Assembly: GCA_049965555.1 (NCBI GenBank) | Contig: JBMFWF010000001.1 | Location: 83,791-147,790 of the forward strand | DNA from: Candidatus Parvarchaeum sp. | GTDB lineage: Archaea; Nanobdellota; Nanobdellia; Parvarchaeales; Parvarchaeaceae | DNA length: 64,000 nucleotides | Direction of reading: 5' to 3' | Shown: one piece after another, positions 1-64,000 of the stretch | How the letters are laid out: each line of letters starts with the position of its first letter | How positions within the stretch are numbered: position 1 is the first letter of the stretch | Program-made: the position numbers and the translations under genes | Notes under the pieces: generated by a model | Databases searched by the model: none | The model's input: only the letters and a program-made list of their open reading frames with translations | What the model was told of the DNA's origin: nothing

Positions 1-1593
1 GATGAAAAACCGGAAGACAGCATAGACTTCGGTTTTACACAAATTGTAAAAAACGCTCTTAAAGGAAAAAGATTTTCAATAAAGATGCACAACTCTGACA
101 GGATACTGGAAATAGAAACTGATAGCAACAAACTGCTTATTGAAATGTTCTCCAAGGGCAATATCATACTATTAAAGGATGAAAAGATAGAAAGGGCGCT
201 TTTCCAGCGAAAATTTGAAAGCAGGGAGATATCAAGCGGCGGGGAATATGTTTATCCTCCGGGGAATAAAAGGTCATTTAACGACATGTACGGCGGCTTT
301 TATTCTATTTTGAAGTCATCTGACAGAGAAAGCATAGTAAAAAGCCTTGCAATGGATTTTTCAATGGGAGGATACTACGCTGAGGAAGCTTGTTTCCGTG
401 CAAAGATAGACAAATCTAAGAAACCACTTGATTTGACTCAGGATGAGGCTAAAGCATTAAGAGAAAAATTCCTAGAGATAGTTAAAGAGAAGAAACCAAA
501 TATAATTGATAAAAAAATATTTTCCGCGATTGAACTGAAGCATATAGAAGGCCAGAAGGAATACTTTAGTAGCATAAACTCCGCGGTTATAAGCTTCTTT
601 GAAAACCCTGTGGAGATAGAGAGAAAAAACCCTGTAAAAATAGAGCTTAACAAAGCAAAAGATAGACTTAAAGAATACGAAGAAGACATAGAATTCATAA
701 ATCAAAACTATGAAAGAATAGAAAATGCAATAATGATTTTAAAGTCATCTGATAAAAGCATGGATGAAAGAGAAAAAGAGCTAGGTAGATTGGGTTTTAT
801 AATAAGTGGGAAGAACATAATTCCTAAAGAAAGGCAGAAACTAAACATAGATATAACCCAAAGCCTGAATTATAACCTGTCTAGTTTATATCAAAAGGCG
901 AAGAGGCTTAAGAACATAGACGCCGAAGCAATAACTTCAAAGACAAAGATTATAAAAAGAATAAAAGTTAAGCAAGAAAACCAGTGGTATTCAAAGTTTA
1001 GACATTTTGTAACATCTAATGGTAGGTTGACTATAATAGGAAAGGATGTAAACCAAAATGAATCGCTAATAGAAAAACACGTGGAAAAAAATGATCTAAT
1101 AGGCCATGCAGATGTTTTTGGCAGCCCATTTGGAGTCATAAAAGACAACGAGAACAAAGGAATAAACAGGAAGGACATGGAAGAAGCTGCTATAATGATA
1201 GCTTCTTATTCATCTGCATGGAGGGCAGGCGCAGCGAACCTTGATGTTTATTTTGTAAAGCCTGAGCAGGTCACAAAAACACCTCCCTCCGGCGAATACT
1301 TAAAGAAAGGTGCATTTTACATAGACGGAAAAAGAGACTACATCAGAAACGCCCAGCTTGGCGTTTACCTTTCTGTGGAGATAAAAGAAGAGCTGGCAGA
1401 CCTAAAAGTTACTCCATATGAGCCAAACGCAAACTTTTTCCTCATAAAACCTGGAAACAAAAAAAGAGATGAGATTGTAAGAAAGATAAACAGGGCCCTG
1501 TCACAGAAGTATTCGGTCCAGATAAATGAAGATTACATAGACAGGCTTATACCTCAGGGGAAGTCTTCGATAGAGAAAATTAAACTTATCTGA
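1..1593 (+). CDS. NFACT-family RNA-binding protein (fibronectin-binding protein A / Rqc2-NEMF homologue), 5' end truncated by the window edge
   Basis: Frame 1 is open from nt 1 into the listed ORF at 85..1593 with no upstream stop; C-terminal region resembles NFACT-R/DUF814 proteins (GHADVFGSPFGVI, GAFYIDGKRDYIRNAQLG). Confidence 0.5.
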   Translation, partial: DEKPEDSIDFGFTQIVKNALKGKRFSIKMHNSDRILEIETDSNKLLIEMFSKGNIILLKDEKIERALFQRKFESREISSGGEYVYPPGNKRSFNDMYGGFYSILKSSDRESIVKSLAMDFSMGGYYAEEACFRAKIDKSKKPLDLTQDEAKALREKFLEIVKEKKPNIIDKKIFSAIELKHIEGQKEYFSSINSAVISFFENPVEIERKNPVKIELNKAKDRLKEYEEDIEFINQNYERIENAIMILKSSDKSMDEREKELGRLGFIISGKNIIPKERQKLNIDITQSLNYNLSSLYQKAKRLKNIDAEAITSKTKIIKRIKVKQENQWYSKFRHFVTSNGRLTIIGKDVNQNESLIEKHVEKNDLIGHADVFGSPFGVIKDNENKGINRKDMEEAAIMIASYSSAWRAGAANLDVYFVKPEQVTKTPPSGEYLKKGAFYIDGKRDYIRNAQLGVYLSVEIKEELADLKVTPYEPNANFFLIKPGNKKRDEIVRKINRALSQKYSVQINEDYIDRLIPQGKSSIEKIKLI

Positions 1594-1812
1594 TCACTTT
1601 GACGAATGCTCTATTATGAACTCTTCTATAGCCTTGTTTTTCGCAAGTTTTGTTATAAAGCCTGCTATCTTATTCCTATTTCTTTTCTGAGCAGTTATAA
1701 CCTTGTTCAATGCTTCCTTGTTGCTTTCGAAATTGTCATTGAAAAGGTTTTTGTACCTCTTAAGTACCTCTATAGTTGCATTCCTTATTTCCTTGCCTCT
1801 TATCCTTCCCAT
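1594..1812 (-). CDS. rps17e: ribosomal protein S17e (eS17)
   Basis: 72 aa; MGRIRGKEIRNATIEVLKRY..FNDNFESNKEALNKV matches the eS17 N-terminal consensus (MGxIR.K.IK..A..L...Y...F...F..NK). Confidence 0.65.
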   Translation of the reverse strand: MGRIRGKEIRNATIEVLKRYKNLFNDNFESNKEALNKVITAQKRNRNKIAGFITKLAKNKAIEEFIIEHSSK

Positions 1813-1923
1813 ATTTGATTAAAGATGCTGACACTACTATTTAATATTATCTTTTTGACAAATTGTTTAACTTAGTTACAAAATCACAAATCCTTTTATA
1901 GTAATTTAATTATTATATTTCAT

Positions 1924-1995
1924 GCCTAGGTGGCTCAGTGGTAAAGCGTCTCCTTGGTAAGGAGAAGATCGCGAGTCCGATTCTCGCCCTAGGCT
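1924..1995 (+). tRNA. tRNA-Thr (anticodon GGU)
   Basis: Cloverleaf folded by hand: acceptor gcctagg/cctaggc, anticodon stem tctcc/ggaga with loop ttGGTaa, T-arm gcgag-tccgatt-ctcgc, discriminator U; no encoded CCA. Confidence 0.85.
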
Positions 1996-2050
1996 TTCTT
2001 AGCTATTAAAAATCAAAAAAGAAGGCATGCAATCAAAAATTAAAAATATC

Positions 2051-2458
2051 TTAAAAATTAGCGAAATAATCATTTACAAGTTCATTCTCTGCTTCATAAA
2101 TGCTTATTTTGTATTCTTTTTCAGATACTTTTTTCTCAAGATCACGCAAGATAAAGCCCACTGTGGTTTTCATCACCAATCCTGGGCCAATTTCCTTTAG
2201 TCGTCTACCTACTATGCCGCTACTGTAAATAACAAGGCCGTAATCTTGTAATATCTTCTGGACCTTGTCTAGTTCATTAATGTCATTAATGTAGTTATTT
2301 AAGTATCTCGAGAATTTCAACGCTCTCGATTCTCCTAATTCATTATAGAAATCCTGTATTGTTTTACTTACTTCTTCCGAGGTAAAATAACCCTTAGATC
2401 TCCACTTATCTGCAGATAACAACTTCTCTAATGTTTTATCTTTATACTTAGTTTCCAT
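2051..2458 (-). CDS. hypothetical protein (135 aa)
   Basis: Clean ORF with compositionally typical codon usage; no motif recognised. Confidence 0.35.
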   Translation of the reverse strand: METKYKDKTLEKLLSADKWRSKGYFTSEEVSKTIQDFYNELGESRALKFSRYLNNYINDINELDKVQKILQDYGLVIYSSGIVGRRLKEIGPGLVMKTTVGFILRDLEKKVSEKEYKISIYEAENELVNDYFANF

Positions 2459-2492
2459 TACGTTTGTATTTATGTAAATTTTAAAATTTTAT

Positions 2493-2771
2493 TTATATTA
2501 TATCTTCTTCGGCTACTACTACAAAATCCCCTATTGATATAACAGCACTGTATGGTATCTCTTCAAAGCCGTTTTCATCTTTCTCGAATTGAAAGGTATT
2601 AGCATATGAAGTGGGATTTTTTACAGATAAATAGACTAGTTCACCGGTTCTTACTTCATATATAAGGTCCTGTACTGTTCCTATTTTCTTTCCGCTTTTT
2701 CCCACGATTGTTTTACCAACTATGGTCCTTGCATCTATCTTCTCTCCCTTAGTTACGCCTGCCATAATCAA
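2493..2771 (-). CDS. PRC-barrel domain protein
   Basis: 92 aa; Gly/Val-rich beta pattern (GKTIVGKSGKKIGTVQDLIYEVRTGELVYL) typical of small archaeal PRC-barrel proteins. Confidence 0.45.
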   Translation of the reverse strand: MIMAGVTKGEKIDARTIVGKTIVGKSGKKIGTVQDLIYEVRTGELVYLSVKNPTSYANTFQFEKDENGFEEIPYSAVISIGDFVVVAEEDII

Positions 2772-2821
2772 CCTCCAGATAATTTTACTAATATTTTTAT
2801 GTTAATATAATTAACTTATTC

Positions 2822-3361
2822 TTAACTTAAAAAGCTTTTACCGTCATTAAAGAATATAAAATATCTGTCATTTTCAACGTAGCCACTTTCTATTGGATTT
2901 AAGCTACTTAAATCTATATTAGAATGCTTTAAAACAGATATTAACAAATGGCCGTTTTGAGCTGTCAGATCGAACATCTTCTTGATTATGCTTTTACGGT
3001 CCTTTTCTTCTATGTCTTGCAGAACGGTTATACAGAACAAAACATCGAATTTTTCATTTGAAACGAAATCTTGTATTCTTTTCTTGACAACTGAAACGTT
3101 CCTGAATCCTTTTTTAACGATTTCATCGGCCATGTCTGACGGTTCTAATGCAGTTATGTCATTTTCTAGTAGAATTGATTCAAGTATTCCAGTGCCTGCA
3201 CCGACATCAAGTATTTTATCGCTGTCTTTTACTTTTATTCTTGATAAAAGAAAACGAATCTTACTTTCTTGCTCTCTTAAATAAAGCTTTTCATAGCTTT
3301 TGCCTATAGAGTTGTAGTAAGTTATTGAATCCATCTTAATAGGATTTTGCAAAGTATGCAT
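2822..3361 (-). CDS. class I SAM-dependent methyltransferase
   Basis: Motif I ILDVGAGTGILE and following acidic motif II; 179 aa. Confidence 0.65.
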   Translation of the reverse strand: MHTLQNPIKMDSITYYNSIGKSYEKLYLREQESKIRFLLSRIKVKDSDKILDVGAGTGILESILLENDITALEPSDMADEIVKKGFRNVSVVKKRIQDFVSNEKFDVLFCITVLQDIEEKDRKSIIKKMFDLTAQNGHLLISVLKHSNIDLSSLNPIESGYVENDRYFIFFNDGKSFLS

Positions 3362-4769
3362 TCACTTTTGCATCATTGCCGCAGAATATGCACTTTTGAT
3401 TTATTAACTTCTCATTTTCCAGAGGTATCAACCTTGAAGTAGCTCCTGTTTCATTCTTAATTTTCTCTTCGCATTCAGGAGTGCCGCACCAAGAAGCCTT
3501 TACAATATATAAGCTCTCCTTAACTGCTTTTACAAACCTTTCTTTTGAATCTTCTTCTCTTATCCTTTTTTTGCTATCTTCTCTGGCATTTTCAAGCATT
3601 TTTTTGTGTATTTCTTCAAGCTTTTCCTTTATCTTTTCTATTTCATTGAATGCGAGCAAAGACTGCTCGTTGCTTATCCTTGTTTTCAAGGACATATTTT
3701 TTGAGTCGAGTTCTCTTTTACCGACTTGTATTTTCAAAGGTACTCCTTTTAGATCATATTCATTAAGCTTCCAACCGGGGGAATATTCTTCCCTGCTGTC
3801 AAAAAGAACTCGTATTCCCATCTCCTTTAGCTTTGATTCTATTTGCTTGCAGTATTCTATAACATTATCTTTTTCATCCTTTAGTATTGGTATTATAACG
3901 CACTGGTAAGGTGCAATAAATGGAGAAAGGACAAGGCCTTTATTGTCTCCATGCACCAATATCATTACGCCTATTGAACGCATGGAAATGCCCCAGGAGG
4001 TTTGAAATGGGTACTGCAGCTCATTTTTCTCATCCAAAAACTTTATGTCGAAAGGCTTGGAAAAGTTCTGTCCTAGATTGTGTGAAGTGGCAGCCTGTGA
4101 CATGAAATTATTTGGCAAAACCGCTTCAACAGTATAAGTAGTAACTGCTCCTGCGAACTTTTCGCTCTCGCTCTTCCTGCCTGCTAAAACGGGAACTGCC
4201 AGCATATCTTCAAGGAACTGCTTATAAAAATCCAAGATATCCCTCGCGTTTTTATCAGCTTCTTCATCCGTTCTAAAAACGCAATGGCCCTCCTGCCATA
4301 AAACCTCTCTACCTCTTAAAAGCAACCTTGTTTCCTTAGTCTCCCACCTGACCATAGTATTCCACTGATTTATCAGCAATGGCAAGTCCCTGTAGCTTTT
4401 TATCCACTTTGAATAGCTGTCATACATTATGGTTTCGGATGTTGGCCTTATTGCAAGCCTTTCATCTAGTTTAGTATCTCCTCCCATTGTTACCCATGCT
4501 ACCTCTGGATTAAATCCTTCTATGTGTTTTTTCTCTTTCGAAAGTATGCTTTCTGGTATTAACAGTGGAAAATATGCATTTTTTACGCCTATAGATTTAA
4601 ATTTGCTATCTAAGTAGTCGACGCTCCTCTCCCACATATCATAGCCATAAGGCCGGTAGACTGCAAAACCCTTAACTGCCGAAAAATCCACCATCTCCGA
4701 CTTAACTACCACCTGATTATACCAGGAGATTAAATCGCTTTCTTTCTTTACTTCTATCGCTTCGGCCAT
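3336..4769 (-). CDS. proS: prolyl-tRNA synthetase (archaeal/eukaryotic type)
   Basis: 477 aa; class II aaRS motifs; N-terminal WYNQVVVKSEMVDFSAVKGFAVYRPYGYDMWE and C-terminal zinc-binding CGTPECEE...CIFCG typical of archaeal ProRS. Confidence 0.9.
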   Translation of the reverse strand: MAEAIEVKKESDLISWYNQVVVKSEMVDFSAVKGFAVYRPYGYDMWERSVDYLDSKFKSIGVKNAYFPLLIPESILSKEKKHIEGFNPEVAWVTMGGDTKLDERLAIRPTSETIMYDSYSKWIKSYRDLPLLINQWNTMVRWETKETRLLLRGREVLWQEGHCVFRTDEEADKNARDILDFYKQFLEDMLAVPVLAGRKSESEKFAGAVTTYTVEAVLPNNFMSQAATSHNLGQNFSKPFDIKFLDEKNELQYPFQTSWGISMRSIGVMILVHGDNKGLVLSPFIAPYQCVIIPILKDEKDNVIEYCKQIESKLKEMGIRVLFDSREEYSPGWKLNEYDLKGVPLKIQVGKRELDSKNMSLKTRISNEQSLLAFNEIEKIKEKLEEIHKKMLENAREDSKKRIREEDSKERFVKAVKESLYIVKASWCGTPECEEKIKNETGATSRLIPLENEKLINQKCIFCGNDAKVNAYFAKSY

Positions 4770-4872
4770 TAATTTTTAATGGCATGTTAATTAATAAAGC
4801 TTACCGATTTTACAAACAAAAACTACAGATACAAAGAAAGTATAAAAACAAGTAATTATTTCTTCTATCTAT

Positions 4873-7596
4873 ATGTCAAAATATGAATTTGAAGAAATAG
4901 AAGACAAGTGGAGAAAAATATACGAAGAGAAAAAGCTTTATGAAGCTGACGCTGACGAAAATAGGGAAAAATTCTTTGTAACCGTTCCTGTTATGTATCC
5001 TGACGGAAGGCTGCACACAGGGCATATGTATACCTGGACCAGAGCTGACATATTTGCAAGATTTCAAAGAATGAAAGGAAAGAATGTTCTTTTCCCGCAA
5101 GGCTTCCACATGACCGGCGGGCCGATGGCAGGGATGTCTCTGCGTTTGAAAAACAGGGACGAGAAAGCAATAAAGATAATGAAAGACCAAGGAGCAAATG
5201 AAGAAGACATAAAGAGATTTGCAGACAATCCTTTAGAGTTGGGTTTATTCTTTGGAAAGACATACAAAAGCGACTTTAATTTAGTAGGAACATCGATAGA
5301 CTGGAGAAGAAACTTTATACTGTCATACACTGAACAATATTCTAAATTCGTTGAATGGCAGTTCCGTAAACTAAGAGAACTTGGATATATAACACAAGGA
5401 AGCCACCCTGTTGTATGGTGCCCCAGGGAAAACACCTCTCTTGGTGACCATGACAGAGCTGAAGGAGAAGGAGAAAGCCCACAGGAATTCACCATAATCA
5501 AATTTAAAGCAGATAACTTAATACTTCCAGCAGCCACATTGAGGCCTGAAACGGTATATGGGGTAAGCAACCTTTGGGTAAACGACAAAGGCCAATACAA
5601 GAAGGTTAGATTTTCCAATGGTGAAGAATGGATCGTTTCAAAGGAATTCACTGAAAAATTGCCATTTCAAAAGAACGTGGCAGAAAAAATAGAAGATTTT
5701 AATATTTCAGAACTTATAGGAAAAACGACAGTGAATCCAGTAAACAATGAAGAGATACCGATAATAAACGCAGAATTTGTGAAAACGGACAGGAATACTG
5801 GAATAGTAATGAGTGTGCCGATGCATGCTCCTTTTGATTACATTTATTACAACAAGAAGAAGAAAGAAATCAAACTGAAAGAACCGCGCAAGATAATAGA
5901 GGTTAAAACAAACCCCAACTTGATGGAAGAAGCAATCAAACGCTTTGGAACAGCAGATGAAAAGGGACTTGAAAACGCGACTAAATATGTGTATAAAACT
6001 GAATTCAACTATGGAATACTAAATGACAGCAATGGCCCACTAAGCGGAAAACCAGTAAAAGAGGCAAAAGAATATGCAATAGCGCTTATCAAAGATAAGA
6101 ATGCTTACGATAAATTCTACGAAACGTCTGGTGAAGTGATATGCAGATGCGGCGCTAAAGGGCTTATAAAACTTGTAGAGAACCAATGGTTCATAAGGTA
6201 TTCCGACAAGCAACTTAAAGAAAAGACAATAGACTGGATAGAAAAAATGGATATAAGGCCTGAAGAAGCAAAGGCACAGATAATAAATGCCGTATATAAC
6301 ATGGAAGACAAAGCTGCAACTAGAAACGGGGGATTAGGTACCCCACTGCCTTGGGACAAAAACTGGCTTATAGAACCTCTCAGTGACTCTACAATCTACA
6401 TGGCTTACTATACTTTTGCACATATCATAAAAGACATGAAACCAGAGGAAATAACGGATGAAATGTTCGACTACATACTTTTGGACAAAAACCCTGACAA
6501 GAAATTCTCTGAAAGCATTGAAAAAATGAAGAAAGAATTTGAGTATTGGTATCCATTGGATTTAAGGGTTACAGCAAAAGAACTTATAACAAACCACATT
6601 GCTTTCTTCATAATGACGCATGTTGCAATCTTCAACAAAGACAAATGGCCAAGAGGTCTCGGGATAAATGGGTGGCTTACTGTAAACGGAAAGAAGATGA
6701 GCAAGTCAAAGGGAAACACGATGACGATAGATTATGTGGTAAACAATTATGGGGCAGATTCCGCCAGATTGATAGCATCGGCATCAAACGGAATGGACGA
6801 CGCTGCTTGGGATTTAAACAACATAAATGGCTTCAAGCAGAAGATAGAATTCATACTAGAGCTTACTGAAATAATCGATAGCTTCTCTGATGAAAGAAAA
6901 CTTGTAGATGAATTCTTATTATCAAAAATAAACTACCTGATAGAAAACAGCGAAAAGGAATACAATTCAATGAAATACAAAAACTCATTAAATTATTCAT
7001 TCTTTGAATTCATAGAAAACATAAAAAACTACATAGACTATGGGGGAAGTAACAAAGATACCTTGAAGTATGCAATAACTGTTTTTTCAAAACTCAACCA
7101 CCCTCTGTTTCCATTCGTAACTGAGGAGATAAATAATGCTTTGAATAAAGGAGAGCTTTTGGAAAGGTACCAGAGCTGGCCTGAGGTAAAGGAGGAGTAC
7201 AAAAATGAGCTTGTTGAAAATGAATTCGAGGTGCTGAAGCAGACTATAGCAGATATAAACAACCTTGTAAATCTGGTAAACAAAGATCCAAAGGAGATAA
7301 TAATAGGGATAGCTGAAAAAGAAAAATTTGATATATACAATAAAATAGAGGAAATAACCCATGAGAGCAGGGATTTAAAAGAAATAAGAAAGGAAGTTCC
7401 TGCAAACGAATTCGTGAACAAACTACTCAAAAACCCAAAGAGGCTGCCAAACAAAAAACTTGACTATGAGCTTGAAAAGAAGGTCTTTATCGAATCTAAA
7501 AGCAGATTAAAAGAGATGTACAATACAGAAATAAAAATAGAGGAAAGCAGCGAGAGCAAGGCATTTCCTGGGAAGCCACTTCTGATAATAAAATGA
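4873..7596 (+). CDS. leuS: leucyl-tRNA synthetase (archaeal type)
   Basis: 907 aa; class I HIGH-type motif (HTGHMYTW) and KMSKS; CP1 editing domain region; TATA-like gtataaaaa ~30 nt upstream (leaderless-type start). Confidence 0.92.
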   Translation: MSKYEFEEIEDKWRKIYEEKKLYEADADENREKFFVTVPVMYPDGRLHTGHMYTWTRADIFARFQRMKGKNVLFPQGFHMTGGPMAGMSLRLKNRDEKAIKIMKDQGANEEDIKRFADNPLELGLFFGKTYKSDFNLVGTSIDWRRNFILSYTEQYSKFVEWQFRKLRELGYITQGSHPVVWCPRENTSLGDHDRAEGEGESPQEFTIIKFKADNLILPAATLRPETVYGVSNLWVNDKGQYKKVRFSNGEEWIVSKEFTEKLPFQKNVAEKIEDFNISELIGKTTVNPVNNEEIPIINAEFVKTDRNTGIVMSVPMHAPFDYIYYNKKKKEIKLKEPRKIIEVKTNPNLMEEAIKRFGTADEKGLENATKYVYKTEFNYGILNDSNGPLSGKPVKEAKEYAIALIKDKNAYDKFYETSGEVICRCGAKGLIKLVENQWFIRYSDKQLKEKTIDWIEKMDIRPEEAKAQIINAVYNMEDKAATRNGGLGTPLPWDKNWLIEPLSDSTIYMAYYTFAHIIKDMKPEEITDEMFDYILLDKNPDKKFSESIEKMKKEFEYWYPLDLRVTAKELITNHIAFFIMTHVAIFNKDKWPRGLGINGWLTVNGKKMSKSKGNTMTIDYVVNNYGADSARLIASASNGMDDAAWDLNNINGFKQKIEFILELTEIIDSFSDERKLVDEFLLSKINYLIENSEKEYNSMKYKNSLNYSFFEFIENIKNYIDYGGSNKDTLKYAITVFSKLNHPLFPFVTEEINNALNKGELLERYQSWPEVKEEYKNELVENEFEVLKQTIADINNLVNLVNKDPKEIIIGIAEKEKFDIYNKIEEITHESRDLKEIRKEVPANEFVNKLLKNPKRLPNKKLDYELEKKVFIESKSRLKEMYNTEIKIEESSESKAFPGKPLLIIK

Positions 7597-7725
7597 AATG
7601 GACTTACTTAACAGCAATAAGCTTTTTGACATTGTTAATAAGCTTAATACTCATCTTTATATTCCATATATTTATATTCATACTGTTTTTATTCTTTCCA
7701 TTCTTTAGTTTATTCAGGAGAAAAA

Positions 7726-8535
7726 ATGGAAAAAGGAAGCTTAAACAAAGGTTTTGATATCATAGGGAATATAGCTATAGTCAAATTTGATGGAAAACCG
7801 ACAAAAAATGAAAAGCTTTTAGCAATAAATGAAATTCTAAAAAGAAATAAGAATATCGATACAATATTTGAAAAAATAGGAATGACACATGGGGAAGAAA
7901 GAATACCAAAATTAAGAAAGCTAATTGGTGATAAAAGCCTTGCTATATACAAGGAAAACGGCTGTTCATTTTATGTAGATGTGAAAAAAGTGTACTTTTC
8001 TCCCAGGATGGGAAGTGAAAGACTAAGAATCATAAAAAAAGTTAAAGAAGGTGAAAAAGTTTTGGACATGTTCTGTGGTGTCGGGCCATTCGCAATTCCA
8101 ATAGCAAAAAAAGCAAATAAAGTGACGGCAATAGACATAAACAAAAACGCTATAAATCTATTAAAGAAAAACATCAAGCTAAACAAGGTTTCAAACATCG
8201 AATATTACTGCGGAGATTCCAGTAAAATAGTCAAAAAATTAGACGATAAATTTGACAGAGTAATAATGAATTTCCCCTTATCTGCTTATAAATTTCTCGG
8301 CGAAGCAGTAAAAAAATGCAATGAAAATGCGGTTATACACCTTTATTCGTTCATAAAAGACAGAGACACTAATGCTATAAGGAATGAAATACTAAAAGCA
8401 TGCAGTAAAAGATTCAAAAAAATAAAAATAGAAGAACACAGGGCGGGGGAAGTAGCACCTTTCCTTGAAAGAATCTGTTTTGATATAACTTTAAGTGGAG
8501 CTAATCATTCGATCGCAAAAACTAATGAAAGGTAG
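7726..8535 (+). CDS. tRNA (m1G37) methyltransferase Trm5/Taw2-like (Met-10+ family)
   Basis: 269 aa; SAM motif VLDMFCGVGPFAIP and NFP motif (IMNFPLSA) characteristic of Trm5/TYW2. Confidence 0.7.
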   Translation: MEKGSLNKGFDIIGNIAIVKFDGKPTKNEKLLAINEILKRNKNIDTIFEKIGMTHGEERIPKLRKLIGDKSLAIYKENGCSFYVDVKKVYFSPRMGSERLRIIKKVKEGEKVLDMFCGVGPFAIPIAKKANKVTAIDINKNAINLLKKNIKLNKVSNIEYYCGDSSKIVKKLDDKFDRVIMNFPLSAYKFLGEAVKKCNENAVIHLYSFIKDRDTNAIRNEILKACSKRFKKIKIEEHRAGEVAPFLERICFDITLSGANHSIAKTNER

Positions 8536-8556
8536 TGAGCCACAATTAATTTAAGC

Positions 8557-9534
8557 TTACTTATTGTAGTAGGAATCCCATTTTGGAGCATAAAAATCAA
8601 TTTTTGGGAAACTTACCTTAAAACCGTAACAACTGTAAACCATTATATTTTTAACATACTTCAGAAGAGACCAATTCTGCTTTTTTATTTTATTAAGGAC
8701 TATGTCTGCAGCAGAAAGAGACTCGAAAAAATGGTAAAGTTCCTCTTTCTTGAGTACCTGTGGAGCCTTTTCCGCCAACCAGATCTCGAAGTTCTTTGCT
8801 TCCATATCTGATGCAAAGTATATCTCTGTATTTTCAATTTTACCAGAAAATACTGCTGTTATTTTTTCAAATATTGAATCATCGGAATTCCTAAATGTAT
8901 CTAAACTTTTAGAATTTGTTATATATATTGTGTTAAGATCGGTTATTATACTTGCGATATTCCCCTTCGCTCCTTTTACAATACTGTCGATTAAACCCTC
9001 CTGTATTTTAAGCTTGTTGTAAATAACAAGCTTTAAGGCAAAAGCCTTCAATACTCTATTATTGAGTTTGTAAAATCTTGTAATTTCATAAGCTGAAAGA
9101 TACTTTTTATATTTGCTGCGAAATATATCGCCTGTTTCTGATTCGAAGATTATTATAGAATCGCTCGCTATTGAATTTAGCTTCTGCAGTATAGAAGGAT
9201 CGACTGACAGCAGTTTTTCAATGTCCTCGATGTAGATAACCTTCTTATTCTGCTCGAAAAGCGATTTAGAAACTGCAACTTTTTTTATGCTTTCCAGAAT
9301 TAGAGAAGATACACTCTGTGTCTCATCAACCAATTCATATAGATTTATAACCTCAAATGTGGCGTTTATTTCATTCGCAATTGCCTCTGCCAAGAAATTT
9401 TTCCCCGTTCCGGCTGGGCCATTAAATACAAACCTTGACTTTCCGTTTTTTATAGATGTTAATACCTTTCCAGAGATGCTGTTTGAGTAGTTTTCTACAA
9501 ACATTTTTATCTCTGGCTTGAACAAGGAAAGCAT
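8557..9534 (-). CDS. rfcL: replication factor C large subunit-like AAA+ protein (divergent, degenerate Walker motifs)
   Basis: Immediately downstream of rfcS (3-nt gap); FVFNGPAGTGKNFLAEAIANEINATFEVINL aligns to RFC-large LLLYGPPGVGKTSLAHALANE..VIELNASD but with GKN instead of GKT and EDIE instead of DEAD/DEVD; only 325 aa. Confidence 0.5.
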   Translation of the reverse strand: MLSLFKPEIKMFVENYSNSISGKVLTSIKNGKSRFVFNGPAGTGKNFLAEAIANEINATFEVINLYELVDETQSVSSLILESIKKVAVSKSLFEQNKKVIYIEDIEKLLSVDPSILQKLNSIASDSIIIFESETGDIFRSKYKKYLSAYEITRFYKLNNRVLKAFALKLVIYNKLKIQEGLIDSIVKGAKGNIASIITDLNTIYITNSKSLDTFRNSDDSIFEKITAVFSGKIENTEIYFASDMEAKNFEIWLAEKAPQVLKKEELYHFFESLSAADIVLNKIKKQNWSLLKYVKNIMVYSCYGFKVSFPKIDFYAPKWDSYYNK

Positions 9535-9536
9535 AT

Positions 9537-10478
9537 TTATTTAAGACTGGCCAAAAACGCAAGAAAGGCCTGAAATTGTATAAAAGGTGTTGCTCCTTCT
9601 ACTATCCTATAATCTGTCTCTGCAAGTTTCTCGAAAACGTAATTTTTTACTTTATCATTTACTATATCAGTAGTTGAGATTATGTTAAATATAGAGATTA
9701 AAAGCTCTTTCATATTTATACCACTGTCTATTATTTCCGAGAATATCTCCTTTGATTTCTTGAAATCCCCAGACAATGCAACTTTTAAACCTTCCATCGT
9801 CTTAGACACATCCATTAAACCACTACTTTGTAGAACTGCTTTAGAGTCTATCTTTTTAGAAACATTTGAAAGTGACTGCATTAGATTAACAAGGGTTCTT
9901 AAATCACCTCTAGAAACATAATCCAACGCATCCATTGCTTCCTTGTCCACTTCCAATTTCTCGCTATCGGCAATCCTTTCTATAAACTTGTGCACGTCTT
10001 CTTTTGAAAGCGGCTGAAACCTTAGAATTGCACACCTTGACTGTAAAGGCTCTATTATGTTGCTTTGGTAATTAACGCTGAATATGAATCTACAAGTCGC
10101 ACTATATTCTTCCATCATCCTACGCAGAGCCTGCTGGGCTTCCTGCGTTAAAGAATCTGCCTCATCAAAAAGAATTATCTTAAACGGTGCATCTATAGGC
10201 TTCGTCCTTGCAAATTCCTTAACTTTTCCTTGTATAACGCTTAGCTTCCTGTCGTCAGATGCATTTAACTCAATGAAATTCTGATCCCATATCTGACCAA
10301 ACACTGCTTTTGCCAATACAACTGCAGAAGTTGTTTTGCCTACTCCTGGTGGGCCAGATAAAATCATATGTTGTATCTCTTTCTTTTCAGCCATTGCCTT
10401 TAATTTTTCTACTATTTCTTTCTGCCCTATTATCTCATCAAAAGACTGCGGCCTATACTTTTCTATCCAAAGGGCCAT
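9537..10478 (-). CDS. rfcS: replication factor C small subunit
   Basis: 313 aa; EKYRPQSFDEIIGQ, Walker A SGPPGVGKTT, Walker B ILFDEADSLT, SRC motif QSRCAILRF; no intein. Confidence 0.9.
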   Translation of the reverse strand: MALWIEKYRPQSFDEIIGQKEIVEKLKAMAEKKEIQHMILSGPPGVGKTTSAVVLAKAVFGQIWDQNFIELNASDDRKLSVIQGKVKEFARTKPIDAPFKIILFDEADSLTQEAQQALRRMMEEYSATCRFIFSVNYQSNIIEPLQSRCAILRFQPLSKEDVHKFIERIADSEKLEVDKEAMDALDYVSRGDLRTLVNLMQSLSNVSKKIDSKAVLQSSGLMDVSKTMEGLKVALSGDFKKSKEIFSEIIDSGINMKELLISIFNIISTTDIVNDKVKNYVFEKLAETDYRIVEGATPFIQFQAFLAFLASLK

Positions 10479-10480
10479 AG

Positions 10481-11191
10481 TTAGATGTCTGCAAACAGCT
10501 CTGCAGATGGATATATTGTTATACCTGTGGCCTTTATATCTAAAGGAATGTATTTGGTTAAATGATCAGTAGATCTCATTTTTATTATTCTAAGTGCTCT
10601 TATAAATGAGCTTTGTCTTTCAACCATATAAAGGGCTATGACTCCATCAGATGCAAATTCCTCCACTCCAAACGCAGAAAGCTTGTTTTCACCATAAGGC
10701 ATCTCTCCTATGAAAATTGCAGTGCAATTCCTTGCCTTTATTATGCTTGAAATCTCTATTATGGCCTTCCTTATTGACATTATATCCGAGAAGAACATCT
10801 GTAAGTAGGTTATAGAATCGATTATCAAGCGCTGAGCACCCATTGCATCAAGCTCCGAAGAAATAACCTCTTTCATGGAATCGTAATCAACCAAAGGTAT
10901 AGTGACTATCTTTATTATGCCATTATCAATGTATTCCTTTAATTTTGGATCAAAAAGAGTAAACTGTGAAATTAAATCTTCCTGACTTTCTTCAAGCGTG
11001 AAATAAAGCCCTTTCTCACCTTTCTTGGCACCATCGGCTAAAAACTGCATTGAAAATGTGGTCTTACCCGCACCCGGCGTTCCTGTAAGGAAGATTACGC
11101 TATTTTTTGGAAATCCTCCTTTCAACGCTTCATCTAATCCAGGTATCCCTGTGGATTCTCTCTCGATGTCATTTTCGTTTTTCTTTTCCAT
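10481..11191 (-). CDS. KaiC-like single-domain RecA-superfamily ATPase
   Basis: 236 aa; STGIPGLDEALKGGFPKNSVIFLTGTPGAGKTTFSMQFLADG...GLYFTLEES is the canonical KaiC/KaiC-like N-terminus; stop lies 2 nt from the rfcS start. Confidence 0.75.
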   Translation of the reverse strand: MEKKNENDIERESTGIPGLDEALKGGFPKNSVIFLTGTPGAGKTTFSMQFLADGAKKGEKGLYFTLEESQEDLISQFTLFDPKLKEYIDNGIIKIVTIPLVDYDSMKEVISSELDAMGAQRLIIDSITYLQMFFSDIMSIRKAIIEISSIIKARNCTAIFIGEMPYGENKLSAFGVEEFASDGVIALYMVERQSSFIRALRIIKMRSTDHLTKYIPLDIKATGITIYPSAELFADI

Positions 11192-12057
11192 TAACCCTCT
11201 AAAATCATATCTCCCATTAACTGATATTTCACCCTTATAAGAGAATTCTGGCTAAGTATCTTAGCCCACTTTTCAATTAAGTCCTTACTAACATTTAAAG
11301 ATTGCGCTGCCTGTGATGTCGTAATTGAATGCTTTTCTTTGATTAACATAAGAAGTTTATTAAGAGGATTATTCGAAATTTCATTGTAATCCTCCGCATT
11401 TTTACTAGCGTTTTTACCAAAGTTAGTAGTTTCGAATATTTTCTTCTGCAGCTCAGACTGGGAGCTTAATTCGCCTGCAGGAGAAACCGCTTCCAGTGGC
11501 TGGATGACATTCTCATTTTCCTTGCTAACAATATTCTTAGATGGCATAGCAGACTGTATCTTGTTCAGCTTAGCCTCTTTCTCCTCTATGGAAACTTTTG
11601 TATCGGTTTTAGTTCCAGGTTGTGCAACCGTTATCTTTTCTTCAGATAACTCTCCTGGCTTATAATTTGGACCGGAAGGCAATTCATGCGCGATTTTGTT
11701 GATTTTCTGCTCACGCGAAACTGCCGTATTTTTAGCTTCCTTTAAAACTGGTTGTGCAACTACTTCTTTTTCAGTGCTTTCTTGTTGCATCTTAAGCTTC
11801 TTGTCTATTCCAAACAAAGATATCTTCTTCCCAGGAGACAAATCTTCTGTTGGATTCACTTTATGAGTTAATGTGCTTGACTTTACCTTTTCCTTTGTTT
11901 CTGCAAGATCTATTTTTGGTACATCCGGTAATTCGACCCCCAATGTTGATGCAGCTCTAAATAAAGAGCTATTTATCAATGAAACATCCGAATAAATCTT
12001 ATAAGAAGCATCCAAGACATTCTGCGCTATCTGCTTTAAGTTATCCTTGCTCTCCAT
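11191..12057 (-). CDS. low-complexity (Lys/Glu/Ser-rich) protein with C-terminal winged-helix-like segment
   Basis: 288 aa; mostly disordered-looking; C-terminal ~55 aa (LNKLLMLIKEKHSITTSQAAQSLNVSKDLIEKWAKILSQNSLIRVKY) has an HTH/wH pattern; 1-nt overlap with the KaiC-like gene. Confidence 0.4.
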   Translation of the reverse strand: MESKDNLKQIAQNVLDASYKIYSDVSLINSSLFRAASTLGVELPDVPKIDLAETKEKVKSSTLTHKVNPTEDLSPGKKISLFGIDKKLKMQQESTEKEVVAQPVLKEAKNTAVSREQKINKIAHELPSGPNYKPGELSEEKITVAQPGTKTDTKVSIEEKEAKLNKIQSAMPSKNIVSKENENVIQPLEAVSPAGELSSQSELQKKIFETTNFGKNASKNAEDYNEISNNPLNKLLMLIKEKHSITTSQAAQSLNVSKDLIEKWAKILSQNSLIRVKYQLMGDMILEG

Positions 12058-12112
12058 ACATATTACTTTAAATTAAAGGCTTAAATATATTTATCAATTC
12101 ATGAATAAAGAT

Positions 12113-13648
12113 TTAAACCTTTATTGTGTTTAATTTGCTCTCTAAATTAGATATATATGATAAACTGCATACTGGCGCAGTATTATTTAAAGTCTCGCAG
12201 ATCTGTGCTGTAAGTATGTTTGCTGCTCCTAAAACAGTCTGGCCAAATGAACCGCTTGTCGGATTTTCAATCGAATTAAGCATGTCCTGATGCGTACTGT
12301 ATGCTGGATTCAAACCGTTTCTAGAAAGATATGTTCCCGCATTTATATTTGCACCATCAAATACGTACTGATTATTAATGTCAAAGAATGGAACTCCTCC
12401 TACTAAAAAGTTGTATATACCAAAACCATGATATGAATTAAATGCTTGACTTGCAAGCACCACATTATTGAAAACAAACGGTGAAACGGCAGCTATGCCT
12501 GTGACATTAACCAAAAATGATGATCCAATCTCATCCAAAGGTATGAAATTTATGTAACTAGAGTTGTAATACGCTCCGACAAAGAAAGGTGTCGGATTAT
12601 TGTCTCCGTAAGGGGCTGCACCATTTATAGAGGGGTTAGAAACCGCGTTATAAAATAAATTTGCATTATAATCAAATGTGAATGTTGGAACATTTCCGTC
12701 ATTTGTAGCAGATCTATCATAAAATAAATTAGAAAAGTTGCCAAATCTCGATAATGCTACTATTATGGCCCACCGCATGCCAGCACAGAATGGACAACCT
12801 TGCGCTCCCATATAAACGAAAGTAGGCTTGCCATTATAAGTCAGTAATGGTAATTTTAATTCTGAACTTCCGTTAACCTTAACAGTTGAATTGCCGCCGA
12901 CCTTTATAGGGACTATATCATAATTATTACTGCCTATAAATAAAACGCAATAGGAAGGATTGGGCCCGTTTGAACTATTTCCTGCAGGCACGCATTCTAT
13001 ACTTCCACTTAATTGCGATTTTCCTACTTCTTCTAATTGAGTACTCAGATTTGAAAGTGCCTTTACATAATTAGGTTCCGACTTACCAATAGGCCCTTTG
13101 AAAAACTGAAGCGAAGTGGCTGAATTGTTTATCGCAGAAAAATTAGGAGATACTAACGAATTTGGGATTGGAGAACTGCCAAGATTCGAATTGGAAACTC
13201 CTGATAAATTTGCTGATGTGAACACAACTTTACCCCCTAGTGCAGATATTGTTGTTTTAGTAGGAACATGAATAATGAATAGAACTAAAATTATAACTAC
13301 TATTACAACGACTAATAAGCCTATTATCAAAGGTAGAATTAATCTATTTCTGTTATTTTGGCTTTTAGAATCAGAAACGGAATTGCTCTTTAATCTTTCA
13401 TTTTCTTCTTTTAAGCGCTGGATCTCTTTAAGTCTTTCATTCTCTTTTCTTAGCTTTTCTAGCTCATCATCATTTGAATTAGGAGTAACTTCTTCCTTCT
13501 TCTCATTGTCCTTATTGGAAGTATCCTCCTGGATAGCGGTATTTCCGCTATTTTCATTAGCATCTGAAGGCTTTTCTGGCTGCAAGTCTTTATTTGTGTT
13601 TTCATTGACTTTATTATCAGCATTGTGCTCTTTGTCTTCTTCTGGCAT
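12113..13648 (-). CDS. membrane-anchored extracellular Ser/Asn-rich glycoprotein with thioredoxin-like CPFC motif (possibly DUF929-like)
   Basis: 511 aa; acidic coiled-coil N-terminus (EKLRKENERLKEIQRLKEENERLK), one TM helix (LILPLIIGLLVVVIVVIILVLFIIHV), large Ser/Asn-rich ectodomain with many N-x-S/T sequons and AQGCPFCAGMRW. Confidence 0.45.
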   Translation of the reverse strand: MPEEDKEHNADNKVNENTNKDLQPEKPSDANENSGNTAIQEDTSNKDNEKKEEVTPNSNDDELEKLRKENERLKEIQRLKEENERLKSNSVSDSKSQNNRNRLILPLIIGLLVVVIVVIILVLFIIHVPTKTTISALGGKVVFTSANLSGVSNSNLGSSPIPNSLVSPNFSAINNSATSLQFFKGPIGKSEPNYVKALSNLSTQLEEVGKSQLSGSIECVPAGNSSNGPNPSYCVLFIGSNNYDIVPIKVGGNSTVKVNGSSELKLPLLTYNGKPTFVYMGAQGCPFCAGMRWAIIVALSRFGNFSNLFYDRSATNDGNVPTFTFDYNANLFYNAVSNPSINGAAPYGDNNPTPFFVGAYYNSSYINFIPLDEIGSSFLVNVTGIAAVSPFVFNNVVLASQAFNSYHGFGIYNFLVGGVPFFDINNQYVFDGANINAGTYLSRNGLNPAYSTHQDMLNSIENPTSGSFGQTVLGAANILTAQICETLNNTAPVCSLSYISNLESKLNTIKV

Positions 13649-13677
13649 TTTTATGTTAATACCTGTCTGCTTAAATA

Positions 13678-13982
13678 AATTGCGGTATTGAATAGCCCGT
13701 TTTTTGTCATCCCTCTGCTTTCGTTCGAAAGCTTCTCAGTTGGATGCAACAACATTCGACTAAGCGCCGGAATACCGGTTTGCACCCTGAAGGTCTGCCG
13801 TTTCATCCTCTTTTCAGCAATCAGCTTTCGCATCATCTATTTGCACTGAAAACAGGTATCGTTTCTGCTCAGTTGCCTGCCTTTTACAGCAATGCATTAC
13901 TGCACTTCAGTTTTGAAGGTGAACGGACTTCCTCCCCCAACTCATTAAAAGCCAAGGGTCTGTTGTATACAATACCGCTATT
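13678..13982 (-). ncRNA. rnpB: RNase P RNA (rnpB)
   Basis: ORF-poor, GC-enriched block. On the minus strand there is a P4 5' strand GGAGGAAGUCCGUUC (plus 13924-13935). A P4 3' strand ACAAAAAACGGGCUAUU (CR-V-like) forms 8 bp with it. A CR-II-like GAUGAAACGGCA is present. A perfect 9-bp terminal P1 helix GCGGUAUUG/CAAUACCGC closes the ends (plus 13970-13978 with 13682-13690). Length ~300 nt. Confidence 0.65.
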
Positions 13983-14013
13983 ATATATAGCAATCTGCAT
14001 TTAATAAATTATC

Positions 14014-14304
14014 ATGGAAGTCAAAACTCTTGATGATAAAGACTTGAAGAAAGATGAAAGGCTTTACATAAAAGGCATTAGATTAATCGATTCAGTAAAA
14101 GTGGACTATAAAACGCAGAAGCACGTTTCTTTTTTAGTTCAAGGAGATAATGAACTACACAATGTGATGTATTTTGATGAAAAACCGCTGGATAAAAAAT
14201 GGCAGTGCGATTGCAAATGGTATACCCTTCAGGATAAACTGTGCTCGCATATAATTGCTGTAAATTTGGCAATAAAAAACGGAAAACTGAAAATGGATCA
14301 GTAA
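14014..14304 (+). CDS. SWIM zinc-finger domain protein
   Basis: 96 aa; WQCDCKWYTLQDKLCSHIIAV = CxCxnCxH SWIM signature. Confidence 0.55.
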   Translation: MEVKTLDDKDLKKDERLYIKGIRLIDSVKVDYKTQKHVSFLVQGDNELHNVMYFDEKPLDKKWQCDCKWYTLQDKLCSHIIAVNLAIKNGKLKMDQ

Positions 14305-15035
14305 TACAGGGACATATAAGAGGGAATATTCAAGCCAGTACCTAATTTATCCAATTTTACATTTTCTTCAGATAATTCATTGTCATGCCAGTAATCAACC
14401 GCAATCATGAATGAAATCAATTTCTCATTTTTTGTCTTATCAAGGTTCTTTAATTCGCCATTTTCAAAAAGATATATCCTAGAGCCTATTACTTTATTCT
14501 TGTTTATAGTTTGCCTGTAAACTAACGTTATACCATTCACTTCCTTTTCACTGTAAAACCTTGCCTTTACTGTTTTGTTCAAATTCTCTTTCCCTGCTTT
14601 TACATCCGGGTATTCAAAGTACCTTTCGGATTTTATAATTGAATAATTGCTTAGGCTTTTGCTAGATGAACCGTCGTAAACTGAAAGATTAAGCAATGCC
14701 AAATTTGGTATGGAGTCTTTTTCAGAGAAATTTTCAGTGTAAAGTTTAGATGAAACTACATATGAATTATTTGTCTCTTTCAGTTTTTCCATGTTTACAA
14801 GGAATAAATCGAGGTTTTTATCTAGATACATGAGATTTCTGCTCCCTTTCTTTGCTATTATGTGCTTGCTGTCTCCTTTGTTTTTATACCAGTTAAAAGT
14901 ATCCGATGACTGAATAACTGTTAAATCCTCATTTTCGGAGATAAGATTCAATATTTCCTTATCTGAAATGGTTATGTAATCCTGCTTTAGAAGGTCATCT
15001 AAAATACCTCTTTCATTTTTCGGTATCATAATCAA
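14298..15035 (-). CDS. hypothetical protein (245 aa)
   Basis: Long clean ORF; no recognisable motif. Confidence 0.35.
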   Translation of the reverse strand: MIMIPKNERGILDDLLKQDYITISDKEILNLISENEDLTVIQSSDTFNWYKNKGDSKHIIAKKGSRNLMYLDKNLDLFLVNMEKLKETNNSYVVSSKLYTENFSEKDSIPNLALLNLSVYDGSSSKSLSNYSIIKSERYFEYPDVKAGKENLNKTVKARFYSEKEVNGITLVYRQTINKNKVIGSRIYLFENGELKNLDKTKNEKLISFMIAVDYWHDNELSEENVKLDKLGTGLNIPSYMSLYY

Positions 15036-15062
15036 ATTTAAGAAGAAACCCTCTATAAATAC

Positions 15063-15527
15063 TTATTTTAACGAACCGGTACGCAATACCTTGCATACCC
15101 AGTCTTTTGGAGCTGATGCATTCTCCACTTCTTTAAGAAGAAGATCTGCCTGTTTTTGACTTTCTAACCTGTCTAGCTCCAAGTAAATGTAACCTTCTTC
15201 TGCCTCATTGTGCCCTTTTAATACACGAATGACCGCCTCCGTTTTCTTTTTTGCATCCTCAAGCTCATTTATTGAAATTAACCTTTTAACTTCCTCTAAT
15301 AGTTTAAGTATTGCACCATGCTCTGCCTCTAAGCCCTGTATCCTAAGTTTATTCTCTTCAAATATTTCAGGAAAAAGGTATTCCTCCTCCCAAAACATAT
15401 GATTCCTAAGCGAAGAGACTATCAAAGCAAATTTATCTAAGTCAGGATTTAAACTCAACGAAAGCAGGAAATCGTTTAGATATAAATCAATCCGTTCATG
15501 ATCTTTGGTCAAAACGCTATCCAACAT
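15063..15527 (-). CDS. hemerythrin-like (HHE cation-binding) domain protein
   Basis: 154 aa; spaced H / HxxxE / H / HxxxE-like residues (DHERID, NHMFWEEE, EAEHG, GHNEAEEG). Confidence 0.4.
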   Translation of the reverse strand: MLDSVLTKDHERIDLYLNDFLLSLSLNPDLDKFALIVSSLRNHMFWEEEYLFPEIFEENKLRIQGLEAEHGAILKLLEEVKRLISINELEDAKKKTEAVIRVLKGHNEAEEGYIYLELDRLESQKQADLLLKEVENASAPKDWVCKVLRTGSLK

Positions 15528-15592
15528 ACCAAATTAATAAGCAGTTATTATTTTAAAGCTATAAATTTTTATAAAAATTTAAAAAATAAATA

Positions 15593-16339
15593 GTGAAAAT
15601 ATTGTATAATTATATGGTTAATTATAACATAATTGGAAATGAAGTGCAGTACCTCCAGGCAGAGATAAATAACGGAGAGTCTATTCTATGCGAGGCCGGT
15701 CATCTTATATTCAAATCAACTGATGCAAAGGTGGAGACAAACGCAGGGGGTTTAAAAGGTGCTTTCTCTCATCTTCTAGCAGGCTCCGATGTATTTTTGC
15801 TTAAATTAGACGGGCCGGGAACGATGGGCTTTTCAGGCTTCCTTCCTGGCAAAATTTTGGAAATCTCTTTGAATGAAAATGGGATACTTGCAGAATTCAA
15901 CTCTTTCCTGTGTATGGATTCTTCTATTACTTATTCTACAAAATTCGCTGGAATTTGGAAAGGTTTATTAGGCGGAGAAGGTCTTTTCCTTGAAAAATTC
16001 TCTGGAAACGGAAAAATTTTCCTGCATGGTCACGGTCAAGTAATAGAATTTGACTTAAAAGAAGGAGAAAGCATAGATGCTGAGGCCGGCCACATACTTG
16101 CCTTCGAAGCTAATATGCAGTACTCAATAAACAGAATCGGTGGGATAAAAACAATGATTCTTGGTGGTTTAGAAGGAGAAGGCCTGTTCTTTGCAAGGAT
16201 AACTGGTCCCGGAAGAGTTTGGCTTCATTCCATATCGCTTGCACAGCTTGCAGCGAAAATGGGAGGGGGCAATGCAGGAAATAGAAATGCCGCTGCGGTG
16301 GGAGGATTAGCTGGCCTCGCACTTGGTATGATGAGATGA
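15593..16339 (+). CDS. AIM24/TIGR00266-family protein
   Basis: 248 aa; repeated GEGLF..(F/A)..G.G motifs and Gly-rich C-terminus typical of the AIM24/DUF124 beta-helix family. Confidence 0.4.
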   Translation: MKILYNYMVNYNIIGNEVQYLQAEINNGESILCEAGHLIFKSTDAKVETNAGGLKGAFSHLLAGSDVFLLKLDGPGTMGFSGFLPGKILEISLNENGILAEFNSFLCMDSSITYSTKFAGIWKGLLGGEGLFLEKFSGNGKIFLHGHGQVIEFDLKEGESIDAEAGHILAFEANMQYSINRIGGIKTMILGGLEGEGLFFARITGPGRVWLHSISLAQLAAKMGGGNAGNRNAAAVGGLAGLALGMMR

Positions 16340-16464
16340 ATAGACGATATAATCTTTTAAAAATGACGTCATAAGCGTGTAATTTATTTTATTATATTAC
16401 TTTAAACAAAACAGGGTTTATAGAATATTTAACGCTATAAGACCTTAAAGAAGCTATAGAGTGT

Positions 16465-17625
16465 ATGGAGAAAAATAATTGCTATAGTAATTTTAATGAA
16501 ATTTTTGAAATTTCAAAAAAGGTATTCAGAATCGCAGAAATAGGTAGCAAAGAATTTAGGACATCTGCTTTGCTATCTAAATTTTTAAAAGATAATGGGT
16601 TCCGAGTGCAGCAGCCTTATAAAAACATGAAAACTTCCTTTAGAGCGGAATACGGTAAAGGGAAACCTGCTGTCTGCTTCTTGTGCGAAGAAGATGCTTT
16701 GCCAAACGGACATTCTTGCGGGCATAATCTTATAGCCGCTTGGGCCGTTGGAAGCGCTTTAAAACTAAAAGAATGCGGGTATAAAGGAAAGATAGTAGTT
16801 ATCGGTACGCCATCTGAGGAAGGGATAGGAGAGTATTCTGGAAGTAAGGACCTGCTTGTCAAAGCTGGAGCATTCAAAGACATAGACTTTGTAATAGGGG
16901 CGCACCCAGATTCTCAGTGGAACGTCGGTTGCCAGTCACCTGCAGATTTAACAGCTGAAATTATTTTTGAAGGCAAAGCCAGCCATTTAGAAGAAGCAGA
17001 AAAAGGCGCAAACGCTCTTGATGCGCTTATTACAACTTATTTAAGCATAAGGAATGCCACTGCATCTTTCAATAAATACATGCATATTTTGGTTGGAATG
17101 TATATAAAACAAGGCGGAATTGCTTCTAATGTTGTACCTGAAAAAACTATACTTGAAATAGATATAAGAAGCACTAAAAGCAGTTACTTAATGCATGCTT
17201 ACAAACGGATAAAAAAGATAGCGGAAGGGATTGGAAAAACCTATAAAACAAAAGTGATCATAAAGCAGATAGGGCCTGTGTATGAGGAGTATAAAAATGC
17301 TCCTGCAATAGATAAAATTTTATACGAAAAATTAAAAAACCAAGGCGTAAAAGCAGCAAAGCTTTATGAACAAAAAGACAAACAGATAGGGGCAACAGAC
17401 GAAGCAAACGTCAGCAGAGTAGTTCCAACAGGCCACATTGATTTCAAAATAGCGCCTAAAGGCGTAGCTGGCCACTCTGATAAATTTAGATATTTTGCTG
17501 GAAGCAGAAAATCATTTGACCCCTTAAAAAAATCGATAATAGCAACCGTTGACGCCTGCCTAGAGATAGAGAAGAATGAAAAAGTTAAAAAAGAAATTGA
17601 AGAATCGAAAACCAAGAAAGGATAA
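16465..17625 (+). CDS. M20D-family amidohydrolase/peptidase
   Basis: 386 aa; metal-binding motif NGHSCGHNL (HACGHD-type) and GTPSEEG, typical of M20D aminoacylases/carboxypeptidases. Confidence 0.65.
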   Translation: MEKNNCYSNFNEIFEISKKVFRIAEIGSKEFRTSALLSKFLKDNGFRVQQPYKNMKTSFRAEYGKGKPAVCFLCEEDALPNGHSCGHNLIAAWAVGSALKLKECGYKGKIVVIGTPSEEGIGEYSGSKDLLVKAGAFKDIDFVIGAHPDSQWNVGCQSPADLTAEIIFEGKASHLEEAEKGANALDALITTYLSIRNATASFNKYMHILVGMYIKQGGIASNVVPEKTILEIDIRSTKSSYLMHAYKRIKKIAEGIGKTYKTKVIIKQIGPVYEEYKNAPAIDKILYEKLKNQGVKAAKLYEQKDKQIGATDEANVSRVVPTGHIDFKIAPKGVAGHSDKFRYFAGSRKSFDPLKKSIIATVDACLEIEKNEKVKKEIEESKTKKG

Positions 17626-17778
17626 TATTAGGTAAAACTTTGGCTATCAAAAAATTCTTTGTATAATCTTTTAAAGCAGATAGGTAATAGTATTGCTTCT
17701 AGTTATATGCTTATTTGGCTTAGCTATAATTATAGGATTATTAAATTAAGAAGGATATCATTATATGCTCGATAAATA

Positions 17779-17852
17779 TGCCCTCGCCAGGATTTGAACC
17801 TGGGTGCCCGGTTTAGGAAACCGGTATTCTGTCCAAGCTAAACTACGAGGGC
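17779..17852 (-). tRNA. tRNA-Arg (anticodon CCU)
   Basis: Reverse-complement folds: acceptor gccctcg/cgagggc, anticodon stem ccggt/accgg with loop ttCCTaa, T-arm ccagg-ttcaaat-cctgg; weak AT-rich D-stem. Confidence 0.8.
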
Positions 17853-17931
17853 TATTTGGAATCTAACGCTTTTTTAGCTTAAATCATTTGTTTTTAAAAC
17901 TATTAATATTATCCATTGTCATATCTTTTTA

Positions 17932-18600
17932 TTGTTTATGGCAGGTAATAATCCGTTTATAAGCATAACATACTCAGAAAATGACACTATCGTTGATAGA
18001 GTCAATGAAAGAGTAGAATTATTGATGCTTGTAAATGAAGCAATGGAAAGAGGAGGAGTAGTAGTACTTAAAGGTGCCCCGGGCATGGGCAAAAGTACTT
18101 TACTAAATGCTGTTGAAAAAGAACTGAAGAGATCAAAAAATGTAGACATAATGAAGGAGGAATTCACCCCTGCAGTTTACAATAAAATAAGAAATCTAAA
18201 TATAAATCCTACGAAAAAAATGTTGGTTGAACTTGATGATTTCAATAACATAGAAATGCTGGATAAGTTGAGCCAGCAAAGAGTAATTGATCTCTTGTAC
18301 AACCTTAGCCAAAAAATTGCAATTTTAATAGTGGAAAACAGGGAAGAAGGAATCGAGAAAGAGCTTAAAGCACAGAGCAAACAATTTAAAAAGTACCAGC
18401 TTAACGGACTTTCAAAAGAGGACATAAAGCAGATAATAATAAACAGGCTGAATTTAGTCAGGGCTACAAAATCCGATTCGTTGGAGCCTTTTACTGAAGC
18501 AGAGTATGAAAAGATATACAAGAAAGCAAGGGGAAATCCGAGGATTGCCCTGCTGATATGTTCTGCATTATACGATCAGAAAACAAACACTATAATATAA
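17932..18600 (+). CDS. Orc1/Cdc6-like AAA+ ATPase domain protein lacking the winged-helix domain
   Basis: 222 aa; NPF...R..E...L...L......GGVVVLKGAPGMGKSTLLNAV, Walker B LVELDDF, sensor region and terminal RGNPRIALLICSAL (Cdc6 GDAR..L.LL-like); ORF ends where the Cdc6 WH domain would begin. Confidence 0.5.
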   Translation: MFMAGNNPFISITYSENDTIVDRVNERVELLMLVNEAMERGGVVVLKGAPGMGKSTLLNAVEKELKRSKNVDIMKEEFTPAVYNKIRNLNINPTKKMLVELDDFNNIEMLDKLSQQRVIDLLYNLSQKIAILIVENREEGIEKELKAQSKQFKKYQLNGLSKEDIKQIIINRLNLVRATKSDSLEPFTEAEYEKIYKKARGNPRIALLICSALYDQKTNTII

Positions 18601-18618
18601 AGAGAACTTGAGAAAGGT

Positions 18619-19494
18619 ATGAAAACAAACATCAAGACAGCCTTGGTGCTCTTAAGCATATTTACAATAGTTCTTGTAGCAAGCAGCTTTTTTGCAAGCG
18701 TAAATTTAAAGTTATTTTCTGTTATTTCATTGCAGACAGGAATAAACTACAATGTAACTTCTCCTTTCTACTATCTAATCTACCTGATAATTGCGGGTTT
18801 GCTAATACCGACCGCTGTTATACTGCTTCTTGTAAAATATAAAAAATTAAGGATAATAAACATTGTAATAATACTTTTGTTTTTGTTTGTAATGTATGCA
18901 TTTTCAGATCTTTTCCTTCTTGATATATTCGTTTTCCCCTTGAATGGAAACTTAAGTTCAAGTAGCAGCTTGCTTGCCGTCTTTTCGCTTTTAGTCTATG
19001 TATTGCCAGTGGTACTTACAGTATACTATTTCAAGTATGCCGGAAAGTACGCAAAGGATGTTTTGAACGTGATTTTGTTCGTGTCCATCTCTGCCATCAT
19101 ATCTCTTTATTTAAACATAATAACTGCATTGATACTAATCGCCGTAATAAGCATTTACGATTATATTTCTGTATTCATAACAAAGCACATGCTTACGCTT
19201 GCGAAGGCCTTCTCCGGCAATTCCTTTGGGGGCATATCCCTTATGGCAAGGAAAGCAAAAAAGCAGGAAATATTCCTTGGAGGCGGAGACCTGGCTTTCC
19301 CAGCCATTCTTGCAAATGAATTTTTCCTTCATTATAATCTTTTTTCTGGGATATTTGCAGTAATAGGCGCGGTAGCAGGGCTTTCAATAATACTTTTCTT
19401 TGGCAAGAAAGGAAAAGCTTATCCTGCGATGGCAGCCATAGGGCCAATGCAGTTCGCTTTCCTCGGTCTGTATTTCCTTATAAGATTTATCTGA
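18619..19494 (+). CDS. presenilin/signal-peptide-peptidase-like intramembrane aspartyl protease (A22 family homologue)
   Basis: 291 aa, ~8-9 predicted TM helices; YD motif (SIYDYISVF) in one TM and GxGD motif (FLGGGDLAFP) in the next, followed by a PAL-like AYPAM segment. Confidence 0.55.
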   Translation: MKTNIKTALVLLSIFTIVLVASSFFASVNLKLFSVISLQTGINYNVTSPFYYLIYLIIAGLLIPTAVILLLVKYKKLRIINIVIILLFLFVMYAFSDLFLLDIFVFPLNGNLSSSSSLLAVFSLLVYVLPVVLTVYYFKYAGKYAKDVLNVILFVSISAIISLYLNIITALILIAVISIYDYISVFITKHMLTLAKAFSGNSFGGISLMARKAKKQEIFLGGGDLAFPAILANEFFLHYNLFSGIFAVIGAVAGLSIILFFGKKGKAYPAMAAIGPMQFAFLGLYFLIRFI

Positions 19495-19539
19495 TATAAC
19501 ACCGTTATATATTTAAATTGGCATTGATTTAAAGAAAAA

Positions 19540-19845
19540 ATGGAAGTCAAGGTGAAGGAAGAAGACGTCATAAAAGGCTTGAAACAGTGCTTTGACCCTG
19601 AAATACCTGCAAACATATATGATTTAGGATTGATATACAAGATAGAGATAGTTGGAACAGAAGTAAAAATAACAATGACGTTGACTTCGCCCTTCTGTCC
19701 TGTCACAGATTATTTAGTCGAGGATATAAAAGGAAAGGTAATGGATTTTTCAGGTGCTACAAAGGTAGACTTGGATATAACTTTTGATCCTCCCTGGACT
19801 AAGGATAAAATGACGGATGAGGCTAGAGCGGAATTAGGCATATGA
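19540..19845 (+). CDS. Fe-S cluster assembly MIP18/DUF59-family protein
   Basis: 101 aa; CFDPEIPANIYDLGLIY...TSPFCPV matches DUF59 (SufT/MIP18) signature. Confidence 0.75.
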   Translation: MEVKVKEEDVIKGLKQCFDPEIPANIYDLGLIYKIEIVGTEVKITMTLTSPFCPVTDYLVEDIKGKVMDFSGATKVDLDITFDPPWTKDKMTDEARAELGI

Positions 19846-19878
19846 GACTGCCTTTTTTATTTAAACAATATTTCTAAT

Positions 19879-20982
19879 TTAATCTAGGAAATTTTTATCC
19901 TTTAATTTTTCAGGCAGATAAGTCTCTGTCATAAATGATAGACCTTTTGCAGTAAATGCATCCAACTCAACTTTAGCGCCTAGCTTCTCCATCTTATCAA
20001 GTTCTTCCATCCATTTTTTGTTGTTTTTGAACCAATCATAATTTTTGATCTGCTTTATCCTGGCCATGTCAACATCTTTAAATTTGATAAGATGCCTTCT
20101 CAATCCATACTTGTCTATGTCTTCCATTGTCAATCCCATGAACTTTGCTTCAGGCAAGGAAAGCTTGTCTGAGACATGCGCTAAGGCAATTGAACCGAAT
20201 TTAATGGCAGAATAAATGTAAACTCCCCATATATCTCCATCTGTTAAAACATAAACCGGTAAATTGTGCTCCCTGCTAAGCCTTTGAAGCAGCCTTCTTA
20301 TCCCTCTTGTTGCCTGCCCCTGGCTTGCTATTATGATACAATGCAGCTTTTTCCAAGCTTTATCTTCATTAAGCCTGTCCCATATAGTCGCTTTCTCCAT
20401 GTAAATTACAAATTTAGCATCAACCTTCTTGAATATGAGGTCTTCTACATTGCTTGGGACGGCCCATCCGCCGCTTCCCATTTTGGACCAGTCTATTACA
20501 TCTCCTCTGTCCTCTATTATCACTTCTCCTGCGACTGCCCCATTTTTGTTTGCATTTATGTTCAACTGCTCTCTCGTTAAATCCGTTATCAGTTCCAAGT
20601 CTTCTATTGCCTTGTTTGTCTCTGTCTGGTCATCAACTACATCTATCTTAGTTCCAGGTATAGTTCTTCTTACTTGGTAAAAGGCTGACCTTAAGCTTGT
20701 GTGCTTGTCGCTTTTTATGAGTTCTCTGCTTACAGCCGCCATTGCCATAGTCTGTATGAATTTCCTGACATGCCCGACATTCAAAAAGTACCTTCTTGAT
20801 AAACCGCTGCCAAGTGTTATCATCCTGTTCTCTTCATCGTATTTTACATTGGAAAGGCCTCTTACTGGCAAAGTCAAGTAAGGATTCTCTCCCTTCTCTA
20901 TCTGTTGATAAACGTCTTTTCCGAGCTTCTCAAGTATGCTTAACCGCTTTTTCCGTGATTCCTCAATTTCCTTATTGTCCAT
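19879..20982 (-). CDS. top6A: DNA topoisomerase VI subunit A (Spo11 homologue)
   Basis: 367 aa; 5Y-CAP and Toprim regions; adjacent downstream of top6B. Confidence 0.9.
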   Translation of the reverse strand: MDNKEIEESRKKRLSILEKLGKDVYQQIEKGENPYLTLPVRGLSNVKYDEENRMITLGSGLSRRYFLNVGHVRKFIQTMAMAAVSRELIKSDKHTSLRSAFYQVRRTIPGTKIDVVDDQTETNKAIEDLELITDLTREQLNINANKNGAVAGEVIIEDRGDVIDWSKMGSGGWAVPSNVEDLIFKKVDAKFVIYMEKATIWDRLNEDKAWKKLHCIIIASQGQATRGIRRLLQRLSREHNLPVYVLTDGDIWGVYIYSAIKFGSIALAHVSDKLSLPEAKFMGLTMEDIDKYGLRRHLIKFKDVDMARIKQIKNYDWFKNNKKWMEELDKMEKLGAKVELDAFTAKGLSFMTETYLPEKLKDKNFLD

Positions 20983-20986
20983 AGCT

Positions 20987-22852
20987 TTATTCCTCCTCTC
21001 CTGAAGACGTATCAGATTCTATCTTGCTTGATATGACGTCTCCCTTGCTAAGGCTTTCCTCCACGTTTGCCTTGACCTCTTCCTTCTTCTTTTCAAGAAG
21101 GCCTTCTATCTTTGCCTTTATTTTTTTCTCCTCTATGTCTGTCAACTTTGAAAGTGAGTATGCGAGCTCTACACCATACTTGTCGAACAGACTTATCCTC
21201 TCCTGGAACAAACTACTTTTGTGCTTTCTATTTAGAAATACCGAAAGATTCCTGACAAGCTCCTGCAGTGCCAGTTTTATTTCTTTTATTATAATCGGAT
21301 AGCTGGCGACCGAATTCTTGCTTTCATTTGTGTATGGAACCCAGACAGACGCTATGTGAATTATGAAGACCAGAGGACCGATCGGCACCTTGCTTTCTAC
21401 CTTCAAGCCATAACGAGCATAGTCTACTCCCAAAAAGCTTTGAGTCAATGCGCATGAAGAAGAATCAAACAACAAAGGTATCTTGTTGGCGAACCTCATC
21501 AGAATTGCTTTATCATTTTGTATTTTCCCGCCATATGCTGCAGCAACCTCTATCTGGAAAGGCATTCCCCTATAAACCTCCGGTTTTCTTGTGACTGATT
21601 TGACAAACTCCGGTGAATATTCTTTTTTCAGGCTTTTTTCGAGTTCTTCTCCGCCTATTGGAGACAAGCAGTCTGTCTGCGGCCTCATCAAGTCTAGAGA
21701 CTGAAGGGCTTTCAGTATTGAGTTTGCCTGGGTCCTATCAATATCCTGCGGTTTTGCTTTAGGATCTATCCCTGCGCTTTTTAATGTCTGTTCTGCAACT
21801 GCCCTGCTTACCCTGGAAAGTTCGTTCTCCAAAACCGATGCAACGGTTCTTTCTGTTGAATTCTTAAGGATCCTCATGAATATGCCTATTTCCAGTCCTT
21901 CTGGATGCGGCTTTATCGACAAAGGCTCTTTTGGAAGAGTATCTATTACCCTCTTATAGGTTATCTTTTCGCCATTTGGGTTTGTGTATATCAATGTCGC
22001 ATGTGGATTGACTAAAGCAGTCCTTCTAACATATTCATCCAACCCCTTATTTCCACTTATATAAAGGCCTTCTATCTCTAATTCTATGCTTGTGCCTGAC
22101 TCATAAGGATAATCTTCATCGCTCTCTTCCAAAACCTCTGGTTCATTTTTGAGAATGTTAATCTGAACTTTCATCATCTTTGCCTTCTTTGAGCTTTTTA
22201 TCTTTGATATTATCTTTGCCGGCTTGCCGGTAGTAAGCTGAGAATAAAGAACAGCGGAGTGTATGCCTATACCCTGCTGGCCTCTGCTTTGCCTCATGGA
22301 CTGGAACTTGCTTCCATAAAGCATCCTGCCGAATATATCAGGTATCTTTGAAGAAAGGATTCCTGGCCCGTTGTCCATTATCTTTATGAGGAAGATAGGG
22401 GCATTCTTCTTTAGTCTTAGTTGCTTTCCATTCATGAGCACCAAAAGCTTACCATTGTTTTCTGATATGTCGAAAGTTATGTCATCAAATGAAATGCTTA
22501 GCTTGCCGGCCCTTATCTGCTTTGATTCGCTTTTCCCCTTGTAAAGAACTGTAAATTCATTTTTCCTAACTATTAATTGCCCTACGTTCTGCTTTTCATC
22601 GAGCATCTGGTAATTGTCGCTCAATGCCTTAACGTCTATCGTTATCTCTGGCAGGGTCACCTTTTCCTTGTTCTTTTCCTGCATGTGACCAAGTTCTTCG
22701 CAGGCGTCTAATGAGTTGTCAACTGCTTCCTTTACACAAGTAAGCAATGCTTTTTGCTTATTGTCAAAACCAAGAAGATGCCTGTTTTTCTCGAAGAATT
22801 CTGTAACGCTAATTGCCCTTTGTCCCTTTGCAAGTTCTTCAGCGATTTCCAT
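20987..22852 (-). CDS. top6B: DNA topoisomerase VI subunit B (GHKL ATPase)
   Basis: 621 aa; Bergerat-fold motifs (EAVDNSLDA, GxxGxG region DNGPGI), transducer domain. Confidence 0.9.
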   Translation of the reverse strand: MEIAEELAKGQRAISVTEFFEKNRHLLGFDNKQKALLTCVKEAVDNSLDACEELGHMQEKNKEKVTLPEITIDVKALSDNYQMLDEKQNVGQLIVRKNEFTVLYKGKSESKQIRAGKLSISFDDITFDISENNGKLLVLMNGKQLRLKKNAPIFLIKIMDNGPGILSSKIPDIFGRMLYGSKFQSMRQSRGQQGIGIHSAVLYSQLTTGKPAKIISKIKSSKKAKMMKVQINILKNEPEVLEESDEDYPYESGTSIELEIEGLYISGNKGLDEYVRRTALVNPHATLIYTNPNGEKITYKRVIDTLPKEPLSIKPHPEGLEIGIFMRILKNSTERTVASVLENELSRVSRAVAEQTLKSAGIDPKAKPQDIDRTQANSILKALQSLDLMRPQTDCLSPIGGEELEKSLKKEYSPEFVKSVTRKPEVYRGMPFQIEVAAAYGGKIQNDKAILMRFANKIPLLFDSSSCALTQSFLGVDYARYGLKVESKVPIGPLVFIIHIASVWVPYTNESKNSVASYPIIIKEIKLALQELVRNLSVFLNRKHKSSLFQERISLFDKYGVELAYSLSKLTDIEEKKIKAKIEGLLEKKKEEVKANVEESLSKGDVISSKIESDTSSGEEE

Positions 22853-23354
22853 TAAGATACACCTCTACTTTCTTTTTGTTTATCATCGAAAACACATTAT
22901 CATGTTTTGCGCCATTTAAAATCATTTCTATTGCAGACTGTGCAATAGATATATTCTGTATCTGTCCGATAATACTTATAGTTTTCCCATAAACATTTAT
23001 ATAACAAGAGGTTTCCTTCATTAGCCTTTGTTTTATAATTCCCCTTGTGCCTATTACCCTTCCTTTTAGCTGCATCGCCCTCTTATCGGAATTGCTGTAA
23101 TCCCTTAGGCTTATCACTACAAGATCATAGTCGTCATCCAATAACAAAGCTGCAATTGCAGCATCAAATCCCCTATTAAAAGCGTTTACTACGTTCTTTG
23201 CAGACAAAACTTCCAAAGCACTCTTTCCGCTTACATAAGCAGTATTGCCATCTACTTCAAAAGTAACTCCGTGCTGCTTAATCTTTTCAAGCAGTTTTTT
23301 CTGCCTTACTATCTCTTTCGCCTTCCTCCCATTCATCAATATCTCGTCTTCCAT
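22839..23354 (-). CDS. KH-domain RNA-binding protein (aDim2/Pno1-like)
   Basis: 171 aa; two KH-like segments with GxxG loops (VIGTRGIIKQRL); sits in the operon between elp3 and top6B. Confidence 0.45.
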   Translation of the reverse strand: MEDEILMNGRKAKEIVRQKKLLEKIKQHGVTFEVDGNTAYVSGKSALEVLSAKNVVNAFNRGFDAAIAALLLDDDYDLVVISLRDYSNSDKRAMQLKGRVIGTRGIIKQRLMKETSCYINVYGKTISIIGQIQNISIAQSAIEMILNGAKHDNVFSMINKKKVEVYLNGNR

Positions 23355-24932
23355 CTAAAGCTCCTTTGACATATACCACTTATATCTTTTATACCCCAAA
23401 CTTCTGTAATACTCTCGCACTCCCACACCTGATATAACATTTATCTTATTTATTGAATACTCTTCTTTAGTTATTCTTTCTGCTTCGTACAACAGCTCTT
23501 TGCCGAAGCCCCTGTGCTGGAACGCCTTATCATTGCTTTCATTTATATTTAAATGTTCGCCGTAAACATGTAATTCCCTAACAAAAGATTGATTTGAATT
23601 ATCAGGTATTCTTAACCTTAGGAATGCAATTATGGCATCGTTATTTATGTCGTCTATGCTTAGAAAAACCTCATCTCCGTTTGCAGATCTGTAGTTTTCT
23701 CTGTTTAATTCTATCTTCATTGGCTTAGAAAGCTTTACGTGTCCAATCTCCCTGCTCCTTATATCGTTCGCCTTTTTCCCCATCTCTGCTATTTTCATAT
23801 CAATAAGCTGCCTAAGATTTGTTACTTTTATGCCGTTTTCTATGAATGTCGAGGGGATATCCCTCTCAATCCTCATTATCCTGAGCCATTTAGGAGCATT
23901 TATCTCAGCTTCTGCTATTAGATCAACAACATGCTCAATTGGATAAGGTTTGTAATTACCCCTCTTCCACATCTCATACAAGCCGGTTCCACGTATGACT
24001 AATGTAGGGTATATCTTTATTGCGTCAGGTTTGAAGTCTTCATTGTCGTATATCTGCTTTATTGTTTCTTTGTCTTTTTCTTCGTCTGAAAATGGGAGAT
24101 TAAGCATTATGTGATAATCTACTTTGTATCCATAATTTTTTAACCTTTTGCTTGCATCAATTACATCTGCTATAGTATGTCCACGATTGTTCTTAAGCAA
24201 TACACCGTCAAAAACACTTTGAACTCCCATCTCAACCCTTGTTATGCCGAAATCCAGCATCCTTTCTATATCCTCATTTGAGCACCTTTCAGGCTTTGTC
24301 TCTGCAGCAAATGCAACACACCTTATCTTTGCGGTTTCATTAAACTTTTTCTGCTCCTCAAGCTGACCATCAACCTTTTCACCATAGAACTCGTTCATTG
24401 CCTTATAAACATTTTTAACATAATCATTTACATACTCCTTTGGCAAAGTTGTAAATGTTCCGCCTATTACTATGACTTCTATTTTCTGCGGGTTGTAACC
24501 CATAAAAAGGTAATGCTTCAGCCTTGCAGTTACCTGTTTGTATGGATCATAATTGTTCATCAATGCTCTCCTAGCCGCAGGCTCAAATCCTGTATAGCTC
24601 TGTGGCGTGTTGAATTTTGTGCCGCCTGGACAGAATATGCAGGTACCGTGCGGGCAATCGTATGGCTTTGTCATTATTGCAACAACATTCACTCCAGAAA
24701 GTACCCTTACAGGCTTTGAAACCATAATGTTTGCGTATCTTTCCCGTTCTTGTTGTGAAAAATAATTCAGTATCTCACCGTTCTTTGGTATATTGCTTAT
24801 ACCAATCTCTCTGCAGACCTCTCTCTTTAAAATAAGAAGCTCTTTTTTGTTCTTTATACTGCCTTTTTCTAGCTCTTTTTTGAATAGAGGCATAAAATTC
24901 ATTAGATTTTCTTTTTTATTGTAATAATCCAT
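23355..24932 (-). CDS. elp3: tRNA uridine(34) acetyltransferase Elp3 homologue (radical SAM + GNAT)
   Basis: 525 aa; radical-SAM Cys cluster (CPHGTCIFCPGG) and C-terminal GNAT motif (FQHRGFGKELLYEAE). Confidence 0.85.
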   Translation of the reverse strand: MDYYNKKENLMNFMPLFKKELEKGSIKNKKELLILKREVCREIGISNIPKNGEILNYFSQQERERYANIMVSKPVRVLSGVNVVAIMTKPYDCPHGTCIFCPGGTKFNTPQSYTGFEPAARRALMNNYDPYKQVTARLKHYLFMGYNPQKIEVIVIGGTFTTLPKEYVNDYVKNVYKAMNEFYGEKVDGQLEEQKKFNETAKIRCVAFAAETKPERCSNEDIERMLDFGITRVEMGVQSVFDGVLLKNNRGHTIADVIDASKRLKNYGYKVDYHIMLNLPFSDEEKDKETIKQIYDNEDFKPDAIKIYPTLVIRGTGLYEMWKRGNYKPYPIEHVVDLIAEAEINAPKWLRIMRIERDIPSTFIENGIKVTNLRQLIDMKIAEMGKKANDIRSREIGHVKLSKPMKIELNRENYRSANGDEVFLSIDDINNDAIIAFLRLRIPDNSNQSFVRELHVYGEHLNINESNDKAFQHRGFGKELLYEAERITKEEYSINKINVISGVGVREYYRSLGYKRYKWYMSKEL

Positions 24933-24972
24933 ATGATTTATAATTTATAAAAGCTGGATATATAAATTATAT

Positions 24973-27900
24973 ATGAACAATAAAGCGCAGATGATAACTA
25001 TATTCTTTTCCCTGTTTCTCATACTTGCAATTATAACAATCTTAGGGATAGAATCTGCAAACCTTAATACTAATGAAAATATAAATTCACTTATACAAGC
25101 TTATAATTTACCTAAACTTGAGTACTATAATTTTCTGAATGTAATATCAAAGATATCAACCATAAACCCTTCAAATGCTACAAATGCAATTTTCAATTCA
25201 ACAATAGAGGGGATATACAGCAAACTTTTTCAGAATCTTAATATAACAAACCAAGGAGTAAATACAAGCAGTGTAGTTATAAGCAACTTCGGGCAAAGCA
25301 TACCTCTATTGATAACAAACTATCAAAATATAGCTACACCCAATCCTTTCCAACAGATGATAAACATCTCAGTTTCTTCAATTGACAATTACATTAACAC
25401 TACCTCTTTCGGTCAAAATGTGGAGTTTGTATACAATAATAATAGCATCATACCTTCTTGGCTAGAATCTTACAATTCAAAGTATGCAATTTGGTGGGTG
25501 AAGATACCCTCTATACCTGCAAAGGGAACGCTTACAATATACATGAAATTTGCAAGTAAGAAAACAAATCTGTTAAACAATAAAACTACAGGTGAAGCTC
25601 CTCAGCTCTCTCCAATATATGGTGAGTATGATGACGGTGCTAATGTATTTTTATCATACGGGGACTTTTTAGGTACAGCTGGGTTCGATGGCTGGACTCC
25701 TTATGTAACTTCTGGCAAATTTACTCCAGTTGCTACTTCAAATGGAATAGAAATGACAAATGACACAGTGTCAGAAGGAACACATATCCTGCCCCCTAAC
25801 TCTTTGCCGGAAGAGCCAGTAATAGTCGAGTATTCATGGAACTTTTATGGAGGGACTAGTCCTACAGACGGAGAGATACTATCTTTGTTTGGAAATTTAA
25901 ATTCTTTAGTAGGGCCGCCGGTTGTTACGTGCGGTGGTGGAAATATTGCATCATCAGATTCAGTTATGTTAATGGTTGAACCAATTGGAATGAATTGTAG
26001 CGGCAAGTATATCCCAGCTATACTTGATAGCAAGAATAATGCGATAATATCTACGATAAATAATTTGCCTTCAACAACTCCGCAAGTTTATACAGAAGAA
26101 TTGATAATAAGCAGCAGTACAACTGCAGAAGCAGGGGTAATAAATCAATCTTCCTCTTTAAGTAATTTCTCTCAAGTGAATGTTCCCATTACAATGAGCG
26201 GTTCTATTCCATATGCATTTAATTTTCCTACTTTAATGGTTGCAGCCGGCACCGGTGGCGGTTATGATTATAATTATGTTAAATGGGTAATGGCAAGAGC
26301 TTACCCACCAAACGGAGTTATGCCAACCGTGCAGATACTAAATGTTCCTCCAAACATAGGGTATATAGCACCATTGACTATAACTAATCATCAGAATACT
26401 GCAACTCCAAACCCCTTCCAGCAAGAGGTTGTAATAAATGCTAGTAGGTACTCTGCTATAGAGGCACCAAACCTAGATAATATAGAATTTTTCTATCCTA
26501 ACGGAACAATAATACCCTCTTGGTTAGAAAATGGTAGTAGATCATCAGAAAATGCGGTTTATTGGCTTAAGATTGGAAGTATACCTGCAAATTCATCGAT
26601 AAATGCATTTATCGGTTTTGCCTCGACTAACTTAAATCTTTTCAATGGAAAAACTGTGGGAGAAGCCCCTCAGCTCTCTCCAACATACGGAGAGTATGAC
26701 GACGGAGCAAACGTGTTTATTCATTATGGTGGAGGGGGTAATACAGGGTGGAGTCAATTTACCTATGTGGGCGGAACTTGGACAACAGCGAATGGTTACT
26801 TGCAACAAACCGCAACAGGCGGTAGTTATAGTGGAGGGCCAACGGCATTAATCGAAAGTGCTTCTTATTCAAATACCGGGCAATATATTTTAGGGATGGC
26901 TTTCAATTATACAACTGAAGCAGACGCAAGAGTCGGAATTATTGCAGTAGCAACACCAACAACAACCCCAGATACTTTTGGTTATAGATTTATAGGACAA
27001 CAAGGTAGTAATGGGGCCGGATTTTTGTCATTTTTAAATGACGAGGTTGCGTGGGTTGTAGATAATACCTATCAAGGCGCGGTTTCAACCCCTTACACTA
27101 TGGTTATAACTGATAATGCAGGAACTTGGAGTGGAAATCTTTATTCAGGGTATGAAGAAAGCAGTTCTCCATTAACTTCTTTATCGCCAACTTCATATAC
27201 TACAGCAAATGCCGAAGGCGCAACAAGTGGATATGTTGGCATATCTGCAGCATATTGTGGAAGCACATGCACGACGGCAAACCCTATAAATGTTATGTGG
27301 TTTTATATGCGTGCCTACCCGCCAAACGGAGTTATGCCATCTACAAGCATAGGAGATATACAAAACATATATCCATTTGAATACCAGTATTCTGTGGCCA
27401 ACTTCACAAACTCCACAAGTATATCAGTTCCAGGTACTGCCAGCACAGGAAAAATATGGAACGGAGGTCACGCATATACATTGACAATGTGGGTCAAAAT
27501 GCAGCATGCATACGGAAGATGTGGTTATCCTTGTAGTGATCTATTTCAAACTAATCAGGGCTGTACTTCTGGATTAGAGCAGGATCCATACAATGCAACC
27601 GGGTATCAAGTAAATCTTTTGGAGTGGAATTCAAGCTGCGGAACCGGAGCAACAGCAGAAGGTTCTCCTTATCAGTATGTTCCTTATGGAAAATGGGAAC
27701 TTATAACAGGGATATTCAAGTATAACTCCCAAGGAAATGCATGGATAGCGTCATGTGTTGATACCCACTGTACAAACAGTACTTGGACATTAACCGAGCC
27801 AGCGGTTTATTCTACCCCTGCAACAATTCTTGGATCACAACAAATTAATGGAAAGGTAGCTGATGTACAGATGTACGATAGTACACTGACTTTAAATCAA

Positions 27901-28050
27901 GTTAATCAACTGTATAAAGAGTTCATAGGTGCTGAACCTGTATCTAATTCAACCCTTGTGGCGTGGATACCTTTGGATGGAAACGCATATGATGACAGCG
28001 GGAATGGAAATACAGCTTCTCTGTCTTCTGTAAACTTTTTGTATCCCTAA
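24973..28050 (+). CDS. large secreted/surface glycoprotein with two DUF2341-like repeats and a C-terminal LamG/concanavalin-like domain
   Basis: 1025 aa; N-terminal signal/anchor helix. The ~110-aa unit SIPLLITNYQNIATPNPFQQ...SWLE...YAIWWVKIPSIPA...GEAPQLSP(I/T)YGEYDDGANVF is present twice. The motif YPPNGVMP(T/S) is also present twice. The C-terminal GKVADVQMYDSTLTLNQVNQLY is LamG-like. There are dozens of N-x-S/T sequons. Confidence 0.5.
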   Translation: MNNKAQMITIFFSLFLILAIITILGIESANLNTNENINSLIQAYNLPKLEYYNFLNVISKISTINPSNATNAIFNSTIEGIYSKLFQNLNITNQGVNTSSVVISNFGQSIPLLITNYQNIATPNPFQQMINISVSSIDNYINTTSFGQNVEFVYNNNSIIPSWLESYNSKYAIWWVKIPSIPAKGTLTIYMKFASKKTNLLNNKTTGEAPQLSPIYGEYDDGANVFLSYGDFLGTAGFDGWTPYVTSGKFTPVATSNGIEMTNDTVSEGTHILPPNSLPEEPVIVEYSWNFYGGTSPTDGEILSLFGNLNSLVGPPVVTCGGGNIASSDSVMLMVEPIGMNCSGKYIPAILDSKNNAIISTINNLPSTTPQVYTEELIISSSTTAEAGVINQSSSLSNFSQVNVPITMSGSIPYAFNFPTLMVAAGTGGGYDYNYVKWVMARAYPPNGVMPTVQILNVPPNIGYIAPLTITNHQNTATPNPFQQEVVINASRYSAIEAPNLDNIEFFYPNGTIIPSWLENGSRSSENAVYWLKIGSIPANSSINAFIGFASTNLNLFNGKTVGEAPQLSPTYGEYDDGANVFIHYGGGGNTGWSQFTYVGGTWTTANGYLQQTATGGSYSGGPTALIESASYSNTGQYILGMAFNYTTEADARVGIIAVATPTTTPDTFGYRFIGQQGSNGAGFLSFLNDEVAWVVDNTYQGAVSTPYTMVITDNAGTWSGNLYSGYEESSSPLTSLSPTSYTTANAEGATSGYVGISAAYCGSTCTTANPINVMWFYMRAYPPNGVMPSTSIGDIQNIYPFEYQYSVANFTNSTSISVPGTASTGKIWNGGHAYTLTMWVKMQHAYGRCGYPCSDLFQTNQGCTSGLEQDPYNATGYQVNLLEWNSSCGTGATAEGSPYQYVPYGKWELITGIFKYNSQGNAWIASCVDTHCTNSTWTLTEPAVYSTPATILGSQQINGKVADVQMYDSTLTLNQVNQLYKEFIGAEPVSNSTLVAWIPLDGNAYDDSGNGNTASLSSVNFLYP

Positions 28051-29171
28051 TCGTTTAAGATAAAACTTGCAGTCTTTTCTCTGTTAAAAGGGATTAAGTC
28101 ATCGTAACCCTGGCCGGTTCCTAAAAACAATATCGGTTTTTTGGTAACATAAGATATTGAAAGGACAGCTCCTCCTTTTTTGTCCACGTCTGCCTTTGAA
28201 AGAATGTTTGCATCTATCCCTATTTCTTTGTTAAATACTTCAGCCTGCTTGACTACATCATTCCCTGTCAAGGCATCACCGACAAAGATTGTAAGATCTG
28301 GTTTGCTAACTCTTTTTACCTTCTTTAATTCTTCGATTAGATTTTTGTTTATATCGCTCCTTCCTGCAGTGTCAATCAATACAACGTCTTCTTTCGCTGA
28401 ATTTGCGTGTTTTATTGCATCAAATGCAACCGCTGCCGGATCAGCACCGTATGTATGCTTTATTATTGGAACGTTTAACCTATTTGCATGTATCTCCAAT
28501 TGCTCTATTGAAGCGGCACGGAATGTGTCCCCTGCGGCTATTACCGGCTTCAACCTATTTGAAAGAAAGAATTTGCATAGCTTTGCTATTGTAGTGGTCT
28601 TTCCTGCCCCATTTACCCCTATTACTAGAATTATAAAAGGTTTCTTGTTTCTTATGTCCGATAAGAACTTTTCCTTATCATATGCAATTAAAACGCCTTC
28701 TATGCTTTCCTTTATTGCATCTGAGATGTATTTTTTGTTTCCAAAAACAGAAATATTCTCACCGACCAGCTTGGCCTTTAACTCTTTTTCTATGCCTTCA
28801 AGAACTGACAATGCAACGTTGTTTTCCAGGAGAGCTGATTTTATCTCAGAGTAAATCATTTCAACGTCTTCATCTGTTATATAATGCGATAGAATAGATC
28901 TCTTTTTTACAGGCTTTTTTTGATCGATTTCTGTTTCTTTCTTTTCTTCGTGCTTAAGCTCTAAAACTTCTTTTTTTATCTCCTGGATTTCTTCCTTTAT
29001 TTCTTTTTTATCCTCAGGTAATATCTCTTTCTTAAGTTCGGATTTATCCTGTTGCAATATCTTTTCTTCCTTTTTCTCCTCCTCTAAGATATCCTTTTCC
29101 TCTTCTTTTGAAAGTTTTTTCTGTATTGAACTTATAGAATCTTTTATTTTTTTCTTTATTAAGTCAAACAT
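28047..29171 (-). CDS. ftsY: signal recognition particle receptor FtsY
   Basis: 374 aa; NG domain motifs GVNGAGKTTT, DTAGR, and charged N-terminal region. Confidence 0.9.
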   Translation of the reverse strand: MFDLIKKKIKDSISSIQKKLSKEEEKDILEEEKKEEKILQQDKSELKKEILPEDKKEIKEEIQEIKKEVLELKHEEKKETEIDQKKPVKKRSILSHYITDEDVEMIYSEIKSALLENNVALSVLEGIEKELKAKLVGENISVFGNKKYISDAIKESIEGVLIAYDKEKFLSDIRNKKPFIILVIGVNGAGKTTTIAKLCKFFLSNRLKPVIAAGDTFRAASIEQLEIHANRLNVPIIKHTYGADPAAVAFDAIKHANSAKEDVVLIDTAGRSDINKNLIEELKKVKRVSKPDLTIFVGDALTGNDVVKQAEVFNKEIGIDANILSKADVDKKGGAVLSISYVTKKPILFLGTGQGYDDLIPFNREKTASFILND

Positions 29172-29178
29172 ATTTCTA

Positions 29179-29601
29179 TTATCTTAATGAATTTTGGTAG
29201 CTTTCATAAAGCTTATTTGCTTCTTCTTCTAGCTTTGTCCCTCTCTCCTGTAAAACCTGTATTGTCTGGGCTATCGAAGAGATATTTCCACTTACTTCTT
29301 TAAAATCGCTTTCTAGCTTTGACTTTAATTCTTTGAATGAAAAAGACTTAAAGATGTTGCTTCCTATGCTGATTATTGCACTATCAAGCTTATTGATGCT
29401 GCCTTTTATAAAAATGTCCTGTGCATAAGGTATCAAAACATCGCTGTTTTCTTTTAAGGAATTCAAACCATCCAAGGCCCTTGCAATATTGTCTTGCGTC
29501 GCCTGGAGATTATTGAGAACATTTATGTAATTTTCAAGCTCTCTTCTTATATACTCTATTTCCATCAGCTGATTGCTCAGCTTTTCCTCATCAATTTCCA
29601 T
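29179..29601 (-). CDS. pfdA: prefoldin alpha subunit
   Basis: 140 aa coiled-coil-hairpin-coiled-coil; conserved position upstream of ftsY in archaea. Confidence 0.75.
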   Translation of the reverse strand: MEIDEEKLSNQLMEIEYIRRELENYINVLNNLQATQDNIARALDGLNSLKENSDVLIPYAQDIFIKGSINKLDSAIISIGSNIFKSFSFKELKSKLESDFKEVSGNISSIAQTIQVLQERGTKLEEEANKLYESYQNSLR

Positions 29602-29865
29602 TTACTGGCCCTGCTTTACAAGATTCACTGTGACTATCTTTTTATCGTCTTTTGAGCAGATTACTCTTATCTTTGTTCTAGGGTCTTTCATCCCTCTGCT
29701 AAATATTTCATTGTTTACGTCTTGACTTATTTTAACATCATCTGCCTTCATGTGCCTTTTTATGAAGGCCCTCAAGTACTTTGCAGCAGCCGCGGCCCTT
29801 TTGTAAGGAGGTACCTTCTCTATGCCTCTGCGCATATTTACCATCAATATTTTTTGCTCTGCCAT
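29602..29865 (-). CDS. rpl31e: ribosomal protein L31e (eL31)
   Basis: Matches eL31 (MVNMRRGIEKVPPYKRAAAAAKYLRAFIKRHM...IRV). The ATG at 29865 is taken as the start: the track's 29877 start is a TTG, and this ATG lies 2 nt after the L39e stop. Confidence 0.8.
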   Translation of the reverse strand: MAEQKILMVNMRRGIEKVPPYKRAAAAAKYLRAFIKRHMKADDVKISQDVNNEIFSRGMKDPRTKIRVICSKDDKKIVTVNLVKQGQ

Positions 29866-29866
29866 T

Positions 29867-30013
29867 TTATCTACCAACGTTCTTATTCATTCTTGACCTG
29901 TCCATTTTTCTTGTCCCGTATTTCCTTATCTGCGCAAATACAGGTGGGCGACTCGTCTTCCTAGCATGTCTTATCAATGCTCTTTTTTTGTTTGCCGATT
30001 TATTCCTTGACAT
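29867..30013 (-). CDS. rpl39e: ribosomal protein L39e (eL39)
   Basis: 48-aa basic ORF not in the track (<60 aa): MSRNKSANKKRALIRHARKTSRPPVFAQIRKYGTRKMDRSRMNKNVGR; sits exactly in the conserved slot between the PDCD5-like gene and rpl31e. Confidence 0.55.
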   Translation of the reverse strand: MSRNKSANKKRALIRHARKTSRPPVFAQIRKYGTRKMDRSRMNKNVGR

Positions 30014-30015
30014 AT

Positions 30016-30303
30016 TTATTTGTTCTCAAACTTTATTTTTTGTTCTTTTTTTGGTTGTGCTATAGTCTGCAGCAGTTCTTTCAACCTTTCATCATCTATG
30101 ACAGATTTAAGCCTTCCTGTTAAAGCAGACTGGATAAGCATGTTTTCTACTTCTTCTGCCAACTCAGGATGGGCATACCTTAAGTTTCCAAGCCTCTCTC
30201 TCGCTTCCTTTGTGAGGAACTTCACAAGAATCTCTTGCTTCAACTGCTCCATCTTCTTTCTCTGCTCCAATTCTGAAAGATCGTTTTTATTCTGATATTC
30301 CAT
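30016..30303 (-). CDS. PDCD5/TFAR19-like dsDNA-binding protein
   Basis: 95 aa; conserved archaeal gene between rps19e and rpl39e; helical K/E-rich pattern with GRLKSVIDDERLKELL. Confidence 0.65.
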   Translation of the reverse strand: MEYQNKNDLSELEQRKKMEQLKQEILVKFLTKEARERLGNLRYAHPELAEEVENMLIQSALTGRLKSVIDDERLKELLQTIAQPKKEQKIKFENK

Positions 30304-30733
30304 ATTTTTTCGCGGTTTCCATCGCTGCTTTGTCTGTAAATGCTATTCCTTTCGGAGTAAGCGTCCTGCCGAAATGATTCTGTACCTTTACTTTCTTAAT
30401 CAGCTCTGCCTTCTCTAATTCCTGCAGTATGTGCCTTATTATTGCACCGCTTGCAGGCTTAAAATGCTTGCCACTGTATCTATTCTTTTCCTTGTCCCCA
30501 TAGATATTTCTTAAACGATTTACTCCTATAGGTTTTTTATTAATGTACATCCTCCTCATTATGCTTGCCGCTCTAAGGTACCACCAGTTATCCTGGGAAG
30601 GCACCCTGTCTTTTGCTGAACCTGTTTTCACAAACATCGCCCATTCCGGTGGTGGCGTTAATTTTTCTTCCTCTAGCTTCTTTGCAAGTTCATTCACCAA
30701 TTCTATCTGATTTACGTCATATCCTCTTATCAT
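30287..30733 (-). CDS. rps19e: ribosomal protein S19e (eS19)
   Basis: 148 aa; PPEWAMFVKTGSAKDRVPSQDNWWYLRAASIMRRMYI and GRTLTPKG match eS19. Confidence 0.85.
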   Translation of the reverse strand: MIRGYDVNQIELVNELAKKLEEEKLTPPPEWAMFVKTGSAKDRVPSQDNWWYLRAASIMRRMYINKKPIGVNRLRNIYGDKEKNRYSGKHFKPASGAIIRHILQELEKAELIKKVKVQNHFGRTLTPKGIAFTDKAAMETAKKYGISE

Positions 30734-31010
30734 ATTTTACCTTTCTAACATTTCCACAATTTAAGCATTTATAGGTTAAAAAACCTTGCTTCAACCTAAC
30801 CCTGCAGTTAACTCCAGGTATAAGTAATCTATTACAGCTTCTACATATTAAAAACTTTTCCTCTTTTGGCAGTTTTATCTTTTTAGAGGTCAGCATTCTC
30901 TTAGCTATGTAAGCATACCTGTCTGAGAGGGCTTTATTCTTCCTTGCTTCCCTCATCAAGTAATCAAAATCCCTTTTGAATCTCTTTTCATCTTTAATAT
31001 GCACTGCCAT
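30717..31010 (-). CDS. rnp4: RNase P protein subunit Rpp21 (Rpr2)
   Basis: 97 aa; zinc ribbon CRSCNRLL...CLNCG and N-terminal basic helices typical of Rpp21. Confidence 0.8.
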   Translation of the reverse strand: MAVHIKDEKRFKRDFDYLMREARKNKALSDRYAYIAKRMLTSKKIKLPKEEKFLICRSCNRLLIPGVNCRVRLKQGFLTYKCLNCGNVRKVKYDKRI

Positions 31011-31102
31011 GCTTGAATATTATCATTAATCTTTTATTAATAGTGTAATTTTGGTAAAAATTCAAACTTAAAATAATTACAAACTTTACAATCATAGAAA
31101 AA

Positions 31103-31110
31103 TTTATAAA
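31103..31110 (+). promoter_or_regulatory. archaeal TATA box (tttataaa) with A-rich BRE, upstream of the small acidic ORF; GGAGG Shine-Dalgarno at 31166-31170
   Basis: aaatttataaagg ~65 nt upstream of the ATG at 31176; aaccaaGGAGGttaatATG gives a textbook SD spacing. Confidence 0.45.
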
Positions 31111-31175
31111 GGATATATATCTCTAAAAAGTAAAGCGCTGGGGCAGAGGCGCGGAACAAAACCAAGGAGGTTAAT

Positions 31176-31301
31176 ATGGCCAAAAAGAACAAGGTAGAAG
31201 ACGACGATGAAATCATCGAAGAAGACGAACTAGATGGATTGGACGACGAAGATTTAGAGGATGACGATTTAGATGATTCAGACGAAATAGATGAAGAATG
31301 A
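31176..31301 (+). CDS. 41-aa hyper-acidic small protein (MAKKNKVEDDDEIIEEDELDGLDDEDLEDDDLDDSDEIDEE)
   Basis: Not in the ORF track (<60 aa). Strong SD and TATA. After a basic MAKKNK head the sequence is almost entirely D/E. Confidence 0.4.
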   Translation: MAKKNKVEDDDEIIEEDELDGLDDEDLEDDDLDDSDEIDEE

Positions 31302-31337
31302 ATAAAACAAAATAAAAGACGTTTTTATATTTTTTAT

Positions 31338-31835
31338 TTAATTTAATTTTCTAAGCACAAGAACAAGATTTTCATTTGCAAACTCTTCCGATATTATGCT
31401 CTGCTTTTTATCCCTTCTTACGATTTTCAAGTAAAGCTTGTCGCCGTTTTTTGCCCTTATTTCTATTGAGTTTTCCATCTTTTTTATGTCAATGTCATTT
31501 CTGTTTCTTACGCCAGGAAGAGAAATAGCATGTATGACCGTATCCCCGTGCTTTGATATTAGATCTTGAGGTTCTATTATTTCCTTAGCGGAAAATGGCT
31601 GTCTTGTACTGCTTTCGTGCCTTTCCTGGCTTTCATGCTGCTTTTCAGTGAATATGGAACCATTGAAAACCCCGTTTAAAACCTGAGGTATCAGCTCATT
31701 TACCATTTTTGTAACATCTATGTTCAAACCGCTTATGTTTATTCCCTGTGTCCTAAGAGGTCTGCCACACTGCGGACAGAAGCTCCATTCCTTTTCGATA
31801 GGCATTCCGCAAAATAGACATTTTTTCTTCTGCAT
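31338..31835 (-). CDS. zinc-ribbon protein with C-terminal Hsp20/alpha-crystallin-like segment
   Basis: 165 aa; CLFCGMPIEKEWSFCPQCG zinc ribbon; C-terminal beta-rich region (DTVIHAISLPGVRNRNDIDIK...LVLVL) loosely ACD-like. Confidence 0.3.
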   Translation of the reverse strand: MQKKKCLFCGMPIEKEWSFCPQCGRPLRTQGINISGLNIDVTKMVNELIPQVLNGVFNGSIFTEKQHESQERHESSTRQPFSAKEIIEPQDLISKHGDTVIHAISLPGVRNRNDIDIKKMENSIEIRAKNGDKLYLKIVRRDKKQSIISEEFANENLVLVLRKLN

Positions 31836-31852
31836 AATTTATTCTTCTGTAT

Positions 31853-32143
31853 ATGATTGAATATATAATTTGCTGTACATTGCAGGAAAAGGTTAAATTA
31901 AGGAAGAATCTAATAAAATATATGATAAAATCGCTGTTTTTGATAGGATTGATAATCTTCCTTATAGGAGGAATATCTTTTTTAGGTTTAAATATCCATG
32001 TGATAAGCAAGTACATCAATGAGATACTGTCGTTTATACCATTGCAGCAGGAGTATACCTCCATAATCTTTGTAGTAGTAGGATTGATAATTATGGGATT
32101 GAGCTTTTACTCCAAGATGGGTAAATACTACAAATATTATTGA
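31853..32143 (+). CDS. small membrane protein (2 TM)
   Basis: 96 aa, two hydrophobic helices. Confidence 0.3.
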   Translation: MIEYIICCTLQEKVKLRKNLIKYMIKSLFLIGLIIFLIGGISFLGLNIHVISKYINEILSFIPLQQEYTSIIFVVVGLIIMGLSFYSKMGKYYKYY

Positions 32144-32144
32144 C

Positions 32145-32360
32145 ATGGGATTTGCCGGGACAAGCATAACTAATGAAGATGCAGAGGAGATATTGACTTC
32201 GCTCGTTAAGGCTTACTCTGCGATACCGCCTGTACTTAAAGCTTACATACCTCCATTAGACAGAATATTGAAGGTTCTGCCGGATACTGTTAGGAAGTAC
32301 TCTGTAGAAGATATAATACAGCTTTTAGATTGGGCTGCGAAGAACGAGATAGTTATTTAA
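32145..32360 (+). CDS. hypothetical protein (71 aa)
   Basis: 1-nt gap from the upstream ORF; no motif. Confidence 0.3.
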   Translation: MGFAGTSITNEDAEEILTSLVKAYSAIPPVLKAYIPPLDRILKVLPDTVRKYSVEDIIQLLDWAAKNEIVI

Positions 32361-32509
32361 ACGTGAATTCTAAAATAGCTATTTTAAGGTAAAAAAGAAA
32401 TTATGAGTATAGAAGTGTTATCCGAATACATAAGAGATAGTTTTGCCTTCTTTAATGGCTTTTGGCTATTTAGCAATTTGTACACCCTTTACCCTTTATA
32501 AAAGGAAAA

Positions 32510-33685
32510 ATGAATGAAAAAGAGGAAGAAGGCATGCTTACGGATGGGCCCAGCATATCCGTCCTTATTCCTGCCTACAAGGAAGAGAATGTCATAATAA
32601 AGAATGTTAACAGAATCGAAAAGACAGATTACAGTAAACTTGAGATTATACTTATAACAGAAAAGAGTGATTTTAAAACTGACAGGATGTCTGAATACTT
32701 ATCAAAAAAATACGGAAACGTAAAACATGTTTCATTGGAAGAAAATGAAAAAAGAGGAAAACCACGTGCATTAAATGAAGGATTAAAGCATGCAAGCAGT
32801 GATTTAATAGGAGTATTGGACTCTGAAGATTACATAGATAAAGACCTATTCAAAAAAATTGCTTACAAATTTTCAAAATACAATTATGATGCCATACAAG
32901 GGAAACTTAGCCTTAAAGAATCACATGATAAGTGGCTTGATCACCAATTCGCAGCGGAATATAGATATTGGTATGAACATTACATGAAAAAAGTAAGCCA
33001 ATCAAGTTACATATTGCCTTTTGGTGGAACAACCAATTTCTTCAAAAAAACAGTACTTGAAGAATTGAATGGTTGGGAGAATGGAAACCTTACAGAAGAC
33101 TATGAACTGGCGATAAGAATGTACAGCAAGCAAAAGACTGGAAGGAAGTATAAGGTAGGATACATAGATGTTGTTACCACGGAAGAAACTCCAAAGGATA
33201 TCAAGAGCTGGATTAAGCAAAGAACCAGATGGTCCCAGGGAAAGCTAGACACTTCGTTGGAATACATGAAAAAAAAGGATTTGAGTATAAAAAACAAGGC
33301 CAAGATTCTAGCTACGGGGTTAAGTTCCTTTATAGGTACAGTAAACCTTGCAGGGTTAGGTATAAGCGCATACATGTATGCAAGCGGAACAAGCATGGGT
33401 TATTTTGCTGACATTGCTTACTTGAACCTTTCTTTTATAGGTGCTTACTGCTATTTGCAAGGCAAATCTTACTATGAGATACTTAATGAGAAAAATGAGA
33501 AGCATAAATACCTAAAATCTGCGTTTATAGGGATAACTACACCTTTTTATTGGGCACTCCAATGGGCAGCTAACACCTTAGCCTTGGGAAGAGAAATAAA
33601 AAGAAAAAAGAACTGGGAGAAGACTCTGCATTTAGGAACTGCGTTCAAAACTGAGAATGAAGAAGGAAGGCAAATACAACGATAG
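32510..33685 (+). CDS. family 2 glycosyltransferase with C-terminal membrane domain
   Basis: 391 aa; GT-A motifs SVLIPAYKEE, DSED (DxD), QRTRWSQG (QxxRW-like); 3-4 C-terminal TM helices. Confidence 0.7.
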   Translation: MNEKEEEGMLTDGPSISVLIPAYKEENVIIKNVNRIEKTDYSKLEIILITEKSDFKTDRMSEYLSKKYGNVKHVSLEENEKRGKPRALNEGLKHASSDLIGVLDSEDYIDKDLFKKIAYKFSKYNYDAIQGKLSLKESHDKWLDHQFAAEYRYWYEHYMKKVSQSSYILPFGGTTNFFKKTVLEELNGWENGNLTEDYELAIRMYSKQKTGRKYKVGYIDVVTTEETPKDIKSWIKQRTRWSQGKLDTSLEYMKKKDLSIKNKAKILATGLSSFIGTVNLAGLGISAYMYASGTSMGYFADIAYLNLSFIGAYCYLQGKSYYEILNEKNEKHKYLKSAFIGITTPFYWALQWAANTLALGREIKRKKNWEKTLHLGTAFKTENEEGRQIQR

Positions 33686-33718
33686 GTTTAAATTCAGATA
33701 TGTATTCTATTTAAAGAT

Positions 33719-34129
33719 ATGATAATTGACGGAAAAGATTCTGTATTGGGAAGGTTGGCGACCTTTGCTGCAAAATCGGCATTGGAGGGAGAGACAGTTG
33801 ATATTGTAAATGCTAAAGACATCGTCATAGTCGGAAACAAAAATAATATACTAAAAAAATACCTTGAAAGAAGGAGGATAGGCACGATGTCAAAAGGGCC
33901 ATTCTTTCCAAGAGACACTAAAGGGATAGTTAGACGGGCTCTTAGAGGCATGATAAGAAACAAGAGATACCATGGAAGAGAAGCATTCAAAAGGATAAAG
34001 GTTTATGAATCCGTTCCGGAAGAATTAAAAGACAAGGAAATGATTAATATAGCAAAAGTAAGAATGGACAAGCCAATACACAAGGTTAAAATAGGAGAGC
34101 TTGCAAATATACTTAAACAGGTAAAGTAA
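33719..34129 (+). CDS. rpl13: ribosomal protein L13 (uL13)
   Basis: 136 aa; IIDGKDSVLGRLA...VRRALRGM consensus. Confidence 0.9.
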   Translation: MIIDGKDSVLGRLATFAAKSALEGETVDIVNAKDIVIVGNKNNILKKYLERRRIGTMSKGPFFPRDTKGIVRRALRGMIRNKRYHGREAFKRIKVYESVPEELKDKEMINIAKVRMDKPIHKVKIGELANILKQVK

Positions 34130-34130
34130 A

Positions 34131-34526
34131 ATGAAAAAGAACGCAATAATAGTAGCAAAGAGAAAAACGGCCGTTGCAAACGCCGTAATAAAAGAAGGCA
34201 GTGGAAACGTATTCATAAACGGAAAATCATTGCATTCATTTAACGACAAGCTTTTCAGAAGGATAGCATCAGAGCCGATTGAATTATCCGATGGCCTTTA
34301 CAAAAAATATGATATAGCAATAACAATAAGCGGCGGCGGCCACGTTGCAAGAGCCCAGACAGTAAGATCTGCAATTGCAAAAAGCCTCGTTAAAAAGGAG
34401 AAAGGGCTAAGGAAAAAATTCATAGAATATGACAGAACGCTTTTAGTAGACGATAAAAGGCAGACTGAGGCGCAGAAACCGTACAGAAGTGCAGCAAGGG
34501 CGCTCAAACAGACAAGCTACAGATGA
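34131..34526 (+). CDS. rps9: ribosomal protein S9 (uS9)
   Basis: 131 aa; C-terminal RSAARALKQTSYR. Confidence 0.9.
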   Translation: MKKNAIIVAKRKTAVANAVIKEGSGNVFINGKSLHSFNDKLFRRIASEPIELSDGLYKKYDIAITISGGGHVARAQTVRSAIAKSLVKKEKGLRKKFIEYDRTLLVDDKRQTEAQKPYRSAARALKQTSYR

Positions 34527-34566
34527 GCTTAAAGCCTTAAATATACCTTATTTTCTAGATATCTCA

Positions 34567-35130
34567 ATGGAAAGCTTGTATAATTTTATAAAAAAGCAGA
34601 GCAAGCTTGAATTGCTTTCCGAGCAGATTGAAGAAGGCAATTATAAAAAAGCTCAGAAAACCTTAAATGAAATAATCTTAGAGCGTACAGTTTATATGGG
34701 CGCACAGAAGAGGGATAATGTTAAAAATGAGATAGACCATGCCATGAAGGTATATATCGCTGGCCCTTATACTCAGAATGATACGGACTTACATGATGCC
34801 GCAAGGATCGCACATGAGAACACCGTAAATGCAATAGACTTCGGGATAGATGTGATAAACAAAGGACACCTTCCTTATATACCACACTTGTCTCACTTCA
34901 TACACTTGTACGGCAAGGAAAGACTTTCATATGAGTATTACACAAAGGTAGATATTGAATGGCTAAAAGACTGTGATGCAATACTTTATTATCACCCTAA
35001 AATAGGGGATTCAAAGGGTGCTGACAATGAGCTTAAAGTTGCAATAAATAGCGAAAAAACCGTATTTTTCAGCCCATACGAAATTCCGCAGTATACTCCG
35101 AAAGAAAGGCAAAGCACTAGCGAAAAATGA
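34567..35130 (+). CDS. Rossmann-like protein, possibly nucleoside 2-deoxyribosyltransferase-like (DUF4406/DUF1937-type)
   Basis: The track start at 34489 overlaps rps9. The ATG at 34567 is preferred, ~27 nt after a TATA-like ttaaatata. The motif VYIAGPYTQND resembles the YxAGP motif of NDT-like proteins. Confidence 0.3.
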   Translation: MESLYNFIKKQSKLELLSEQIEEGNYKKAQKTLNEIILERTVYMGAQKRDNVKNEIDHAMKVYIAGPYTQNDTDLHDAARIAHENTVNAIDFGIDVINKGHLPYIPHLSHFIHLYGKERLSYEYYTKVDIEWLKDCDAILYYHPKIGDSKGADNELKVAINSEKTVFFSPYEIPQYTPKERQSTSEK

Positions 35131-35582
35131 AAACCCAACAACTAGTAGAATTCTTTAAGACGAAAGGACTGTTTCTAGACTATATACAAACTGAGAAAAG
35201 CACAGCAAGCTCCCAGGAGGCAGCTTCAGTTGTGGGCTGTTCCATATCAAAGATAGCAAAATCAGTAGTGTTCGAAGGCAATAACAATGCGATACTTGTT
35301 CTGCTGGAAGGAGATAAAAAGGTTGACATTGAAAAACTGGAAAAAGTGGTGAATTTTAATGTTAAAAAAGCTTCTCCCTTTTTTATACTACAAAAAACTG
35401 GTTTTGAAGCAGGAGGCGTAGCTCCAATGCCAAATGAGAACACGGAAATATATATAGATAAAGGCGTAATGGATCATGAATTCGTATGGGTATCGGCAGG
35501 CTCAAAAAAAGAGGTAATCAAACTGCAGACAAAAGGGCTAGAAAACGCATTGAACGCCGAAATCATTTCCGTTTCCTTGTGA
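35127..35582 (+). CDS. YbaK/ProX-type aminoacyl-tRNA deacylase
   Basis: 151 aa; pattern KS.VF......ILVL..GD.KVD..KL..........A.......TGF..GGV.P matches YbaK editing domain. Confidence 0.55.
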   Translation: MKTQQLVEFFKTKGLFLDYIQTEKSTASSQEAASVVGCSISKIAKSVVFEGNNNAILVLLEGDKKVDIEKLEKVVNFNVKKASPFFILQKTGFEAGGVAPMPNENTEIYIDKGVMDHEFVWVSAGSKKEVIKLQTKGLENALNAEIISVSL

Positions 35583-35988
35583 AAATTGAAAAGACAAACA
35601 GAAGAAAGGCAAAAACGATAAAGACTAAATCGACATAAAGATTTATCGGTTGATAGTAATTGCTGAGATTATAGTACTGCCCTATACTTATCAAAAAGTT
35701 AGCTTCATCGGATATAAGGCCCACACCAAAACCGAAGGCAAATGCTGTAATGCACATTGCTGTATTATTTCTTCTGAGTTGTTCATCAAGCGCAAAAAAA
35801 ACTATGCCGCTGACTATTACAAGTATTATGCCCAAAAAGATATGGTGAAACTTTATTCCATCATATCCCAATCCTAAATTTCCTCCGAGATAAACATACA
35901 GCCTAGCAATTATTATTGCAGATGCTACTCCCAAAAGAAGGTAGAGCGACGGCTGTTCTATCATTTTTTCCCGTGAGATTTTCGCCAT
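35563..35988 (-). CDS. membrane protein (4 TM), function unknown
   Basis: 141 aa hydrophobic. Confidence 0.35.
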   Translation of the reverse strand: MAKISREKMIEQPSLYLLLGVASAIIIARLYVYLGGNLGLGYDGIKFHHIFLGIILVIVSGIVFFALDEQLRRNNTAMCITAFAFGFGVGLISDEANFLISIGQYYNLSNYYQPINLYVDLVFIVFAFLLFVFSIFTRKRK

Positions 35989-36034
35989 AAATTTAATATT
36001 ATTAATATTAACAAGTGCTATTTATAAAGAGTAC

Positions 36035-36106
36035 GGGCCGGTGGTCTAATGGCATGACGTCACGTTCGCATCGTGAAGGCTCCGAGTTCAAATCTCGGCC
36101 GGTCCA
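36035..36106 (+). tRNA. tRNA-Ala (anticodon CGC)
   Basis: Acceptor gggccgg/ccggtcc containing the G3:U70 Ala identity pair; anticodon stem tcacg/cgtga, loop ttCGCat; T-arm ccgag-ttcaaat-ctcgg; discriminator A. Confidence 0.85.
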
Positions 36107-36121
36107 TATCACAAGAATTAT

Positions 36122-37159
36122 CTAAAGAAAAACCTTTTGATGGTTTCCTTTTCCCCAAATCAGCTTGTTGGTGAAGAAAAGGGAGACCGCTGAAACAACA
36201 ACTATTGAAAACGTCGATATTATTGAAAAATCCGTCCTCCCCAACGAAATCAGGTACCTAGAGATGACACTTATCATAAGTATATCGAATGCGACTACTG
36301 CTAATATAAAGGCATTAAACTTTCCAAAACGATATGCAGAGCTTAGAAAACCCTTGTTCCTGAAGTTTATCTTCTCATTAACAATAAAATTCGAAAGCCC
36401 GCTTATTTCTCCGCCTATTAAAACCGCTAAGGGGTAGAAAAACCCCAGGCTTAGGCTTGTATAAACCATAAACAGGTTTACTAAGTAAGAAAGAGAAGAG
36501 ATTAAACTGTAATTTATTGAAGTTTTGTTGAAGCTCCTTATTATTGATTCCCCCATCTCTGCCAAATTGATCCTTTTATTGTCCTTTCCATACTCTTCTC
36601 TTATTATTTCAGTAGTTGGTATACCATGGGCATTAAGAACATTTATAGACTCGACAAGGAATGACTTGCCGTTGAGCTTTGTGTCTCTTAGAAGCAAAGC
36701 GGCCTCTCTTGTAAGTATCCTATTGAAAGAGAAATTATTGTAAGAATTACCAAATGACAATAGATTTGAAACCTCAGTTACAAGCATCTCCCTAAAGTTC
36801 CTTTTCCCGCTTTCAATCAAGTTTCCACCGTTTAGATAATCTATAAACCATGCCGCATTTTCTTTTGAGTAGTCTTCAAATGTGACTATCTTTTCAGCGC
36901 CGAGGTTCAAAGCTGCTGACAAACCCATGCGAAAGCTTTCTCCAAAAAGGTGGGTATGGGCAAACTTAACAATTATGAGATTTTCCCACCTGCTCTCGTC
37001 CTCCTCTACTGAATCGAGCAGAACCATGGATTGCTTGTTTACCGCTGCGTTCAACCTATCCAAAAACTGCTTTCTCTGTGCGCTTTTTTGGCCTACGAAT
37101 GCAGGCAAAAGAAATGCTATGCTCGGACTGTTCATTAATAAATAAACACAGCACCTCAT
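36122..37159 (-). CDS. membrane protein with soluble N-terminal domain (possible glycosyltransferase-like), function unknown
   Basis: 345 aa; ~180-aa soluble region followed by 4-5 TM helices; true start probably the second Met (MNSPSIAF). Confidence 0.3.
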   Translation of the reverse strand: MRCCVYLLMNSPSIAFLLPAFVGQKSAQRKQFLDRLNAAVNKQSMVLLDSVEEDESRWENLIIVKFAHTHLFGESFRMGLSAALNLGAEKIVTFEDYSKENAAWFIDYLNGGNLIESGKRNFREMLVTEVSNLLSFGNSYNNFSFNRILTREAALLLRDTKLNGKSFLVESINVLNAHGIPTTEIIREEYGKDNKRINLAEMGESIIRSFNKTSINYSLISSLSYLVNLFMVYTSLSLGFFYPLAVLIGGEISGLSNFIVNEKINFRNKGFLSSAYRFGKFNAFILAVVAFDILMISVISRYLISLGRTDFSIISTFSIVVVSAVSLFFTNKLIWGKGNHQKVFL

Positions 37160-37209
37160 ATTTAAGCTTAATTTTCTACCTTTGAAAGGTAACTTGTTCT
37201 GGCTTATCG

Positions 37210-38202
37210 TTAAATATCTGTAAATTTTACAAGAATTCCCCCAAATGAATTTAATTGACTCAGTGACTCATCAGTTTCATCGAATAAAACGATCTCACAG
37301 CCCCTGCTATCAAGCTTTTCAACAATTTCTTTATTATTAAGTATATATTCCTTCGATATTATGGCCTGCTGCGGATTCCTTTCATTCAATGCCCTTGCTA
37401 TCTCTTCTGATCCATAAACATAATGCTTATCATTTTTTGATATGCCTGAAAGGTACTCGTTGATCAACTGCCTTTGTATTGAAAGCCTGGCCTTATTCAA
37501 TGCTTCATTTATACTGTTTCTTGACAAAAGCTCTTTCAAACCGGTATCAGCATATGAAACCGTTTCGTATGTTATGTTCTTATCCTTAAGATAGTTCTTC
37601 CTCAAGTCCTCGTTATCCATTGCCTTCCCTGCTACTATAAAGGCATTATATCCTTTTTCATATTCTTCAGAAAGAAGCACTGAAAGCTTTGTGAAAAACT
37701 CTTTCCTGCTCTCATTTTTGAACATCTTGCCGCTTACTGCCTTTGAAAAATCCATCTTCCTCTTTATTCTGTAATTTGACATTACATAAAAGAAGGCCAT
37801 GCCCTCCTCATAAACGCAGATGAATACCTTTGGCGAGGTTTCCGCAGCTTGCTTGAGAAGCTTGACCTGAAAATGCAAAAGCCTGTTTTTTTTAAGTATA
37901 AAGCCTGTTCCTCTCTTTATCTGAATTGTGTGGTATCTGTGCAGTGGAACATTTTCATCCGAGGAGTAGGTAATGCGGCCGCCTATGTCTAACGAAGTTT
38001 CTGTCAGCTTTATCTTTTCTATTATCACAGTTATCTTTATAGTCTTTATTTCCTGCGACTTACCGACTACTACCTTTCTTCTAGAATAAGCAGTTATTTC
38101 ATCTCCATTTTCACATATATATTGTAGGAAGACAAGGTCGCTGTATGACTTGACTATTGCCTTTACTGTATTATTTTTACTGTCGAGCTTAGTGATTTTC
38201 AT
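37210..38202 (-). CDS. pelA: mRNA surveillance protein Pelota (Dom34 homologue)
   Basis: 330 aa; N-terminal MKI..D......V.L..E..DL..L..II..GD...A.T.RK pattern and C-terminal eRF1-domain-3-like YVYGSEEIARALN. Confidence 0.7.
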   Translation of the reverse strand: MKITKLDSKNNTVKAIVKSYSDLVFLQYICENGDEITAYSRRKVVVGKSQEIKTIKITVIIEKIKLTETSLDIGGRITYSSDENVPLHRYHTIQIKRGTGFILKKNRLLHFQVKLLKQAAETSPKVFICVYEEGMAFFYVMSNYRIKRKMDFSKAVSGKMFKNESRKEFFTKLSVLLSEEYEKGYNAFIVAGKAMDNEDLRKNYLKDKNITYETVSYADTGLKELLSRNSINEALNKARLSIQRQLINEYLSGISKNDKHYVYGSEEIARALNERNPQQAIISKEYILNNKEIVEKLDSRGCEIVLFDETDESLSQLNSFGGILVKFTDI

Positions 38203-39308
38203 ATTATTGAATAGATGGTGTATACCAAGCCTAAAAGCATGACTATAAATGTAAATACTATTAGGTATATCCCGCCAGGCACAAGGTATTTGATGCTCTT
38301 TTTCGACTTTCTTTTCCTTTCAATGAAAACTGCAAATAAGATCATCATAGCAAGCAAGGAAATGAATATCCCTCCGGTAATGTCAAGTATGCTTTCAAAA
38401 TTGAAGCCGAAGAATGCTATCGCGAAAGGGGCCGCCAATGAAAGGAACATGCTCGGCTTTCTTGCAATTCCAAAATCATATGTGAATGAATCTGCAAGTA
38501 CAAGACTAAGTGCTATATAAGGAGTCAATAAAAGAAACAAAGTAGTTAAAGAAAACAGTAATTCATAGTAGATTGAATGTATCCCGTCAGTTGCTACTGT
38601 CGATACTGAATTGCCAAATGCTCCTACAAAGGCGAAAGAGAAAAAAACGTAAAGCAGTATGGAGATGATATAAGAGAGGACTATCACACTTGTCAGTTTC
38701 TTTATGCCACCAAGCTCTTCCTTTACTTCAGGTATTACAGTATAACCTGTAAAGGAGAAAAGGATTATGCCAAATGGCCCGAAAAGATTCGTTATGTTGT
38801 ATGAATAGAAGTTTGCGTCCTTGACTATTGTAAGAACGGAAACTGCAGCTGCAACTATAAGAGCAATCTTTATGAAAAGCAGCGGTGTTTCCGCATCCTC
38901 CACCAATTTGTAACCTTTATATATCAATGGCAATGTAAGCAAAAACACTAATAAGACGGAGACTGCATATGAAAGATGAAAAAGGAATACCATCACAAAG
39001 GCTATGCCTGTAAGATACGCTATCTGCGCTCCATAAATCGTTAAAACCTGAAAGATTAGGATTAAAATTCTCAAATTTTTTCCGGTGTATTTACTTATTA
39101 TTATAGGCAATTGGTGCAGCTTTTTAAAATGACTTGAAAGCTCACCAGTATACATTGTTATCAATATAGAAGCAAAGCCTACCAGTATAAGAAGTGCTAT
39201 GCCCTCAAAAAACCCGCTTTTCTCTATTGCATAAGGCAAAGCAAGTATTCCTCCTCCCACTATCGTTCCAACTGTAGTGCTTAATGCAGCAAGATACTTC
39301 ATGTCCAT
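38199..39308 (-). CDS. amino-acid permease (Trp/Tyr-permease or AAAP-like transporter)
   Basis: 369 aa, ~11 TM; N-terminal STTVGTIVGGGILALPYA signature of the Mtr/TnaB/TyrP-like family. Confidence 0.55.
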   Translation of the reverse strand: MDMKYLAALSTTVGTIVGGGILALPYAIEKSGFFEGIALLILVGFASILITMYTGELSSHFKKLHQLPIIISKYTGKNLRILILIFQVLTIYGAQIAYLTGIAFVMVFLFHLSYAVSVLLVFLLTLPLIYKGYKLVEDAETPLLFIKIALIVAAAVSVLTIVKDANFYSYNITNLFGPFGIILFSFTGYTVIPEVKEELGGIKKLTSVIVLSYIISILLYVFFSFAFVGAFGNSVSTVATDGIHSIYYELLFSLTTLFLLLTPYIALSLVLADSFTYDFGIARKPSMFLSLAAPFAIAFFGFNFESILDITGGIFISLLAMMILFAVFIERKRKSKKSIKYLVPGGIYLIVFTFIVMLLGLVYTIYSII

Positions 39309-39399
39309 AGGATAGTTAGCAGCTTAAGGCTAATATATTTGGTGTTTGCTGGTTAAAGCTGTAATTTATTAATACAAGCGCTTTAATACTATTTATGCT

Positions 39400-39472
39400 G
39401 CTCTCGTAGTCTAGCGGCCAAGGACAGTGGCCTCTCGAGTCACTGACCCGGGTTCAAATCCCGGCGGGAGCA
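39400..39472 (+). tRNA. tRNA-Glu (anticodon CUC)
   Basis: Acceptor gctctcg/cgggagc, D-arm gtct..ggac, anticodon stem gtggc/gtcac loop ctCTCga, T-arm ccggg-ttcaaat-cccgg, discriminator A. Confidence 0.85.
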
Positions 39473-39543
39473 ATTTTAATAAACAACGCCTATTTTAGTA
39501 GCGAAATAAAAACATTTTTATCTTCTGTTATTATTATGTTGCT

Positions 39544-40500
39544 ATGTCTGAAATTCCATTTAAAGGGGAGATAAGAAAAGATTACATAACAGGGTCAGAC
39601 GTTATATTCACATTCTCAAGAGACAAAAGACCAAAAGATTTTAAAAGCGAAGAAATAATGTATGGGAACAAAGAAAACTGCCCTTTTGAATACGGAAAAG
39701 AGAGTCTTAATACTACAATAAAACTTATTGAGGATCCTTGGAAATTGAGGCTTATGTACAACAAGTATCCGATTGTAAACGAGGATATAGCGCCTTATAA
39801 TGAAAACCCTGGTTTTTTCACAAGATATGCAAACTACGGCCATTCCTATGTGATAGTTGATACTCCTGATCATTTACAGAAATTCTATGAAATTGAAGAC
39901 AGCCTTCTGCAAAAATGGTTTAAGCTTGTAGCTGAAGCAGAAAAAAGAGCTTATTCTGACAGCAATATAAAACAAGTTTATACTTTCAGGAACAACGGGA
40001 GCATAAGCGGCGGCAGTTTATACCATCCGCATACGCAGATAATAGGGTTCACTTTTGTTCTCCCGATAATAAAACAGGAGCTAGACATAATAAAAAAGAA
40101 CAGAGGAAATTGCATACTAGAGGAAGCTATGAAAAAAGAAAAAGAAAGGATATTAATAGAAGACGAAAAGGCAATCGCATTTGCACCGTACGGCTCAAGA
40201 TTTAAAGGCCAATCAATAATAATGCCCAAGAGGCATATTGACTATGTTGGAAGGCTCGAAGAAGAAGAGACAATAAGCCTGGCAAGATTCATAAAAGAGA
40301 TACTTAGGAAAAACAATATACTATTCGGCAGCCATTCTTACAATATAATTTTCCACGAACTAAAAGACAACAAAAAACTGCATTTCTATATAGAGATAGC
40401 TCCAAGATTTTCGAATTTTGGAGCGATGGAGCTTTCTGGACTTTACTTGAATTCGCTAAGGCCAGAAGAATATGTTCAAAGATTCAATGAAACTGTTTAG
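39544..40500 (+). CDS. galactose-1-phosphate uridylyltransferase-like (HIT-superfamily GalT class) nucleotidyltransferase
   Basis: 318 aa; HxHxQ motif (YHPHTQIIG) and a second half-domain repeat. Confidence 0.55.
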   Translation: MSEIPFKGEIRKDYITGSDVIFTFSRDKRPKDFKSEEIMYGNKENCPFEYGKESLNTTIKLIEDPWKLRLMYNKYPIVNEDIAPYNENPGFFTRYANYGHSYVIVDTPDHLQKFYEIEDSLLQKWFKLVAEAEKRAYSDSNIKQVYTFRNNGSISGGSLYHPHTQIIGFTFVLPIIKQELDIIKKNRGNCILEEAMKKEKERILIEDEKAIAFAPYGSRFKGQSIIMPKRHIDYVGRLEEEETISLARFIKEILRKNNILFGSHSYNIIFHELKDNKKLHFYIEIAPRFSNFGAMELSGLYLNSLRPEEYVQRFNETV

Positions 40501-41481
40501 TCATTTTGACAGCAAGGAAAGCAGCTCTGCCAGATCTTTATCTTTTCCGTACATTGCCACCCCTCCAACGAAAATCGCCTTCACTGCCGGATTCAAGTTT
40601 TTAACGTAGTTAAAGAAGTCTTTTCTATATTTTTCTTCAAGGTTTTCTCTTATAAGGACATCAAAATCCCCAACGTCATAGGATTTAAATTTAACCTTAT
40701 CTATTAAATAGCCGTAAACAACGCCATCCCTTGCCTGCATATCTATTAAGTCGGTGATGTGATATTCATTGCCGGCTCCCCTTTTTACCTTGCCTATTTT
40801 ATTCCCCCCTTCTTCATTTATGAGATATATTCCGCCTGCAACCGACAATTCAGTTGGGTTCTTTTTGACGTATTCCAAAACGGGTTTTTCTACTATCTTT
40901 TCTAGTCTATAAAGATTTTCACCTAGATAACTGCCATACGCTGCGGATTTTTCAGTGATCTTTTCTATGTTATTTCTCTTCATAGAAACCAAGGTATTCC
41001 CATCATATTTTGAAAGCATCTCTTCTAACAAGGAGCTATTTCCAACCGTATTCTGCTGCATAACATCCGAAAACATAACAGCGCAGGGCTCTTCATTTAT
41101 GAACCCGTCTTCGTATGCGACCTTAAGGCCTGCAGCCGTTCCTAACGGTTTGCCTGTCTTTCTGTTGACTGGCTGGAAATCCAATTGTATCCTTATTTTT
41201 CCATTTTCTATCTCTTTTTTATATTCGCTTAAGTTTCTAGCAACATTTTCCTTGCTGAAATAGTCTAAAAGCACTTTAAAAGTGGGCAGGCCTTCCCTAT
41301 CATTCCTTGAAACCACAAGTATGTCTCTTATCCCTGCGTTTATCATCTGGTATGCGATTATTTTTGACATCGGCGTCTGGCCCAATGGCAGCATCGGTTT
41401 TGGTATGTAATAAGTAGCTGGCCTGGCCCTTGTTCCACTGCCAGAAGCAAGAATAACCCCTTTAGTTATATTATTTACCAT
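40501..41481 (-). CDS. sugar-1-phosphate nucleotidyltransferase (NTP_transferase family)
   Basis: 326 aa; GVILASGSGTRARP...IPKPMLPL N-terminal pyrophosphorylase signature. Confidence 0.7.
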   Translation of the reverse strand: MVNNITKGVILASGSGTRARPATYYIPKPMLPLGQTPMSKIIAYQMINAGIRDILVVSRNDREGLPTFKVLLDYFSKENVARNLSEYKKEIENGKIRIQLDFQPVNRKTGKPLGTAAGLKVAYEDGFINEEPCAVMFSDVMQQNTVGNSSLLEEMLSKYDGNTLVSMKRNNIEKITEKSAAYGSYLGENLYRLEKIVEKPVLEYVKKNPTELSVAGGIYLINEEGGNKIGKVKRGAGNEYHITDLIDMQARDGVVYGYLIDKVKFKSYDVGDFDVLIRENLEEKYRKDFFNYVKNLNPAVKAIFVGGVAMYGKDKDLAELLSLLSK

Positions 41482-41526
41482 AGCTTAATAGTGATATCAT
41501 CGTATTTAAATACCTAACTGGGGATT

Positions 41527-42180
41527 TTAATGGTGTGATTTTTTTCTGTTAGATTTGGACTTGCCGGTGAGAGCCATGAAAACTAAAGGGTAACTTATAA
41601 TCGATACAAAGTAGAAGAAGGACGAGATATAAGGCAGAAGTCCTATTATAGAAAGAACAATGAAGAAAATTACAAACAATGCGAACAAATACCACCAATT
41701 CCCAAATGTAATGTTCCAGCTCCTTTTTATAGCATCTGTAGGGCTTTTATCTTCTACTACTGATGAAACGGGGGAAAGAATCAATTTGAACATCAGATAG
41801 ATTCCTGGAATGATGAAGGCAATGAAACCTAAAGCTATTATGATCGAAGTCAAAAAAGTTGTTGCAAGCAAGGCAGGATACCTTTTCATAGTCTTGTTTA
41901 TTATTTTACTGATGCTCTTCTTTTTTCCTGCTATCCTTACAAATGCCATTCCGCTTATGAACGTGATAGCGAGAAAAATTAAAACTGCGTAAATAGACAG
42001 GTAAACTATGTTTATAGGAGTTATACTTACAGAGCTTACATTTGTAATTTTGATAGAATATAAAGACACTGAAAATGCAATGTAAATTGCCGCATATACA
42101 AGCGCGAACGCAAAAAGCAAAGGATCAGTAAAAAGCAGCACAAAGCTCTTCTTGAAAACGGATAATACATCAAATGCCAT
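41527..42180 (-). CDS. polytopic membrane protein, function unknown
   Basis: 217 aa, 5-6 TM helices. Confidence 0.35.
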   Translation of the reverse strand: MAFDVLSVFKKSFVLLFTDPLLFAFALVYAAIYIAFSVSLYSIKITNVSSVSITPINIVYLSIYAVLIFLAITFISGMAFVRIAGKKKSISKIINKTMKRYPALLATTFLTSIIIALGFIAFIIPGIYLMFKLILSPVSSVVEDKSPTDAIKRSWNITFGNWWYLFALFVIFFIVLSIIGLLPYISSFFYFVSIISYPLVFMALTGKSKSNRKKSHH

Positions 42181-42250
42181 TTTAATTTGACAAAATCATA
42201 ATATAAATAAGAATATACAGCAATAAATAAATCAAATTACTAGTAATTTT

Positions 42251-42601
42251 ATGGAAGAACTGCTTATAATGATATACGGTACGCATCCAAAAAGCAGAAA
42301 ACTTTACGCCGAAGCTGAAAAGATAATAAATCTTATAAGAGAAAAAGGAAGCATAAACAGAGAAGAGCTGGCAAATGCACTAAATATAGACATAAATTCC
42401 CAAAACGGGAAAAAACATTTTTACAATTTAGTGTCCCCCATGTTTAATACGATATTGGTGTCGGAGCACAGGGGAAAAACAGTTTACTACAGGCTCTCTT
42501 ACGACTTGTTCAGGGTTTATATAGATGGAATAAGGAGAAAGGCAAAATATTACCTTGTAAAGAACGCAGACAGTTTAAAGGAGGACTCGGACCAACAATG
42601 A
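42251..42601 (+). CDS. hypothetical protein (116 aa)
   Basis: 4-nt overlap with the downstream PduO-type gene; no motif. Confidence 0.3.
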   Translation: MEELLIMIYGTHPKSRKLYAEAEKIINLIREKGSINREELANALNIDINSQNGKKHFYNLVSPMFNTILVSEHRGKTVYYRLSYDLFRVYIDGIRRKAKYYLVKNADSLKEDSDQQ

Positions 42602-43122
42602 AATATTATTCCGGAAGAGGAGATGACGGAAGAACTGATATAGCAGGCGGCAGGATAGAGAAAGATGACAATGTTGTAGAACTGATTGGAAACTTGGATG
42701 AGCTAAACGCCTTCATTGGCTATGCACTCTCCAAAATAAAATACGAAGACATAAAAGCAGAGATGAGAAAAGTGGAAAGGAAGATATATTTTATAAGCGC
42801 GTATGCCTCGGGTTATTCAAAGCTTGTAAAAAGAGAAAAGATAGAGATAAATAGAGAGGATGTTAATGAACTTGAAAAAGCTATAGATTCATTTGCAAAG
42901 GAAACAAATGACATAACGAGGTTTTTGTATCCGAACGGAAGCGAAGCCGCTTGTGCAATAAATGTATGCAGAACCATAACTAGAAAGGCGGAAAGATCCG
43001 CAATAAAATGCAGCATCGAGAACAAAGAAGTGCTTGCCTATCTTAACAGGCTATCCTCTCTTTTGTTTGTTTTATCAAGGGTGGTAAACAAAAGAGACGG
43101 CTTTAGTGAGGAATTTTTTTAA
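42598..43122 (+). CDS. ATP:cob(I)alamin adenosyltransferase, PduO type
   Basis: 174 aa; N-terminal YSGRGDDGRTDI (TGDxGxT-like) and helical bundle length typical of PduO/MMAB. Confidence 0.65.
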   Translation: MKYYSGRGDDGRTDIAGGRIEKDDNVVELIGNLDELNAFIGYALSKIKYEDIKAEMRKVERKIYFISAYASGYSKLVKREKIEINREDVNELEKAIDSFAKETNDITRFLYPNGSEAACAINVCRTITRKAERSAIKCSIENKEVLAYLNRLSSLLFVLSRVVNKRDGFSEEFF

Positions 43123-43640
43123 GCTTGAGCAACTACGACCCTTGTTTGTATCCCTAATTTCTTACCCATTTTGAACGCTGCATCTTTTGCAGCTGCGATA
43201 TTTGCCTTATCAACGTGTATTTCAAATATACGCTTTCCCGCAGAAAGCCTAGCTGCCAATCCTATTGGCTTGCCGAAAGATTTCTGCATACCTGATGAGA
43301 AACGGTCAGCTCCTGCCCCGGTAGCTAGCTTATGCTCCCTTAGAACTTGGTGTGGGTAAGCCACGACCACTATGTGAAAGTTCTGATCTGTTATTCTGTC
43401 TGTAAGGTACTTATTAGCAACTATCCTTGCAGATTCTATTGCATTGTCTCTTAACTGCAATGATTTCTCAGAAAGCAGAAAGACTCTGCTGTCAAATTCT
43501 CTTTTTGGATTTCCTGAATGATACTGCGTTATTTTAGGCCTCTGTGCAATTTTTATGTAACTCTTTGTCTTGTATTTTGACTTCCTGGTATAAGGCAGTT
43601 TCAACTCCTTGTACGCTCGTCCCGGTCTTAACTTTGCCAT
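43119..43640 (-). CDS. rpl10e: ribosomal protein L10e (uL16)
   Basis: 173 aa; MAKLRPGRAYKELKLPYTRKSKYK... consensus. Confidence 0.9.
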   Translation of the reverse strand: MAKLRPGRAYKELKLPYTRKSKYKTKSYIKIAQRPKITQYHSGNPKREFDSRVFLLSEKSLQLRDNAIESARIVANKYLTDRITDQNFHIVVVAYPHQVLREHKLATGAGADRFSSGMQKSFGKPIGLAARLSAGKRIFEIHVDKANIAAAKDAAFKMGKKLGIQTRVVVAQA

Positions 43641-43641
43641 A

Positions 43642-43842
43642 TTATCTCTTATCCTCCTTGTGCTTTGAAAGGTCTATAGTTATTTTTCCTGATAATTTTA
43701 TGGGCTCCTTTATGTTTGGAAGCTTTATTTCCAGGTTATCTAGATCAAATGAAAACTTCTTGTTCCTGCCCCCAAGCATGCCTAACAGCATCTGCGGAAG
43801 CATGCCAAAAAGCTTATTGTTACTGTTATCATTCTTTTCCAT
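43642..43842 (-). CDS. small conserved-motif protein (66 aa), paralogue of 43929..44153
   Basis: Shares [FI][DN]LD[NK]LEI......K.P.KLS.KI..D.S....EDK with the upstream ORF; 2-nt gap to rpl10e. Confidence 0.35.
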   Translation of the reverse strand: MEKNDNSNNKLFGMLPQMLLGMLGGRNKKFSFDLDNLEIKLPNIKEPIKLSGKITIDLSKHKEDKR

Positions 43843-43928
43843 AGGATTATTATATACTCACAGATATTTATAAACGTTTATACGTCAAAGTAAGGGTTTT
43901 TTGCAGTCAGATTAAAAAATAAAAGGCT

Positions 43929-44153
43929 TCACTGTTTCAGCTGCTTGTCTTCCTTGTTTTTACCGGAAAAATCCAGGTCTATCTTCGCAGAAAGTTTTAC
44001 CGGGTACTTTAAACCCGACATGTTTATCTCAAGCTTGTCTAAGTTTATCGAAACCTTTCTTGGCCTTGTTTTCTGTTCATTCATGTTATCTTTTATGACC
44101 TTTGCTATTCCAGTTATTGCGTTATAAATCGCATTGTCTTCTTTATTTTCCAT
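43929..44153 (-). CDS. small conserved-motif protein (74 aa), paralogue of 43642..43842
   Basis: See paralogue; same strand, 86-nt spacer. Confidence 0.35.
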   Translation of the reverse strand: MENKEDNAIYNAITGIAKVIKDNMNEQKTRPRKVSINLDKLEINMSGLKYPVKLSAKIDLDFSGKNKEDKQLKQ

Positions 44154-44234
44154 AATAATAAAGTAAATTGGTAGAATATATACTTAACTTTAGCAATTAC
44201 TTTTAGATTGTCGAAATAAAATCGATTTAAAAAA

Positions 44235-44329
44235 CGTCGGGGATGGGGGTTGAACCCATTAAGGCTTGCGCCAACATGCTTTCCGTTTCTGAATAGCAGG
44301 CATGCACCTTACCGTTCGGTCACCCCGAC
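44235..44329 (-). tRNA. tRNA-Ser (anticodon GCU), class II with long variable arm and a ~13-nt intron in the anticodon loop
   Basis: Reverse complement: acceptor gtcgggg/ccccgac, discriminator G, 3-bp D-stem, anticodon stem catgc/gcatg enclosing 20 nt (ctGCTa + 13-nt insert), 15-nt variable arm, T-arm atggg-ttcaacc-cccat. Confidence 0.7.
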
Positions 44330-44423
44330 TTATTACAGATTAGAGTAACTAATCTATTTTAAGTTATTGCTATTGATTATGAATTTATTTTTTACGCTTT
44401 GACGCTTGAAGGCAAAAGCAAAT

Positions 44424-44686
44424 GACAGGCCATGGCTTCGAAATAGCTATCCATATAGAGGGTAACAACATTTTCTCCTTACAGTTTACCTACAAGCACG
44501 CTTCAGCTTAATTACGGTTGCTCCCTTCCGGGCCTGGCCGGGTTCTTAAACCAAAGCATCCTATAGGGCTGTAAATCTACGATAGCTTTGCTACCATGTA
44601 TAGAGTCACTATCCCTCGGCCACGCTTCGCCGCGCCTAAAGTCCATTTGCGCTGCAGGGAGGGACTAACTCCCCAGCTAGCCTGTC
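44424..44686 (-). ncRNA. ffs: signal recognition particle RNA (7S/SRP RNA)
   Basis: GC-enriched ORF-poor block; minus strand contains the invariant helix-8 motif CCAGGCCCGGAAGGGAGCAACCG (plus 44521-44543 region) and the ends pair as a 9-bp terminal helix GACAGGCUA/UGGCCUGUC; lies next to tRNA-Ser as in many archaea. Confidence 0.75.
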
Positions 44687-44987
44687 AAATATTAGCTGAT
44701 GTTTATAGAATAAATAGGTATTACTACTACAAACGAAAAACGGCAGGAGAATTGTCAATCGACAGTATACGCAAAAGATTTTTTTAACAGTATTAAAATA
44801 GAACGTAACCTTGCAGGTAGTACTTATGTATATACCTTAAAAATGTATAATTGTTGGTCACAGTGAAATGCATGCATAAAAGTTATATGCCGCAGACCCA
44901 GTAAATCCCCCCATAAAGGTAGGGTCCAAAAAAAACGGAAATAACGTATATTCATTGTGACCCTTGTAATTAAAACAAAATGGCCTT

Positions 44988-45494
44988 ATGTTAAAGAGCA
45001 GGATTAATTCAAGAAATTTTATTGTACTGATTGTAATGTCTTTAATAGGGTTAGCTTCATCTATAGTCGTAATAATAGAATTGTACATAGTGCACAGCCT
45101 TCCTCCTTACTGCAAGATCTCTGCAACAGTTGGCGGTAGCGTACTTAACTGCGCAAAGGTGCTTTTAAGCCCCTATGCAAACATAGGCCCTGTGTCATTG
45201 GATTTTCTTGCAGCGCTTTGGTTCATAATAAACATAATCTTTGTTGTATCGATTGCGTTGTCATCTAAAAAAACCGCCAAAAAGGTGCTTGATGTCATGT
45301 TCATATGGCGTTTCTTCGGCATATTGGTAGTCGGCTACCTGCTTTTCCTCGAATTCATAGTTTTGCATGCAATATGCATATACTGCACTGCAATGCACAT
45401 CTGCATAATAATTGACTTTGCAATAGTGAGCTACATCCTGTTTTCGAGAAAATCTAGAATACGCAGAGACATCCTTTCAAGCTCAACAGCTTAA
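44988..45494 (+). CDS. vitamin K epoxide reductase (VKOR) family protein
   Basis: 168 aa, 4-5 TM; loop Cys pair (CKISATVGGSVLNC) and TM CxxC active site (CIYC), the VKOR signature. Confidence 0.55.
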   Translation: MLKSRINSRNFIVLIVMSLIGLASSIVVIIELYIVHSLPPYCKISATVGGSVLNCAKVLLSPYANIGPVSLDFLAALWFIINIIFVVSIALSSKKTAKKVLDVMFIWRFFGILVVGYLLFLEFIVLHAICIYCTAMHICIIIDFAIVSYILFSRKSRIRRDILSSSTA

Positions 45495-45505
45495 AATCTT
45501 GCTTA

Positions 45506-46141
45506 TTATCTGTACTTAGAATATAGCTTTGCAGGTACGGGCCTGTCAAAATATAAAGTATTGTCTTCCTCTGAAAGCAGATTCCCTGATTTAATTTCTT
45601 TGCTTTTGAATAAACTTTTTTTGCTTATATCGTTTAAAGAATAATTGCCGTTCGTATCGAATTTTAATTTAACATCATTATCATAATTAAGCGTAATCTC
45701 TAGCAGATCTTTTCTTGTCTTGTATTTTAAACTTATCTCTGCTTTATGCAGATTCATTTCACTATCCAAAGAATAAAACTCAATAGGCAAACTTATTCCG
45801 GGATAAATGACTCTTGCAGTTCTTCCTGCTTTGTTTTTTAACCTGCCTGCCACTATCTTATTATTTGAATCCGCGAATTTATACTGAGCCGTTACGTAAT
45901 CCTCTATTTCGTCGTTATTTACAATAGGCTTAAAATAAGCAAAGTTACAGTTCATAATAAATAGGGTATTTTCCTTTGTATAATCTCGAAGAACATCTAC
46001 CTCCAAACTTCTCCTATGGCCTTTTTTTGTAAACATAAACTGGCCCGGAAATTCTGACAGCTCAACAATGTCTAATTTGTCTTTATCCTTTACAGGGAGC
46101 TCCCCCATATCAAGTATTATCTTCATTAAATTATGCTCCAT
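45506..46141 (-). CDS. hypothetical protein (211 aa)
   Basis: Clean ORF; no recognisable motif. Confidence 0.35.
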   Translation of the reverse strand: MEHNLMKIILDMGELPVKDKDKLDIVELSEFPGQFMFTKKGHRRSLEVDVLRDYTKENTLFIMNCNFAYFKPIVNNDEIEDYVTAQYKFADSNNKIVAGRLKNKAGRTARVIYPGISLPIEFYSLDSEMNLHKAEISLKYKTRKDLLEITLNYDNDVKLKFDTNGNYSLNDISKKSLFKSKEIKSGNLLSEEDNTLYFDRPVPAKLYSKYR

Positions 46142-46180
46142 TTGCTTTTAAGGAATGATTCTATTATTAATAGGTTACCC

Positions 46181-48547
46181 TCAAATAACAGGGAATTCCC
46201 AGTCCTTAACATGCTCGTTTTTCTGCCCAAGATCATTTTCTAGTTCAACCCTCTTTTCTATCGATGCAACCAATTCCCTTACATGCTCCACGGTATCTGG
46301 ATTCACAGAGATATCGTCTATGTCCGACCTTACTAAAAAGTCAACTATTTCATCATATTCCGAAGGTGCCTGCCCGCATATAGAGACCGTTTTGCCGTCT
46401 CTGTGAGCTACTTTTATCAAGTACCTTATCATCCTCAAAACAGCAAGGTTCCTTTCATCGTAGATGCTGCTTAATGTATCATTATTCCTGTCTGCTCCTA
46501 ATACAAGCATTGTAAGGTCATTTGAGCCTATTGAATAGCCGTCAATGTACTTATTGAACTTGTCCGCCAATATTATATTGCTCGGTATCTCTGCCATAAG
46601 GAATATCTTAAAGTCTTCATTCCTTTCCAAACCGTTCTCTTTAAGTATCTGCAAAACCTTTTCAAGCTCTTCAACTGTTCTTGTGAAAGGGATCATTACA
46701 TGCAAGTTCTTCAATCTGAACTCTTCCCTTACCTTTTTAACCGCCTTTAATTCCAGTACGAATGCATCCTTGTACTTTGGATCGTAATATCTTGAGGATC
46801 CCCTCCACCCCAGCAAAGGACTGCTTTCCTTTGGCTCAAATTCTTCACCGCCTTCCAAGTGCGCATATTCATCTGTTTTGAAATCACTAAATCTAAGGAT
46901 CACCGGCCTTGGATTAAAAGCCGAACAAACCTTTCTCATGCCATCTGCCAATGTATCTACTAAAAGATCCGACTTGCCTTCTTTTATAAGATAAAGAGGG
47001 TGCTTACCTATGTTTGCCCAAATAAATTCTTCCCTCATTAATCCTACGCCATCAGCATGCAGTTTTGCTGTCTTTTCCGCTAAATCAGGTTCCCCAAGAT
47101 TGACAAGTATCTTTGTTCCTGTTATTATCATACCTTCGTTTACAGACGTTTGGCTGCCTTTTTCTTCCTTGTCTTCTTCCGCTTTTATCTCTCCACTGTA
47201 AACCAATCCATTCTTTGAATCCACTGTTATTATATCTCCTGTCTTTATGGTTTCGGTTGCCTTCTTTCCTCTTCCGCCGGTTCCTACTATGCATGGAACA
47301 CCAAGCTCTCTTGAAACTATAGCTGCATGGGATGTTATCCCCCCTTCATCTGTGACAATTGCCTTTGCTTTTTTCATTGCAGGAACCCAGTCGGGGCTCG
47401 TCATGACGGTTATTAGAATCTCACCAGATTTGAACTTGTCGATGTCCTTTACATCCAGTATTACATGTGCCGGGCCTGAAATAAATCCGGGGGAAGCAGG
47501 CAAACCTGAAAGTATAACCCCCTGTTTGTTCTCCACGGTTTTTATTTTGTCCTTGTTTGACCATACAGTTTCGGGCCTTGCTTGTACGATATACAGCTTT
47601 CCATCTTCGTCTCTTGCCCATTCAATATCCATGGGCCTCTTGTAATGCTGCTCTATCTTCATGCCGTATCCAGCAAGCTCTATTACTTTATCGTCTTCCA
47701 AGCATTGTTTCTTTGCTTCATCATCACTTAATTTAACATCCTTTGTTCCCCCTTCCTTTAACCTTATGAGCTTTCTGTCCTTGTTTTCTATTACTTTCTT
47801 TTTGATCTGCATTGTCTTCTTGTCTACGTAGAAAAGATCAGGTGTAACTATGCCCCCGACTATGTATTCGCCTAAACCATAGCTTGCTTCTATAACTATA
47901 ACAGATGTATCGCCATTTGAAACGTCCAATGTGAACATTACTCCTGACTCTATTGAGAAAATCTGTTTTTGTATAACTACTGCAAGAGCAACTGTCTTTG
48001 TGTCTATGTTATTCTTTGCTCTGTAATAAATCGCCCTTTCATTAAATAAGCTGGAATAGCATTCCTTCACCTTCTCAATCAATTCATCATCGCCATGAAC
48101 ATTAAGGTATGTGTCCTGCTGGCCCGCAAAACTTGCATCCGGAAGATCCTCGGCGGTCGCAGAAGATCTAACTGCCACGAACTCTGCATTGCTTTCCTTT
48201 ACAAGCTTATGGTAACTGTCCAATAGCTGTGAGACCAAATCCTTCGGTAGATTAGCATCCATAATTGCGGACTTTATTTCCTGGCTTGCCTTTTTAAGAT
48301 CGCTTTCGCTCTCCACATTTATGTTCTTCAATGTGGCTTCTATCTTTTCTCTTATACTGTTCTCATCAAGAAATTTATTGAAGGCATAAGATGTCGTTGA
48401 AAATCCGGGAGGAACTGGAACTTCAACGTAATTCGTCATTTCACCAAGGTTTGCTGACTTGCCGCCTACTTTGGGAACGTCCTCTTTTTTTATGTCTTTA
48501 AACCATAGAATTAATTTTTCTTCGTTTTCCATTAATTTATGAGGCAT
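46181..48547 (-). CDS. ppsA: phosphoenolpyruvate synthase (pyruvate, water dikinase)
   Basis: 788 aa; phosphohistidine motif GGITSHAAIVSRELGVPCIVGT, ATP-grasp N-terminus, PEP-utilising C-terminal TIM barrel. Confidence 0.9.
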   Translation of the reverse strand: MPHKLMENEEKLILWFKDIKKEDVPKVGGKSANLGEMTNYVEVPVPPGFSTTSYAFNKFLDENSIREKIEATLKNINVESESDLKKASQEIKSAIMDANLPKDLVSQLLDSYHKLVKESNAEFVAVRSSATAEDLPDASFAGQQDTYLNVHGDDELIEKVKECYSSLFNERAIYYRAKNNIDTKTVALAVVIQKQIFSIESGVMFTLDVSNGDTSVIVIEASYGLGEYIVGGIVTPDLFYVDKKTMQIKKKVIENKDRKLIRLKEGGTKDVKLSDDEAKKQCLEDDKVIELAGYGMKIEQHYKRPMDIEWARDEDGKLYIVQARPETVWSNKDKIKTVENKQGVILSGLPASPGFISGPAHVILDVKDIDKFKSGEILITVMTSPDWVPAMKKAKAIVTDEGGITSHAAIVSRELGVPCIVGTGGRGKKATETIKTGDIITVDSKNGLVYSGEIKAEEDKEEKGSQTSVNEGMIITGTKILVNLGEPDLAEKTAKLHADGVGLMREEFIWANIGKHPLYLIKEGKSDLLVDTLADGMRKVCSAFNPRPVILRFSDFKTDEYAHLEGGEEFEPKESSPLLGWRGSSRYYDPKYKDAFVLELKAVKKVREEFRLKNLHVMIPFTRTVEELEKVLQILKENGLERNEDFKIFLMAEIPSNIILADKFNKYIDGYSIGSNDLTMLVLGADRNNDTLSSIYDERNLAVLRMIRYLIKVAHRDGKTVSICGQAPSEYDEIVDFLVRSDIDDISVNPDTVEHVRELVASIEKRVELENDLGQKNEHVKDWEFPVI

Positions 48548-48596
48548 TCATAGAATTAATAAGCTTTTTCGCTTTGATTAAAATGTAAAAAATTAT

Positions 48597-48962
48597 CTAA
48601 AATCTTTTTAGAGAGTGGATAAAATGATTCATGTTTTCGGCTATGTCTCCGCTCATTTTATTGTATTCCTTTATAGCGTTTCTTCCCTTTTCTGTTATTT
48701 TGTACTGCTTTCTTGCCTTTTCACTTTGATTCTCTTTGCTTACTGCTTCTATGTAACCCAAGCGTTCTAGCTGTGCAAGAGAAGGGTAAACTGCTGCAGG
48801 CCCAGGCCTCCACATGCCATCTGTCTTTTCAAATATCTGCTCCATTATCTCAAAACCATGCATAGGTTTCTCTATCAACAATCTAAGTATGAATGGTTGG
48901 AGCAGGCCTTTAGGGACAACGTCAACATTAAAAGGCCCACATCTACAACGTCTTCCGTTCAT
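48597..48962 (-). CDS. PadR-family transcriptional regulator
   Basis: wHTH PadR core (FILRLLIEKPMHGFEIMEQIFEKTDGMWRPGPAAVYPSLAQLERLGYIE). The real start is probably an internal Met. Confidence 0.7.
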   Translation of the reverse strand: MNGRRCRCGPFNVDVVPKGLLQPFILRLLIEKPMHGFEIMEQIFEKTDGMWRPGPAAVYPSLAQLERLGYIEAVSKENQSEKARKQYKITEKGRNAIKEYNKMSGDIAENMNHFIHSLKRF

Positions 48963-48964
48963 AT

Positions 48965-49207
48965 TCAGCTGTTTTCCTCATCGCTGTCTTCATTAGAACT
49001 GTTTTTGGAAAGTTCTTCTATCCTTCTATTGATAAATTTTATTTCCTCTTCCAGCTCTTCTTTATAGTCTTGAAGGTTTTCCTTCAGGTCCTTCTTTTCA
49101 GGAGGCATTTCATTCTGCATTCTCATCATGCCATGCCTACCCATTCTGTTCATTCCTCTGTTTCCACAGCCGCAACCGCAGCCGCACCCACCATTGTTCA
49201 TTCCCAT
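48965..49207 (-). CDS. small Gly/Cys/Met-rich protein with (GC)n repeat and acidic coiled-coil tail
   Basis: 80 aa; MGMNNGGCGCGCGCGNRGMNRMGRHGMMRMQNEM... then K/E-rich helix; stop 2 nt before the PadR gene (co-transcribed); GGTGAT SD. Confidence 0.4.
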   Translation of the reverse strand: MGMNNGGCGCGCGCGNRGMNRMGRHGMMRMQNEMPPEKKDLKENLQDYKEELEEEIKFINRRIEELSKNSSNEDSDEENS

Positions 49208-49396
49208 ATTATATCACCTCTGATATAATTACTTATATCTCTACTAGTATAAATACTTTATAATAAACAAGTTAGAAGCCAACTAATAGTAATAAAGGGG
49301 ACCTTTTTTAGCGGTCTTTTCTTTAATTGAAGTTATATGGATTTAATACAGTTGATCTCATAAACACTAAAAAATAACTATATACAGAATAGACAT

Positions 49397-49855
49397 TCAG
49401 CTTGTATAATTGTATGTTGAATTTGATGCCAGCACATTAAAACCGAATAAATTAGAATAAGCTTTCAAATGTATCTCTCCGGTATGCAATCCCTTGACAG
49501 TTATCACGCCGAATTTTGCCGGAGCTATCGCTGTACCGTTGTTAAGAATAGTAAGGGACTGGTTGTTTATCGATGCTGTAAAACTGTCTATGCTTACTAA
49601 GTCGGCGTTGAATATTATTATATTGCTTGTATTGTCTATCCCCTGTGAGACTCCAACTATATTGGGGCCGAAATTTACTGGAAGGCTATATCCCGGTAGA
49701 CCTATTATGGGAGTAGAGTGGAATATAAGCGCACTGCCTGCGAAGATTAGAATTATGACTATTATGCCTTCCAATGCGGGTTTAAGAATGCGTATAAAGG
49801 TTATTATTGCAACGGCAATTATGGCTATTCCCAGTATAAGCTCTATGTCCACCAT
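49397..49855 (-). CDS. membrane-anchored secreted protein, function unknown
   Basis: 152 aa; two N-terminal hydrophobic helices then Ser/Asn-rich segment with N-x-S/T sequons. Confidence 0.35.
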   Translation of the reverse strand: MVDIELILGIAIIAVAIITFIRILKPALEGIIVIILIFAGSALIFHSTPIIGLPGYSLPVNFGPNIVGVSQGIDNTSNIIIFNADLVSIDSFTASINNQSLTILNNGTAIAPAKFGVITVKGLHTGEIHLKAYSNLFGFNVLASNSTYNYTS

Positions 49856-49915
49856 GAGTTATTATAAACGCTAAAAGAATAAAAACTTTAAAAAAATAAA
49901 AAAATAAAAAATTAC

Positions 49916-50095
49916 TTAGAAGTCGTGTGCCCTAAGTGTCTTTCTGCCGTCAGCTTTAGCTCTTGCTACTGCTTTGGCGATTGACTCTTTGACAAACTTG
50001 TCAAGACCTTCTATTGTGTCATCAGGGCAACGCATGTCCTTACCGACTTTCTTGACTTCTTCTTTTACTGAACTTTTTCTTACGAAATCTGCCAT
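49916..50095 (-). CDS. archaeal histone (HMf-family histone fold)
   Basis: Start taken at the internal Met (MADFVRK...), giving 59 aa. The C-terminus AVARAKADGRKTLRAHDF matches the HMfB ...AKHAGRKTIKAEDI. The preceding DD..IE.L...V.E is histone-fold-like. Confidence 0.55.
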   Translation of the reverse strand: MADFVRKSSVKEEVKKVGKDMRCPDDTIEGLDKFVKESIAKAVARAKADGRKTLRAHDF

Positions 50096-50190
50096 ATTAC
50101 CTCCTATTATACTGTATTTAAGCAAATATGCATTTAAAAAGCTGTTTATTGACACAAATAGCTTTATTTAGATAAATTCAATAAATTCAT

Positions 50191-51879
50191 ATGATATCTG
50201 AAGAAGAAATAAAAAAGGCGGCAATAAAGAATGCTGCAATGCATCAAGGAGCAGCAAGGATAAGCTCCGTAATCTCCGAGATTTTAGGAAAGGACAAACA
50301 GCTTGTAAAGGAGATGGATAAATTAAAAATTCTGGCTGAGAAAGCAGTTAATGAAGTAAATTCCCTGTCAAAAGAAGAGATAATGAAGCTTGCTGATGAG
50401 ATGAAACTTGTAAGCAGCAATCAAAACGAGAAGGAAAAGAAGGGGCTTAAACCGCTGCCAGGAGCAGAGAAGGGAGTTGTTCTTAGGTTGCCCCCGGAGC
50501 CTTCGGGATACATGCACTGGGGCCATGCTTTGTCATTTACAATAAACTACCTTTACAAGGAGATGTACAACGGAAAATTATGGCTAAGGTTTGAAGACAC
50601 AAATCCCAATTTAGTCAGAGAAGAATTCGTTAGAAACTTCGAAGAAAGCATAAAATGGCTTGGAATAAAATACGACGAGAAGAAATTCATAAGCGACGAC
50701 ATGGAAAAAATCTACGAATTCGCAGAAAAACTGATAAAGGAAGGGAAAGCTTACGGGTGCACATGCTCTTCCGAAGAGATAAAGAAAAATAGAAACTCTG
50801 GAAAAGAATGCCAACACAGAAACAATTCGATAGATGAAAACCTTTCATTATGGGAAAAAGCAAAGGAAGGAAAATTTGAAACAGGCGAGCTCACTTTTAG
50901 ATTTAAAGGAAATATGAACGACAAGGATGCTTCATTGAGAGATCCGAATATAATGAGAGTTATAAAAACAGACTACAAACCTTACAACTTGTGGCCATTA
51001 TATGACTTTGCTAGCGTCGTAGAGGATGAACTTTGCGGGATAACACATATATTGAGAAGCAACGAATTCAAAGCAAACCTCCAGACAAGGCTAAGAAAGG
51101 AACTTGGATTTCATGAACCCTATGTAATACAGTACAGCAGATTTAATTTTGAAGGTACACTGACATCAAAACGCAAGGTTAGAGAGCTAATAAAACAGGG
51201 ATACATAAAGGATTGGCATGACATAAGACTTGCCACGATTTACTCGATGAAGAGAAGAGGAATAGAACCTGAAGCCATAAGGGAATTCGTTAAGGAGGTA
51301 GGTTATTCTTCTTCTGAGCATGAATACAGCCTTGATATGCTTTTCACATTCAACAGAAGGATAATAGACGGAAAAGCGAAAAGACTTTTCTTTGTACCTA
51401 ATCCTATTAAATTGCTAGTTGAAGATGCGATAGAGGAAAAGGCAAAGCTACCTTTCCATCCATCGAATGACCTTGGCTACAGGGAGATACAGACGAACGG
51501 TAAATTCTTTGTAGACAAAGAAGACTTAGCCTCATTAGATATTGGGGATGCATTCAGGCTTAAGGAGCTTTATAGCGTAGAGATAGTGGACAAGGAAAAC
51601 GATCTGTTAACCTGCAGAATGCACAGCAGAGATCATGAGCAGGGAGAGAAGATAATACAATGGGTATCGGAGCAGAATGTGCCTATAAAGGTTACAAAAG
51701 TAGGAAATCTGCTAAACCCTGATGGCACATTCAATGAAAACAGCCTTACTGAAATAGAGGGTTTTGCAGAGAAGGCAGTTGAGGAAATAGAAGAAGGGCA
51801 GATAATTCAGTTTGAGAGGTTTGGCTTCTGCAGGCTTGACAGTAAAAAAACTAGGGAATTCATATTCGTAAGCAAATAA
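50191..51879 (+). CDS. gltX: glutamyl-tRNA synthetase (archaeal type)
   Basis: 562 aa; class I HIGH-type motif (PSGYMHWGHA), KMSKS-region and archaeal anticodon-binding domain. Confidence 0.9.
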   Translation: MISEEEIKKAAIKNAAMHQGAARISSVISEILGKDKQLVKEMDKLKILAEKAVNEVNSLSKEEIMKLADEMKLVSSNQNEKEKKGLKPLPGAEKGVVLRLPPEPSGYMHWGHALSFTINYLYKEMYNGKLWLRFEDTNPNLVREEFVRNFEESIKWLGIKYDEKKFISDDMEKIYEFAEKLIKEGKAYGCTCSSEEIKKNRNSGKECQHRNNSIDENLSLWEKAKEGKFETGELTFRFKGNMNDKDASLRDPNIMRVIKTDYKPYNLWPLYDFASVVEDELCGITHILRSNEFKANLQTRLRKELGFHEPYVIQYSRFNFEGTLTSKRKVRELIKQGYIKDWHDIRLATIYSMKRRGIEPEAIREFVKEVGYSSSEHEYSLDMLFTFNRRIIDGKAKRLFFVPNPIKLLVEDAIEEKAKLPFHPSNDLGYREIQTNGKFFVDKEDLASLDIGDAFRLKELYSVEIVDKENDLLTCRMHSRDHEQGEKIIQWVSEQNVPIKVTKVGNLLNPDGTFNENSLTEIEGFAEKAVEEIEEGQIIQFERFGFCRLDSKKTREFIFVSK

Positions 51880-51916
51880 ATAAACTATTTAAAAAAGTTT
51901 TAATCATATAAAAATA

Positions 51917-52696
51917 ATGAAAAGCGGAAACATAGTTGTTTGGGATTTAGATTCCACACTTATAGATACAAATGCGGTATTTGAAAACGCACAGAAGAAT
52001 ATAATAAGCAGACTTTCAAATGAACTCAATAAATTCTCGATAAACATAGACCCAAATTCTGAAAAAGAGATGGATGAATTGAGAGCAATCGATTATGAGG
52101 GAATAAAAATTAGAGGGCACACTGCCTATGATTCTCCTCAGCAGCTGCCTTTGTCGCTTATCTATACGTACCTTAAAAGAAGCAATCTAAAGGAAGAGTA
52201 TGCCGCTGCTTGGATTGCCAACAAAGGCATGGAATTGGCATATGAAACTGGAAAGGAATACCTGGAAAAATTGAATGAAACACCTAAAAAATTCTCAGGT
52301 ATAGAAGAGGTCCTTGAAGAATCAGCAAAAAGAAATTACAACATACTGCTGACAGAATACTTTGGAAACGAGGAAAAACAGTACAAGAAAATAAATGAAA
52401 ACCATCTGGGGATCTACTTTGACAAGATAATAGCTTCGGAGAAAAAGGACAGCGTTGTAATAATGTCAGCCGTCGAATATGGAAAGCTAGAAAATGGAAT
52501 AAAAGACAAAGAATTCAAGTTGGTATTTATAGATGATAGAAGCAAATACCTGGAGATAGCGAAGGCAGCATATCCTTCCTGCATAACCATAAACGTATTG
52601 TTCGGTAAGAAGGAGATATTCGGGGAAAAGTCAAATAATGTGAATTACACTGTAAAAAATGTTTCTGAGTTAAGTGAGATACTTAAAAAGGTTTAA
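51917..52696 (+). CDS. HAD-superfamily hydrolase
   Basis: 259 aa; motif I VVWDLDSTLIDT (DxDxT). Confidence 0.5.
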   Translation: MKSGNIVVWDLDSTLIDTNAVFENAQKNIISRLSNELNKFSINIDPNSEKEMDELRAIDYEGIKIRGHTAYDSPQQLPLSLIYTYLKRSNLKEEYAAAWIANKGMELAYETGKEYLEKLNETPKKFSGIEEVLEESAKRNYNILLTEYFGNEEKQYKKINENHLGIYFDKIIASEKKDSVVIMSAVEYGKLENGIKDKEFKLVFIDDRSKYLEIAKAAYPSCITINVLFGKKEIFGEKSNNVNYTVKNVSELSEILKKV

Positions 52697-52714
52697 ATAA
52701 AAATAAATAAAAAA

Positions 52715-52835
52715 TCCCTGCGGCCGGACTCGAACCCGCAACCTACCGGTTTCCGCAGCTGAAACTCTTCATTGCACTGAAAAACAGCACTTAGTAATTC
52801 TACAGCCGGTCGCTCTACCATTGGGCTACGCAGGG
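52715..52835 (-). tRNA. tRNA-Tyr (anticodon GUA) with ~49-nt intron
   Basis: Reverse complement folds with acceptor ccctgcg/cgcaggg. It has the archaeal/eukaryal Tyr identity pair C1:G72 and A73. The anticodon stem accgg/ccggt encloses ctGTAg plus a 49-nt insert. The T-arm is gcggg-ttcgagt-ccggc. Confidence 0.7.
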
Positions 52836-52884
52836 TTATTTATTCTTATGACGCAAGAAATTAATAAATCTTGCTATTCATTAT

Positions 52885-53163
52885 TCAAGCACCCACACTT
52901 TCCTTTATTATGTTATCTATCTGTGATTTTATTGACTCGCTTATTTTTGCAAGCGTCCCGCCAAGATTCCCTTCCAGTTTTCTGTAGTCATCTTCGCACA
53001 TGTAGCCGTTGTATATCTGCATTCTCTGTCCAAAACGCAGGCCGACGTCGACTGCGAACGACTTTGTATCTGCTTCACAAAGATCCTTTCCGCAAACTGG
53101 ACATGTTCTAGTAGCAATCTTCTGCTTGCATACATCACATATCGTAACAGTAACTTTTGCCAT
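52885..53163 (-). CDS. zinc-ribbon protein (C4), function unknown
   Basis: 92 aa; CDVC...CPVC. Confidence 0.4.
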   Translation of the reverse strand: MAKVTVTICDVCKQKIATRTCPVCGKDLCEADTKSFAVDVGLRFGQRMQIYNGYMCEDDYRKLEGNLGGTLAKISESIKSQIDNIIKESVGA

Positions 53164-53253
53164 AATTCACCAGCGGCATTATACGTCTTTTCAGACAACG
53201 AAATGCCATCGTTATTTTAATTATTATAAGGTTTTTACCAATTTAAATATTAA

Positions 53254-54552
53254 TTAAGTACTTTTAAAGTCCACGCCAACATAAGAACCCTGCTTTGCAG
53301 TACCACTAGAAGGAGAAGGATTATAGGTACGCACAATATGATTTTCTGTTACACTTGATGATTGTATACTAAAACCGTAACTGCCTGGCGGTTCTGAAAA
53401 GGCTATTACATCCCCGCTTCCTGTTAAACTTATAGTTGAGCTTTTTGTATCCCCATCGTAAGTAACACTCCAACTTGCACCAAATGGCAACCCTCCTTCT
53501 ACAAAGACAGTTTCATCCATCAGAGAGCCATTTACAAGCTGTTCACTGTAAGAGTTAACAAGCTGCAGATCATTAACACCTGACTGGACTCCCAAGAAAG
53601 TAAATGATTTGCTGTATAAGCCAAGAAAAGGCCTGTTGCTTTGGTCAGCAAGGTAAAATGAGTTTCCGCCGCATAAGATGGGTTGACAGACTATGCTGCC
53701 ATTATTTATAGTGCCTTCCTTTACAAGTGTAACTAGGTTTGTGCACTGCTGTGACAAGTACGAAAAAGTTGGGTTGTAATTTGATTTTGCAGTTACATTT
53801 ACTTGAAAATTCGTTTCTAAATTGCCGGGTATACTCACAACCAATGTTATGTTGTGCACTTCCTGCTGGCACGGAGAGACTAGTGAAAGCGAATGTATGC
53901 CCGTTAAATCAGAGTAAGAACGGGAGCATGTGCTCTGGCCGTTGAAGTATGCATTTAAATTTATACTGTTGTTTGAATATTCCTGCAAATAAAATGTATA
54001 ATTCTGCGAAGCAATAACTGAAGAGGAATTAAGGATAAGAGAAAATGTAGAAGAAGAATTTACAACTATCCCCGAGGTGCTTATCTGGTTGTATAATGCT
54101 AAATCGCTCATGTTTGCTGAACCTGAAAAGGCATATTCTTTCGGAAGATAGAAATTTACATCCCCTTTGGCAGTGCTTTCTAGAAAGTACTGGTTTCCGC
54201 TGGATACGCCTAATGCAACAGGGTCACTTATATTTGCATAACAAAGATTGTAATTGCCGTCTAAGGAAGATAGAACTGCCGAATTCGGCGAGAAGATGTA
54301 TGTATTTGAGCTTAATATTGAATTGCATCCCGGCGTGTCATACATCTGAAACACAAATATTGAAGGAGAGGAGAACTGCACATTCGAAGCAGTTTGTATG
54401 GAAGTGCATGCTGAATCGGCCATGCTTACCAATGAATTGTAATAGCTTATAGATGATTTAGGAGCGAAGAATGCGGAATATTCGTACACGACAAAGAACA
54501 GTATTATCGCCATCATTATCGCTATCAATATTCCTTCTAAAAGCAAGTCCAT
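53254..54552 (-). CDS. N-terminally anchored extracellular Ser/Asn-rich glycoprotein
   Basis: 432 aa; hydrophobic N-terminus then Ser/Thr/Asn-rich beta-rich sequence with numerous N-x-S/T sequons; tandem with the following pilin-like gene. Confidence 0.4.
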   Translation of the reverse strand: MDLLLEGILIAIMMAIILFFVVYEYSAFFAPKSSISYYNSLVSMADSACTSIQTASNVQFSSPSIFVFQMYDTPGCNSILSSNTYIFSPNSAVLSSLDGNYNLCYANISDPVALGVSSGNQYFLESTAKGDVNFYLPKEYAFSGSANMSDLALYNQISTSGIVVNSSSTFSLILNSSSVIASQNYTFYLQEYSNNSINLNAYFNGQSTCSRSYSDLTGIHSLSLVSPCQQEVHNITLVVSIPGNLETNFQVNVTAKSNYNPTFSYLSQQCTNLVTLVKEGTINNGSIVCQPILCGGNSFYLADQSNRPFLGLYSKSFTFLGVQSGVNDLQLVNSYSEQLVNGSLMDETVFVEGGLPFGASWSVTYDGDTKSSTISLTGSGDVIAFSEPPGSYGFSIQSSSVTENHIVRTYNPSPSSGTAKQGSYVGVDFKST

Positions 54553-54553
54553 A

Positions 54554-55381
54554 TCAATTTATGCTGAATTTGCACTGCAAATCATTACCTCCATTATAAC
54601 TGCATTCTTGAAACTTTATATAACCTGGGTTACCGTAAAGAAAAGCCATTGGATCATTGCCGCACGAACTTGAGCAGGAAGGCGGAACGACGTTTATGAA
54701 TGCTGAACGGTTGTTGTATGTCAGTGGAGCGCAGGTCAAGGTGGTGATGTATGCTCCCGGCTGGCCATAACCGTATCTTATGGTATCTGCATTGAAGAAT
54801 GAGACACAGGAATTTGAAAGGGATACCTCTGGATTAGATGACTGCAAAAAATAAGATAAAGTACCTGTAGAGCCATTTATTCCCGATGCTATTGTACTTG
54901 TCGGAGAATTGTATGCCGACAGGTCGGGGAACCATCCCGGGAATGACGCATTGTCTGGGCCCTCGTTGTTTGAAGAGGAAGGAAGATAATTCCAAAAGGC
55001 TTGATTCCTGCTTATCGGTGAAAGAGAGAACGTTCCTATGCAAACAAAATAAGTGTTAGAAAGCGAGGACGGGTTTGATGGGGAGATAAGTATTGCCTCC
55101 CGTGACAGTTCATTAAGATCGTTTATGCAGGAGCTACTCCCATAGAACTGGCTTAAGAAAGTGTATTTCGGTAAGTCCGGGGAAACTGGCGGCAAAACAA
55201 CCGAATTGCCGGTTTGCATTGCAGTAAGGGTTGATGAAACATACTGAGTAATGGATTCAGATGATGATATAACCTTGTTAGCGCCGGCGGTTATTATGAA
55301 GTATGCGATTATAGCTATGGGAATAAGGATTATTATCGAGAGTATAAACGATAGAAACTCTGAAATGCCCTTGTTTTTCAT
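54554..55381 (-). CDS. pilin-like extracellular protein with class III (type IV prepilin-like) signal peptide
   Basis: 275 aa; MKNKG|ISEFLSFILSIIILIPIAIIAYFII fits the archaeal prepilin peptidase site (K-G then hydrophobic helix with early Glu); Ser/Asn-rich ectodomain. Confidence 0.45.
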   Translation of the reverse strand: MKNKGISEFLSFILSIIILIPIAIIAYFIITAGANKVISSSESITQYVSSTLTAMQTGNSVVLPPVSPDLPKYTFLSQFYGSSSCINDLNELSREAILISPSNPSSLSNTYFVCIGTFSLSPISRNQAFWNYLPSSSNNEGPDNASFPGWFPDLSAYNSPTSTIASGINGSTGTLSYFLQSSNPEVSLSNSCVSFFNADTIRYGYGQPGAYITTLTCAPLTYNNRSAFINVVPPSCSSSCGNDPMAFLYGNPGYIKFQECSYNGGNDLQCKFSIN

Positions 55382-55410
55382 TCAAATAATAGCAAATGAT
55401 AAAATAAATC

Positions 55411-55578
55411 CTATTTGTTTGAGCTTCTCATCGCCCATTTGAACTTCCTTGGGTCTTTTTTCATCAATGTGTATTCCCTGCACCGTCTGCTACAGAAATT
55501 GTAGACTGTTCCGTCCACTTTAGCGTACACGATCCCGGTCCCTTTTTTTATTTCCTGCCCACAAAAACTGCATTTCAT
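55411..55578 (-). CDS. rpl24e: ribosomal protein L24e (eL24)
   Basis: 55-aa ORF missing from the track: MKCSFCGQEIKKGTGIVYAKVDGTVYNFCSRRCREYTLMKKDPRKFKWAMRSSNK (C4 zinc ribbon, KRNPRK motif); directly downstream of rps28e. Confidence 0.75.
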   Translation of the reverse strand: MKCSFCGQEIKKGTGIVYAKVDGTVYNFCSRRCREYTLMKKDPRKFKWAMRSSNK

Positions 55579-55581
55579 AGC

Positions 55582-55839
55582 TTACCTTATTGGCATTGCC
55601 TCCATCTCAGTCTCCTTAAGCATCAATATATCTCCAACGACTACTGGCCCACGCACATTCCTGCGTATTATTTTGTCTTTATCCATGCCAGCCAGAACCT
55701 TGCATCTTACTTGGGTGACTTCTCCCGCTACCCCGTGTCTTCCAACTATCTCTATGACTTCAGCAGGGTATGCATCTAAAAAACGCTGTTCTGTGTTGTC
55801 CCCTTTGTTTTCCGGGCTTTTGTTCTGCTGCTTTTTCAT
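55582..55839 (-). CDS. rps28e: ribosomal protein S28e (eS28)
   Basis: [56 protein letters not shown] consensus; N-terminal extension. Confidence 0.8.
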
Positions 55840-56183
55840 AAATTCTTAATTTTCCCAATTAGGTCTTCCATTGCATGTGCTTCCTCTCCGGGATTCACTA
55901 CTGCAACTGCAGACGTGCCTATGCTCATGCCGCATGCCTTTCCAAGTTCTACTTTGCTGCTCACTGCAATGCATGGAACATTCTTATCTTTTGAAAGAAG
56001 AGGAATATGCATTATTATCTCCTTTGGAGAAACATCCGAGGCATATATTACAAGCCTTGCCTGACCTCTCTCCAATACTTTAGTCACTTCATTTATTCCT
56101 TTTTTAGTAACTCCGCCTTTTGCTCTTATCTTTTCCAAGACGGAAAAAACTTGACTGTCCAAACCTTTAGCTTCATCTACCAT
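55836..56183 (-). CDS. rpl7ae: ribosomal protein L7Ae (eL8)
   Basis: 115 aa; KG.NE.TK..ERG.A.LV..A.DV.P.EI..H.P.L...KN.P consensus. Confidence 0.9.
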
Positions 56184-56352
56184 ATATCAGCTTACCTCCA
56201 ATTATTATAGCTTTATATGTAGGTTAGTATTTATAAAGTTAATCGTTTATGCTTCTATTTGTAAACTGCAATCTAACAACTTTTTGAAAAACTTCTATTG
56301 TGTAATAAAGTTAAAAAAAGCTTAAATACTCGTGAAAGTTCTTAATAGAGAT

Positions 56353-56661
56353 ATGCAAAAGGCGAGAATAAAATTGACTTCAACGGATTCGGAAAAGCTT
56401 GAAGCAGTATGCAATGACATAATAGATATATCAAAGAAACTAGGAACCGCAATCACTGGCCCAATACCTTTTCCCACTAAAAAGCTAAAGGTCACGACTA
56501 GGAGAGCGCCTAACGGAGCGGGAAGAGAAAGCTATGAAACCTGGGAATTACGATTGCATAAAAGAGTAATAGACATGCAGGCTGATCCAAAAGCGCTGCA
56601 CCTTATAATGAAAACCACCGTTCCAAAAGAAGTAAACATAGAAATGGAAATAAAGGAGTGA
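56353..56661 (+). CDS. rps10: ribosomal protein S10 (uS10)
   Basis: Start taken at the internal Met (MQKARIKLTSTD...). GPIPFPTKKLKVTTRRAP...WELRLHKRVIDM matches uS10. Confidence 0.8.
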   Translation: MQKARIKLTSTDSEKLEAVCNDIIDISKKLGTAITGPIPFPTKKLKVTTRRAPNGAGRESYETWELRLHKRVIDMQADPKALHLIMKTTVPKEVNIEMEIKE

Positions 56662-56789
56662 TTCTTTCCTTTATTTAAAATTAATACTGTAAATCCAATT
56701 CTTTGAATAAATTAAGAACTTAGATTAAAAACATGAATAAAGTACGTAGATGAAATTAAACTTATAACCTACAATACTTTACTATTATA

Positions 56790-57497
56790 ATGGATCAGAC
56801 CAGGGAAAACGGACAGAAACTGCTTATAGCAGCTTTGGTTCTTATCGTTATATTTACAGTTATAACGATACTTATATCTGAAGACGAAAGGATAGGGTTC
56901 ACAGCAGCAGTTTCAACGGTTGCAATCGCTCTTGAGACTTTCCACTTCGATTCGGACTTTGGCATACTGCTGCTTTTCTTTTCTCTTTTCCTGGGAGTCT
57001 TTGCGGTTTACCTTTTGGAATTTTTGATATCGTTTATAAGAAGTGAATTTGGAGGTGTGATTTATATGGCAGAAGGTCTTAGATTCAGAAACCACTACAT
57101 AATATGCGGTGGCGGAAGGATAGGCGAAAGAGTGGGCAGCCTTTTAAGGGAGAAGGGTAAAAAGGTGCTCATTATAGAGAATAATGATGTTAGGGCGATG
57201 GAGCTTAAAAAGCTCGGGTTCAACGTCATAAAGGAAAATGCATTGGATGAGAAGGCATTTAAGATGGCCAATGCAAGCAAAGCGGTTGGAATCTTCGCAG
57301 CCCTTGGCCAGGATGTAGACAATTTTATTGTAGTCCTAAACGCCAAGGAAGCAAACAAGAACATAAAAGTAATAACAAGGTGCAACCTTCTCAAGAATGT
57401 CAACAAATTCAAGGAATTGGGAGCAGATGAGGTAGTGCTGCCCGAGATAGTTGGTGCTGACAGGATGGTTTACCTTTCCGAGAAGCATGAAAAATGA
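56790..57497 (+). CDS. membrane protein with TrkA-N/RCK domain (putative ligand-gated K+ channel-like)
   Basis: 235 aa; two N-terminal TM helices (no GYG filter seen) then Rossmann GxGxxG (ICGGGRIGERVG) of TrkA-N. Confidence 0.5.
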   Translation: MDQTRENGQKLLIAALVLIVIFTVITILISEDERIGFTAAVSTVAIALETFHFDSDFGILLLFFSLFLGVFAVYLLEFLISFIRSEFGGVIYMAEGLRFRNHYIICGGGRIGERVGSLLREKGKKVLIIENNDVRAMELKKLGFNVIKENALDEKAFKMANASKAVGIFAALGQDVDNFIVVLNAKEANKNIKVITRCNLLKNVNKFKELGADEVVLPEIVGADRMVYLSEKHEK

Positions 57498-57951
57498 TGA
57501 TTATTTTGCCAAGTTCTCAATATTTGTTGAAAGGTATCCGATAGAGATATTCACGTTTGAATTGCTTATAGCCATAATATTGAACCCATCTGTAAGAGTA
57601 GCGGCTCTGCTTTTTTCGGGAGTCACAGTAACGGCGGTATTTTCCGAAGGACTAAAGATTTTCTTCAAGGAAAAAAGACCTGAAGAGGCGCTTAAAAGAA
57701 CCTTTTACAAGAGGACTTTTGGATTGAACAGGAGGAGCTTTCCATCTAGCCATTCTGCTATCGCTGCCTTTTTCTTCACGGCCTTCTACAACACGATTCT
57801 TTTCTTGCCATTCCTTGTATTTGGGATCACAGTAATGTACAGCAGGCTATACATAAAGTCGCACTACAAAAAGGATGTAGTGGCGGGCGCTTTGATAGGT
57901 ATATTTATGGGAATTGCATTCCTCTGGATTACAGCACATTTAAGAATATAA
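57487..57951 (+). CDS. PAP2-family phosphatase
   Basis: Motifs KxxxxxxRP (KEKRPEEA), PSSHS, SRxxxxxHxxxD (SRLYIKSHYKKD). Start taken at the internal Met to limit overlap with the upstream gene. Confidence 0.7.
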   Translation: MKNDDYFAKFSIFVERYPIEIFTFELLIAIILNPSVRVAALLFSGVTVTAVFSEGLKIFFKEKRPEEALKRTFYKRTFGLNRRSFPSSHSAIAAFFFTAFYNTILFLPFLVFGITVMYSRLYIKSHYKKDVVAGALIGIFMGIAFLWITAHLRI

Positions 57952-58047
57952 GGAGGAAAAGTTTAATAAAAGAAAAGAATAACATAGATATGCTATGATA
58001 TTCCTTTTTATACACATTATATATTATCAGGGAAGAGGAAGGGGAAA

Positions 58048-60078
58048 ATGAAAAACGAGATTGATGAAGTTATAGGTTCTTTCGTAAATAAGCGATTAAG
58101 CGATAAAATAAAAGAGGTTCTCACAACGAATAAGAATGCAATAATACTTGACTTCAATGATGTTGACCAGTTCTCCCCTGAATTGGGTGATTATCTGCTG
58201 AAAAACCCAGAAGAAGCGTTGGATACAATAAAATACTTCATAAACGAGACTTCAATTCCACATAAAGATCTAGACATAGAAGTCAGGATAAAAAACCTAC
58301 CTAAGAACGCACAGCTGCTTATAAGGGAGATAAGAAGCAAACACATAGGGCTTTTCATACAGGTACAAGGTTTAATAAAAACCGCAGCTAGTGTGAAACC
58401 AGTTGCCAGCGCAATTGATTTCGAATGCCAGAGCTGCGGACATATAACAAAAGTAGAGCAGAAAGAGATGACCCAAAGGGCGCCATCAGTGTGCACGAAC
58501 TGCGGCAAAAAAGGAAGGTTCAAGGTAGTAAAGAAATACCTCGTCGACACGCAGAGGATAATGCTGGAAGAAGCGCCCGAAGATTTAGAAGGCGGAGAGC
58601 AGCCTGAGCACATAAATGTCGTATTGAAAAAAGACTTGGTGGATCCAAAGTTTGAAAGAAACATAATACCTGGAAACAAGGTTGTCGTCTCCGGCATAAT
58701 AAATGAAAGCGCAATTTATTATCCAAGCGGAAAAAGATCAAACACTTCCGATACATTCATACTCGCATCGTATGTTGAAGCCGTAGAACAAGGATATGAG
58801 GATATAGTAGTCACAAAGGAAGAGGAAATGGCTATCAAAGAACTGGCTAATGACAAGATGATATACACGAAATTCAAAAACTCAATTGCTCCAAACATAT
58901 TCGGGCATGATGACATAAAGGAAGCGATAGTAATGCAGCTTTTCGGAGGGGTTAGGAAAGCTGCTCTTTCCGGAAACAGCGTTATAAGAGGGGATATCCA
59001 CATTTTGCTAGTCGGGGATCCAGGGACTTCAAAGAGTTCTCTTTTGAAATATGTAACAGGGATAGCACCTAAGGCCAGGTATGTCGTAGGTATGGGATCA
59101 AGTGCAGCGGGCTTGACTGCAACCATAATAAAAGATGAGGCCACAAGAAGTTACATACTTGAGGCGGGGGCCCTTCCGCTTACTAATAAGGGATTGCTAA
59201 TGATTGACGAGCTTGATAAGATGAATAAGGACGACAGAGTTGCAATGCATGAGGCGCTTGAACAGCAAAGCATTAGCATATCAAAAGCTAACATACATGC
59301 AACGCTTACAGCACAGACTAGTGTGCTTGCAGCTGCAAATCCAAAGCTTGGGAGATTCAATCCATTCGATGTAATATCTTCACAGATCGAACTTCCGCCG
59401 ACATTGATAAACCGTTTCGACTTGATATTCATATTGAAAGACAGGCCTGACAAAGAAACTGATACATTGATTGCACAAAGAATACTTGAAGCCAACAGGG
59501 ACATAAACAAAAATAAACCTGAAATACCTCCAAACATAATGAAAAAATACATTGCATATGCAAAGCAGAATATAAAACCGAAAATATCTGTGGATGCAAT
59601 GAAGGTAATACAGGACTTCTACTTAAAACTAAGGTCGCAGTATTCAACAGAAGGGGAGGAAGTAAAACCTATACCGATATCTGCAAGGCAGCTTGAAGCC
59701 GTAGTAAGACTAACAGAAGCGAGTGCAAAGGTCAGACTATCGGAGTATGCGACAGTAGAGGATGCAAAGCGTGCAATAGACCTTATGATGGCGTATCTTG
59801 GAGATGTGGGAATAGACAGCAGCACCGGACAGCTTGACATAGACAGGATAACGACCGGCATATCATCATCGCAAAGGAACACGGTCTTAACTGTAAAATC
59901 AATGATAAAAAGCGAGATAGACTCAATGCCGATGGGCAGTTCGGTTCCGATTTCAAAGATCTACGAGGACGCAGAAAAGGCGGGAATAGACCAAGATAAA
60001 GTTGATTCTGCAATATCAGTTCTTAAAAGAGAGGGGGAGATATTTGAACCGAAACCGTCGTTCATAAAACTGCTTTGA
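58048..60078 (+). CDS. mcm: MCM replicative helicase
   Basis: 676 aa; C4 zinc finger (CQSCGH...CTNCG), Walker A GDPGTSKS, Walker B LMIDELDKM, arginine finger SARQLEA; no intein. Confidence 0.92.
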   Translation: MKNEIDEVIGSFVNKRLSDKIKEVLTTNKNAIILDFNDVDQFSPELGDYLLKNPEEALDTIKYFINETSIPHKDLDIEVRIKNLPKNAQLLIREIRSKHIGLFIQVQGLIKTAASVKPVASAIDFECQSCGHITKVEQKEMTQRAPSVCTNCGKKGRFKVVKKYLVDTQRIMLEEAPEDLEGGEQPEHINVVLKKDLVDPKFERNIIPGNKVVVSGIINESAIYYPSGKRSNTSDTFILASYVEAVEQGYEDIVVTKEEEMAIKELANDKMIYTKFKNSIAPNIFGHDDIKEAIVMQLFGGVRKAALSGNSVIRGDIHILLVGDPGTSKSSLLKYVTGIAPKARYVVGMGSSAAGLTATIIKDEATRSYILEAGALPLTNKGLLMIDELDKMNKDDRVAMHEALEQQSISISKANIHATLTAQTSVLAAANPKLGRFNPFDVISSQIELPPTLINRFDLIFILKDRPDKETDTLIAQRILEANRDINKNKPEIPPNIMKKYIAYAKQNIKPKISVDAMKVIQDFYLKLRSQYSTEGEEVKPIPISARQLEAVVRLTEASAKVRLSEYATVEDAKRAIDLMMAYLGDVGIDSSTGQLDIDRITTGISSSQRNTVLTVKSMIKSEIDSMPMGSSVPISKIYEDAEKAGIDQDKVDSAISVLKREGEIFEPKPSFIKLL

Positions 60079-60079
60079 T

Positions 60080-60472
60080 ATGGACTACACTTATTTCATG
60101 CTGCCATTGACCGTTGTAAAGGAGGGGGAAAAGGGGAACGACAGCGGCGGAAGCTTCATAGCCTTTAAATCGGTAAAAATATACAGAATGCATTTAGTTG
60201 GATCAATAGCTGCGATTGAAATAAACCAGGAAACGAAAGGAGGCTACCTAATACTTGACGACACATTTTCCAGCATACTTGTCCATTTCCAAAGCAGCAT
60301 GTTCAGGGACATAGACAAATTCAAGAAAGGCGACCTTGTTGAAGTTCTTGGAGATATAGACACATACAATGACACAGTAACACTTTCGCTCAGCAACATA
60401 AAGCTCATAGACTTAAGCAGGTATTCCTTTAACAAAATAGAAAGCATAAAAAACATGCAGCTCATTAAGTAG
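60080..60472 (+). CDS. hypothetical protein, possibly OB-fold, co-transcribed with mcm
   Basis: 130 aa; starts 2 nt after mcm stop; beta-rich. Confidence 0.3.
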   Translation: MDYTYFMLPLTVVKEGEKGNDSGGSFIAFKSVKIYRMHLVGSIAAIEINQETKGGYLILDDTFSSILVHFQSSMFRDIDKFKKGDLVEVLGDIDTYNDTVTLSLSNIKLIDLSRYSFNKIESIKNMQLIK

Positions 60473-60474
60473 AC

Positions 60475-60876
60475 ATGGAATACGATGAACTTGTAAACAA
60501 CATACTGAAAGAGAAAAAGGAAAACAAGGCCGACAGGTTTAACCCTCCCGAAGTGGAAGTGCAGCAAGTAGGCCAAAAGACTGTGGTCTTTCTTGACAAG
60601 CTTTCAAAGTACATAAACAGGCCGGTAGGCCACATCTCCAAGTTTTTAATGCATGAGCTCACTGCCCCCGGGCAGATAGATGAAAGCGGCAAGGTAACGC
60701 TGGGAGGCAGATTCTCAAGAAAGCTTGTAAATGAAAAGATAACGCAGTACATAAAGGAGTTTGTCATATGCAAGCAGTGCGGTTCACCTGATACACAGAT
60801 GGAGAAAGTCGAAAAGAACTACTTTGTAAAATGTCTCGGCTGCGGAGCTGAATATCCTGTAGGGAGGATCAAGTGA
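60475..60876 (+). CDS. eif2b: translation initiation factor aIF2 beta subunit
   Basis: 133 aa; eIF2B/eIF5 domain with C-terminal C4 zinc ribbon (CKQCGSPDT...CLGCG). Confidence 0.85.
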   Translation: MEYDELVNNILKEKKENKADRFNPPEVEVQQVGQKTVVFLDKLSKYINRPVGHISKFLMHELTAPGQIDESGKVTLGGRFSRKLVNEKITQYIKEFVICKQCGSPDTQMEKVEKNYFVKCLGCGAEYPVGRIK

Positions 60877-61181
60877 TGAGATTTACAGCAAAGATACACG
60901 GAAAGGACACTTCCAGGGAGATAATAGCAGTATGCGATACAGACATACTTGGAAAAACGCTTGTCGATAAGGAGAGAGAGATTGAATTTACTGTGTCGAA
61001 AGATTTCTACGGCAGCGAGGACTTCGAATGGGATGAGATTGCCGACTCAATAAGCAACGGCAGAAACGTAAATCTCGTGGGAAATGAAGTGGTCGAACTT
61101 GCGATAAAAAACAAATTAGTTGATCCAAAAAGTGTGATAGAGATAGAAGGAGTAAAGCATGCGCAGATTTATTCCATATAA
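60873..61181 (+). CDS. conserved archaeal hypothetical protein (DUF424-like), commonly linked to aIF2 beta
   Basis: 102 aa; 4-nt overlap with the aIF2-beta gene. Confidence 0.3.
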   Translation: MMRFTAKIHGKDTSREIIAVCDTDILGKTLVDKEREIEFTVSKDFYGSEDFEWDEIADSISNGRNVNLVGNEVVELAIKNKLVDPKSVIEIEGVKHAQIYSI

Positions 61182-61219
61182 GCAAGCTTTATAACCTACC
61201 TTTACATAATCATATAAAT

Positions 61220-61519
61220 ATGACAGAAGTTCCACGGTTTAGATTCCCTAAGAATGATGAGATGCTTGGTTATGTGACGCAGATGCTTGGATTCGGCAGG
61301 ATGTACGTAAAATGCGCAGATGACAAGATAAGGCTCTGCCAGGTCAAAGGCAGCATAAGCAGGTATCTTTGGATAAACGAGGGAGACATAGTTCTTATCA
61401 AACCTTGGCAGATAGAGCATGACAAAAAGGCAGACATCCTTTACAAATACAATAAAAACGACTGGGATTCGCTGAAAGCAAAAGGCTTTCTTAAGGACAA
61501 CCTTCTAAACGGAAATTAA
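61220..61519 (+). CDS. eif1a: translation initiation factor aIF1A
   Basis: 99 aa; S1-like OB fold: GYVTQMLGFGRMYVKCADDKIRLCQVKGSISRYLWINEGDIVLIKPW. Confidence 0.85.
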   Translation: MTEVPRFRFPKNDEMLGYVTQMLGFGRMYVKCADDKIRLCQVKGSISRYLWINEGDIVLIKPWQIEHDKKADILYKYNKNDWDSLKAKGFLKDNLLNGN

Positions 61520-61950
61520 GCCCTTGTATTTGAAATTAAAGAGGAAAAGAAATCGTTTCCAGTGTTTAAGGATTGAAAGGCAGAAGAATAACTTTCATAG
61601 TAAACACTTGCCTGCAATTCTTCATTGACAGAAAAGCACCTGTAAGGAAAATCAAATGAGTAGTAACCCTCTCCTCCTCTTATCTCTAAGTTACTGTTCA
61701 AAAGGCTGTGCTGAACATTGCCTACAGTCAAAATTACATTTGTGATGTTGGCCGGCTGCTCAATATCTTTATATACATTTATAACAGTTCCAGAAGAAGT
61801 GCATGAAAAGCCTGAAACCGTTATGCTTTGGGTATGAAATGATATTATGCCGCTTTCAACCAGCACTAAGAAAAGGACAAAGCCGATGAATATCATGAAC
61901 AGAAGGAAGAATGAAAATATGTATACATTTTTCCTTGCTGCTGCTTTCAT
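61516..61950 (-). CDS. membrane-anchored protein, function unknown
   Basis: 144 aa; one N-terminal TM helix, Ser-rich ectodomain. Confidence 0.35.
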   Translation of the reverse strand: MKAAARKNVYIFSFFLLFMIFIGFVLFLVLVESGIISFHTQSITVSGFSCTSSGTVINVYKDIEQPANITNVILTVGNVQHSLLNSNLEIRGGEGYYSFDFPYRCFSVNEELQASVYYESYSSAFQSLNTGNDFFSSLISNTRA

Positions 61951-61997
61951 TAAAAGACTATTCCTTTAATAAATAAAAACATGACCTTAATAGATAA

Positions 61998-62744
61998 TTA
62001 TACTTTCTGGGCTATTTCCTTTACTTCATCTTCTAGAATTGAAACTGCTTCATCTAGTATTTCTTTTATGCTCAGCTGGCCCCAGCTTTCGATTTCAAAT
62101 ATTATCTTGCTTTTTTCCGATGCTACACTTATCACATCAGATCCTGCGTAGTCTTCGCATGCTTTACATAGAATGCATTCACTGAGCTTCCCCTTCTTAA
62201 CAGACAAGGAGTCCTTCTCTCCGTCAAGAATATTGACTGGACACAATGAAGCTATCTTTGCTGCACCCTTTACTTTGCTGTTAGGTATCGTTATCTTTGG
62301 ATAAAAATGGTAGAAAACGTGGGCAGGCGTGAACTTTGAATGCTCTGCTCCGTTGCCCCAGGCTGTTTCGGCCTCTAGATCTATTGCCTCTCCTTCTTTT
62401 AAGTTTATTATCAGCATTTCAGGTATCGCGGGCACAACGTCCTTGTCAGAAGGCACTAAATCGGAAGCATGTACTGCCTTCGGCCCAATTTCCTTCAGCT
62501 TAAAACTGAACTTTCCCTTGCCCTTCAATTCAATCGGCGTTTTAAGAGGTATTAAACCAAGCCTTGAAGCCAGTATCTCATCATACATGAAGCTTGTATT
62601 CTTGTATATAGTTACGTCTTCTATCGCAAGCGTGTTCACGCCGTTTATTATTGAACGACGTATTGCATTCGCAAGCGAGACCTTTGCATCCTCAAGCAAT
62701 ATCCTTGCAGTATTTTCCTTGTTTTCTAACAGCTCTGCTTTCAT
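61998..62744 (-). CDS. rpoD: DNA-directed RNA polymerase subunit D (Rpo3)
   Basis: 248 aa; Rpb3/RpoA-like dimerisation domain with 4Fe-4S Cys cluster (CPVNILDG...CILCKACEDY); follows rps11. Confidence 0.9.
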   Translation of the reverse strand: MKAELLENKENTARILLEDAKVSLANAIRRSIINGVNTLAIEDVTIYKNTSFMYDEILASRLGLIPLKTPIELKGKGKFSFKLKEIGPKAVHASDLVPSDKDVVPAIPEMLIINLKEGEAIDLEAETAWGNGAEHSKFTPAHVFYHFYPKITIPNSKVKGAAKIASLCPVNILDGEKDSLSVKKGKLSECILCKACEDYAGSDVISVASEKSKIIFEIESWGQLSIKEILDEAVSILEDEVKEIAQKV

Positions 62745-62746
62745 AT

Positions 62747-63136
62747 TTACATCCTTCTTCCTTTCCTTCCGCCCTTTCTTTTGCAGCCGTCATGCGGCAC
62801 CGGCGTTACATTCTCTATGTTTAAAATGTTTATACCGCTCCTTTCCAATGCTTTTATGGCTGGCCTTGCACCCGGCCCGGTGGTCTTCGAGCCTATTCCG
62901 CCTACAGCTCTTACCTTAACGTAAACGTCCCTTATTCCCTTTGCCGTTATCTCTTCAGCGACCTTTTTCGCCGCATCCATTGCAGCTCTTGGAGAAGAGC
63001 CTAGCCTGTCTGCTTTGACCTGCGATCCGCCGCTTTTTATTGAAAATGTGTACGCATTGCTTAAATCTGTGACATGTATTATCGTGTTGTTCATCGTAGC
63101 ATAAATATGCGCTATCCCCACTTTTTCTCTTTCCAT
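62747..63136 (-). CDS. rps11: ribosomal protein S11 (uS11)
   Basis: 129 aa; GIAHIYATMNNTIIHVTD...GGRKGRR. Confidence 0.9.
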   Translation of the reverse strand: MEREKVGIAHIYATMNNTIIHVTDLSNAYTFSIKSGGSQVKADRLGSSPRAAMDAAKKVAEEITAKGIRDVYVKVRAVGGIGSKTTGPGARPAIKALERSGINILNIENVTPVPHDGCKRKGGRKGRRM

Positions 63137-63142
63137 AAATTA

Positions 63143-63673
63143 TTAATGTTTTTCCTCCTTTTTAGCCCTTACTGGATGCGTCGGCGATGACAGAGGAGAG
63201 GTCTCTGCAAAGTCTATCTTGTCCTCCTCGTCTTTCTTTACCATGTAAGAAGGGCTGTCTATTATCTTTCCGTCTACAATTATATGCCGGTGTGTTATTA
63301 TCTGCCTGGCCTCCTTTATGCTCCTTGCCATTTCCTTTTTAAGGACAAAGGTTTGAAGCCTGCGGTCCATCAAATCCTCTAGGTTTAATTCTAAAACATC
63401 ATCTACTGTAGCATTACTGCTTACCAACCCTCTTTTACTTAAGGTAGCTATAAATTCTTTTTCCTCCTCTTGACCTAAATTCAAAGCCTTCAAACCTACA
63501 AGCTCCCTTGCTCTAAGCCTTATATTTCTAAGCTGCGATTCTACTTTCCAGAGCTCTTTCTTGTTCTTAAAGCCGTACTTGTTTCTTAACACTTTGTCTC
63601 TCTCTATCCTGGGCTTGTCCCATATTCTCAGTGGAGATCTGTACTTCTTTGACGGCCTTTTTGCTGTTCCCAT
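63143..63673 (-). CDS. rps4: ribosomal protein S4 (uS4)
   Basis: 176 aa; S4 domain HRHIIVDGKIIDSPSYMV. Confidence 0.9.
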   Translation of the reverse strand: MGTAKRPSKKYRSPLRIWDKPRIERDKVLRNKYGFKNKKELWKVESQLRNIRLRARELVGLKALNLGQEEEKEFIATLSKRGLVSSNATVDDVLELNLEDLMDRRLQTFVLKKEMARSIKEARQIITHRHIIVDGKIIDSPSYMVKKDEEDKIDFAETSPLSSPTHPVRAKKEEKH

Positions 63674-63675
63674 AA

Positions 63676-64000
63676 TTACTTCTTGTTAGCTCCAGCCTGC
63701 GGCTGCTCTTTCTTCTTTATAACACCCAATGAGCTGCCAACCCTTCCGTGGAAGTTTGCACCTCTTGACCTTACCTTCTGGCCCCTCATTTTATAGTTAA
63801 AGGAATGCCTGTAACCGCGGTATGACCTGCTCGTCTTTATCTTCTGTATCTGTAAAGTTGTCTTTGATCTCAATTCATTGCTTAAAACGTGATAATCCAA
63901 ACCTGTTTCCTCGTCCCTTCTCCAGTTGAAAAGCCAGTGCGGTATTTTGTATTTAAAGGGATTTGATAATGCTTCCTTCAATTCATTCAATTGCTTCTCG
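63676..64000 (-). CDS. rps13: ribosomal protein S13 (uS13), 5' end beyond window
   Basis: Reading frame stays open to nt 64000 (track start at 63990 is a TTG); C-terminal RGYRHSF...RGQKVRSRG...GVIKKK matches uS13. Confidence 0.85.
   Translation of the reverse strand, partial: EKQLNELKEALSNPFKYKIPHWLFNWRRDEETGLDYHVLSNELRSKTTLQIQKIKTSRSYRGYRHSFNYKMRGQKVRSRGANFHGRVGSSLGVIKKKEQPQAGANKK

Follow-up and report, generated by a model that had tools for sequence, protein, structure and literature searches.

The clamp-loader genes rfcS and rfcL of Candidatus Parvarchaeum stand in a four-gene unit with p288 and a gene for a KaiC-like ATPase, and this unit is specific to the Parvarchaeales, that is to say, the KaiC-like/RFC adjacency is lineage-limited. 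To judge from the sequence comparisons, the four genes probably share one mRNA and, with the neighboring DUF929 gene, form a 1 + 4 arrangement rather than a five-gene operon. Our tentative explanation, to which we give slightly less than an even chance, is that p288 and the KaiC-like protein make up a KaiC/wHTH switch pair of pilus origin, which streamlining of the genome has placed on the clamp-loader mRNA and which has no direct coupling to clamp loading.

The analyzed window is a 64-kb stretch from Candidatus Parvarchaeum, an ARMAN-type DPANN archaeon; the Parvarchaeales are tiny acid-mine archaea. Five ORFs follow one another on the minus strand between positions 8557 and 13648, with gaps of 55, −1, 2, and 2 nt (Table 1). 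The spacings given in the first-pass annotation are real, and its gene identities (a DUF929/CPFC protein, p288, a KaiC-like protein, RfcS, and a subunit at the RfcL position) were borne out by profile and structure searches.

Table 1. Features of the clamp-loader locus and its upstream flank.
Feature	Position (nt)	Strand	Length or residues	Basis or remark
Short divergent rfcL-like clamp-loader subunit gene	8557–9534	−	325 aa	Profile, hhalign, and structure matches
rfcS, clamp-loader small subunit gene	9537–10478	−	313 aa	NF001679, 372.6 bits (cutoff 303)
Single-domain KaiC-like RecA-superfamily ATPase gene	10481–11191	−	236 aa	PF06745, 199.9 bits
p288	11191–12057	−	288 aa	N-terminal helix, linker, and C-terminal wHTH-like domain
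p288 C-terminal wHTH-like domain	11194–11373	−	aa about 229–288	
p288 N-terminal helix	11941–12051	−	aa 3–39	
TATA-like box ATTTAAGC	12079–12086	−		22–29 nt upstream of the p288 ATG
DUF929 thioredoxin-like single-pass membrane protein gene	12113–13648	−	511 aa	Pfam DUF929
TATA-like box of the DUF929 gene	13669–13676	−		
Archaeal RNase P RNA gene	13682–13978	−		Rfam RF00373, 120 bits
Small SWIM zinc-finger protein gene	14014–14304	+		Pfam SWIM, E = 5.6e-7

The KaiC-like protein contains the conserved motifs Walker A (GTPGAGKTT), TLEE, Walker B (IIDS), and KMR..H; it is a RecA-fold ATPase with intact catalytic motifs and probably forms rings. Its best full-length PDB matches are KaiC proteins, and among solved single-domain chains it is closest to PH0186 (130 bits) and PH0284 (126 bits), followed by SSO2452 (89 bits). 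The RadB models scored only 20–26 bits against cutoffs of 172–278, the RadA models were also far below cutoff, and so were the ArlH models (40.5 against 215 bits and 53.8 against 194 bits). In locus L081, the KaiC-like protein is 58% identical to its counterpart, compared with 50% for LeuRS and 49% for RfcL, and this stronger conservation suggests an important housekeeping role.

The K/E/S-rich linker of p288 is predicted to be disordered and varies in length; the orthologs (169–344 aa) are conserved at both ends and variable in the middle. The AF2 model has a pLDDT of about 80 in the C-terminal helices and below 50 in the linker. The C-terminal HTH gave only weak wHTH matches in Pfam (HTH_29, DeoR, MarR, and TrmB). 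Its profile retrieves 506 representatives from the library, and wHTH domains are promiscuous.

RfcS shows the EKYRP box and the GPPGVGKTT, DEAD, and SRC motifs. The assignment of the 325-aa RfcL rests on three lines of evidence: (i) its six best NCBIfam matches are RfcL models, the best of which scores 89.9 bits, under the cutoff of 280; (ii) it aligns with RfcS over the full length in hhalign (97.5% probability, 288 columns); and (iii) the top 50 Foldseek matches of its AF2 model (pLDDT 82.8) are all clamp-loader subunits, with yeast Rfc1 in the first three places. This short RfcL family (323–329 aa) is limited to the Parvarchaeota and is publicly annotated as “AAA family ATPase.”

The adjacency of the KaiC-like gene and rfcS, which the first-pass annotation had singled out, is conserved in every Parvarchaeales-lineage locus recovered (n = 11). 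Across these 11 lineages, in which the identity of the KaiC-like protein ranges from 94% down to 50%, the block p288–KaiC-like–RfcS–RfcL is kept wherever this identity is at least 50%, and its junctions measure −17 to +10 nt. A sister gene in L086, whose product is 47% identical, stands alone and not beside RFC. No RfcS was found within about 6 kb of the 35%–40%-identical KaiC-like homologs (L088, L089, L091, and L094) or within about 7 kb of KaiC-like genes in 78 distant genome loci. A Pfam census of 140 immediate neighbors of distant KaiC-like genes returned other KaiC proteins (18) and TrmB wHTH proteins (4) and no RFC.

The region around the block is macro-syntenic across the 11 lineages, and L084 is collinear with the window genes at 17938–23354. 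The RNase P RNA gene, directly upstream of the cluster on the same strand, is a conserved landmark with the same arrangement in L001, L002, L081, L082, L092, L095, L096, and L097. The SWIM gene lies near the cluster in every related locus covering the upstream side (L001, L002, L081–L085, and L095–L097; tblastn or precomputed Pfam matches). The block is intact in all 11 lineages despite changes in its neighbors: the DUF929 gene is variable, a PriL-like gene (faint Pfam match) replaces Trm5/LeuRS downstream of the block in L096, and the SWIM gene is inverted in L084.

The TATA-like box upstream of p288 is the proposed promoter of the four-gene unit, and the predicted mRNA would be leaderless or near-leaderless. 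The motif ATTTAARY lies at −28 to −31 from the start of the p288-family gene in 6 of 10 loci, where the surrounding spacers have diverged, and most of the remaining loci have other A/T boxes at a similar position. In the loci compared, no separate conserved promoter-like A/T box was found upstream of the KaiC-like, rfcS, or rfcL genes. The start of the KaiC-like gene shares 1 nt with the p288 stop (TAATG) and is preceded by an SD-like GAGGG/GGAGG; rfcS begins 2 nt past the KaiC-like gene, and the rfcL-like gene begins 2 nt past rfcS. Translational coupling within the block is probable because of this 1-nt overlap and the 2-nt gaps. Archaeal internal promoters do occur, and in the window an A/T-rich AATATAT precedes rfcS by about 35 nt, so that promoters inside coding sequence could drive rfcS–rfcL and make the co-expression illusory. 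We regard this as decidedly improbable: AATATAT is not conserved, the other 8 loci have G/C-containing codons at that position, and the short gaps of 1–3 nt are maintained in all lineages.

The DUF929 gene is a variable and apparently dispensable neighbor that is probably transcribed separately; a TATA-like box of its own lies at about −28. Its product matches DUF929 with 61 bits (Pfam cutoff 24.6) and has one TM segment, the CPFC motif at residues 285–288, and 11 N-x-S/T sequons, every one in the ectodomain. DUF929 proteins belong to the thioredoxin clan (PMC3091736) and have been detected experimentally among the secreted proteins of an acidophilic archaeon (PMC8345856). The first-pass annotation described a five-gene operon and suggested that it might link an envelope or redox signal to replication; in the strong form of this idea, the ectoprotein would sense the envelope or redox state, and p288 and KaiC would relay it to replication. 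The spacer between the DUF929 gene and p288 is just 55 nt in this genome and contains no strong terminator, and the DUF929 gene is present in 7 of the 11 related loci. By contrast, L002, L084, L095, and L096 keep the four-gene block without it; the spacer is longer in ARMAN-4 (159 nt, containing T7/T5 runs) and in L092 (349 nt); the promoter-like box stands between DUF929 and p288; and the slot between the RNase P RNA gene and p288 is variable in content, with an additional 285-aa ORF in ARMAN-4. The comparative data have already largely refuted the relay, and we consider it highly improbable: the four-gene part of the proposed operon probably stands, DUF929 membership is not borne out, and a link from envelope or redox state to replication through a variable, separately promoted gene is not supported.

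The relatives of p288 and the KaiC-like protein are found with type IV pilus genes. Archaeal type IV pilus loci contain KaiC-family ATPases that have been predicted to act as regulators (PMC4858521), and Parvarchaeales MAGs have been reported with flaHIJ-like genes and pilins (PMC10134863). Among the five best-scoring single-domain outgroup KaiC-like proteins, three show linkage to genes of type IV pili, and the contigs of the other two are too short to tell; the nearest outgroup homologs lie in T2SSE/T2SSF operons (L005, L088, and L089). In L073, L089, and L023, the ORF that immediately precedes T2SSE matches the p288-type wHTH profile, and the gene order in L073 and L089, both from other DPANN archaea, is wHTH–T2SSE–T2SSF–T2SSF–KaiC, where T2SSE is an ATPase and the two T2SSF are platform genes. 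The wHTH family also has a membrane-anchored form in L073, and fusion proteins combine wHTH with T2SSE (P0188) and a GvpD/KaiC-like P-loop with wHTH (P0286). We infer that p288 and the KaiC-like ATPase are a partner pair with pilus ancestry, a reading that is weakened by the modest scores of the distant wHTH matches (30–42 bits) and the promiscuity of such domains.

In the mechanism we propose, transcription of positions 8557–12086 on the minus strand would start at the TATA-like box that precedes the p288 ATG by about 28 nt. p288 would serve as an adaptor in which a long disordered tether connects the wHTH to the N-terminal helix, and the pair would form an ATP-driven regulatory switch that descended from type IV filament machinery and may still act on it in trans. 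A present-day pilus partner is only a candidate because no T2SSE or T2SSF gene lies within the 64-kb window. The clamp loader would share its mRNA with the pair through streamlining of a genome whose coding density is ~90% and whose spacers are very short, and the outcome would be co-expression of the switch with RFC without direct biochemical coupling to clamp loading; a direct RFC link of the pair is, we infer, missing. In the window, 22 of 52 same-strand neighbor pairs (42%) are ≤5 nt apart, so tight spacing alone is not remarkable here. The macro-synteny, these tight pairs, and the pilus contexts of the relatives weaken a functional replication link; since the pair’s relatives belong to pilus operons, the link most likely arose as a side effect of compaction of the genome. 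The first-pass annotation had also offered mere operon packing, which, given the coding density, short spacers, macro-synteny, and pilus operons of relatives, is the better-supported half of its proposal. The survival of the block in all 11 lineages even where neighbors change weakens the streamlining explanation, as does the stronger conservation of the KaiC-like protein relative to LeuRS and RfcL.

This invariant gene order, with junctions of the translational-coupling type, would also be expected if the KaiC-like protein and p288 were replication or repair factors, that is, an aRadC/RadB-type mediator and a predicted DNA-binding wHTH adaptor acting with RFC/PCNA at stalled forks or in recombination-dependent restart and hence kept with the clamp loader. 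The strong conservation and intact catalytic motifs of the KaiC-like protein, its resemblance to SSO2452 (a RadA paralog), and the nearby replication genes (Topo VI about 7 kb from the block within the window and the PriL-like gene adjoining it in L096) are consistent with this alternative, as is a minimal RfcL that leaves space for an accessory factor; the radB–cdc6–polD arrangement of Pyrococcus furiosus (described below) would be a precedent. In addition, aRadC proteins, a group within the KaiC-like proteins, have been implicated in recombination (PMC4080772, PMC4523182), which makes the earlier view of archaeal KaiC-like proteins as usually signaling or motility accessories incomplete and weakens our preferred explanation (PMC4080772). 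We nevertheless find a repair role unlikely: the RadB and RadA models lie far under cutoff; the KaiC-like protein is nearer KaiC, PH0186, and PH0284 than SSO2452; pilus operons are the setting of the nearest outgroup homologs and of the wHTH partner; the L086 gene is not beside RFC; inspection of the p288 and RfcL sequences by eye found no canonical PIP box; and macro-synteny and compaction account for the conservation without a functional link.

The pair opens the unit, immediately behind the conserved promoter-like box, and this position raises another alternative, in which the p288 wHTH binds its own promoter region and the ATP or phosphorylation state of the KaiC-like protein sets its activity (a KaiC hub model). 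Clamp-loader expression would then be tied to a cell-state signal. A wHTH beside a KaiC-like gene recurs, including the TrmB-type neighbors of the census, and KaiC-family proteins have been proposed as archaeal regulators (PMC4858521). The membrane-anchored form and the T2SSE fusions point to a role in binding other proteins and not to that of a classical repressor, and we judge such self-regulation improbable.

The adjacent rfcS–rfcL pair also occurs with canonical archaeal RFC (RfcS4–RfcL1; P. furiosus and Archaeoglobus fulgidus), and here RfcS is fully canonical and RfcL has the three-domain clamp-loader fold. Unlike its canonical counterpart, RfcL (i) has 325 aa compared with about 400–500 aa; (ii) does not have the EKYRP N-terminal box or the C-terminal extension; and (iii) has GKN in Walker A in Parvarchaeum and a degenerate Walker B (ED; TS in L084). 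In P. furiosus, radB reportedly lies in a cdc6–polD operon, and RadB is said to bind PolD physically (work attributed to Hayashi et al. 1999). The likeness is a core-only RecA-superfamily paralog co-transcribed (here, probably) with replication genes; there, RadB is found with PolD/Cdc6, and here a KaiC-family protein is found with RFC. The aRadC/RadA paralogs (Sulfolobales SSO2452, RadC1/RadC2) and Pyrococcus PH0186 and PH0284 match the Parvarchaeales protein in size (about 235–250 aa) and in having only the RecA core, with significant sequence similarity, and the aRadC role in recombination (PMC4080772) would fit a replication operon. By contrast, the gene contexts of relatives of the Parvarchaeales protein point to pili, and beside its own gene neither RadA, Hjc, nor any other recombination gene was seen. 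Cyanobacterial KaiC shares the Pfam KaiC family and the ATPase motifs; the Parvarchaeales protein consists of a single domain in place of the CI + CII tandem and does not have the CII autophosphorylation site region, and no KaiA or KaiB gene is among the flanking genes annotated at the Parvarchaeum locus. The archaeal pilus and archaellum KaiC-family proteins (ArlH/FlaH, arCOG01171/01174/01175-type; Makarova, Koonin and Albers 2016, PMC4858521) have the single RecA-fold KaiC domain, Walker A/B, catalytic Glu pair, KMR..H, and small partner protein in common with the Parvarchaeales protein, which, unlike these pilus-locus relatives, has no T2SSE/T2SSF in its operon and stands in an rfcS–rfcL unit.

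Five consecutive minus-strand genes encode a DUF929 protein, p288 (an N-terminal helix, a disordered linker, and a C-terminal winged helix-turn-helix, wHTH), a KaiC-like ATPase, and the clamp-loader subunits RfcS and RfcL. The six-frame ORF list bears out both the five genes noted in the first-pass annotation and their intergenic gaps of 55, −1, 2, and 2 nt, the last of which places the rfcL-like gene 2 nt downstream of rfcS. The junctions among the last 4 genes read TAATG, TAA-CT-ATG, and TAA-AT-ATG, and the GC content of the window is approximately 37%. p288 and the 325-aa protein match proteins of a Candidatus Parvarchaeum sp. MAG at 100% identity; together with the resemblance of the KaiC-like protein to ARMAN-4-type sequences, this assigns the window to a Parvarchaeales (DPANN) genome.

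Coordinates of the gene block, its surroundings, and the features compared with it
Feature	Sequence	Coordinates	Strand	Remarks
rfcL-like gene	window	8557–9534	−	325 aa; six-frame ORF list
rfcS	window	9537–10478	−	six-frame ORF list
KaiC-like ATPase gene	window	10481–11191	−	236 aa; six-frame ORF list
p288 gene	window	11191–12057	−	288 aa; six-frame ORF list
wHTH of p288	window	11194–11373	−	
DUF929 gene	window	12113–13648	−	511 aa; six-frame ORF list
Spacer, RNase P RNA gene to DUF929 gene	window	13649–13681		T-rich
RNase P RNA gene (archaeal)	window	13682–13978	−	3′ end 33 nt ahead of DUF929 start, same strand
Divergent spacer, RNase P RNA 5′ end to SWIM start	window	13979–14013		35 nt
SWIM zinc-finger gene, small	window	14014–14304	+	CxC...CxH
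Gene without assigned family	window	14298–15035	−	245 aa
Genes collinear with L084	window	17938–23354		weak DUF815/AAA_16-like ATPase, signal peptide peptidase, FeS-assembly protein, Topo VI A and B, KH protein
tRNA match, unusually long	window	44235–44329	−	95 nt
SRP RNA gene	window	44423–44687	−	
tRNA match, unusually long	window	52715–52835	−	121 nt
Extra ORF	L001 (ARMAN-4)	2661–3518		285 aa; between RNase P RNA gene and DUF929 gene
KaiC-like gene, closest outside the RFC-linked clade	L086	6001–6693		47% identity (also L087)
wHTH-family ORF upstream of T2SSE	L073	2925–3599		p288 wHTH profile
wHTH-family ORF upstream of T2SSE	L089	1430–2398		p288 wHTH profile
wHTH-family ORF upstream of T2SSE	L023	12457–12711		p288 wHTH profile

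Related loci were collected by a genome scan, exact-protein look-ups, and one metagenome match; the RfcS scan of metagenome contigs returned one locus, L092, at 90% identity. The order p288 family, KaiC-like ATPase, RfcS, and short RfcL is kept in all lineages in which the identity of the KaiC-like protein reaches 50% or more, with junction gaps of −17 to +10 nt across the 11 lineages counted (the window, L001 (ARMAN-4), L092, L093 (ARMAN-5), L002, L081, L082/83, L084/85, L095, L096, and L097). The proposition that no relative shares the KaiC-like/rfcS adjacency therefore fails; this adjacency, which the first-pass annotation had proposed to check across relatives, is a Parvarchaeales-wide trait. 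Beyond this range, the neighborhoods are different. KaiC-like homologs at 35% to 40% identity adjoin either the type IV pilus ATPase and platform genes T2SSE/T2SSF (L088 and L089) or KaiC paralogs and/or a V4R gene (L091 and L094). At the 78 distant genome loci, the KaiC-like gene never has RfcS within 7 kb, and a Pfam census of the 140 immediate neighbors of distant KaiC-like genes yielded 18 other KaiC proteins, 4 TrmB wHTH proteins, and no RFC. In L086, which shares a metagenome with L084, the KaiC-like gene stands alone between 2 tRNA genes, with genes for PAP2 and a Cas4/PDDEXK nuclease downstream; neither a p288-like gene nor an RFC gene is present near it.

The conservation of the block means less than first appears. 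The window is approximately 90% coding, and 22 of its 52 same-strand gene pairs lie at most 5 nt apart. Unrelated flanks in L084 were ruled out by blastx, which found this locus collinear with a distant group of window genes; the whole region is therefore macro-syntenic, and the synteny argument for a functional link is correspondingly weaker. The collinear group itself, which includes both Topo VI subunits, constitutes long-range synteny in Parvarchaeales. Two observations weigh the other way. The KaiC-like protein evolves slowly (see below), and the block persists through changes of both flanks: the DUF929 and RNase P RNA genes may be present or absent, and in L096 a PriL-like gene replaces Trm5/LeuRS beside it.

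Promoter signals were judged by comparing orthologous upstream regions in place of a bacterial promoter and terminator scan, whose models are not applicable to archaea and which gave chance-level counts. In 6 of 10 loci, the ATG of the p288-family gene is preceded at 28–31 nt by an ATTTAARY box, the surrounding spacers having otherwise diverged. The archaeal TATA box of a leaderless mRNA occupies this distance from the ATG, and we infer that the p288 box is such an element. No conserved A/T box precedes the KaiC-like gene, rfcS, or rfcL in the 9 loci compared, and an SD-like GGAGG lies upstream of the KaiC-like start. These signals (a box at −29 with no conserved A/T box inside the block) agree with a single promoter for p288, the KaiC-like gene, rfcS, and rfcL, and the transcription unit is probably these 4 genes, leaderless and translationally coupled. 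Hidden internal promoters, which would divide the unit, are decidedly improbable.

The single operon of the first-pass annotation thus probably comprises 4 genes and not the fifth, as the DUF929 gene is missing from 4 of the 11 lineages (L002, L084, L095, and L096; present in 7) and has its own box, near-identical to that of p288 and at the same distance from the ATG in the window. The DUF929–p288 spacer ranges from 55 to 349 nt across lineages and contains T7 and T5 runs in ARMAN-4. The protein itself is as had been described: DUF929 is matched at 61 bits (Pfam cutoff 24.6), with one transmembrane segment, a CPFC motif of the CxxC type at residues 285–288, and 11 N-x-S/T sequons confined to the ectodomain. 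DUF929 is assigned to the thioredoxin-like clan (PMC3091736), and the experimentally determined secretome of the acidophile Picrophilus includes DUF929 proteins (PMC8345856). The further proposal that this CPFC protein relays an envelope or redox signal to replication through all 5 genes did not hold up against the variable presence and separate box of its gene, and we regard it as barely plausible.

What lies between the RNase P RNA gene and p288 differs among lineages, and in ARMAN-4 an extra ORF is found there. The same position of the RNase P RNA gene, immediately ahead of the cluster, recurs in 8 loci besides the window, and in L002, L095, and L096 just 46–56 nt separate this gene from the p288-family start. 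Its 3′ flank in the window, ATTTATTTAAGC, looks like a terminator and the TATA box of the following gene at once. On the other side, the divergent spacer holds TATATATA, which might act in both directions as a TATA element common to the two genes. The SWIM gene beyond it adjoins the cluster in all related loci whose sequence covers the upstream side. It usually diverges from the RNase P RNA gene, with which it shares a strand in L084, and its end abuts the opposite-strand 245-aa gene in the window, L001, and L002. Eukaryotic SWIM proteins of the Shu2/SWS1 family, which reportedly extends to archaea, pair with Rad51 paralogs (PMC5727457). A Shu-like complex of the SWIM protein and the RecA paralog is a lead only, as nothing besides adjacency was found in its support. 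Among the other RNA genes of the window, an SRP RNA gene was located, and the 2 unusually long tRNA genes probably carry introns.

The 236-aa protein is a single-domain KaiC family ATPase whose catalytic motifs are intact. It scores 199.9 bits against PF06745 (cutoff 26.6) over residues 13–230 and contains Walker A (GTPGAGKTT), the T-x-E-E catalytic Glu pair (YFTLEES), Walker B (LIIDS), and the KMR..H arginine-finger region (IIKMRSTDH). Among 30 homologs, G40, K43, D125, K204, and R206 never vary, and conservation reaches at least 90% at T44, E68, M205, and H210. The protein is 83% to 94% identical to ARMAN-4-type sequences and has evolved more slowly than LeuRS or RfcL. Its nearest relatives are KaiC domains together with PH0186 and PH0284, followed by the RadA paralog SSO2452; against sequences of solved structures, PH0186 scores 130 bits, and SSO2452 (an aRadC protein, 89 bits) is approximately equal to a single KaiC CI domain (87 bits).

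Model scores (bits versus cutoff) place the protein outside the following families: (i) a bona fide clock KaiC (NCBIfam circ_KaiC, 94.9 versus 546), which comprises tandem CI and CII domains of approximately 500 aa with phosphosites in CII and KaiB/KaiA partners, whereas the window protein has one domain and no KaiA or KaiB gene occurs among the annotated flanking genes; (ii) ArlH/FlaH (NF052589, 40.5 versus 215; PRK06067, 53.8 versus 194), which sits in the arl operon beside arlI/arlJ, whereas the 64-kb window holds no T2SSE or T2SSF gene; (iii) RadB (TIGR02237, 20.3 versus 172; PRK09361, 25.8 versus 278); and (iv) RadA (PRK04301, 18.3 versus 259).

The first gene of the block offers a clue to where the pair may come from. 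p288 begins with a conserved helix and ends with a conserved HTH of the MarR/TrmB type that has no Pfam match over threshold; the K/E/S-rich linker joining them varies and is predicted to be disordered. The p288 orthologs range from 169 to 344 aa. The AF2 model is poor overall (pLDDT 55), and its confident C-terminal helices were used together with secondary structure. An autoregulatory switch is improbable as the explanation of this wHTH-headed unit. Outside Parvarchaeales, the C-terminal profile detects an ORF directly upstream of T2SSE in L073 (42 bits), L089 (34 bits), and L023 (30 bits), 3 loci originally fetched solely for their KaiC-like gene; at other loci, no Pfam TrmB-type wHTH neighbor scores at E 0.01 or better with it. 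L073 and L089 share the order wHTH protein, T2SSE, T2SSF, T2SSF, and KaiC-like ATPase, all in one operon.

A search of 1.84 billion representatives, made with a wHTH profile of limited diversity, returned 506 proteins (E 0.001 or better). Those named belong to Parvarchaeota, Micrarchaeota, Altiarchaeota, and unclassified DPANN and include 2 fusions, namely P0188 (wHTH–T2SSE) and P0286 (a GvpD/KaiC-like P-loop domain joined to the wHTH). A further family member is P0165, from Ca. Acidifodinimicrobium. Of the 5 best single-domain outgroup KaiC-like proteins by the Parvarchaeales-clade HMM (L003, L005, L004, L088, and L089), 3 are tied to type IV pilus genes and 2 lie on contigs too short to tell. 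Comparative genomics predicts that KaiC-family ATPases regulate type IV pilus systems in archaea (PMC4858521), and flaHIJ-like genes as well as pilins have been reported from a survey of Parvarchaeales genomes (PMC10134863). In the window and all Parvarchaeales loci, the p288 and KaiC-like genes are adjacent with nothing between them and are not accompanied by T2SSE/T2SSF; because this pilus-operon feature is lacking, the tie of the pair to the pilus module is one of descent or resemblance, not membership. Our favored reading, to which we give somewhat less than an even chance, is that the first pair of the four-gene unit goes back to an operon for a type IV filament: the KaiC-like ATPase and the wHTH protein would be partners of that origin, which genome streamlining would have brought into co-expression with the clamp loader.

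RfcS is canonical by its sequence, exceeding the equivalog cutoff (NF001679, 372.6 versus 303), with a Rep_fac_C collar domain (E 2.2e-14) and visible EKYRP, GPPGxGKT, DEAD, and SRC boxes. The best model for the 325-aa protein, NF003229, is below cutoff (89.9 versus 280), and the top 6 matches are all RfcL models. Its alignment with RfcS by hhalign is end to end (97.5% probability, 288 columns), and Foldseek with the AF2 model (pLDDT 82.8) returned clamp-loader subunits as the top 50 without exception, the top 3 being Rfc1, with yeast Rfc1 first. The RfcL identity holds despite the NCBIfam scores because of this full-length alignment and these model matches, and the predicted fold is that of a minimal, three-domain RfcL. 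An RFC large subunit typically has 400–500 aa and a PIP-bearing C-terminal extension, whereas the Parvarchaeales proteins have neither: they measure 315–329 aa in all lineages and end in ...APxWDxYY. Inspection by eye revealed no PIP motif (Qxx[ILM]xx[FY][FY]) in the RfcL family and no conserved canonical PIP box in p288 or RfcL. In Parvarchaeum, Walker A reads GKN, against GKT or GKS in sister lineages; Walker B has degenerated. These proteins are listed publicly as "AAA family ATPase" or "DNA polymerase III delta prime subunit".

The minimal RfcL bears on the main rival explanation, a true replication or repair role of the KaiC-like/p288 pair, as it leaves space for an accessory factor. A RecA-core paralog in a replication operon has a precedent in Pyrococcus RadB. 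KaiC-like aRadC proteins act in recombination (PMC4080772 and PMC4523182). We consider such a role rather unlikely. We also consider it quite unlikely that a pilus-derived KaiC-like ring ATPase and its tethered wHTH partner have come to regulate, or to serve as accessory subunits of, a reduced clamp loader whose RfcL lacks the C-terminal PCNA-binding extension and has a degenerate ATP site.

Recruitment, if true, would give an ultra-small archaeon a novel route to control or assist the loading of PCNA or the restart of forks. A pair that communicates with RFC would amount to a new replication or repair accessory system, and a tractable one, given small, soluble proteins and the existing assays for RFC/PCNA loading. 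If co-transcription is all, as our favored reading implies, the locus is a clean DPANN case of streamlining that joins unrelated modules on one mRNA, here the clamp loader, a regulatory pair of pilus type, and an RNase P RNA gene with a 3′ flank that would also act as the next promoter. It also warns against inferring function from tight spacing in streamlined genomes. Useful by-products are the minimal RfcL, which goes unrecognized by public annotation, and a broad DPANN wHTH family without above-threshold Pfam match that is tied to T2SSE and KaiC-like ATPases. A literature search for KaiC-like proteins with RFC found no papers, and a wHTH/KaiC-like pair ahead of rfcS-rfcL is unreported in the literature searched. 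All components are from known families, and the kinds of arrangement are known as well, KaiC-like genes occurring in varied neighborhoods and RecA paralogs in replication operons.

Follow-up and report, generated by a model that had tools for sequence, protein, structure and literature searches.

The window analysed here, a stretch of 64,000 nucleotides, contains on its minus strand, at positions 13682-13978, what its sequence makes almost certainly the catalytic RNA of the ribonucleoprotein RNase P of a Parvarchaeales (DPANN) archaeon. RNase P is the universal enzyme which trims the 5' ends of tRNAs. We scanned the whole window with cmscan against Rfam 15, and the archaeal RNase P RNA model RF00373 was matched over its full length (model positions 1-288 of 288, not truncated) with a score of 120.1 bits against a gathering score of 84 and an E-value of 4.9e-33. 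The fold of the single sequence is unusually stable (MFE z = -3.8), its stability being equalled by none of 200 shuffles. A first-pass annotation of this DNA had read an RNase P RNA here and had proposed a covariance-model search; the full-length match, well above the gathering score, and a fold stabler than the shuffles mean that this reading was correct. The gene and its two neighbors are the following, a position p of the RNA being 13979 minus the window coordinate:

13682-13978, minus strand: RNase P RNA gene, 297 nt (RF00373, MFE z-score, covariation in 28 sequences)
12113-13648, minus strand: DUF929 membrane-protein gene, flank of the RNA gene
14014-14304, plus strand: SWIM zinc-finger gene, 96 aa, flank of the RNA gene

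The gap between the two protein genes is, as first described, enriched in G+C (0.415-0.45, the flanks having about 0.30-0.37), and its length is 365 nt (13649-14013) instead of the 360 nt given at first. The perfect 9-bp P1 helix, GCGGUAUUG with CAAUACCGC, is real and pairs 13978-13970 with 13690-13682. The ends which had been placed by it at about 13678 and 13982 are put 4 nt further in, on both sides, by the covariance model; the wider ends take in an A·A mismatch and, past it, three potential A-U pairs. The other motifs which had been quoted are all found on the minus strand (GGAGGAAGUCCGUUC at about 13934-13920, GAUGAAACGG at 13807-13798 and ACAAAAAACGGGCU at 13707-13694). When we rescanned 13500-14150 permissively, the only match beyond RF00373 was a chance-level one to the C/D-box RNA sR30, inside P12 (13792-13840, minus strand, 15.7 bits, E 0.2). 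This match is the P12 K-turn module GAUGAUG...CUGA of the RNase P RNA and not a separate sRNA.

The fold matches that of the archaeal family: CR-I and CR-V pair into the P4 pseudoknot, the CR-II/CR-III module is present, and so are P1 to P3, P5, P7 to P12 and P15. The conserved regions CR-I to CR-V stand in the canonical order, GAGGA-AGUCC, CAGAAACGA, GAUGAAACGG, GCUUAGUCGAAUG and ACAAAAAACGGGCUA, aligned to the consensus. The parts of the RNA, all on the minus strand, are listed here from its 5' end:

13970-13978, minus strand: P1 5' strand, pairing with 13682-13690 (9 bp, 100% paired, six pairs with double changes)
13934-13958, minus strand: P3 hairpin, 10 bp, in the window and seven close relatives
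13922-13933, minus strand: CR-I and P4 5' strand (AGGAAGUCCGUU), with two A where the consensus has three
13787-13910, minus strand: specificity domain with P7, P8, P9, P10/11, CR-II, P12 and CR-III (cmscan and covariation)
13857-13868, minus strand: CR-II (CAGAAACGA)
13798-13807, minus strand: CR-III (GAUGAAACGG)
within 13787-13910, minus strand: P12 K-turn module, GAUGAUGC...GCUGAUU
13767-13778, minus strand: P15 hairpin, CCGG-UAUU-CCGG, 4 bp, nearly invariant with two compensatory pairs
13708-13746, minus strand: helix at the P19 position, 39 nt, made of an outer stem of 5 bp, an asymmetric internal loop and an inner hairpin of 6 bp with a GAAC loop
13694-13707, minus strand: CR-V and P4 3' strand (ACAAAAAACGGGCU) (cmscan, covariation)

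Two further matches to models of the same clan overlap the match to RF00373, score lower and were suppressed by cmscan. These overlapping matches are what could favor another member of the RNase P clan, of bacterial type or RNase MRP-like, which the archaeon would have acquired horizontally. However, the archaeal model gives the best match and the full-length one, CR-II, CR-III and J15/2 (GCUUAGUCGAAUG) follow the archaeal consensus, and the close relatives described below all come from archaeal genomes; we consider a foreign origin of this kind to have a next to negligible chance of being true.

We looked for relatives of the archaeal RNA with a search pattern made of CR-I, CR-II and CR-III (GAGGAAGTCC..CAGAAACGA..GATGAAACGG) in the GTDB contigs, one genome being taken per species. 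The pattern was found at 27 loci, all in DPANN MAGs labelled Parvarchaeota, 'Nanoarchaeota' and, in one case each, Woesearchaeota and Micrarchaeota; Candidatus Parvarchaeum ARMAN-4 and ARMAN-5 are among them. Every locus has one RF00373 match of 243-297 nt and 104-143 bits. The window RNA is 96.3% identical to its closest relative (locus L009), 95.3% identical to that of ARMAN-5 and 89.9% identical to that of ARMAN-4, and outside the conserved regions the orthologues differ by up to about 50%, while the five conserved regions vary little or not at all among the 28 sequences. We also noted a locus from the Micrarchaeota MAG (L020, 5080-5322) which carries the shortest RNA of the set (243 nt) with the best score (143 bits); it has a CR-I with two A and a U·G register in P4 as in the window, and its P19 position is occupied by no more than a simple hairpin of 4 bp.

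The window RNA and its 27 orthologues were aligned with MAFFT (alignment A1), and the pairs of the cmscan structure, to which the extra helix at the P19 position was added, were counted explicitly. Over the whole structure 94.8% of the cells are standard pairs, against 83.9% in shuffles, and in 55 of the 83 pairs both partners have changed. The alignment has a covariation score of 0.317, which none of 500 shuffles reached; for shuffled alignments the score is 0.144. As a control, we slid the 3' partners by one to three columns, and the pairing fell to 35-50%. Each of the helices P1, P2, P3, P4, P5, P7, P8, P9, P10, P11, P12 and P15 has covariation support; in the variable part of P12 the pairing (75.6%) is underestimated, since MAFFT and pair counting were used instead of a custom covariance model. 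These compensatory changes maintain the helices, which means that the fold is under purifying selection.

Two open reading frames cover the gap:

13651-13836, minus strand: ORF of 61 aa with an ATG start
13744-14004, plus strand: ORF of 86 aa with an ATG start

Both begin with ATG in the genome of the window, and one could suppose that the gap encodes one or both of these small proteins and no RNA. Against this, neither has a Pfam match, the orthologous loci contain stops or frameshifts, the start codon of the plus-strand ORF is lost in most relatives, and the substitutions are those of compensatory base pairing and not codon-like. Hence, we concluded that both ORFs are spurious, as had been proposed at the outset; that the gap would encode proteins is extremely improbable.

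The order of genes around the RNA is also kept: the 245-aa protein and the SWIM gene are followed, divergently, by the RNA, the DUF929 gene and a 288-aa protein. The SWIM gene adjoins the RNase P RNA at 26 of the 27 loci, with identities going down to 53%. The 245-aa protein (14298-15035, minus strand), for which we found no Pfam, NCBIfam or PDB sequence match, lies beside the RNA at almost all Parvarchaeales loci, with identities going down to 30%.

The RNA gene would form an independent transcription unit, as suggested by two short tracts:

14000-14008, minus strand: candidate TATA box (TTTATTAAA), spanning -30 to -22 relative to the mature 5' end
13671-13681, minus strand: putative archaeal terminator, the T-rich tract aatttatttaa directly after P1

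An A/T box lies at an equal upstream distance in the orthologues, and T-rich tracts follow the gene in most of them. A scan for sigma-70 promoters and intrinsic terminators, whose models are not applicable to Archaea, gave a chance-level match only.

We now turn to P4, where the window RNA departs from the consensus. The 8-bp pairing first proposed between AGUCCGUU and AACGGGCU is real: it joins 13929-13922 to 13701-13694, is paired in 100% of the 28 sequences and has three compensatory pairs, the changes being from G-C to A-U and from U-A to C-G. In the cmscan alignment there is a gap in CR-I (GAGGA-AGUCC), which has one A fewer than the consensus, and CR-V reads CGGGCU. A uridine of P4 (U52 in T. 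maritima) is universally conserved and bulged out (PMC3488217). It is present and invariant in our sequences, and in the only register which pairs the distal half of P4 it faces an invariant G. This register is paired at 100% and the canonical one, with the uridine bulged, at 62%. On this alignment the normally bulged catalytic uridine is not formally bulged and a U·G pair would take its place. The frequency of the two-A CR-I among the 27 loci is biased, as the search pattern itself required it, while the change in CR-V lay outside the pattern.

The second departure is an insertion of 36 nt relative to RF00373, located between the 3' strand of P2 and CR-V. This is the position named P19 in bacterial and eukaryotic RNAs. 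The helix found there has double changes in all five outer pairs and in five of the six inner pairs of alignment A1. The flanking stems vary; in the internal loop, A239, G244 and A245 on one strand and G264 and A265 on the other do not change in 27 of 27 sequences. A K-turn consists of a canonical stem, a bulge of 3 nt, tandem sheared G·A/A·G pairs and a non-canonical stem. The loop of the P19-position helix sets tandem G·A/A·G beside the canonical stem in the manner of a K-turn, and its bulge is of 5 nt instead of the usual 3. It thus looks like a K-turn, and we describe it as a putative one.

We had considered the P19-position helix as a possible novelty. It is already recorded for archaeal type A RNAs (PMC2858038) and in a 2026 survey of archaeal RNase P RNAs (PMC12974513). 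We also scanned metagenomes for RNase P RNAs in which GAAUG and ACARAA are separated by 17 nt or more, which gave 78 loci (L028-L105). Most of them have the canonical CR-I with three A (GAGGAAAGUCC) and inserts of 22-44 nt which form hairpins at the P19 position; several show a short spacing from CR-III to J15/2, which indicates a small P15. Of 20 loci tested, 19 are RF00373 matches. The prior records, and the P19 present in these 19 of 20 tested metagenomic archaeal RNAs, led us to reject the novelty. Among the 78 loci, the two-A CR-I occurs together with the GA/GA loop only in five Parvarchaeales-like sequences.

P3 is a further departure. In 20 of the 27 orthologues it has shrunk to CC-AUAAAA-GG, and some of these RNAs are about 90% identical overall to RNAs which bear a P3; this means that P3 is easily gained or lost in the lineage. 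The loci with the reduced form are:

L001-L004, L006, L007, L010, L011, L013, L014, L017-L019, L022-L027

In M. jannaschii, P3 contacts Pop5 and Rpp30, and the survey, which covers 298 archaeal RNAs, reports its loss in some Nanoarchaeales (PMC12974513).

In the remaining helices, the specificity domain is type-A-like: P8 is present (GUGCA-GUAA-UGCAU) and all five of its pairs covary. The P15 region is reduced, 4 nt standing where the model has 35 positions for L15, P16 and P17. Hence there is no P6 pseudoknot and no loop pairing with CCA.

An archaeal RNase P holoenzyme is made of the RNA with Pop5, Rpp30, Rpp21, Rpp29 and L7Ae. L7Ae binds K-turns and is, in characterised systems, one of the subunits of archaeal RNase P. 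Two of the five proteins are encoded in the window:

30717-31010, minus strand: Rpp21 (RNase P protein component 4), Pfam Rpr2, E 4.8e-14
55836-56183, minus strand: L7Ae, Pfam Ribosomal_L7Ae, E 2.4e-23, adjoining S28e

The first-pass annotation had the coordinates and identity of Rpp21 right; the gene lies on the minus strand and not on the plus strand, where the frame contains five stop codons. Rpp21 further matches the NCBIfam model PRK03954, 'ribonuclease P protein component 4', with an E-value of 8.7e-15 and a score below its cut-off, and the PDB entries 2K3R, 1X0T, 6K0A_G and 6AHR_K, human Rpp21 being included. Its gene overlaps that of S19e by 17 nt. Both belong to a compact cluster on the minus strand (29179-31010) of genes which overlap or abut, encoding Rpp21, S19e, a PDCD5-like dsDNA-binding protein, L31e and prefoldin. 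The scan of 54 ORFs of the 64-kb window gave no Pop5, Rpp30 or Rpp29, and no divergent forms of them came up among its unassigned ORFs at Pfam E-values up to 1 and NCBIfam E-values up to 0.1; for the 245-aa neighbor alone we also ran a PDB sequence search, which was empty as well. For ARMAN-5, the sole Parvarchaeota genome covered in another work, RPP21 and L7Ae only are listed, Pop5, Rpp30 and Rpp29 being undetected (PMC4919917, supplement, where the column order is taken from the footnote).

The substrates can be examined in the same window. None of its six tRNA genes encodes the 3'-CCA, which fits the missing L15, according to the argument made for M. jannaschii (PMC6565675). An A/T-rich TATA-like box (for example ATTTATTAAT and CTTAAAATAG) lies upstream of each tRNA gene, about -34 to -25 relative to the mature 5' end:

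1924, 17852, 36035, 39400, 44329 and 52835: tRNA genes with an upstream A/T box

If this box is the promoter, the leaders of the pre-tRNAs would be only a few nucleotides long, which recalls, without matching them, the leaderless tRNAs of Nanoarchaeum equitans. Two of the tRNA genes, of 121 and 95 nt, contain introns (52715-52835 and 44235-44329, both on the minus strand) and were found by Rfam but missed by ARAGORN. Close by lies an archaeal SRP RNA (44423-44687, minus strand; RF01857, 111.7 bits against a gathering score of 96.5) with a deletion of 41 nt relative to the model in distal helix 5/6.

In a related DPANN lineage, that of Nanoarchaeum equitans, RNase P has been lost altogether (PMC3491384). 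One may then ask whether the RNA of the window is a decaying relic, no longer a working ribozyme, of a function which is being lost in the same way. The loss of P15-P17 and P6, a P3 nearly gone in 20 of 27 relatives, the filled bulge of P4, the three proteins undetected by others in ARMAN-5 (PMC4919917) and the very short tRNA leaders which the A/T boxes would give all point in this direction. Against it, the five conserved regions show little or no variation, the helices are kept by compensatory changes, Rpp21 is retained, and both synteny and promoter-like signals are conserved. Decay of this kind appears to us very unlikely, and we keep the reading of a functional RNase P RNA.

Family membership and a fold maintained by selection are what the comparison of sequences establishes; the rest of the mechanism of this RNA is transferred from characterised homologues. 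By analogy with these, the T-loops of CR-II and CR-III would dock the tRNA elbow and an A of J5/15 would stack on the first base pair of the acceptor. With its P15 of 4 bp and without L15, the RNA would not pair with the 3'-CCA, like the enzymes of type M and of eukaryotes. It would work with proteins, Rpp21 and L7Ae among them, which may compensate for the lost RNA elements, and L7Ae would bind the K-turn module of P12. More speculatively, the P19 loop could be an L7Ae site which replaces the lost K-turn of P16-P17 (KT1 of type A; PMC5499556). Likewise speculatively, P19 could block the dimeric architecture (RPR)2(Pop5-Rpp30)2: when an artificial P19 was inserted at the same position, the RNase P of M. 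jannaschii became monomeric and less active (PMC6565675).

These features could be parts of one remodelled Parvarchaeales RNase P. In such an enzyme, the core would have an A-U pair deleted and a G opposite the P4 uridine, the L7Ae site of the C-domain would have moved from P16-P17 to the K-turn-like loop of P19, and P19, together with the vestigial P3 of many members, would preclude the (Pop5-Rpp30)2-bridged dimer of M. jannaschii. We regard it as rather doubtful that all of this holds jointly. If it did, the holoenzyme would be monomeric and eukaryote-like, and its set of C-domain proteins might be smaller or have been replaced.

The gene is a housekeeping gene of the ordinary kind, from a tiny archaeon of acid-mine type (Parvarchaeales, DPANN), and has a few structural quirks of its lineage. 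It was found at once by a standard covariance model and has close orthologues in public genomes, and only the lineage-specific details are notable. Its first consequence is a correction of the annotation, two ORFs being replaced by one essential non-coding RNA gene, here and at the syntenic locus of related DPANN. Furthermore, a lineage with reduced genomes keeps a ribonucleoprotein RNase P, unlike Nanoarchaeum equitans. If confirmed, the U·G in place of a bulged U, the K-turn-like P19 loop, the absence of a CCA-binding loop and the dispensable P3 are for RNase P specialists, since both the catalytic core and the quaternary architecture are concerned.

Finally, the RNA must be placed among the known systems. 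Its closest counterparts are those of ARMAN-4, ARMAN-5 and other Parvarchaeales MAGs (L016, L012, L009, L021 and others), orthologues which are 90-96% identical and which share the helices, the element at the P19 position, the small P15, the two-A CR-I and the neighboring genes. They belong to different species, the flanking proteins being 74-95% identical in the closest and less so in distant ones, and an exact-sequence look-up of the DUF929 protein returned nothing. Hence the window derives from a Parvarchaeales archaeon other than those already sequenced.

For the two archaeal types we used the definitions of PMC2475606, PMC5499556, PMC6565675 and PMC2858038: type A has P8, L15, P16, P17, P6 and P19, while type M is without all of them (PMC2475606, PMC2858038, PMC5499556). 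With type A (Pyrococcus furiosus, Methanothermobacter) the window RNA has in common CR-I to CR-V, P1-P5 and P7-P12 with P8, P9 and the P12 K-turn (PMC5499556). It differs by the absence of L15, P16, P17 and the P6 pseudoknot and by a U52 which would lie opposite G instead of being bulged; the loss of L15, P16 and P17 means that the K-turn of the C-domain, KT1, and the CCA-binding loop are gone as well. Relative to the Rfam archaeal consensus, it adds the 39-nt helix between P2 and P4. With type M (Methanocaldococcus jannaschii, cryo-EM, PMC6565675) it shares a short terminal P15 hairpin without a recognition element for 3'-RCCA, the absence of P16, P17 and P6, and tRNA genes without an encoded CCA. 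However, it keeps P8, which is absent from type M (PMC2475606; PMC2858038), and has a helix at the position of P19, which type M lacks (PMC2858038). As P8 and P19 are kept and L15, P16, P17 and P6 are gone, the RNA fits neither type as defined. It is a mosaic and not a pure form of A or of M: the type A or M consensus expected by the first-pass annotation is borne out insofar as the architecture of P1, P4 and the conserved regions covaries in the 27 orthologues. This does not make it a new kind of RNA, as P19 and the losses of P16, P17 and P6 are already documented in Archaea (PMC12974513, PMC2858038); the survey found P19 in various clades and repeated, independent losses of P16, P17 and P6 (PMC12974513).

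In its inventory of helices, the window RNA is closest to the eukaryotic nuclear RNA (human H1, yeast RPR1), with which it shares P8, a P19 stem located between P2 and P4, a simple hairpin of P15 type without CCA pairing and the lack of P6 and P17. In contrast with the eukaryotic RNA, it does not have the internal-loop expansion of P3, its proteins are of archaeal type and its sequence is clearly archaeal. The resemblance to eukaryotes is one of architecture and is not evidence of descent.

Follow-up and report, generated by a model that had tools for sequence, protein, structure and literature searches.

A P-loop NTPase gene of a winged-helix-less family is paired with a presenilin-family protease gene in two archaeal lineages

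Layout of the locus

The DNA analyzed here, a 64,000-nt stretch that we call the window, comes from a Candidatus Parvarchaeum genome of the ARMAN-4-like kind, that of a tiny archaeon of acid mines. Its plus strand carries, one behind the other, a gene for a P-loop NTPase (gene 1) and a gene for a presenilin/SPP homologue, or PSH (gene 2). Both open reading frames run as the initial annotation had drawn them, at 17932..18600 and 18619..19494, and the motifs quoted there are all present. That annotation took the two genes separately and missed their conserved pairing. Counted from its TTG, the first frame has 222 codons for amino acids; translation most likely begins at the ATG at 17938, which would give a protein of 220 aa, because the homologues are all 219-222 aa long and share the N-terminus M-x-x-N-N-P-F. 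Features of the locus are collected in Table 1.

Table 1. Features of the NTPase-PSH locus, numbered from the first nucleotide of the window
Feature	Position	Strand	Basis or conservation
tRNA-Arg(CCT), upstream of the NTPase gene	17779-17852	-	
Candidate archaeal promoter of the pair, A/T-rich and TATA-like: TTTTTAAAA ... TTAATATTAT	17891..17912	+	Sequence, inferred
PSH-associated NTPase: stand-alone AAA+/STAND-like P-loop protein, 220 aa, core and helical lid, no winged helix	17938..18600	+	
N5-P6-F7 box, N-terminal	17950..17958	+	Invariant in 38/38 family members
Walker A, G46-A-P-G-M-G-K-S-T54	18073..18099	+	Sequence, family alignment
Walker B strand, L96-VELDD-101, then F-N-N	18223..18249	+	Sequence, family alignment
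Lid motif G199-N-P-R202-IALL with sensor-2 Arg	18532..18555	+	G199, N200, P201 and R202 invariant or nearly so
NTPase-PSH spacer, 18 nt, with purine-rich GAGAAAGGT directly 5' of the PSH ATG	18601..18618	+	Sequence
PSH: presenilin/SPP homologue, 291 aa, 9-TM GxGD intramembrane aspartyl protease	18619..19494	+	Pfam, PDB, AF2, Foldseek
Catalytic Y180-D181, TM6	19156..19161	+	Invariant, 24/24 and 26/26; aligns with YD of MCMJR1 PSH
Catalytic G221-G-G-D224, start of TM7	19279..19290	+	G221, G223 and D224 invariant; aligns with GMGD of 4hyc
P269-A270-M271, conservative variant of the PAL motif, before TM9	19423..19431	+	P269 invariant, A270 at least 90%
FeS_assembly_P (DUF59-type) neighbor gene	19540..19845	+	Pfam

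The TATA-like stretch lies 26-47 nt upstream of the NTPase ATG. A sigma-70 promoter scan of the locus gave no more than the level of shuffled controls, with a scanner model of bacterial type that is not applicable to archaea. The terminator scan found no terminator-like site between the NTPase and PSH genes; the sole such site at the locus is at 19836-19853, at the 3' end of the FeS_assembly_P gene, which may be co-transcribed with the pair in this genome. Beyond FeS_assembly_P, the minus strand carries genes for topo VI A/B, a KH protein and Elp3. A survey of the Walker-A ORFs in the 64-kb window returned, besides the NTPase, a KaiC/RadA-like ORF (10481-11191), FtsY (28047-29171) and the RFC small subunit (9537-10478), and an RFC-large-like AAA ORF is also present (8557-9534). 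This survey brought up no Orc1/Cdc6 gene in the window, and the 2.5-kb stretch scanned for ORB-like repeat arrays (17400-19900) held only chance-level two-copy matches of 12-28 nt, both in line with what had been noted at first sight.

Gene 2 encodes a presenilin-family protease, as the initial annotation had proposed. The Pfam SPP profile PF06550 matches it at 45.9 bits (cutoff 23.9, E 7e-12), and in a phmmer search the solved Methanoculleus PSH 4hyc was matched at E 1.7e-7, with the YD and GxGD motifs aligned residue for residue. With the NCBIfam PSH equivalog NF041679 the score was 65.1 bits, under the cutoff of 125, and the window PSH is therefore a divergent member of the family and not an equivalog by the NCBI rule. 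The AF2 model (pLDDT 82.7) has nine long helices, with YD in helix 167-188, GGGD starting helix 222-238 and P-A-M directly ahead of the final one; Foldseek searches with this model returned, at E <= 0.001, only PSH, SPPL2a and PS1 chains (TM-score up to 0.77). The two catalytic aspartates, in Y180-D181 and G221-GGD-224, thus stand in adjacent helices, and these motifs are invariant in 24 and 26 homologues, as is T188-K-H-M191 across the 24-26. The third residue of the PAL motif is M, L, I or V among PSH homologues: YPAM is invariant in the Parvarchaeota set, and YPAL, YPAI or YPAV occurs in some members of the second lineage described below. With its motifs intact, the window PSH is predicted to be catalytically competent. 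Proteins identical to the two gene products are on record in an NCBI MAG as 'P-loop NTPase fold protein' and 'presenilin family intramembrane aspartyl protease', so the identity of the PSH is not new.

Conservation of the gene pair

We compared the locus with Parvarchaeota-type loci, searched with tblastn, from 35 GTDB species representatives and a further 6 from exact-protein look-ups. The NTPase gene adjoins the PSH gene in 38 of the 40 informative loci. Gene order is swapped in the Acidifodinimicrobium clade (L003-L006, L035-L038), where PSH comes first and NTPase second, and the adjacency is kept. Two loci depart from the pattern: at L031 a 793-aa gene of the opposite strand separates NTPase from PSH, and at L032 the flanks contain no PSH. 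We note that, within Parvarchaeota, synteny extends equally to FeS_assembly_P and topo VI; because the whole neighborhood is syntenic there, adjacency in Parvarchaeota is by itself weak evidence.

The case is made by a second lineage, in which identity to the window proteins falls to 24-30% for the NTPase and about 30% for the PSH. At the first of these loci, L042, a distant PSH gene (31% identity) has a 208-aa NTPase gene directly upstream, overlapping it by 4 nt, and hhalign places this NTPase in the family over its full length (probability 98.9%, E 3e-17, columns 5-215). The flanks of L042 are unrelated to the window and hold genes for ThrRS, a MiaB-like radical SAM enzyme, arginase, SepF, prefoldin and L37ae. 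The same NTPase-PSH arrangement is found at L046, L047, L048 and L049, and a metagenome scan with a non-Parvarchaeota profile added 15 further loci, with PSH following the NTPase in all 14 that have downstream sequence. Altogether, the NTPase gene lies immediately upstream of PSH in 19/19 informative second-lineage loci; locus counts are partly redundant, and these 19 come down to roughly 13 independent loci once near-duplicates are removed. In most of them the two genes are separated by 0-20 nt or overlap (by 4 nt); at L063 the alignable part of PSH begins about 440 nt downstream of the NTPase. Across the second lineage, ThrRS, MiaB-like, SepF, prefoldin and L37ae genes take the place of FeS_assembly_P and topo VI; FeS_assembly_P is syntenic in Parvarchaeota only, is missing from the second-lineage loci and thus falls outside the conserved pair. 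For P0128 ('Woesearchaeota'), which sits at a contig start, the upstream side lies beyond the contig.

Adjacency of the NTPase to PSH is therefore near-obligate in two deep lineages, and this conserved pair is the main result of the analysis. Three PSH loci of other archaea (L043, L044 and L045) have no NTPase of the family, and the pairing is thus limited to certain lineages. No PSH sequence signature was found that marks the NTPase-linked PSHs, as 'GKxxKxYPA' also occurs in PSHs of undefined context, and in a rough NJ tree of PSHs the NTPase-linked ones are not cleanly monophyletic.

These counts bear first of all on the possibility that the two genes are adjacent but not functionally coupled, forming an operon of convenience such as streamlined genomes of the DPANN type may have, with the NTPase serving an unrelated housekeeping role. 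Small archaeal genomes pack unrelated genes in tight or overlapping arrays, and chance neighborhood of this kind would fit the equal synteny of FeS_assembly_P and topo VI within Parvarchaeota, the broken adjacency at L031 and L032, and the PSH genes that occur elsewhere without the NTPase. However, the pair persists where all other neighbors differ, its adjacency survives a swap in gene order, start/stop overlap of the two genes is frequent, and in the 19 informative second-lineage loci the NTPase is never apart from PSH. We consider such uncoupled neighborhood unlikely, if still to be reckoned with. We slightly favor the view that NTPase and PSH function together in some way, a partnership that rests on genomic context, and give any specific mechanism less weight than the partnership itself.

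The NTPase family and its relatives

The 75 close homologues of the NTPase, from Parvarchaeota, ARMAN-4/5 and Acidifodinimicrobium, are 219-222 aa long at identities down to 42%, and an exhaustive profile search yielded ~45 clusters (50% identity) of 190-226-aa proteins with end-to-end matches to it. Because length is constant across these ~45 clusters, the NTPase is, on sequence evidence, a complete conserved family, neither a fragment nor a degraded paralogue. Its AlphaFold model (pLDDT 88.5) consists of a five-stranded alpha/beta core and a three-helix lid, with the NPF box in an unstructured, low-confidence tail. The last lid helix spans 201-219 and the protein ends at 220, one residue on, so that it stops where a winged helix would begin, as had been observed initially. 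Since the protein ends after the lid helix and the PSH ATG follows 18 nt on, no frameshifted winged helix is possible, in agreement with the earlier reading. The NTPase is without TM segments and presumably cytoplasmic.

The AAA+ core has Walker A, Walker B, sensor 1, sensor 2 and lid, all of which are generic to AAA+ proteins and do not discriminate among them. The residues invariant across the 38 aligned family members lie in N5-P6-F7, R170-L-N172, P184-F185 (in PF[TS]E) and G199-N-P-R202, while the nucleotide-binding motifs vary. In Walker A, Arg takes the place of the Lys in 6/38 and Gly in 1/38; in Walker B, six members have Glu for the Asp and one has Thr. Parvarchaeota carry the second acidic residue of Walker B at +1 (DDFNN), whereas most other members carry it at +3 (D-x-F-[DE]-L); the second-lineage motif, hhhhD-x-F-[DE]-L, is one that we take to be NACHT/STAND-like. 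The 38-member alignment shows neither a DE Walker B glutamate nor a conserved pore-loop aromatic after beta2.

These features weigh on whether the NTPase could be an unfoldase or extractor of the hexameric AAA+ kind, supplying PSH with substrates or pulling cleaved fragments out of it, comparable to the fused AAA+ of FtsH or LonB, or to p97 with SPP/Derlin. Membrane proteolysis is often ATP-coupled, as in FtsH and LonB (PMC4343526), and there are weak profile matches to VCP-like and Rpt3 ATPases over NTPase residues 21-170. Against such an unfoldase, which we regard as improbable, stand the lack of a conserved pore-loop aromatic, the loss of the Walker A Lys in 7/38 members together with the missing DE glutamate, and a set of structural neighbors that belongs to the initiator/clamp-loader group and not to the classic unfoldase clade.

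The initial annotation had read the NTPase as an Orc1/Cdc6 AAA+ protein without its winged helix, perhaps an initiator regulator or a degraded paralogue. What stands of this is the AAA+ module without a winged helix. The best structural neighbors of the model are Cdc6/Orc1, in a set of switch-type proteins that also includes ORC, RFC and TnsC rather than unfoldases, a resemblance that is equivocal as to membership in Orc1/Cdc6. The assignment to Orc1/Cdc6 itself did not hold up. No Orc1/Cdc6-specific profile is among the Pfam/NCBIfam matches listed for the NTPase (the best 25), PF24389 (ORC-CDC6-like) gives a weak match in only 5/38 members, and the NTPase profile matches PDB Cdc6 only at E 0.023, over the P-loop. 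The top NCBIfam match is Hda, at 24.8 bits against a cutoff of 194.8. The RGNPRIALL segment that had suggested an Orc1/Cdc6-type sensor 2 spans residues 198-206, and sensor 2 of RuvB (SRGTPRIA) aligns with RGNPRIA equally well. The initiator-specific motif is reportedly (Iyer and colleagues in 2004, Erzberger and Berger in 2006) an additional helix located between beta2 and the strand of Walker B. In the model, the 18 residues between beta2 (69-75) and beta3 (94-100) form a single 8-residue helix, 78-85, and the NTPase thus appears to have no initiator-specific helical insertion, as judged from the predicted model and not from residue-level superposition. That the NTPase is an Orc1/Cdc6 paralogue, truncated or degraded, or a winged-helix-less initiator regulator acting on Orc1/Cdc6 through AAA+-AAA+ interaction, as Hda does on DnaA, is very improbable. 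Constant family length and the absence of winged-helix-coding sequence downstream speak against a degraded or frameshifted gene, and the conserved pairing with PSH argues against an initiator regulator.

By sequence, the closest matches lie elsewhere. The best Pfam matches of the window NTPase are NACHT, nSTAND3, nSTAND5, AAA_16, NB-ARC and KAP, of which NACHT (30.0 bits, cutoff 26.7) is marginal and comes mainly from the P-loop, and nSTAND3 (28.7 bits, cutoff 27.2) is likewise marginal, over residues 35-173. Family-wide, nSTAND3 (E<0.01) matches 33/38 members, ATPase_2 32/38, and NACHT and AAA_22 28/38 each; no winged-helix profile is among the Pfam matches listed for the window NTPase. Its nearest longer relatives are archaeal ATPase_2/AAA_22/AAA_16 proteins of 320-440 aa (E 1e-12 to 1e-9), and several of these have a C-terminal winged helix of MarR or BlaI type (Penicillinase_R). 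The profile searches that had been suggested as a check led, for the NTPase, to the ATPase_2/AAA_22 proteins and not to Orc1/Cdc6, and upheld the reading of the membrane protein. The NPF box is common to the NTPase and the longer ATPase+wHTH relatives, with an ExeA-like KPF variant in P0183, and the combination that characterizes NPF-box ATPase_2/AAA_22 proteins (NPF box, AAA+ core and G-x-P-[RQ] lid motif) is present in the NTPase. A C-terminal wHTH is absent from all of the short (190-226 aa) family members. Since the nearest longer relatives share the NPF box and several have a wHTH, the family is best described, from its sequence relationships, as a winged-helix-less offshoot of archaeal NPF-box ATPases (ATPase_2/AAA_22/ExeA-like), near Orc-Cdc6 and STAND.

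We had considered NPF as a partner-binding motif unique to the NTPase family, an idea weakened by its occurrence in the longer ATPase+wHTH relatives and by KPF in P0183. NPF is probably an ancestral N-terminal box, and it is possibly, as a speculation, the counterpart of RFC box II.

That the NTPase is a minimal STAND-type or defense-related protein with the membrane protease as its effector is hardly credible: the top Pfam matches (NACHT, nSTAND3, nSTAND5, NB-ARC), weak PADLOC matches to the P-loops of PtuA, mad8 and Avs2, and a Walker B motif hhhhDxF[DE] that we take to be NACHT-like would fit it, but the protein has 220 aa in all, with only an NBD and a helical lid in place of the tripartite NOD (NBD, helical domain, WHD) and with no WHD, sensor or effector domains, and the locus is surrounded by core housekeeping genes in stable synteny rather than set in a variable island. 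Membership in a known anti-phage defense system was rejected, the PADLOC matches being at P-loop level only for the NTPase and none being found for PSH.

A proposed role for the pair and its comparison with known systems

Taken together, these data suggest a two-gene module in which the NTPase would act with PSH at the cytoplasmic face of the membrane, the face on which the active site of presenilin-family proteases opens. Most likely the NTPase would be a regulatory subunit or a nucleotide-dependent switch through which substrate access, product release or assembly of the protease is controlled; an unfolding motor is less likely. We favor a switch over a motor because NPF, RLN, PF[TS]E and GNPR are invariant while the Walker A Lys and the Walker B acidic residues drift, and because there is no conserved pore-loop aromatic and the structural neighbors are switch-type AAA+ proteins (Cdc6, ORC, RFC, TnsC). 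The NTPase cannot be a requirement for catalysis in general, since the purified PSH of Methanoculleus marisnigri, MCMJR1 PSH, is proteolytically active (PMC2947513) and other archaeal PSH genes come without the NTPase. A more far-reaching proposal, to which we give tentative and less than even credence, is that the NTPase is an accessory subunit of PSH; PSH would then be the first presenilin-family protease of a prokaryote to have a partner of its own, and also the first GxGD protease in which nucleotide binding or hydrolysis controls activity, substrate gating or assembly. If true, it would provide an archaeal, independent counterpart to the regulation of gamma-secretase by nicastrin, APH-1 and PEN-2.

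Each of the two proteins is of a known kind with a generic public annotation, and what is probably new is the conserved pair, as a matter of genomic context. A comparative study of archaeal PSH is said to have been made by Raut, Glass and Lieberman in 2021. The physiological substrates of archaeal PSHs are described as unknown (PMC2947513), and a 2022 review gives their biological function as 'Unknown' (PMC9263693). In an incomplete literature search, in which a prior mention may have been overlooked, we found no mention of an NTPase partner or operon for archaeal PSH, nor any GxGD protease described as having its own operon-encoded NTPase. Purified PSH, active in vitro, serves as a simple model of gamma-secretase, and the conserved, often overlapping NTPase gene offers a directly testable handle on how archaeal PSH is regulated. 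The pair may also indicate the process that PSH serves in very small DPANN-type cells, and it illustrates that a Cdc6-like AAA+ fold without a winged helix need not concern replication.

Among known proteases, the window PSH is most readily compared with MCMJR1 PSH (4hyc/4hyg, A22). The two share nine TM segments, YD in TM6, GxGD in TM7, a P-A-x motif and TKHM after YD, and Foldseek gives a fold probability of 1.00. They are only about 23% identical, however, and the window protein has PAM instead of PAL; in the Parvarchaeum group, the PSHs further carry some 20 additional residues between TM3 and TM4, an insertion specific to this clade. Unlike MCMJR1 PSH, the window PSH is set apart by its genomic pairing with the NTPase.

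For the NTPase, the NPF-box ATPases with a wHTH (PF01637/AAA_22/AAA_16 with MarR or Penicillinase_R; 2qen, 2fna) and the ExeA/GspA-like proteins provide the closest comparison, from which the window family differs in ending after the lid, with no wHTH. Compared with Orc1/Cdc6, the NTPase is without the winged helix (Cdc6_C), is predicted to be without the initiator-specific motif, and has no linkage to origins or replication genes at the loci examined. Hda, of about 230 aa, is a bare AAA+ module with a short N-terminal motif in front. The NTPase resembles Hda in being a bare AAA+ module of similar size behind a short N-terminal motif. Hda, however, is a bacterial protein with a beta-clamp-binding motif and without linkage to a protease.

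Several systems join an NTPase to a membrane protease. In Bacillus, the ABC ATPase of EcsAB is needed for the S2P protease RasP, and p97 works with SPP/Derlin in ERAD. FtsH and LonB are fused AAA+ membrane proteases (PMC4343526). What these systems share with the NTPase-PSH pair as we propose it is the concept of a cytoplasmic NTPase coupled to a membrane protease; the protease classes or the ATPase clades differ.

Other P-loop genes and surroundings of the pair

Three consecutive P-loop genes are encoded on the reverse strand of the window at 8557-11191, the last of them a candidate KaiC/RadA-like protein, possibly, of 236 aa. A 432-aa ORF gave no Pfam matches at E<=1e-3 and, since it lacks a Walker A motif, was ruled out as an Orc1/Cdc6 candidate. 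A terminator-like match at 17808-17824 was also rejected, because it lies inside tRNA-Arg(CCT) and is an artefact of the tRNA stem. Upstream of the pair formed by the ATPase gene and the presenilin/SPP homologue (PSH) gene, the related loci L001 and L004 again carry SWIM (weak) and hemerythrin genes.

Features in the window
Feature	Window position	Strand	Remarks
RFC-large-like AAA	8557-9534	-	
RFC small subunit	9537-10478	-	Rep_fac_C, DNA_pol3_delta2
236-aa ORF	10481-11191	-	Walker A GTPGAGKT
SWIM-zinc-finger-like ORF, 96 aa	14014-14304	+	
154-aa ORF	15063-15527	-	candidate hemerythrin counterpart
tRNA-Arg (anticodon CCT)	17779-17852	-	between M20 peptidase gene and ATPase gene
PSH TM3-TM4 insertion	18920-18990		PSH residues ~100-125
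Predicted PSH TM6-TM7 hairpin	19231-19281		PSH residues 205-221
432-aa ORF	53254-54552	-	

Variation in the pair and its neighbours

Among Parvarchaeota loci, the pair is split in L031 and L032 only. In L031 the ATPase and PSH genes are separated by an inserted 793-aa gene of opposite orientation, 5691-8072 (-), and in L032 the ATPase is present but its flanks of 4.6-5 kb contain no PSH. In a further locus from a Parvarchaeota MAG (L038:4128-4958), the PSH orthologue diverges over one stretch and is broken by an in-frame stop ('...FQH*QILI...'), which could reflect a pseudogene, a frameshift or an assembly error; the adjoining ATPase is intact.

In the second lineage, a MiaB-like radical-SAM gene stops 4 nt before the ATPase start in L047:2918-4672 and lies 40 nt upstream of the ATPase in L042, and this spacing suggests a longer transcription unit that includes the MiaB-like gene in some of these loci. 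The placement is not kept in L048 or L049.

Two PSH loci without the ATPase (L045:1876-4831 and L044:4001-6299) have neighbours of other kinds. In one, MCM directly precedes PSH in the same orientation, 37 nt away from it, and in the other a rhomboid protease is encoded two genes downstream; both associations are probably coincidental.

Sequence and model features of PSH

Parvarchaeum acidiphilum-type PSHs carry a ~20-residue insertion (FVFPLNGNLSSSSSLLAVFSLL) between TM3 and TM4, which is missing in other Parvarchaeota PSHs and in second-lineage PSHs, and across which model confidence is lower (pLDDT 70-74). Between TM6 and TM7, directly before the GGGD motif, the loop is predicted to fold into a short beta-hairpin, the connecting loop of which (residues 208-215) is of low confidence. 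In gamma-secretase with bound substrate, a beta-strand is formed in the region matching this hairpin.

Follow-up and report, generated by a model that had tools for sequence, protein, structure and literature searches.

Why is the signal recognition particle (SRP) RNA encoded at this locus so short? A sequence-only reading of the window, by which we mean the whole 64-kb stretch of DNA analysed here, had recognized an SRP (7S) RNA of about 260 nt on the minus strand, and had suggested that its shortness was due either to a reduced Alu domain or to ends that had been drawn conservatively. The core of the archaeal and eukaryotic SRP consists of SRP54, SRP19 and an RNA in which a clamp holds helix 6 alongside helix 8. 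This helix 6-helix 8 clamp is generally assumed to be present in all archaea and eukaryotes. In the RNA described here, the missing ~40-50 nt are exactly helix 6, the hairpin that binds SRP19.

The identity of the RNA was examined with an Rfam 15 scan of the whole window. RF01857 (Archaea_SRP) matched at 44423-44687 on the minus strand with 111.7 bits (E 1.6e-24; gathering score 96.5 bits), and the match spanned model positions 1-317, end to end. The presence of an SRP RNA on this strand was thus confirmed with the archaeal covariance model (CM), and the coordinates proposed earlier, 44424-44686, were correct to within one base on each side. With its model-defined ends the RNA is 265 nt long. 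Its margin over the gathering score, ~15 bits, is not high, as is to be expected with a deletion of 41 model positions. The flanks form a terminal helix of 9 bp, UGACAGGCU/GGCCUGUCA, which had already been noticed in the sequence and which the RF01857 alignment reproduces. Only one SRP-like RNA was found in the 64-kb window. The RNA and its parts are as follows.

44423..44687, minus strand: SRP (7S) RNA gene, archaeal type, without helix 6 (Rfam RF01857, MFE fold, 20 full-length orthologues, covariation)
44679..44687, minus strand: 5' strand of terminal helix 1, UGACAGGCU, pairing with 44423-44431 (three of eight tested pairs compensatory)
44629..44677, minus strand: Alu 5' domain, with helices 2, 3 (GGGGAG/CUCCCU), UGYNR turn, helix 4 (GCGC/GCGC) and AGUCC/GGACU loop-loop pairs (Rfam Alu helices, covariation)
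44474..44582, minus strand: S domain, distal helix 5 running straight into helix 8 without a three-way junction (model R1, 124.6 bits; covariation)
44550..44551, minus strand: branch point where helix 6 would be expected, with 41 model positions deleted (RF01857 alignment; helix 6 present there in the control RNAs L115 and L151)
44515..44537, minus strand: helix-8 core, symmetric loop and GGAA tetraloop, predicted site of the SRP54 M domain and predicted FtsY docking site (exact motif)
44423..44431, minus strand: 3' strand of terminal helix 1, GGCCUGUCA (RF01857 alignment, covariation)

The helix-8 motif, on which the first recognition of the RNA had been based, was found where it had been seen. 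The 23-mer CCAGGCCCGGAAGGGAGCAACCG occurs a single time in the window, at 44515-44537 on the minus strand, and none of 100 dinucleotide-preserving shuffles contained a match even when three mismatches were tolerated. Helix 8 possesses the symmetric and asymmetric loops and the GNRA (here GGAA) tetraloop found in members of RF01857, and the columns of its core are invariant or nearly so among the 21 sequences of the alignment described below.

Concerning the length of the RNA, the alignment to RF01857 contains only one large gap, in which 41 consecutive model positions (~142-182) are deleted cleanly. In the model, these positions form the hairpin ahead of helix 8, 18 bp long and closed by a GNAR loop, which is helix 6. 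Both helix 6 with its GNAR tetraloop and the helix 5/6/8 three-way junction, features by which members of the family are recognized, are absent, and the RNA is therefore an atypical member of RF01857 that lacks one canonical module. In its minimum free energy (MFE) fold (-100.4 kcal/mol, z -3.5), the 265-nt RNA forms one rod without branches, and helix 5 passes straight into helix 8. As the RNA has only three hairpin loops, those of helices 3, 4 and 8, there is no other hairpin able to replace helix 6.

The Alu domain, on the other hand, is intact. Helices 2-4 can be formed from the 5' and 3' regions, as seen in the CM alignment and in covariation; in the 21-sequence alignment, these helices and the Alu pseudoknot are 97-100 % paired and display compensatory changes. 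The loop-loop contact itself covaries, with U-A replaced by C-G in two sequences. RNAalifold drew AGUCC/GGACU as a secondary helix, which we rejected in favour of the known loop-loop tertiary contact, since helices 3 and 4 in their canonical form both fit and show covariation. At the Alu turn the window RNA has UGCAG, and many relatives have UGUAG, UGUAA or UGUGA; the motif accordingly reads UGYNR here versus UGUNR. Compared with the RF01857 consensus, the C-rich side of the loop-loop pairing (AGUCC/GGACU) lies on helix 3, an arrangement opposite to that of the family.

Orthologous loci were collected with the L10e gene as bait (43119-43640, ~0.8 kb from the SRP RNA), which gave 73 genomic loci. 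The closest of them, with L10e proteins 85-98 % identical to that of the window, came from metagenome-assembled genomes (MAGs) labelled Parvarchaeota or Nanoarchaeota; identity was 92 % for Candidatus Parvarchaeum acidiphilum ARMAN-4, 85 % for ARMAN-5 and ~64-66 % for Acidifodinimicrobium. With nhmmer, 20 full-length SRP RNA orthologues of 264-270 nt were identified in Parvarchaeota loci including ARMAN-4, ARMAN-5 and Acidifodinimicrobium, always ~0.9 kb upstream of L10e (61-98 % identical to that of the window). Two further copies were incomplete at contig ends. In the DPANN loci from outside the Parvarchaeota (Woesearchaeota, Pacearchaeota and others; L031-L073), no SRP RNA adjoining L10e was found.

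The alignment of the window RNA with its 20 orthologues has 270 columns and a mean identity of 85 %. RNAalifold predicted from it the same unbranched rod, in which 46 of the 80 pairs carry compensatory changes. We also entered the canonical SRP structure by hand, with helices 1-5 and 8 and with the AGUCC/GGACU loop pairing as a pseudoknot. In this structure 97.9 % of the cells were paired, and 50 of the 86 pairs had changes on both sides; control structures slid by 1-3 columns were 38-45 % paired, with 9-16 pairs changed on both sides, and not one of 500 shuffles attained any of the observed covariation measures. The helix that runs across the expected branch site of helix 6 (columns 125-145/180-201) is itself supported by compensatory changes in 15 of its 20 pairs. 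The internal loops of helix 5 are also conserved, with an invariant GCUAUC facing GAGAAAAUG. Judging from this alignment, the form without helix 6 is fixed across the sampled Parvarchaeota.

We also scanned metagenomes with a 22-mer of the helix-8 core. The scan gave 80 loci, 20 of which were classified with Rfam; 18 carried bacterial small or large SRP RNAs and two carried archaeal ones. Since the 22-mer is shared with bacterial RNAs, it is not specific to archaea, and the scan is therefore uninformative on how widely helix 6 has been lost within the archaea. The two archaeal RNAs, L115 (333 nt) and L151 (281 nt), served as controls. Both carry the same 22-mer as the window RNA, and with the same Rfam model helix 6 is aligned in its entirety in both, with 18 bp and a GNAR loop. 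L151 is short through erosion of Alu helices 3 and 4 and keeps helix 6, the reverse of what is seen in the window RNA.

The surroundings of the RNA were examined on both sides, and the following elements were recognized.

44709..44716, minus strand: TATA-like box TATTTATT with an A-rich, BRE-like stretch just upstream (conserved spacing; putative promoter)
44411..44422, minus strand: T-rich stretch TTTGCTTTTGCC directly 3' of the RNA, a likely terminator
44235..44329, minus strand: intron-bearing tRNA-Ser(GCU) gene, separated by 93 nt from the 3' end of the SRP RNA (Rfam tRNA, 42.2 bits; ARAGORN cloverleaf)
44281..44293, minus strand: tRNA intron UUCAGAAACGGAA, 13 nt, at the canonical 37/38 position (placed by comparison with intron-less orthologues)

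In all 21 loci there is a TATA-like element (yTATTTAwy), preceded by an A-rich stretch, whose centre lies ~26 nt before the 5' end as defined by the model. This geometry suggests an archaeal BRE/TATA promoter that would belong to the SRP RNA gene itself. Downstream, the neighbour had been taken for an intron-bearing tRNA-Ser gene, and this proved to be the case. The gene scores 42.2 bits with the Rfam tRNA model, and ARAGORN, which misses it in default mode, recognizes a tRNA-Ser interrupted by an intron of 13 nt once its search admits introns; the product is a class II cloverleaf with a long variable arm. ARAGORN proposed the anticodon GGA with the intron at 32/33. We rejected this assignment, because the 14 intron-less orthologues all have the anticodon loop CUGCUAA, which makes the window gene a tRNA-Ser(GCU) with its intron at 37/38. 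A bulge-helix-bulge drawn by hand pairs nt 32-35 (CUGC) with intron nt 8-11 (ACGG) in three of four positions, a relaxed motif, and the MFE fold of the pre-tRNA did not recover the cloverleaf. The intron is limited to a sublineage resembling ARMAN-4 (the window, L002, L004, L006, L008 and L009). A tRNA-Ser gene lies downstream of the SRP RNA in 20 of the 21 loci of the lineage. In five relatives it starts only 6-11 nt 3' of the SRP RNA, and co-transcription of the two is therefore likely in these genomes. The window also encodes Rpp21, an RNase P RNA of archaeal type and tRNAs with introns, which is consistent with the ARMAN-4-like DPANN origin indicated by the L10e comparison.

Concerning the protein partners, the sequence-only reading had assigned FtsY to 28047-29171, and the domain search agrees with this.

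28047..29171, minus strand: FtsY, the SRP receptor (Pfam SRP54-type GTPase domain, E 3.4e-71, together with SRP54_N)

A gene for SRP54 was not found within the 64-kb window. SRP19 is the Pfam family PF01922, as the SRP19 sequence of M. jannaschii matches this family with an E-value of 3.7e-24, and in KEGG numbering we take it to be K03105. SRP54 and FtsY have been reported in nearly all genomes of Parvarchaeota and Micrarchaeota (Chen et al. 2018, PMC5864196). Among the KEGG orthologues (KOs) of five Acidifodinimicrobium genomes, one of which corresponds to our locus L028, K03106 (SRP54) was detected in three and K03110 (FtsY) in four, and K03105 is absent from those detected (Luo et al. 2020, PMC7779479). 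Rao et al. (PMC10134863) list PF01922 as missing from all genomes of Parvarchaeales and Jingweiarchaeales, and the marker is lacking throughout Parvarchaeum, Acidifodinimicrobium, Rehaiarchaeum, Jingweiarchaeum and Haiyanarchaeum. Their list serves only to correct completeness estimates, and neither 'SRP' nor 'signal recognition' appears in the main text of that paper. The absence of SRP19 from the lineage is published solely as an unnamed Pfam accession in a list of markers. These absences come from HMM and KO searches of incomplete MAGs, which a short, divergent SRP19 could escape. We found no SRP19 entry in the supplements of three DPANN genomics studies, and a phmmer search with one query detected no SRP19 in the window and 30 loci (~0.5 Mb, largely the same genomic region, and hence a weak test).

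The relation between the RNA module and the protein is well described. The primary binding site of SRP19 is helix 6, with which the protein 'coexists', and archaeal SRP54 can bind SRP RNA without SRP19 (PMC2905702). The same review, from 2010, reported SRP19 in all archaeal subgroups and stated of the clamp between helices 6 and 8 that it 'likely exists in all archaea'. SRP19 is described as dispensable in Haloferax volcanii, on the basis of a deletion by Yurist et al. 2007 as cited in PMC6098224 and PMC2905702.

Taking these results together, we conclude with good confidence that 44423-44687 on the minus strand encodes the SRP RNA of a Parvarchaeum-like (ARMAN-4 group) DPANN archaeon, an ultrasmall organism of acid mines; the RNA is archaeal in type, unbranched and without helix 6, and the particle is likely to consist of SRP54 and RNA. 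In such a particle, SRP54 and the 265-nt RNA alone would suffice. The M domain of SRP54 would bind directly to the universally conserved internal loops of helix 8, without pre-organization by SRP19 and helix 6, and the GGAA tetraloop would dock the complex of the SRP54 and FtsY NG-domain GTPases. The conserved internal loops of helix 5 (GCUAUC facing GAGAAAAUG) may act as the hinge and the distal GTPase-activation region, and the intact Alu domain presumably reaches the factor-binding site of the ribosome. Lacking the clamp formed by SRP19 and helix 6, the particle would resemble the Bacillus-type bacterial SRP in architecture.

Several other explanations of the locus have to be weighed against this one. 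That the region codes for protein, with the RNA match a coincidence, is hardly conceivable. Two open reading frames do exist mechanically.

44596..44787, plus strand: spurious ORF of 63 aa, antisense to the SRP RNA and its promoter (no Pfam match; not open in close relatives)
44512..44646, minus strand: ORF of 44 aa on the sense strand of the SRP RNA (no Pfam match)

Neither of the two matched a Pfam family, and their frames are not conserved in close relatives, in which no antisense frame across the RNA stays open for more than 35 codons (L008, which is ARMAN-4, and L004, L009 and L010). Substitutions across the region track base-pair covariation and not codon structure, and the CM match has an E-value of 1.6e-24. 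The plus-strand ORF, which overlaps a constrained RNA gene, had been dismissed as an artefact from the start, and we agree; the minus-strand ORF is an artefact too. We judge it highly improbable that the RNA is an ordinary archaeal SRP RNA that appears to be ~260 nt long through a reduced Alu domain or through true ends lying further out, the two explanations offered earlier. Erosion of the Alu domain is known in some archaea (PMC2905702), and it accounts for the 281 nt of L151. In the window RNA, however, helices 2-4 are retained together with their loop-loop pairing, all supported by covariation, RF01857 is matched from position 1 to 317, and helix 6 is the sole large deletion. Ends further out are opposed by the conserved TATA-like box ~26 nt from the 5' end and by the T-rich tract or tRNA-Ser gene that directly follows the 3' end. 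Neither explanation of the shortness therefore survived.

A bacterial large SRP RNA of the Bacillus type, acquired by horizontal transfer, deserves closer attention, since helix 1, the Alu domain, helices 5 and 8, the absence of helix 6 and a length of ~265 nt all match Bacteria_large_SRP (RF01854), whose architecture of terminal helix, Alu domain, helices 5 and 8 and ~260-270 nt is that of the window RNA. Bacterial large SRP RNAs in the metagenomes measured 257-266 nt, a model of the S domain built from the Parvarchaeota sequences matched bacterial SRP RNAs end to end, and the helix-8 core is identical in archaeal and bacterial RNAs. The RNA nevertheless departs from the RF01854 consensus in the terminal helix and in the Alu loops; its 9-bp terminal helix, ...GGCU/GCC..., agrees with the consensus of archaea, whereas that of bacteria is CCGUGC/GCACGG. 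Archaea_SRP was the best family in the Rfam clan competition in spite of the penalty for 41 deleted positions, a preference over RF01854 by rank and not by paired scores, as clan filtering retains only the best family. The promoter box is of the archaeal type, and a simple deletion together with the loss of SRP19 is the more parsimonious course. From these features the window RNA is probably not bacterial by transfer, and we regard such an origin as very unlikely. There is a somewhat larger, still small chance that SRP19 has been retained in a form too divergent to be detected, binding helix 8 alone or another site, or that helix 6 is supplied in trans or by a rearrangement, as in the permuted RNA of Thermoproteus. 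Absence from the HMM and KO lists of MAGs is not proof, and unusual arrangements of archaeal SRP RNA genes do exist (PMC4731332). Against a hidden SRP19, the absence is universal over five genera and two orders (PMC10134863), and the RNA lacks helix 6, the primary site of the protein (PMC2905702). Nothing points to a permutation, as the RNA of 21 genomes is a complete and continuous rod that covaries and whose 5' and 3' ends match. The window, moreover, contains only one SRP-like RNA.

We therefore return to an archaeal RNA that has lost helix 6. At the level of the lineage, it is likely that the Parvarchaeales, possibly together with the Jingweiarchaeales, have lost both SRP19 and the RNA hairpin that it binds, leaving a two-component SRP with a full Alu domain, which would be the first natural case in archaea and convergent with the Bacillus type. 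In the literature that we searched, an archaeal SRP RNA lacking helix 6 was nowhere described, nor was SRP19 loss discussed as such in DPANN archaea. An SRP RNA next to tRNA-Ser is an ordinary finding; what is new is that a lineage has probably lost helix 6 together with SRP19. We consider it moderately surprising and no more, because the reductive evolution of DPANN archaea and the dispensability of SRP19 in Haloferax make such a co-loss plausible. If true, it would constitute a natural experiment indicating that SRP54 of archaea, like that of bacteria, needs no help in using helix 8, and that the helix 6-helix 8 clamp is dispensable in vivo. It would support the laboratory finding in Haloferax, and an SRP without helix 6 would offer a minimal archaeal particle for structural work. 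It would also explain the systematic gaps in PF01922, a marker of the CheckM/GTDB type, which look like real biology rather than incompleteness. As the window RNA passes the archaeal SRP model by only ~15 bits, more divergent relatives may stay unannotated in pipelines that rely on this model.

Compared with the archaeal RNAs of RF01857, such as those of Methanocaldococcus jannaschii, Pyrococcus and Sulfolobus, the window RNA shares helix 1, Alu helices 2-4 with their loop-loop pairing, the long helix 5 and helix 8 with its CCAGGCCCGGAAGGGAGCA core, as well as a putative archaeal promoter and an archaeal host. It differs in lacking helix 6, the helix 5/6/8 junction and the adenosine clamp between helices 6 and 8, in being ~50 nt shorter, and in coming from a lineage in which SRP19 is reported as undetected. 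With the archaeal SRP RNAs that have an eroded Alu domain (some Desulfurococcales and Nitrosopumilus, PMC2905702; our control L151) it has in common that it is shortened by the loss of a module; in those RNAs helices 3/4 are gone, with helix 6 and SRP19 retained, whereas the window RNA has kept the Alu domain and lost helix 6. The SRP19 deletion in Haloferax volcanii is similar in that an archaeal SRP functions without SRP19. That case concerns a laboratory strain in which helix 6 is kept, whereas here the site on the RNA and, according to published marker lists, the protein are both missing in nature and lineage-wide.

The closest likeness in architecture is to the bacterial RNAs of RF01854, the scRNA type of Bacillus subtilis, in which the Alu-binding protein is of the HBsu type. 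The set of helices and the length of ~260-270 nt are the same, and the bacterial particle likewise has no SRP19. The differences are that the host is an archaeon, that the archaeal model fits better, and that the sequences of the terminal helix and of the Alu loops are distinct. By this analogy, the window RNA most likely works like the bacterial large SRP RNA of the Bacillus subtilis type.

In five of the genomic loci retrieved via L10e (L017, L020, L026, L028 from an Acidifodinimicrobium genome, and L029), only 6-11 nt separate the 3' end of the SRP RNA from the start of tRNA-Ser(GCU). The narrowness of this gap suggests that, in these loci, the two RNAs are transcribed as a dicistronic unit. 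The 3' end of the SRP RNA would then be set by RNase P cleavage. The window differs from these loci in that the spacer is 93 nt long and carries its own TTAAAATA box. As for RNase P itself, two components are encoded in the window.

13682-13978, minus strand: archaeal RNase P RNA (RF00373, 120.1 bits)
30717-31010, minus strand: Rpp21/Rpr2, gene for an RNase P protein subunit

The latter gene lies in a cluster comprising FtsY, prefoldin, L31e, a dsDNA-binding protein, S19e and Rpp21.

The intron of tRNA-Ser(GCU) (44281-44293, minus strand) was found only in the ARMAN-4-like sublineage (the window, L002, L004, L006, L008, which is ARMAN-4 itself, and L009) and was missing from 14 more distant orthologues. 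This confined distribution implies that the intron was either gained recently or lost several times. ARAGORN assigned a wrong anticodon (GGA) to five of the six intron-bearing copies. A further intron-bearing tRNA is present in the window.

52715-52835, minus strand: tRNA-Tyr(GTA) with a 49-nt intron (Rfam tRNA, 47.3 bits; ARAGORN with introns allowed)

Two small ORFs are located between L10e and tRNA-Ser.

43642-43842, minus strand: ORF of 66 aa
43929-44153, minus strand: ORF of 74 aa

Neither had a Pfam match. Judging from their similar C-terminal halves (...LEI...KxPxKLSxKIxxDxS...K.DK), the two ORFs look paralogous.

Concerning gene order, no SRP RNA was found near L10e in L027 and L032, Parvarchaeota-like loci with a complete 10-kb flank upstream of L10e, so not every member of the group shares the SRP RNA-tRNA-Ser-L10e synteny. 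On metagenome contigs (regions L076:532-1045, L113:8-539 and L136:3076-3556), two or three long-arm tRNAs (~90 nt) directly precede GC-rich bacterial large SRP RNAs scoring 150-190 bits, indicating that linkage between SRP RNA and class II tRNAs is not restricted to archaea.

A metagenomic archaeal SRP RNA of 281 nt (L151:8334-8614) retains an intact helix 6 but has lost nearly all of Alu helices 3 and 4 to erosion (from 19 to 4 nt and from 26 to 6 nt, respectively). In the window SRP RNA, the loops of these helices contain complementary segments for the tertiary contact.

44662-44666 and 44640-44644, minus strand: AGUCC (helix 3 loop) and GGACU (helix 4 loop), columns 22-26 and 45-49 of alignment A1 (the window SRP RNA with 20 full-length Parvarchaeota orthologues)

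One pair of this contact covaries in A1, changing from U-A to C-G in L017 and L019. Compared with both the Rfam archaeal consensus (GGC/GCC) and the Rfam bacterial large consensus (AGCGG/CCGCU), the orientation is reversed in the window SRP RNA, with the C-rich strand on helix 3.
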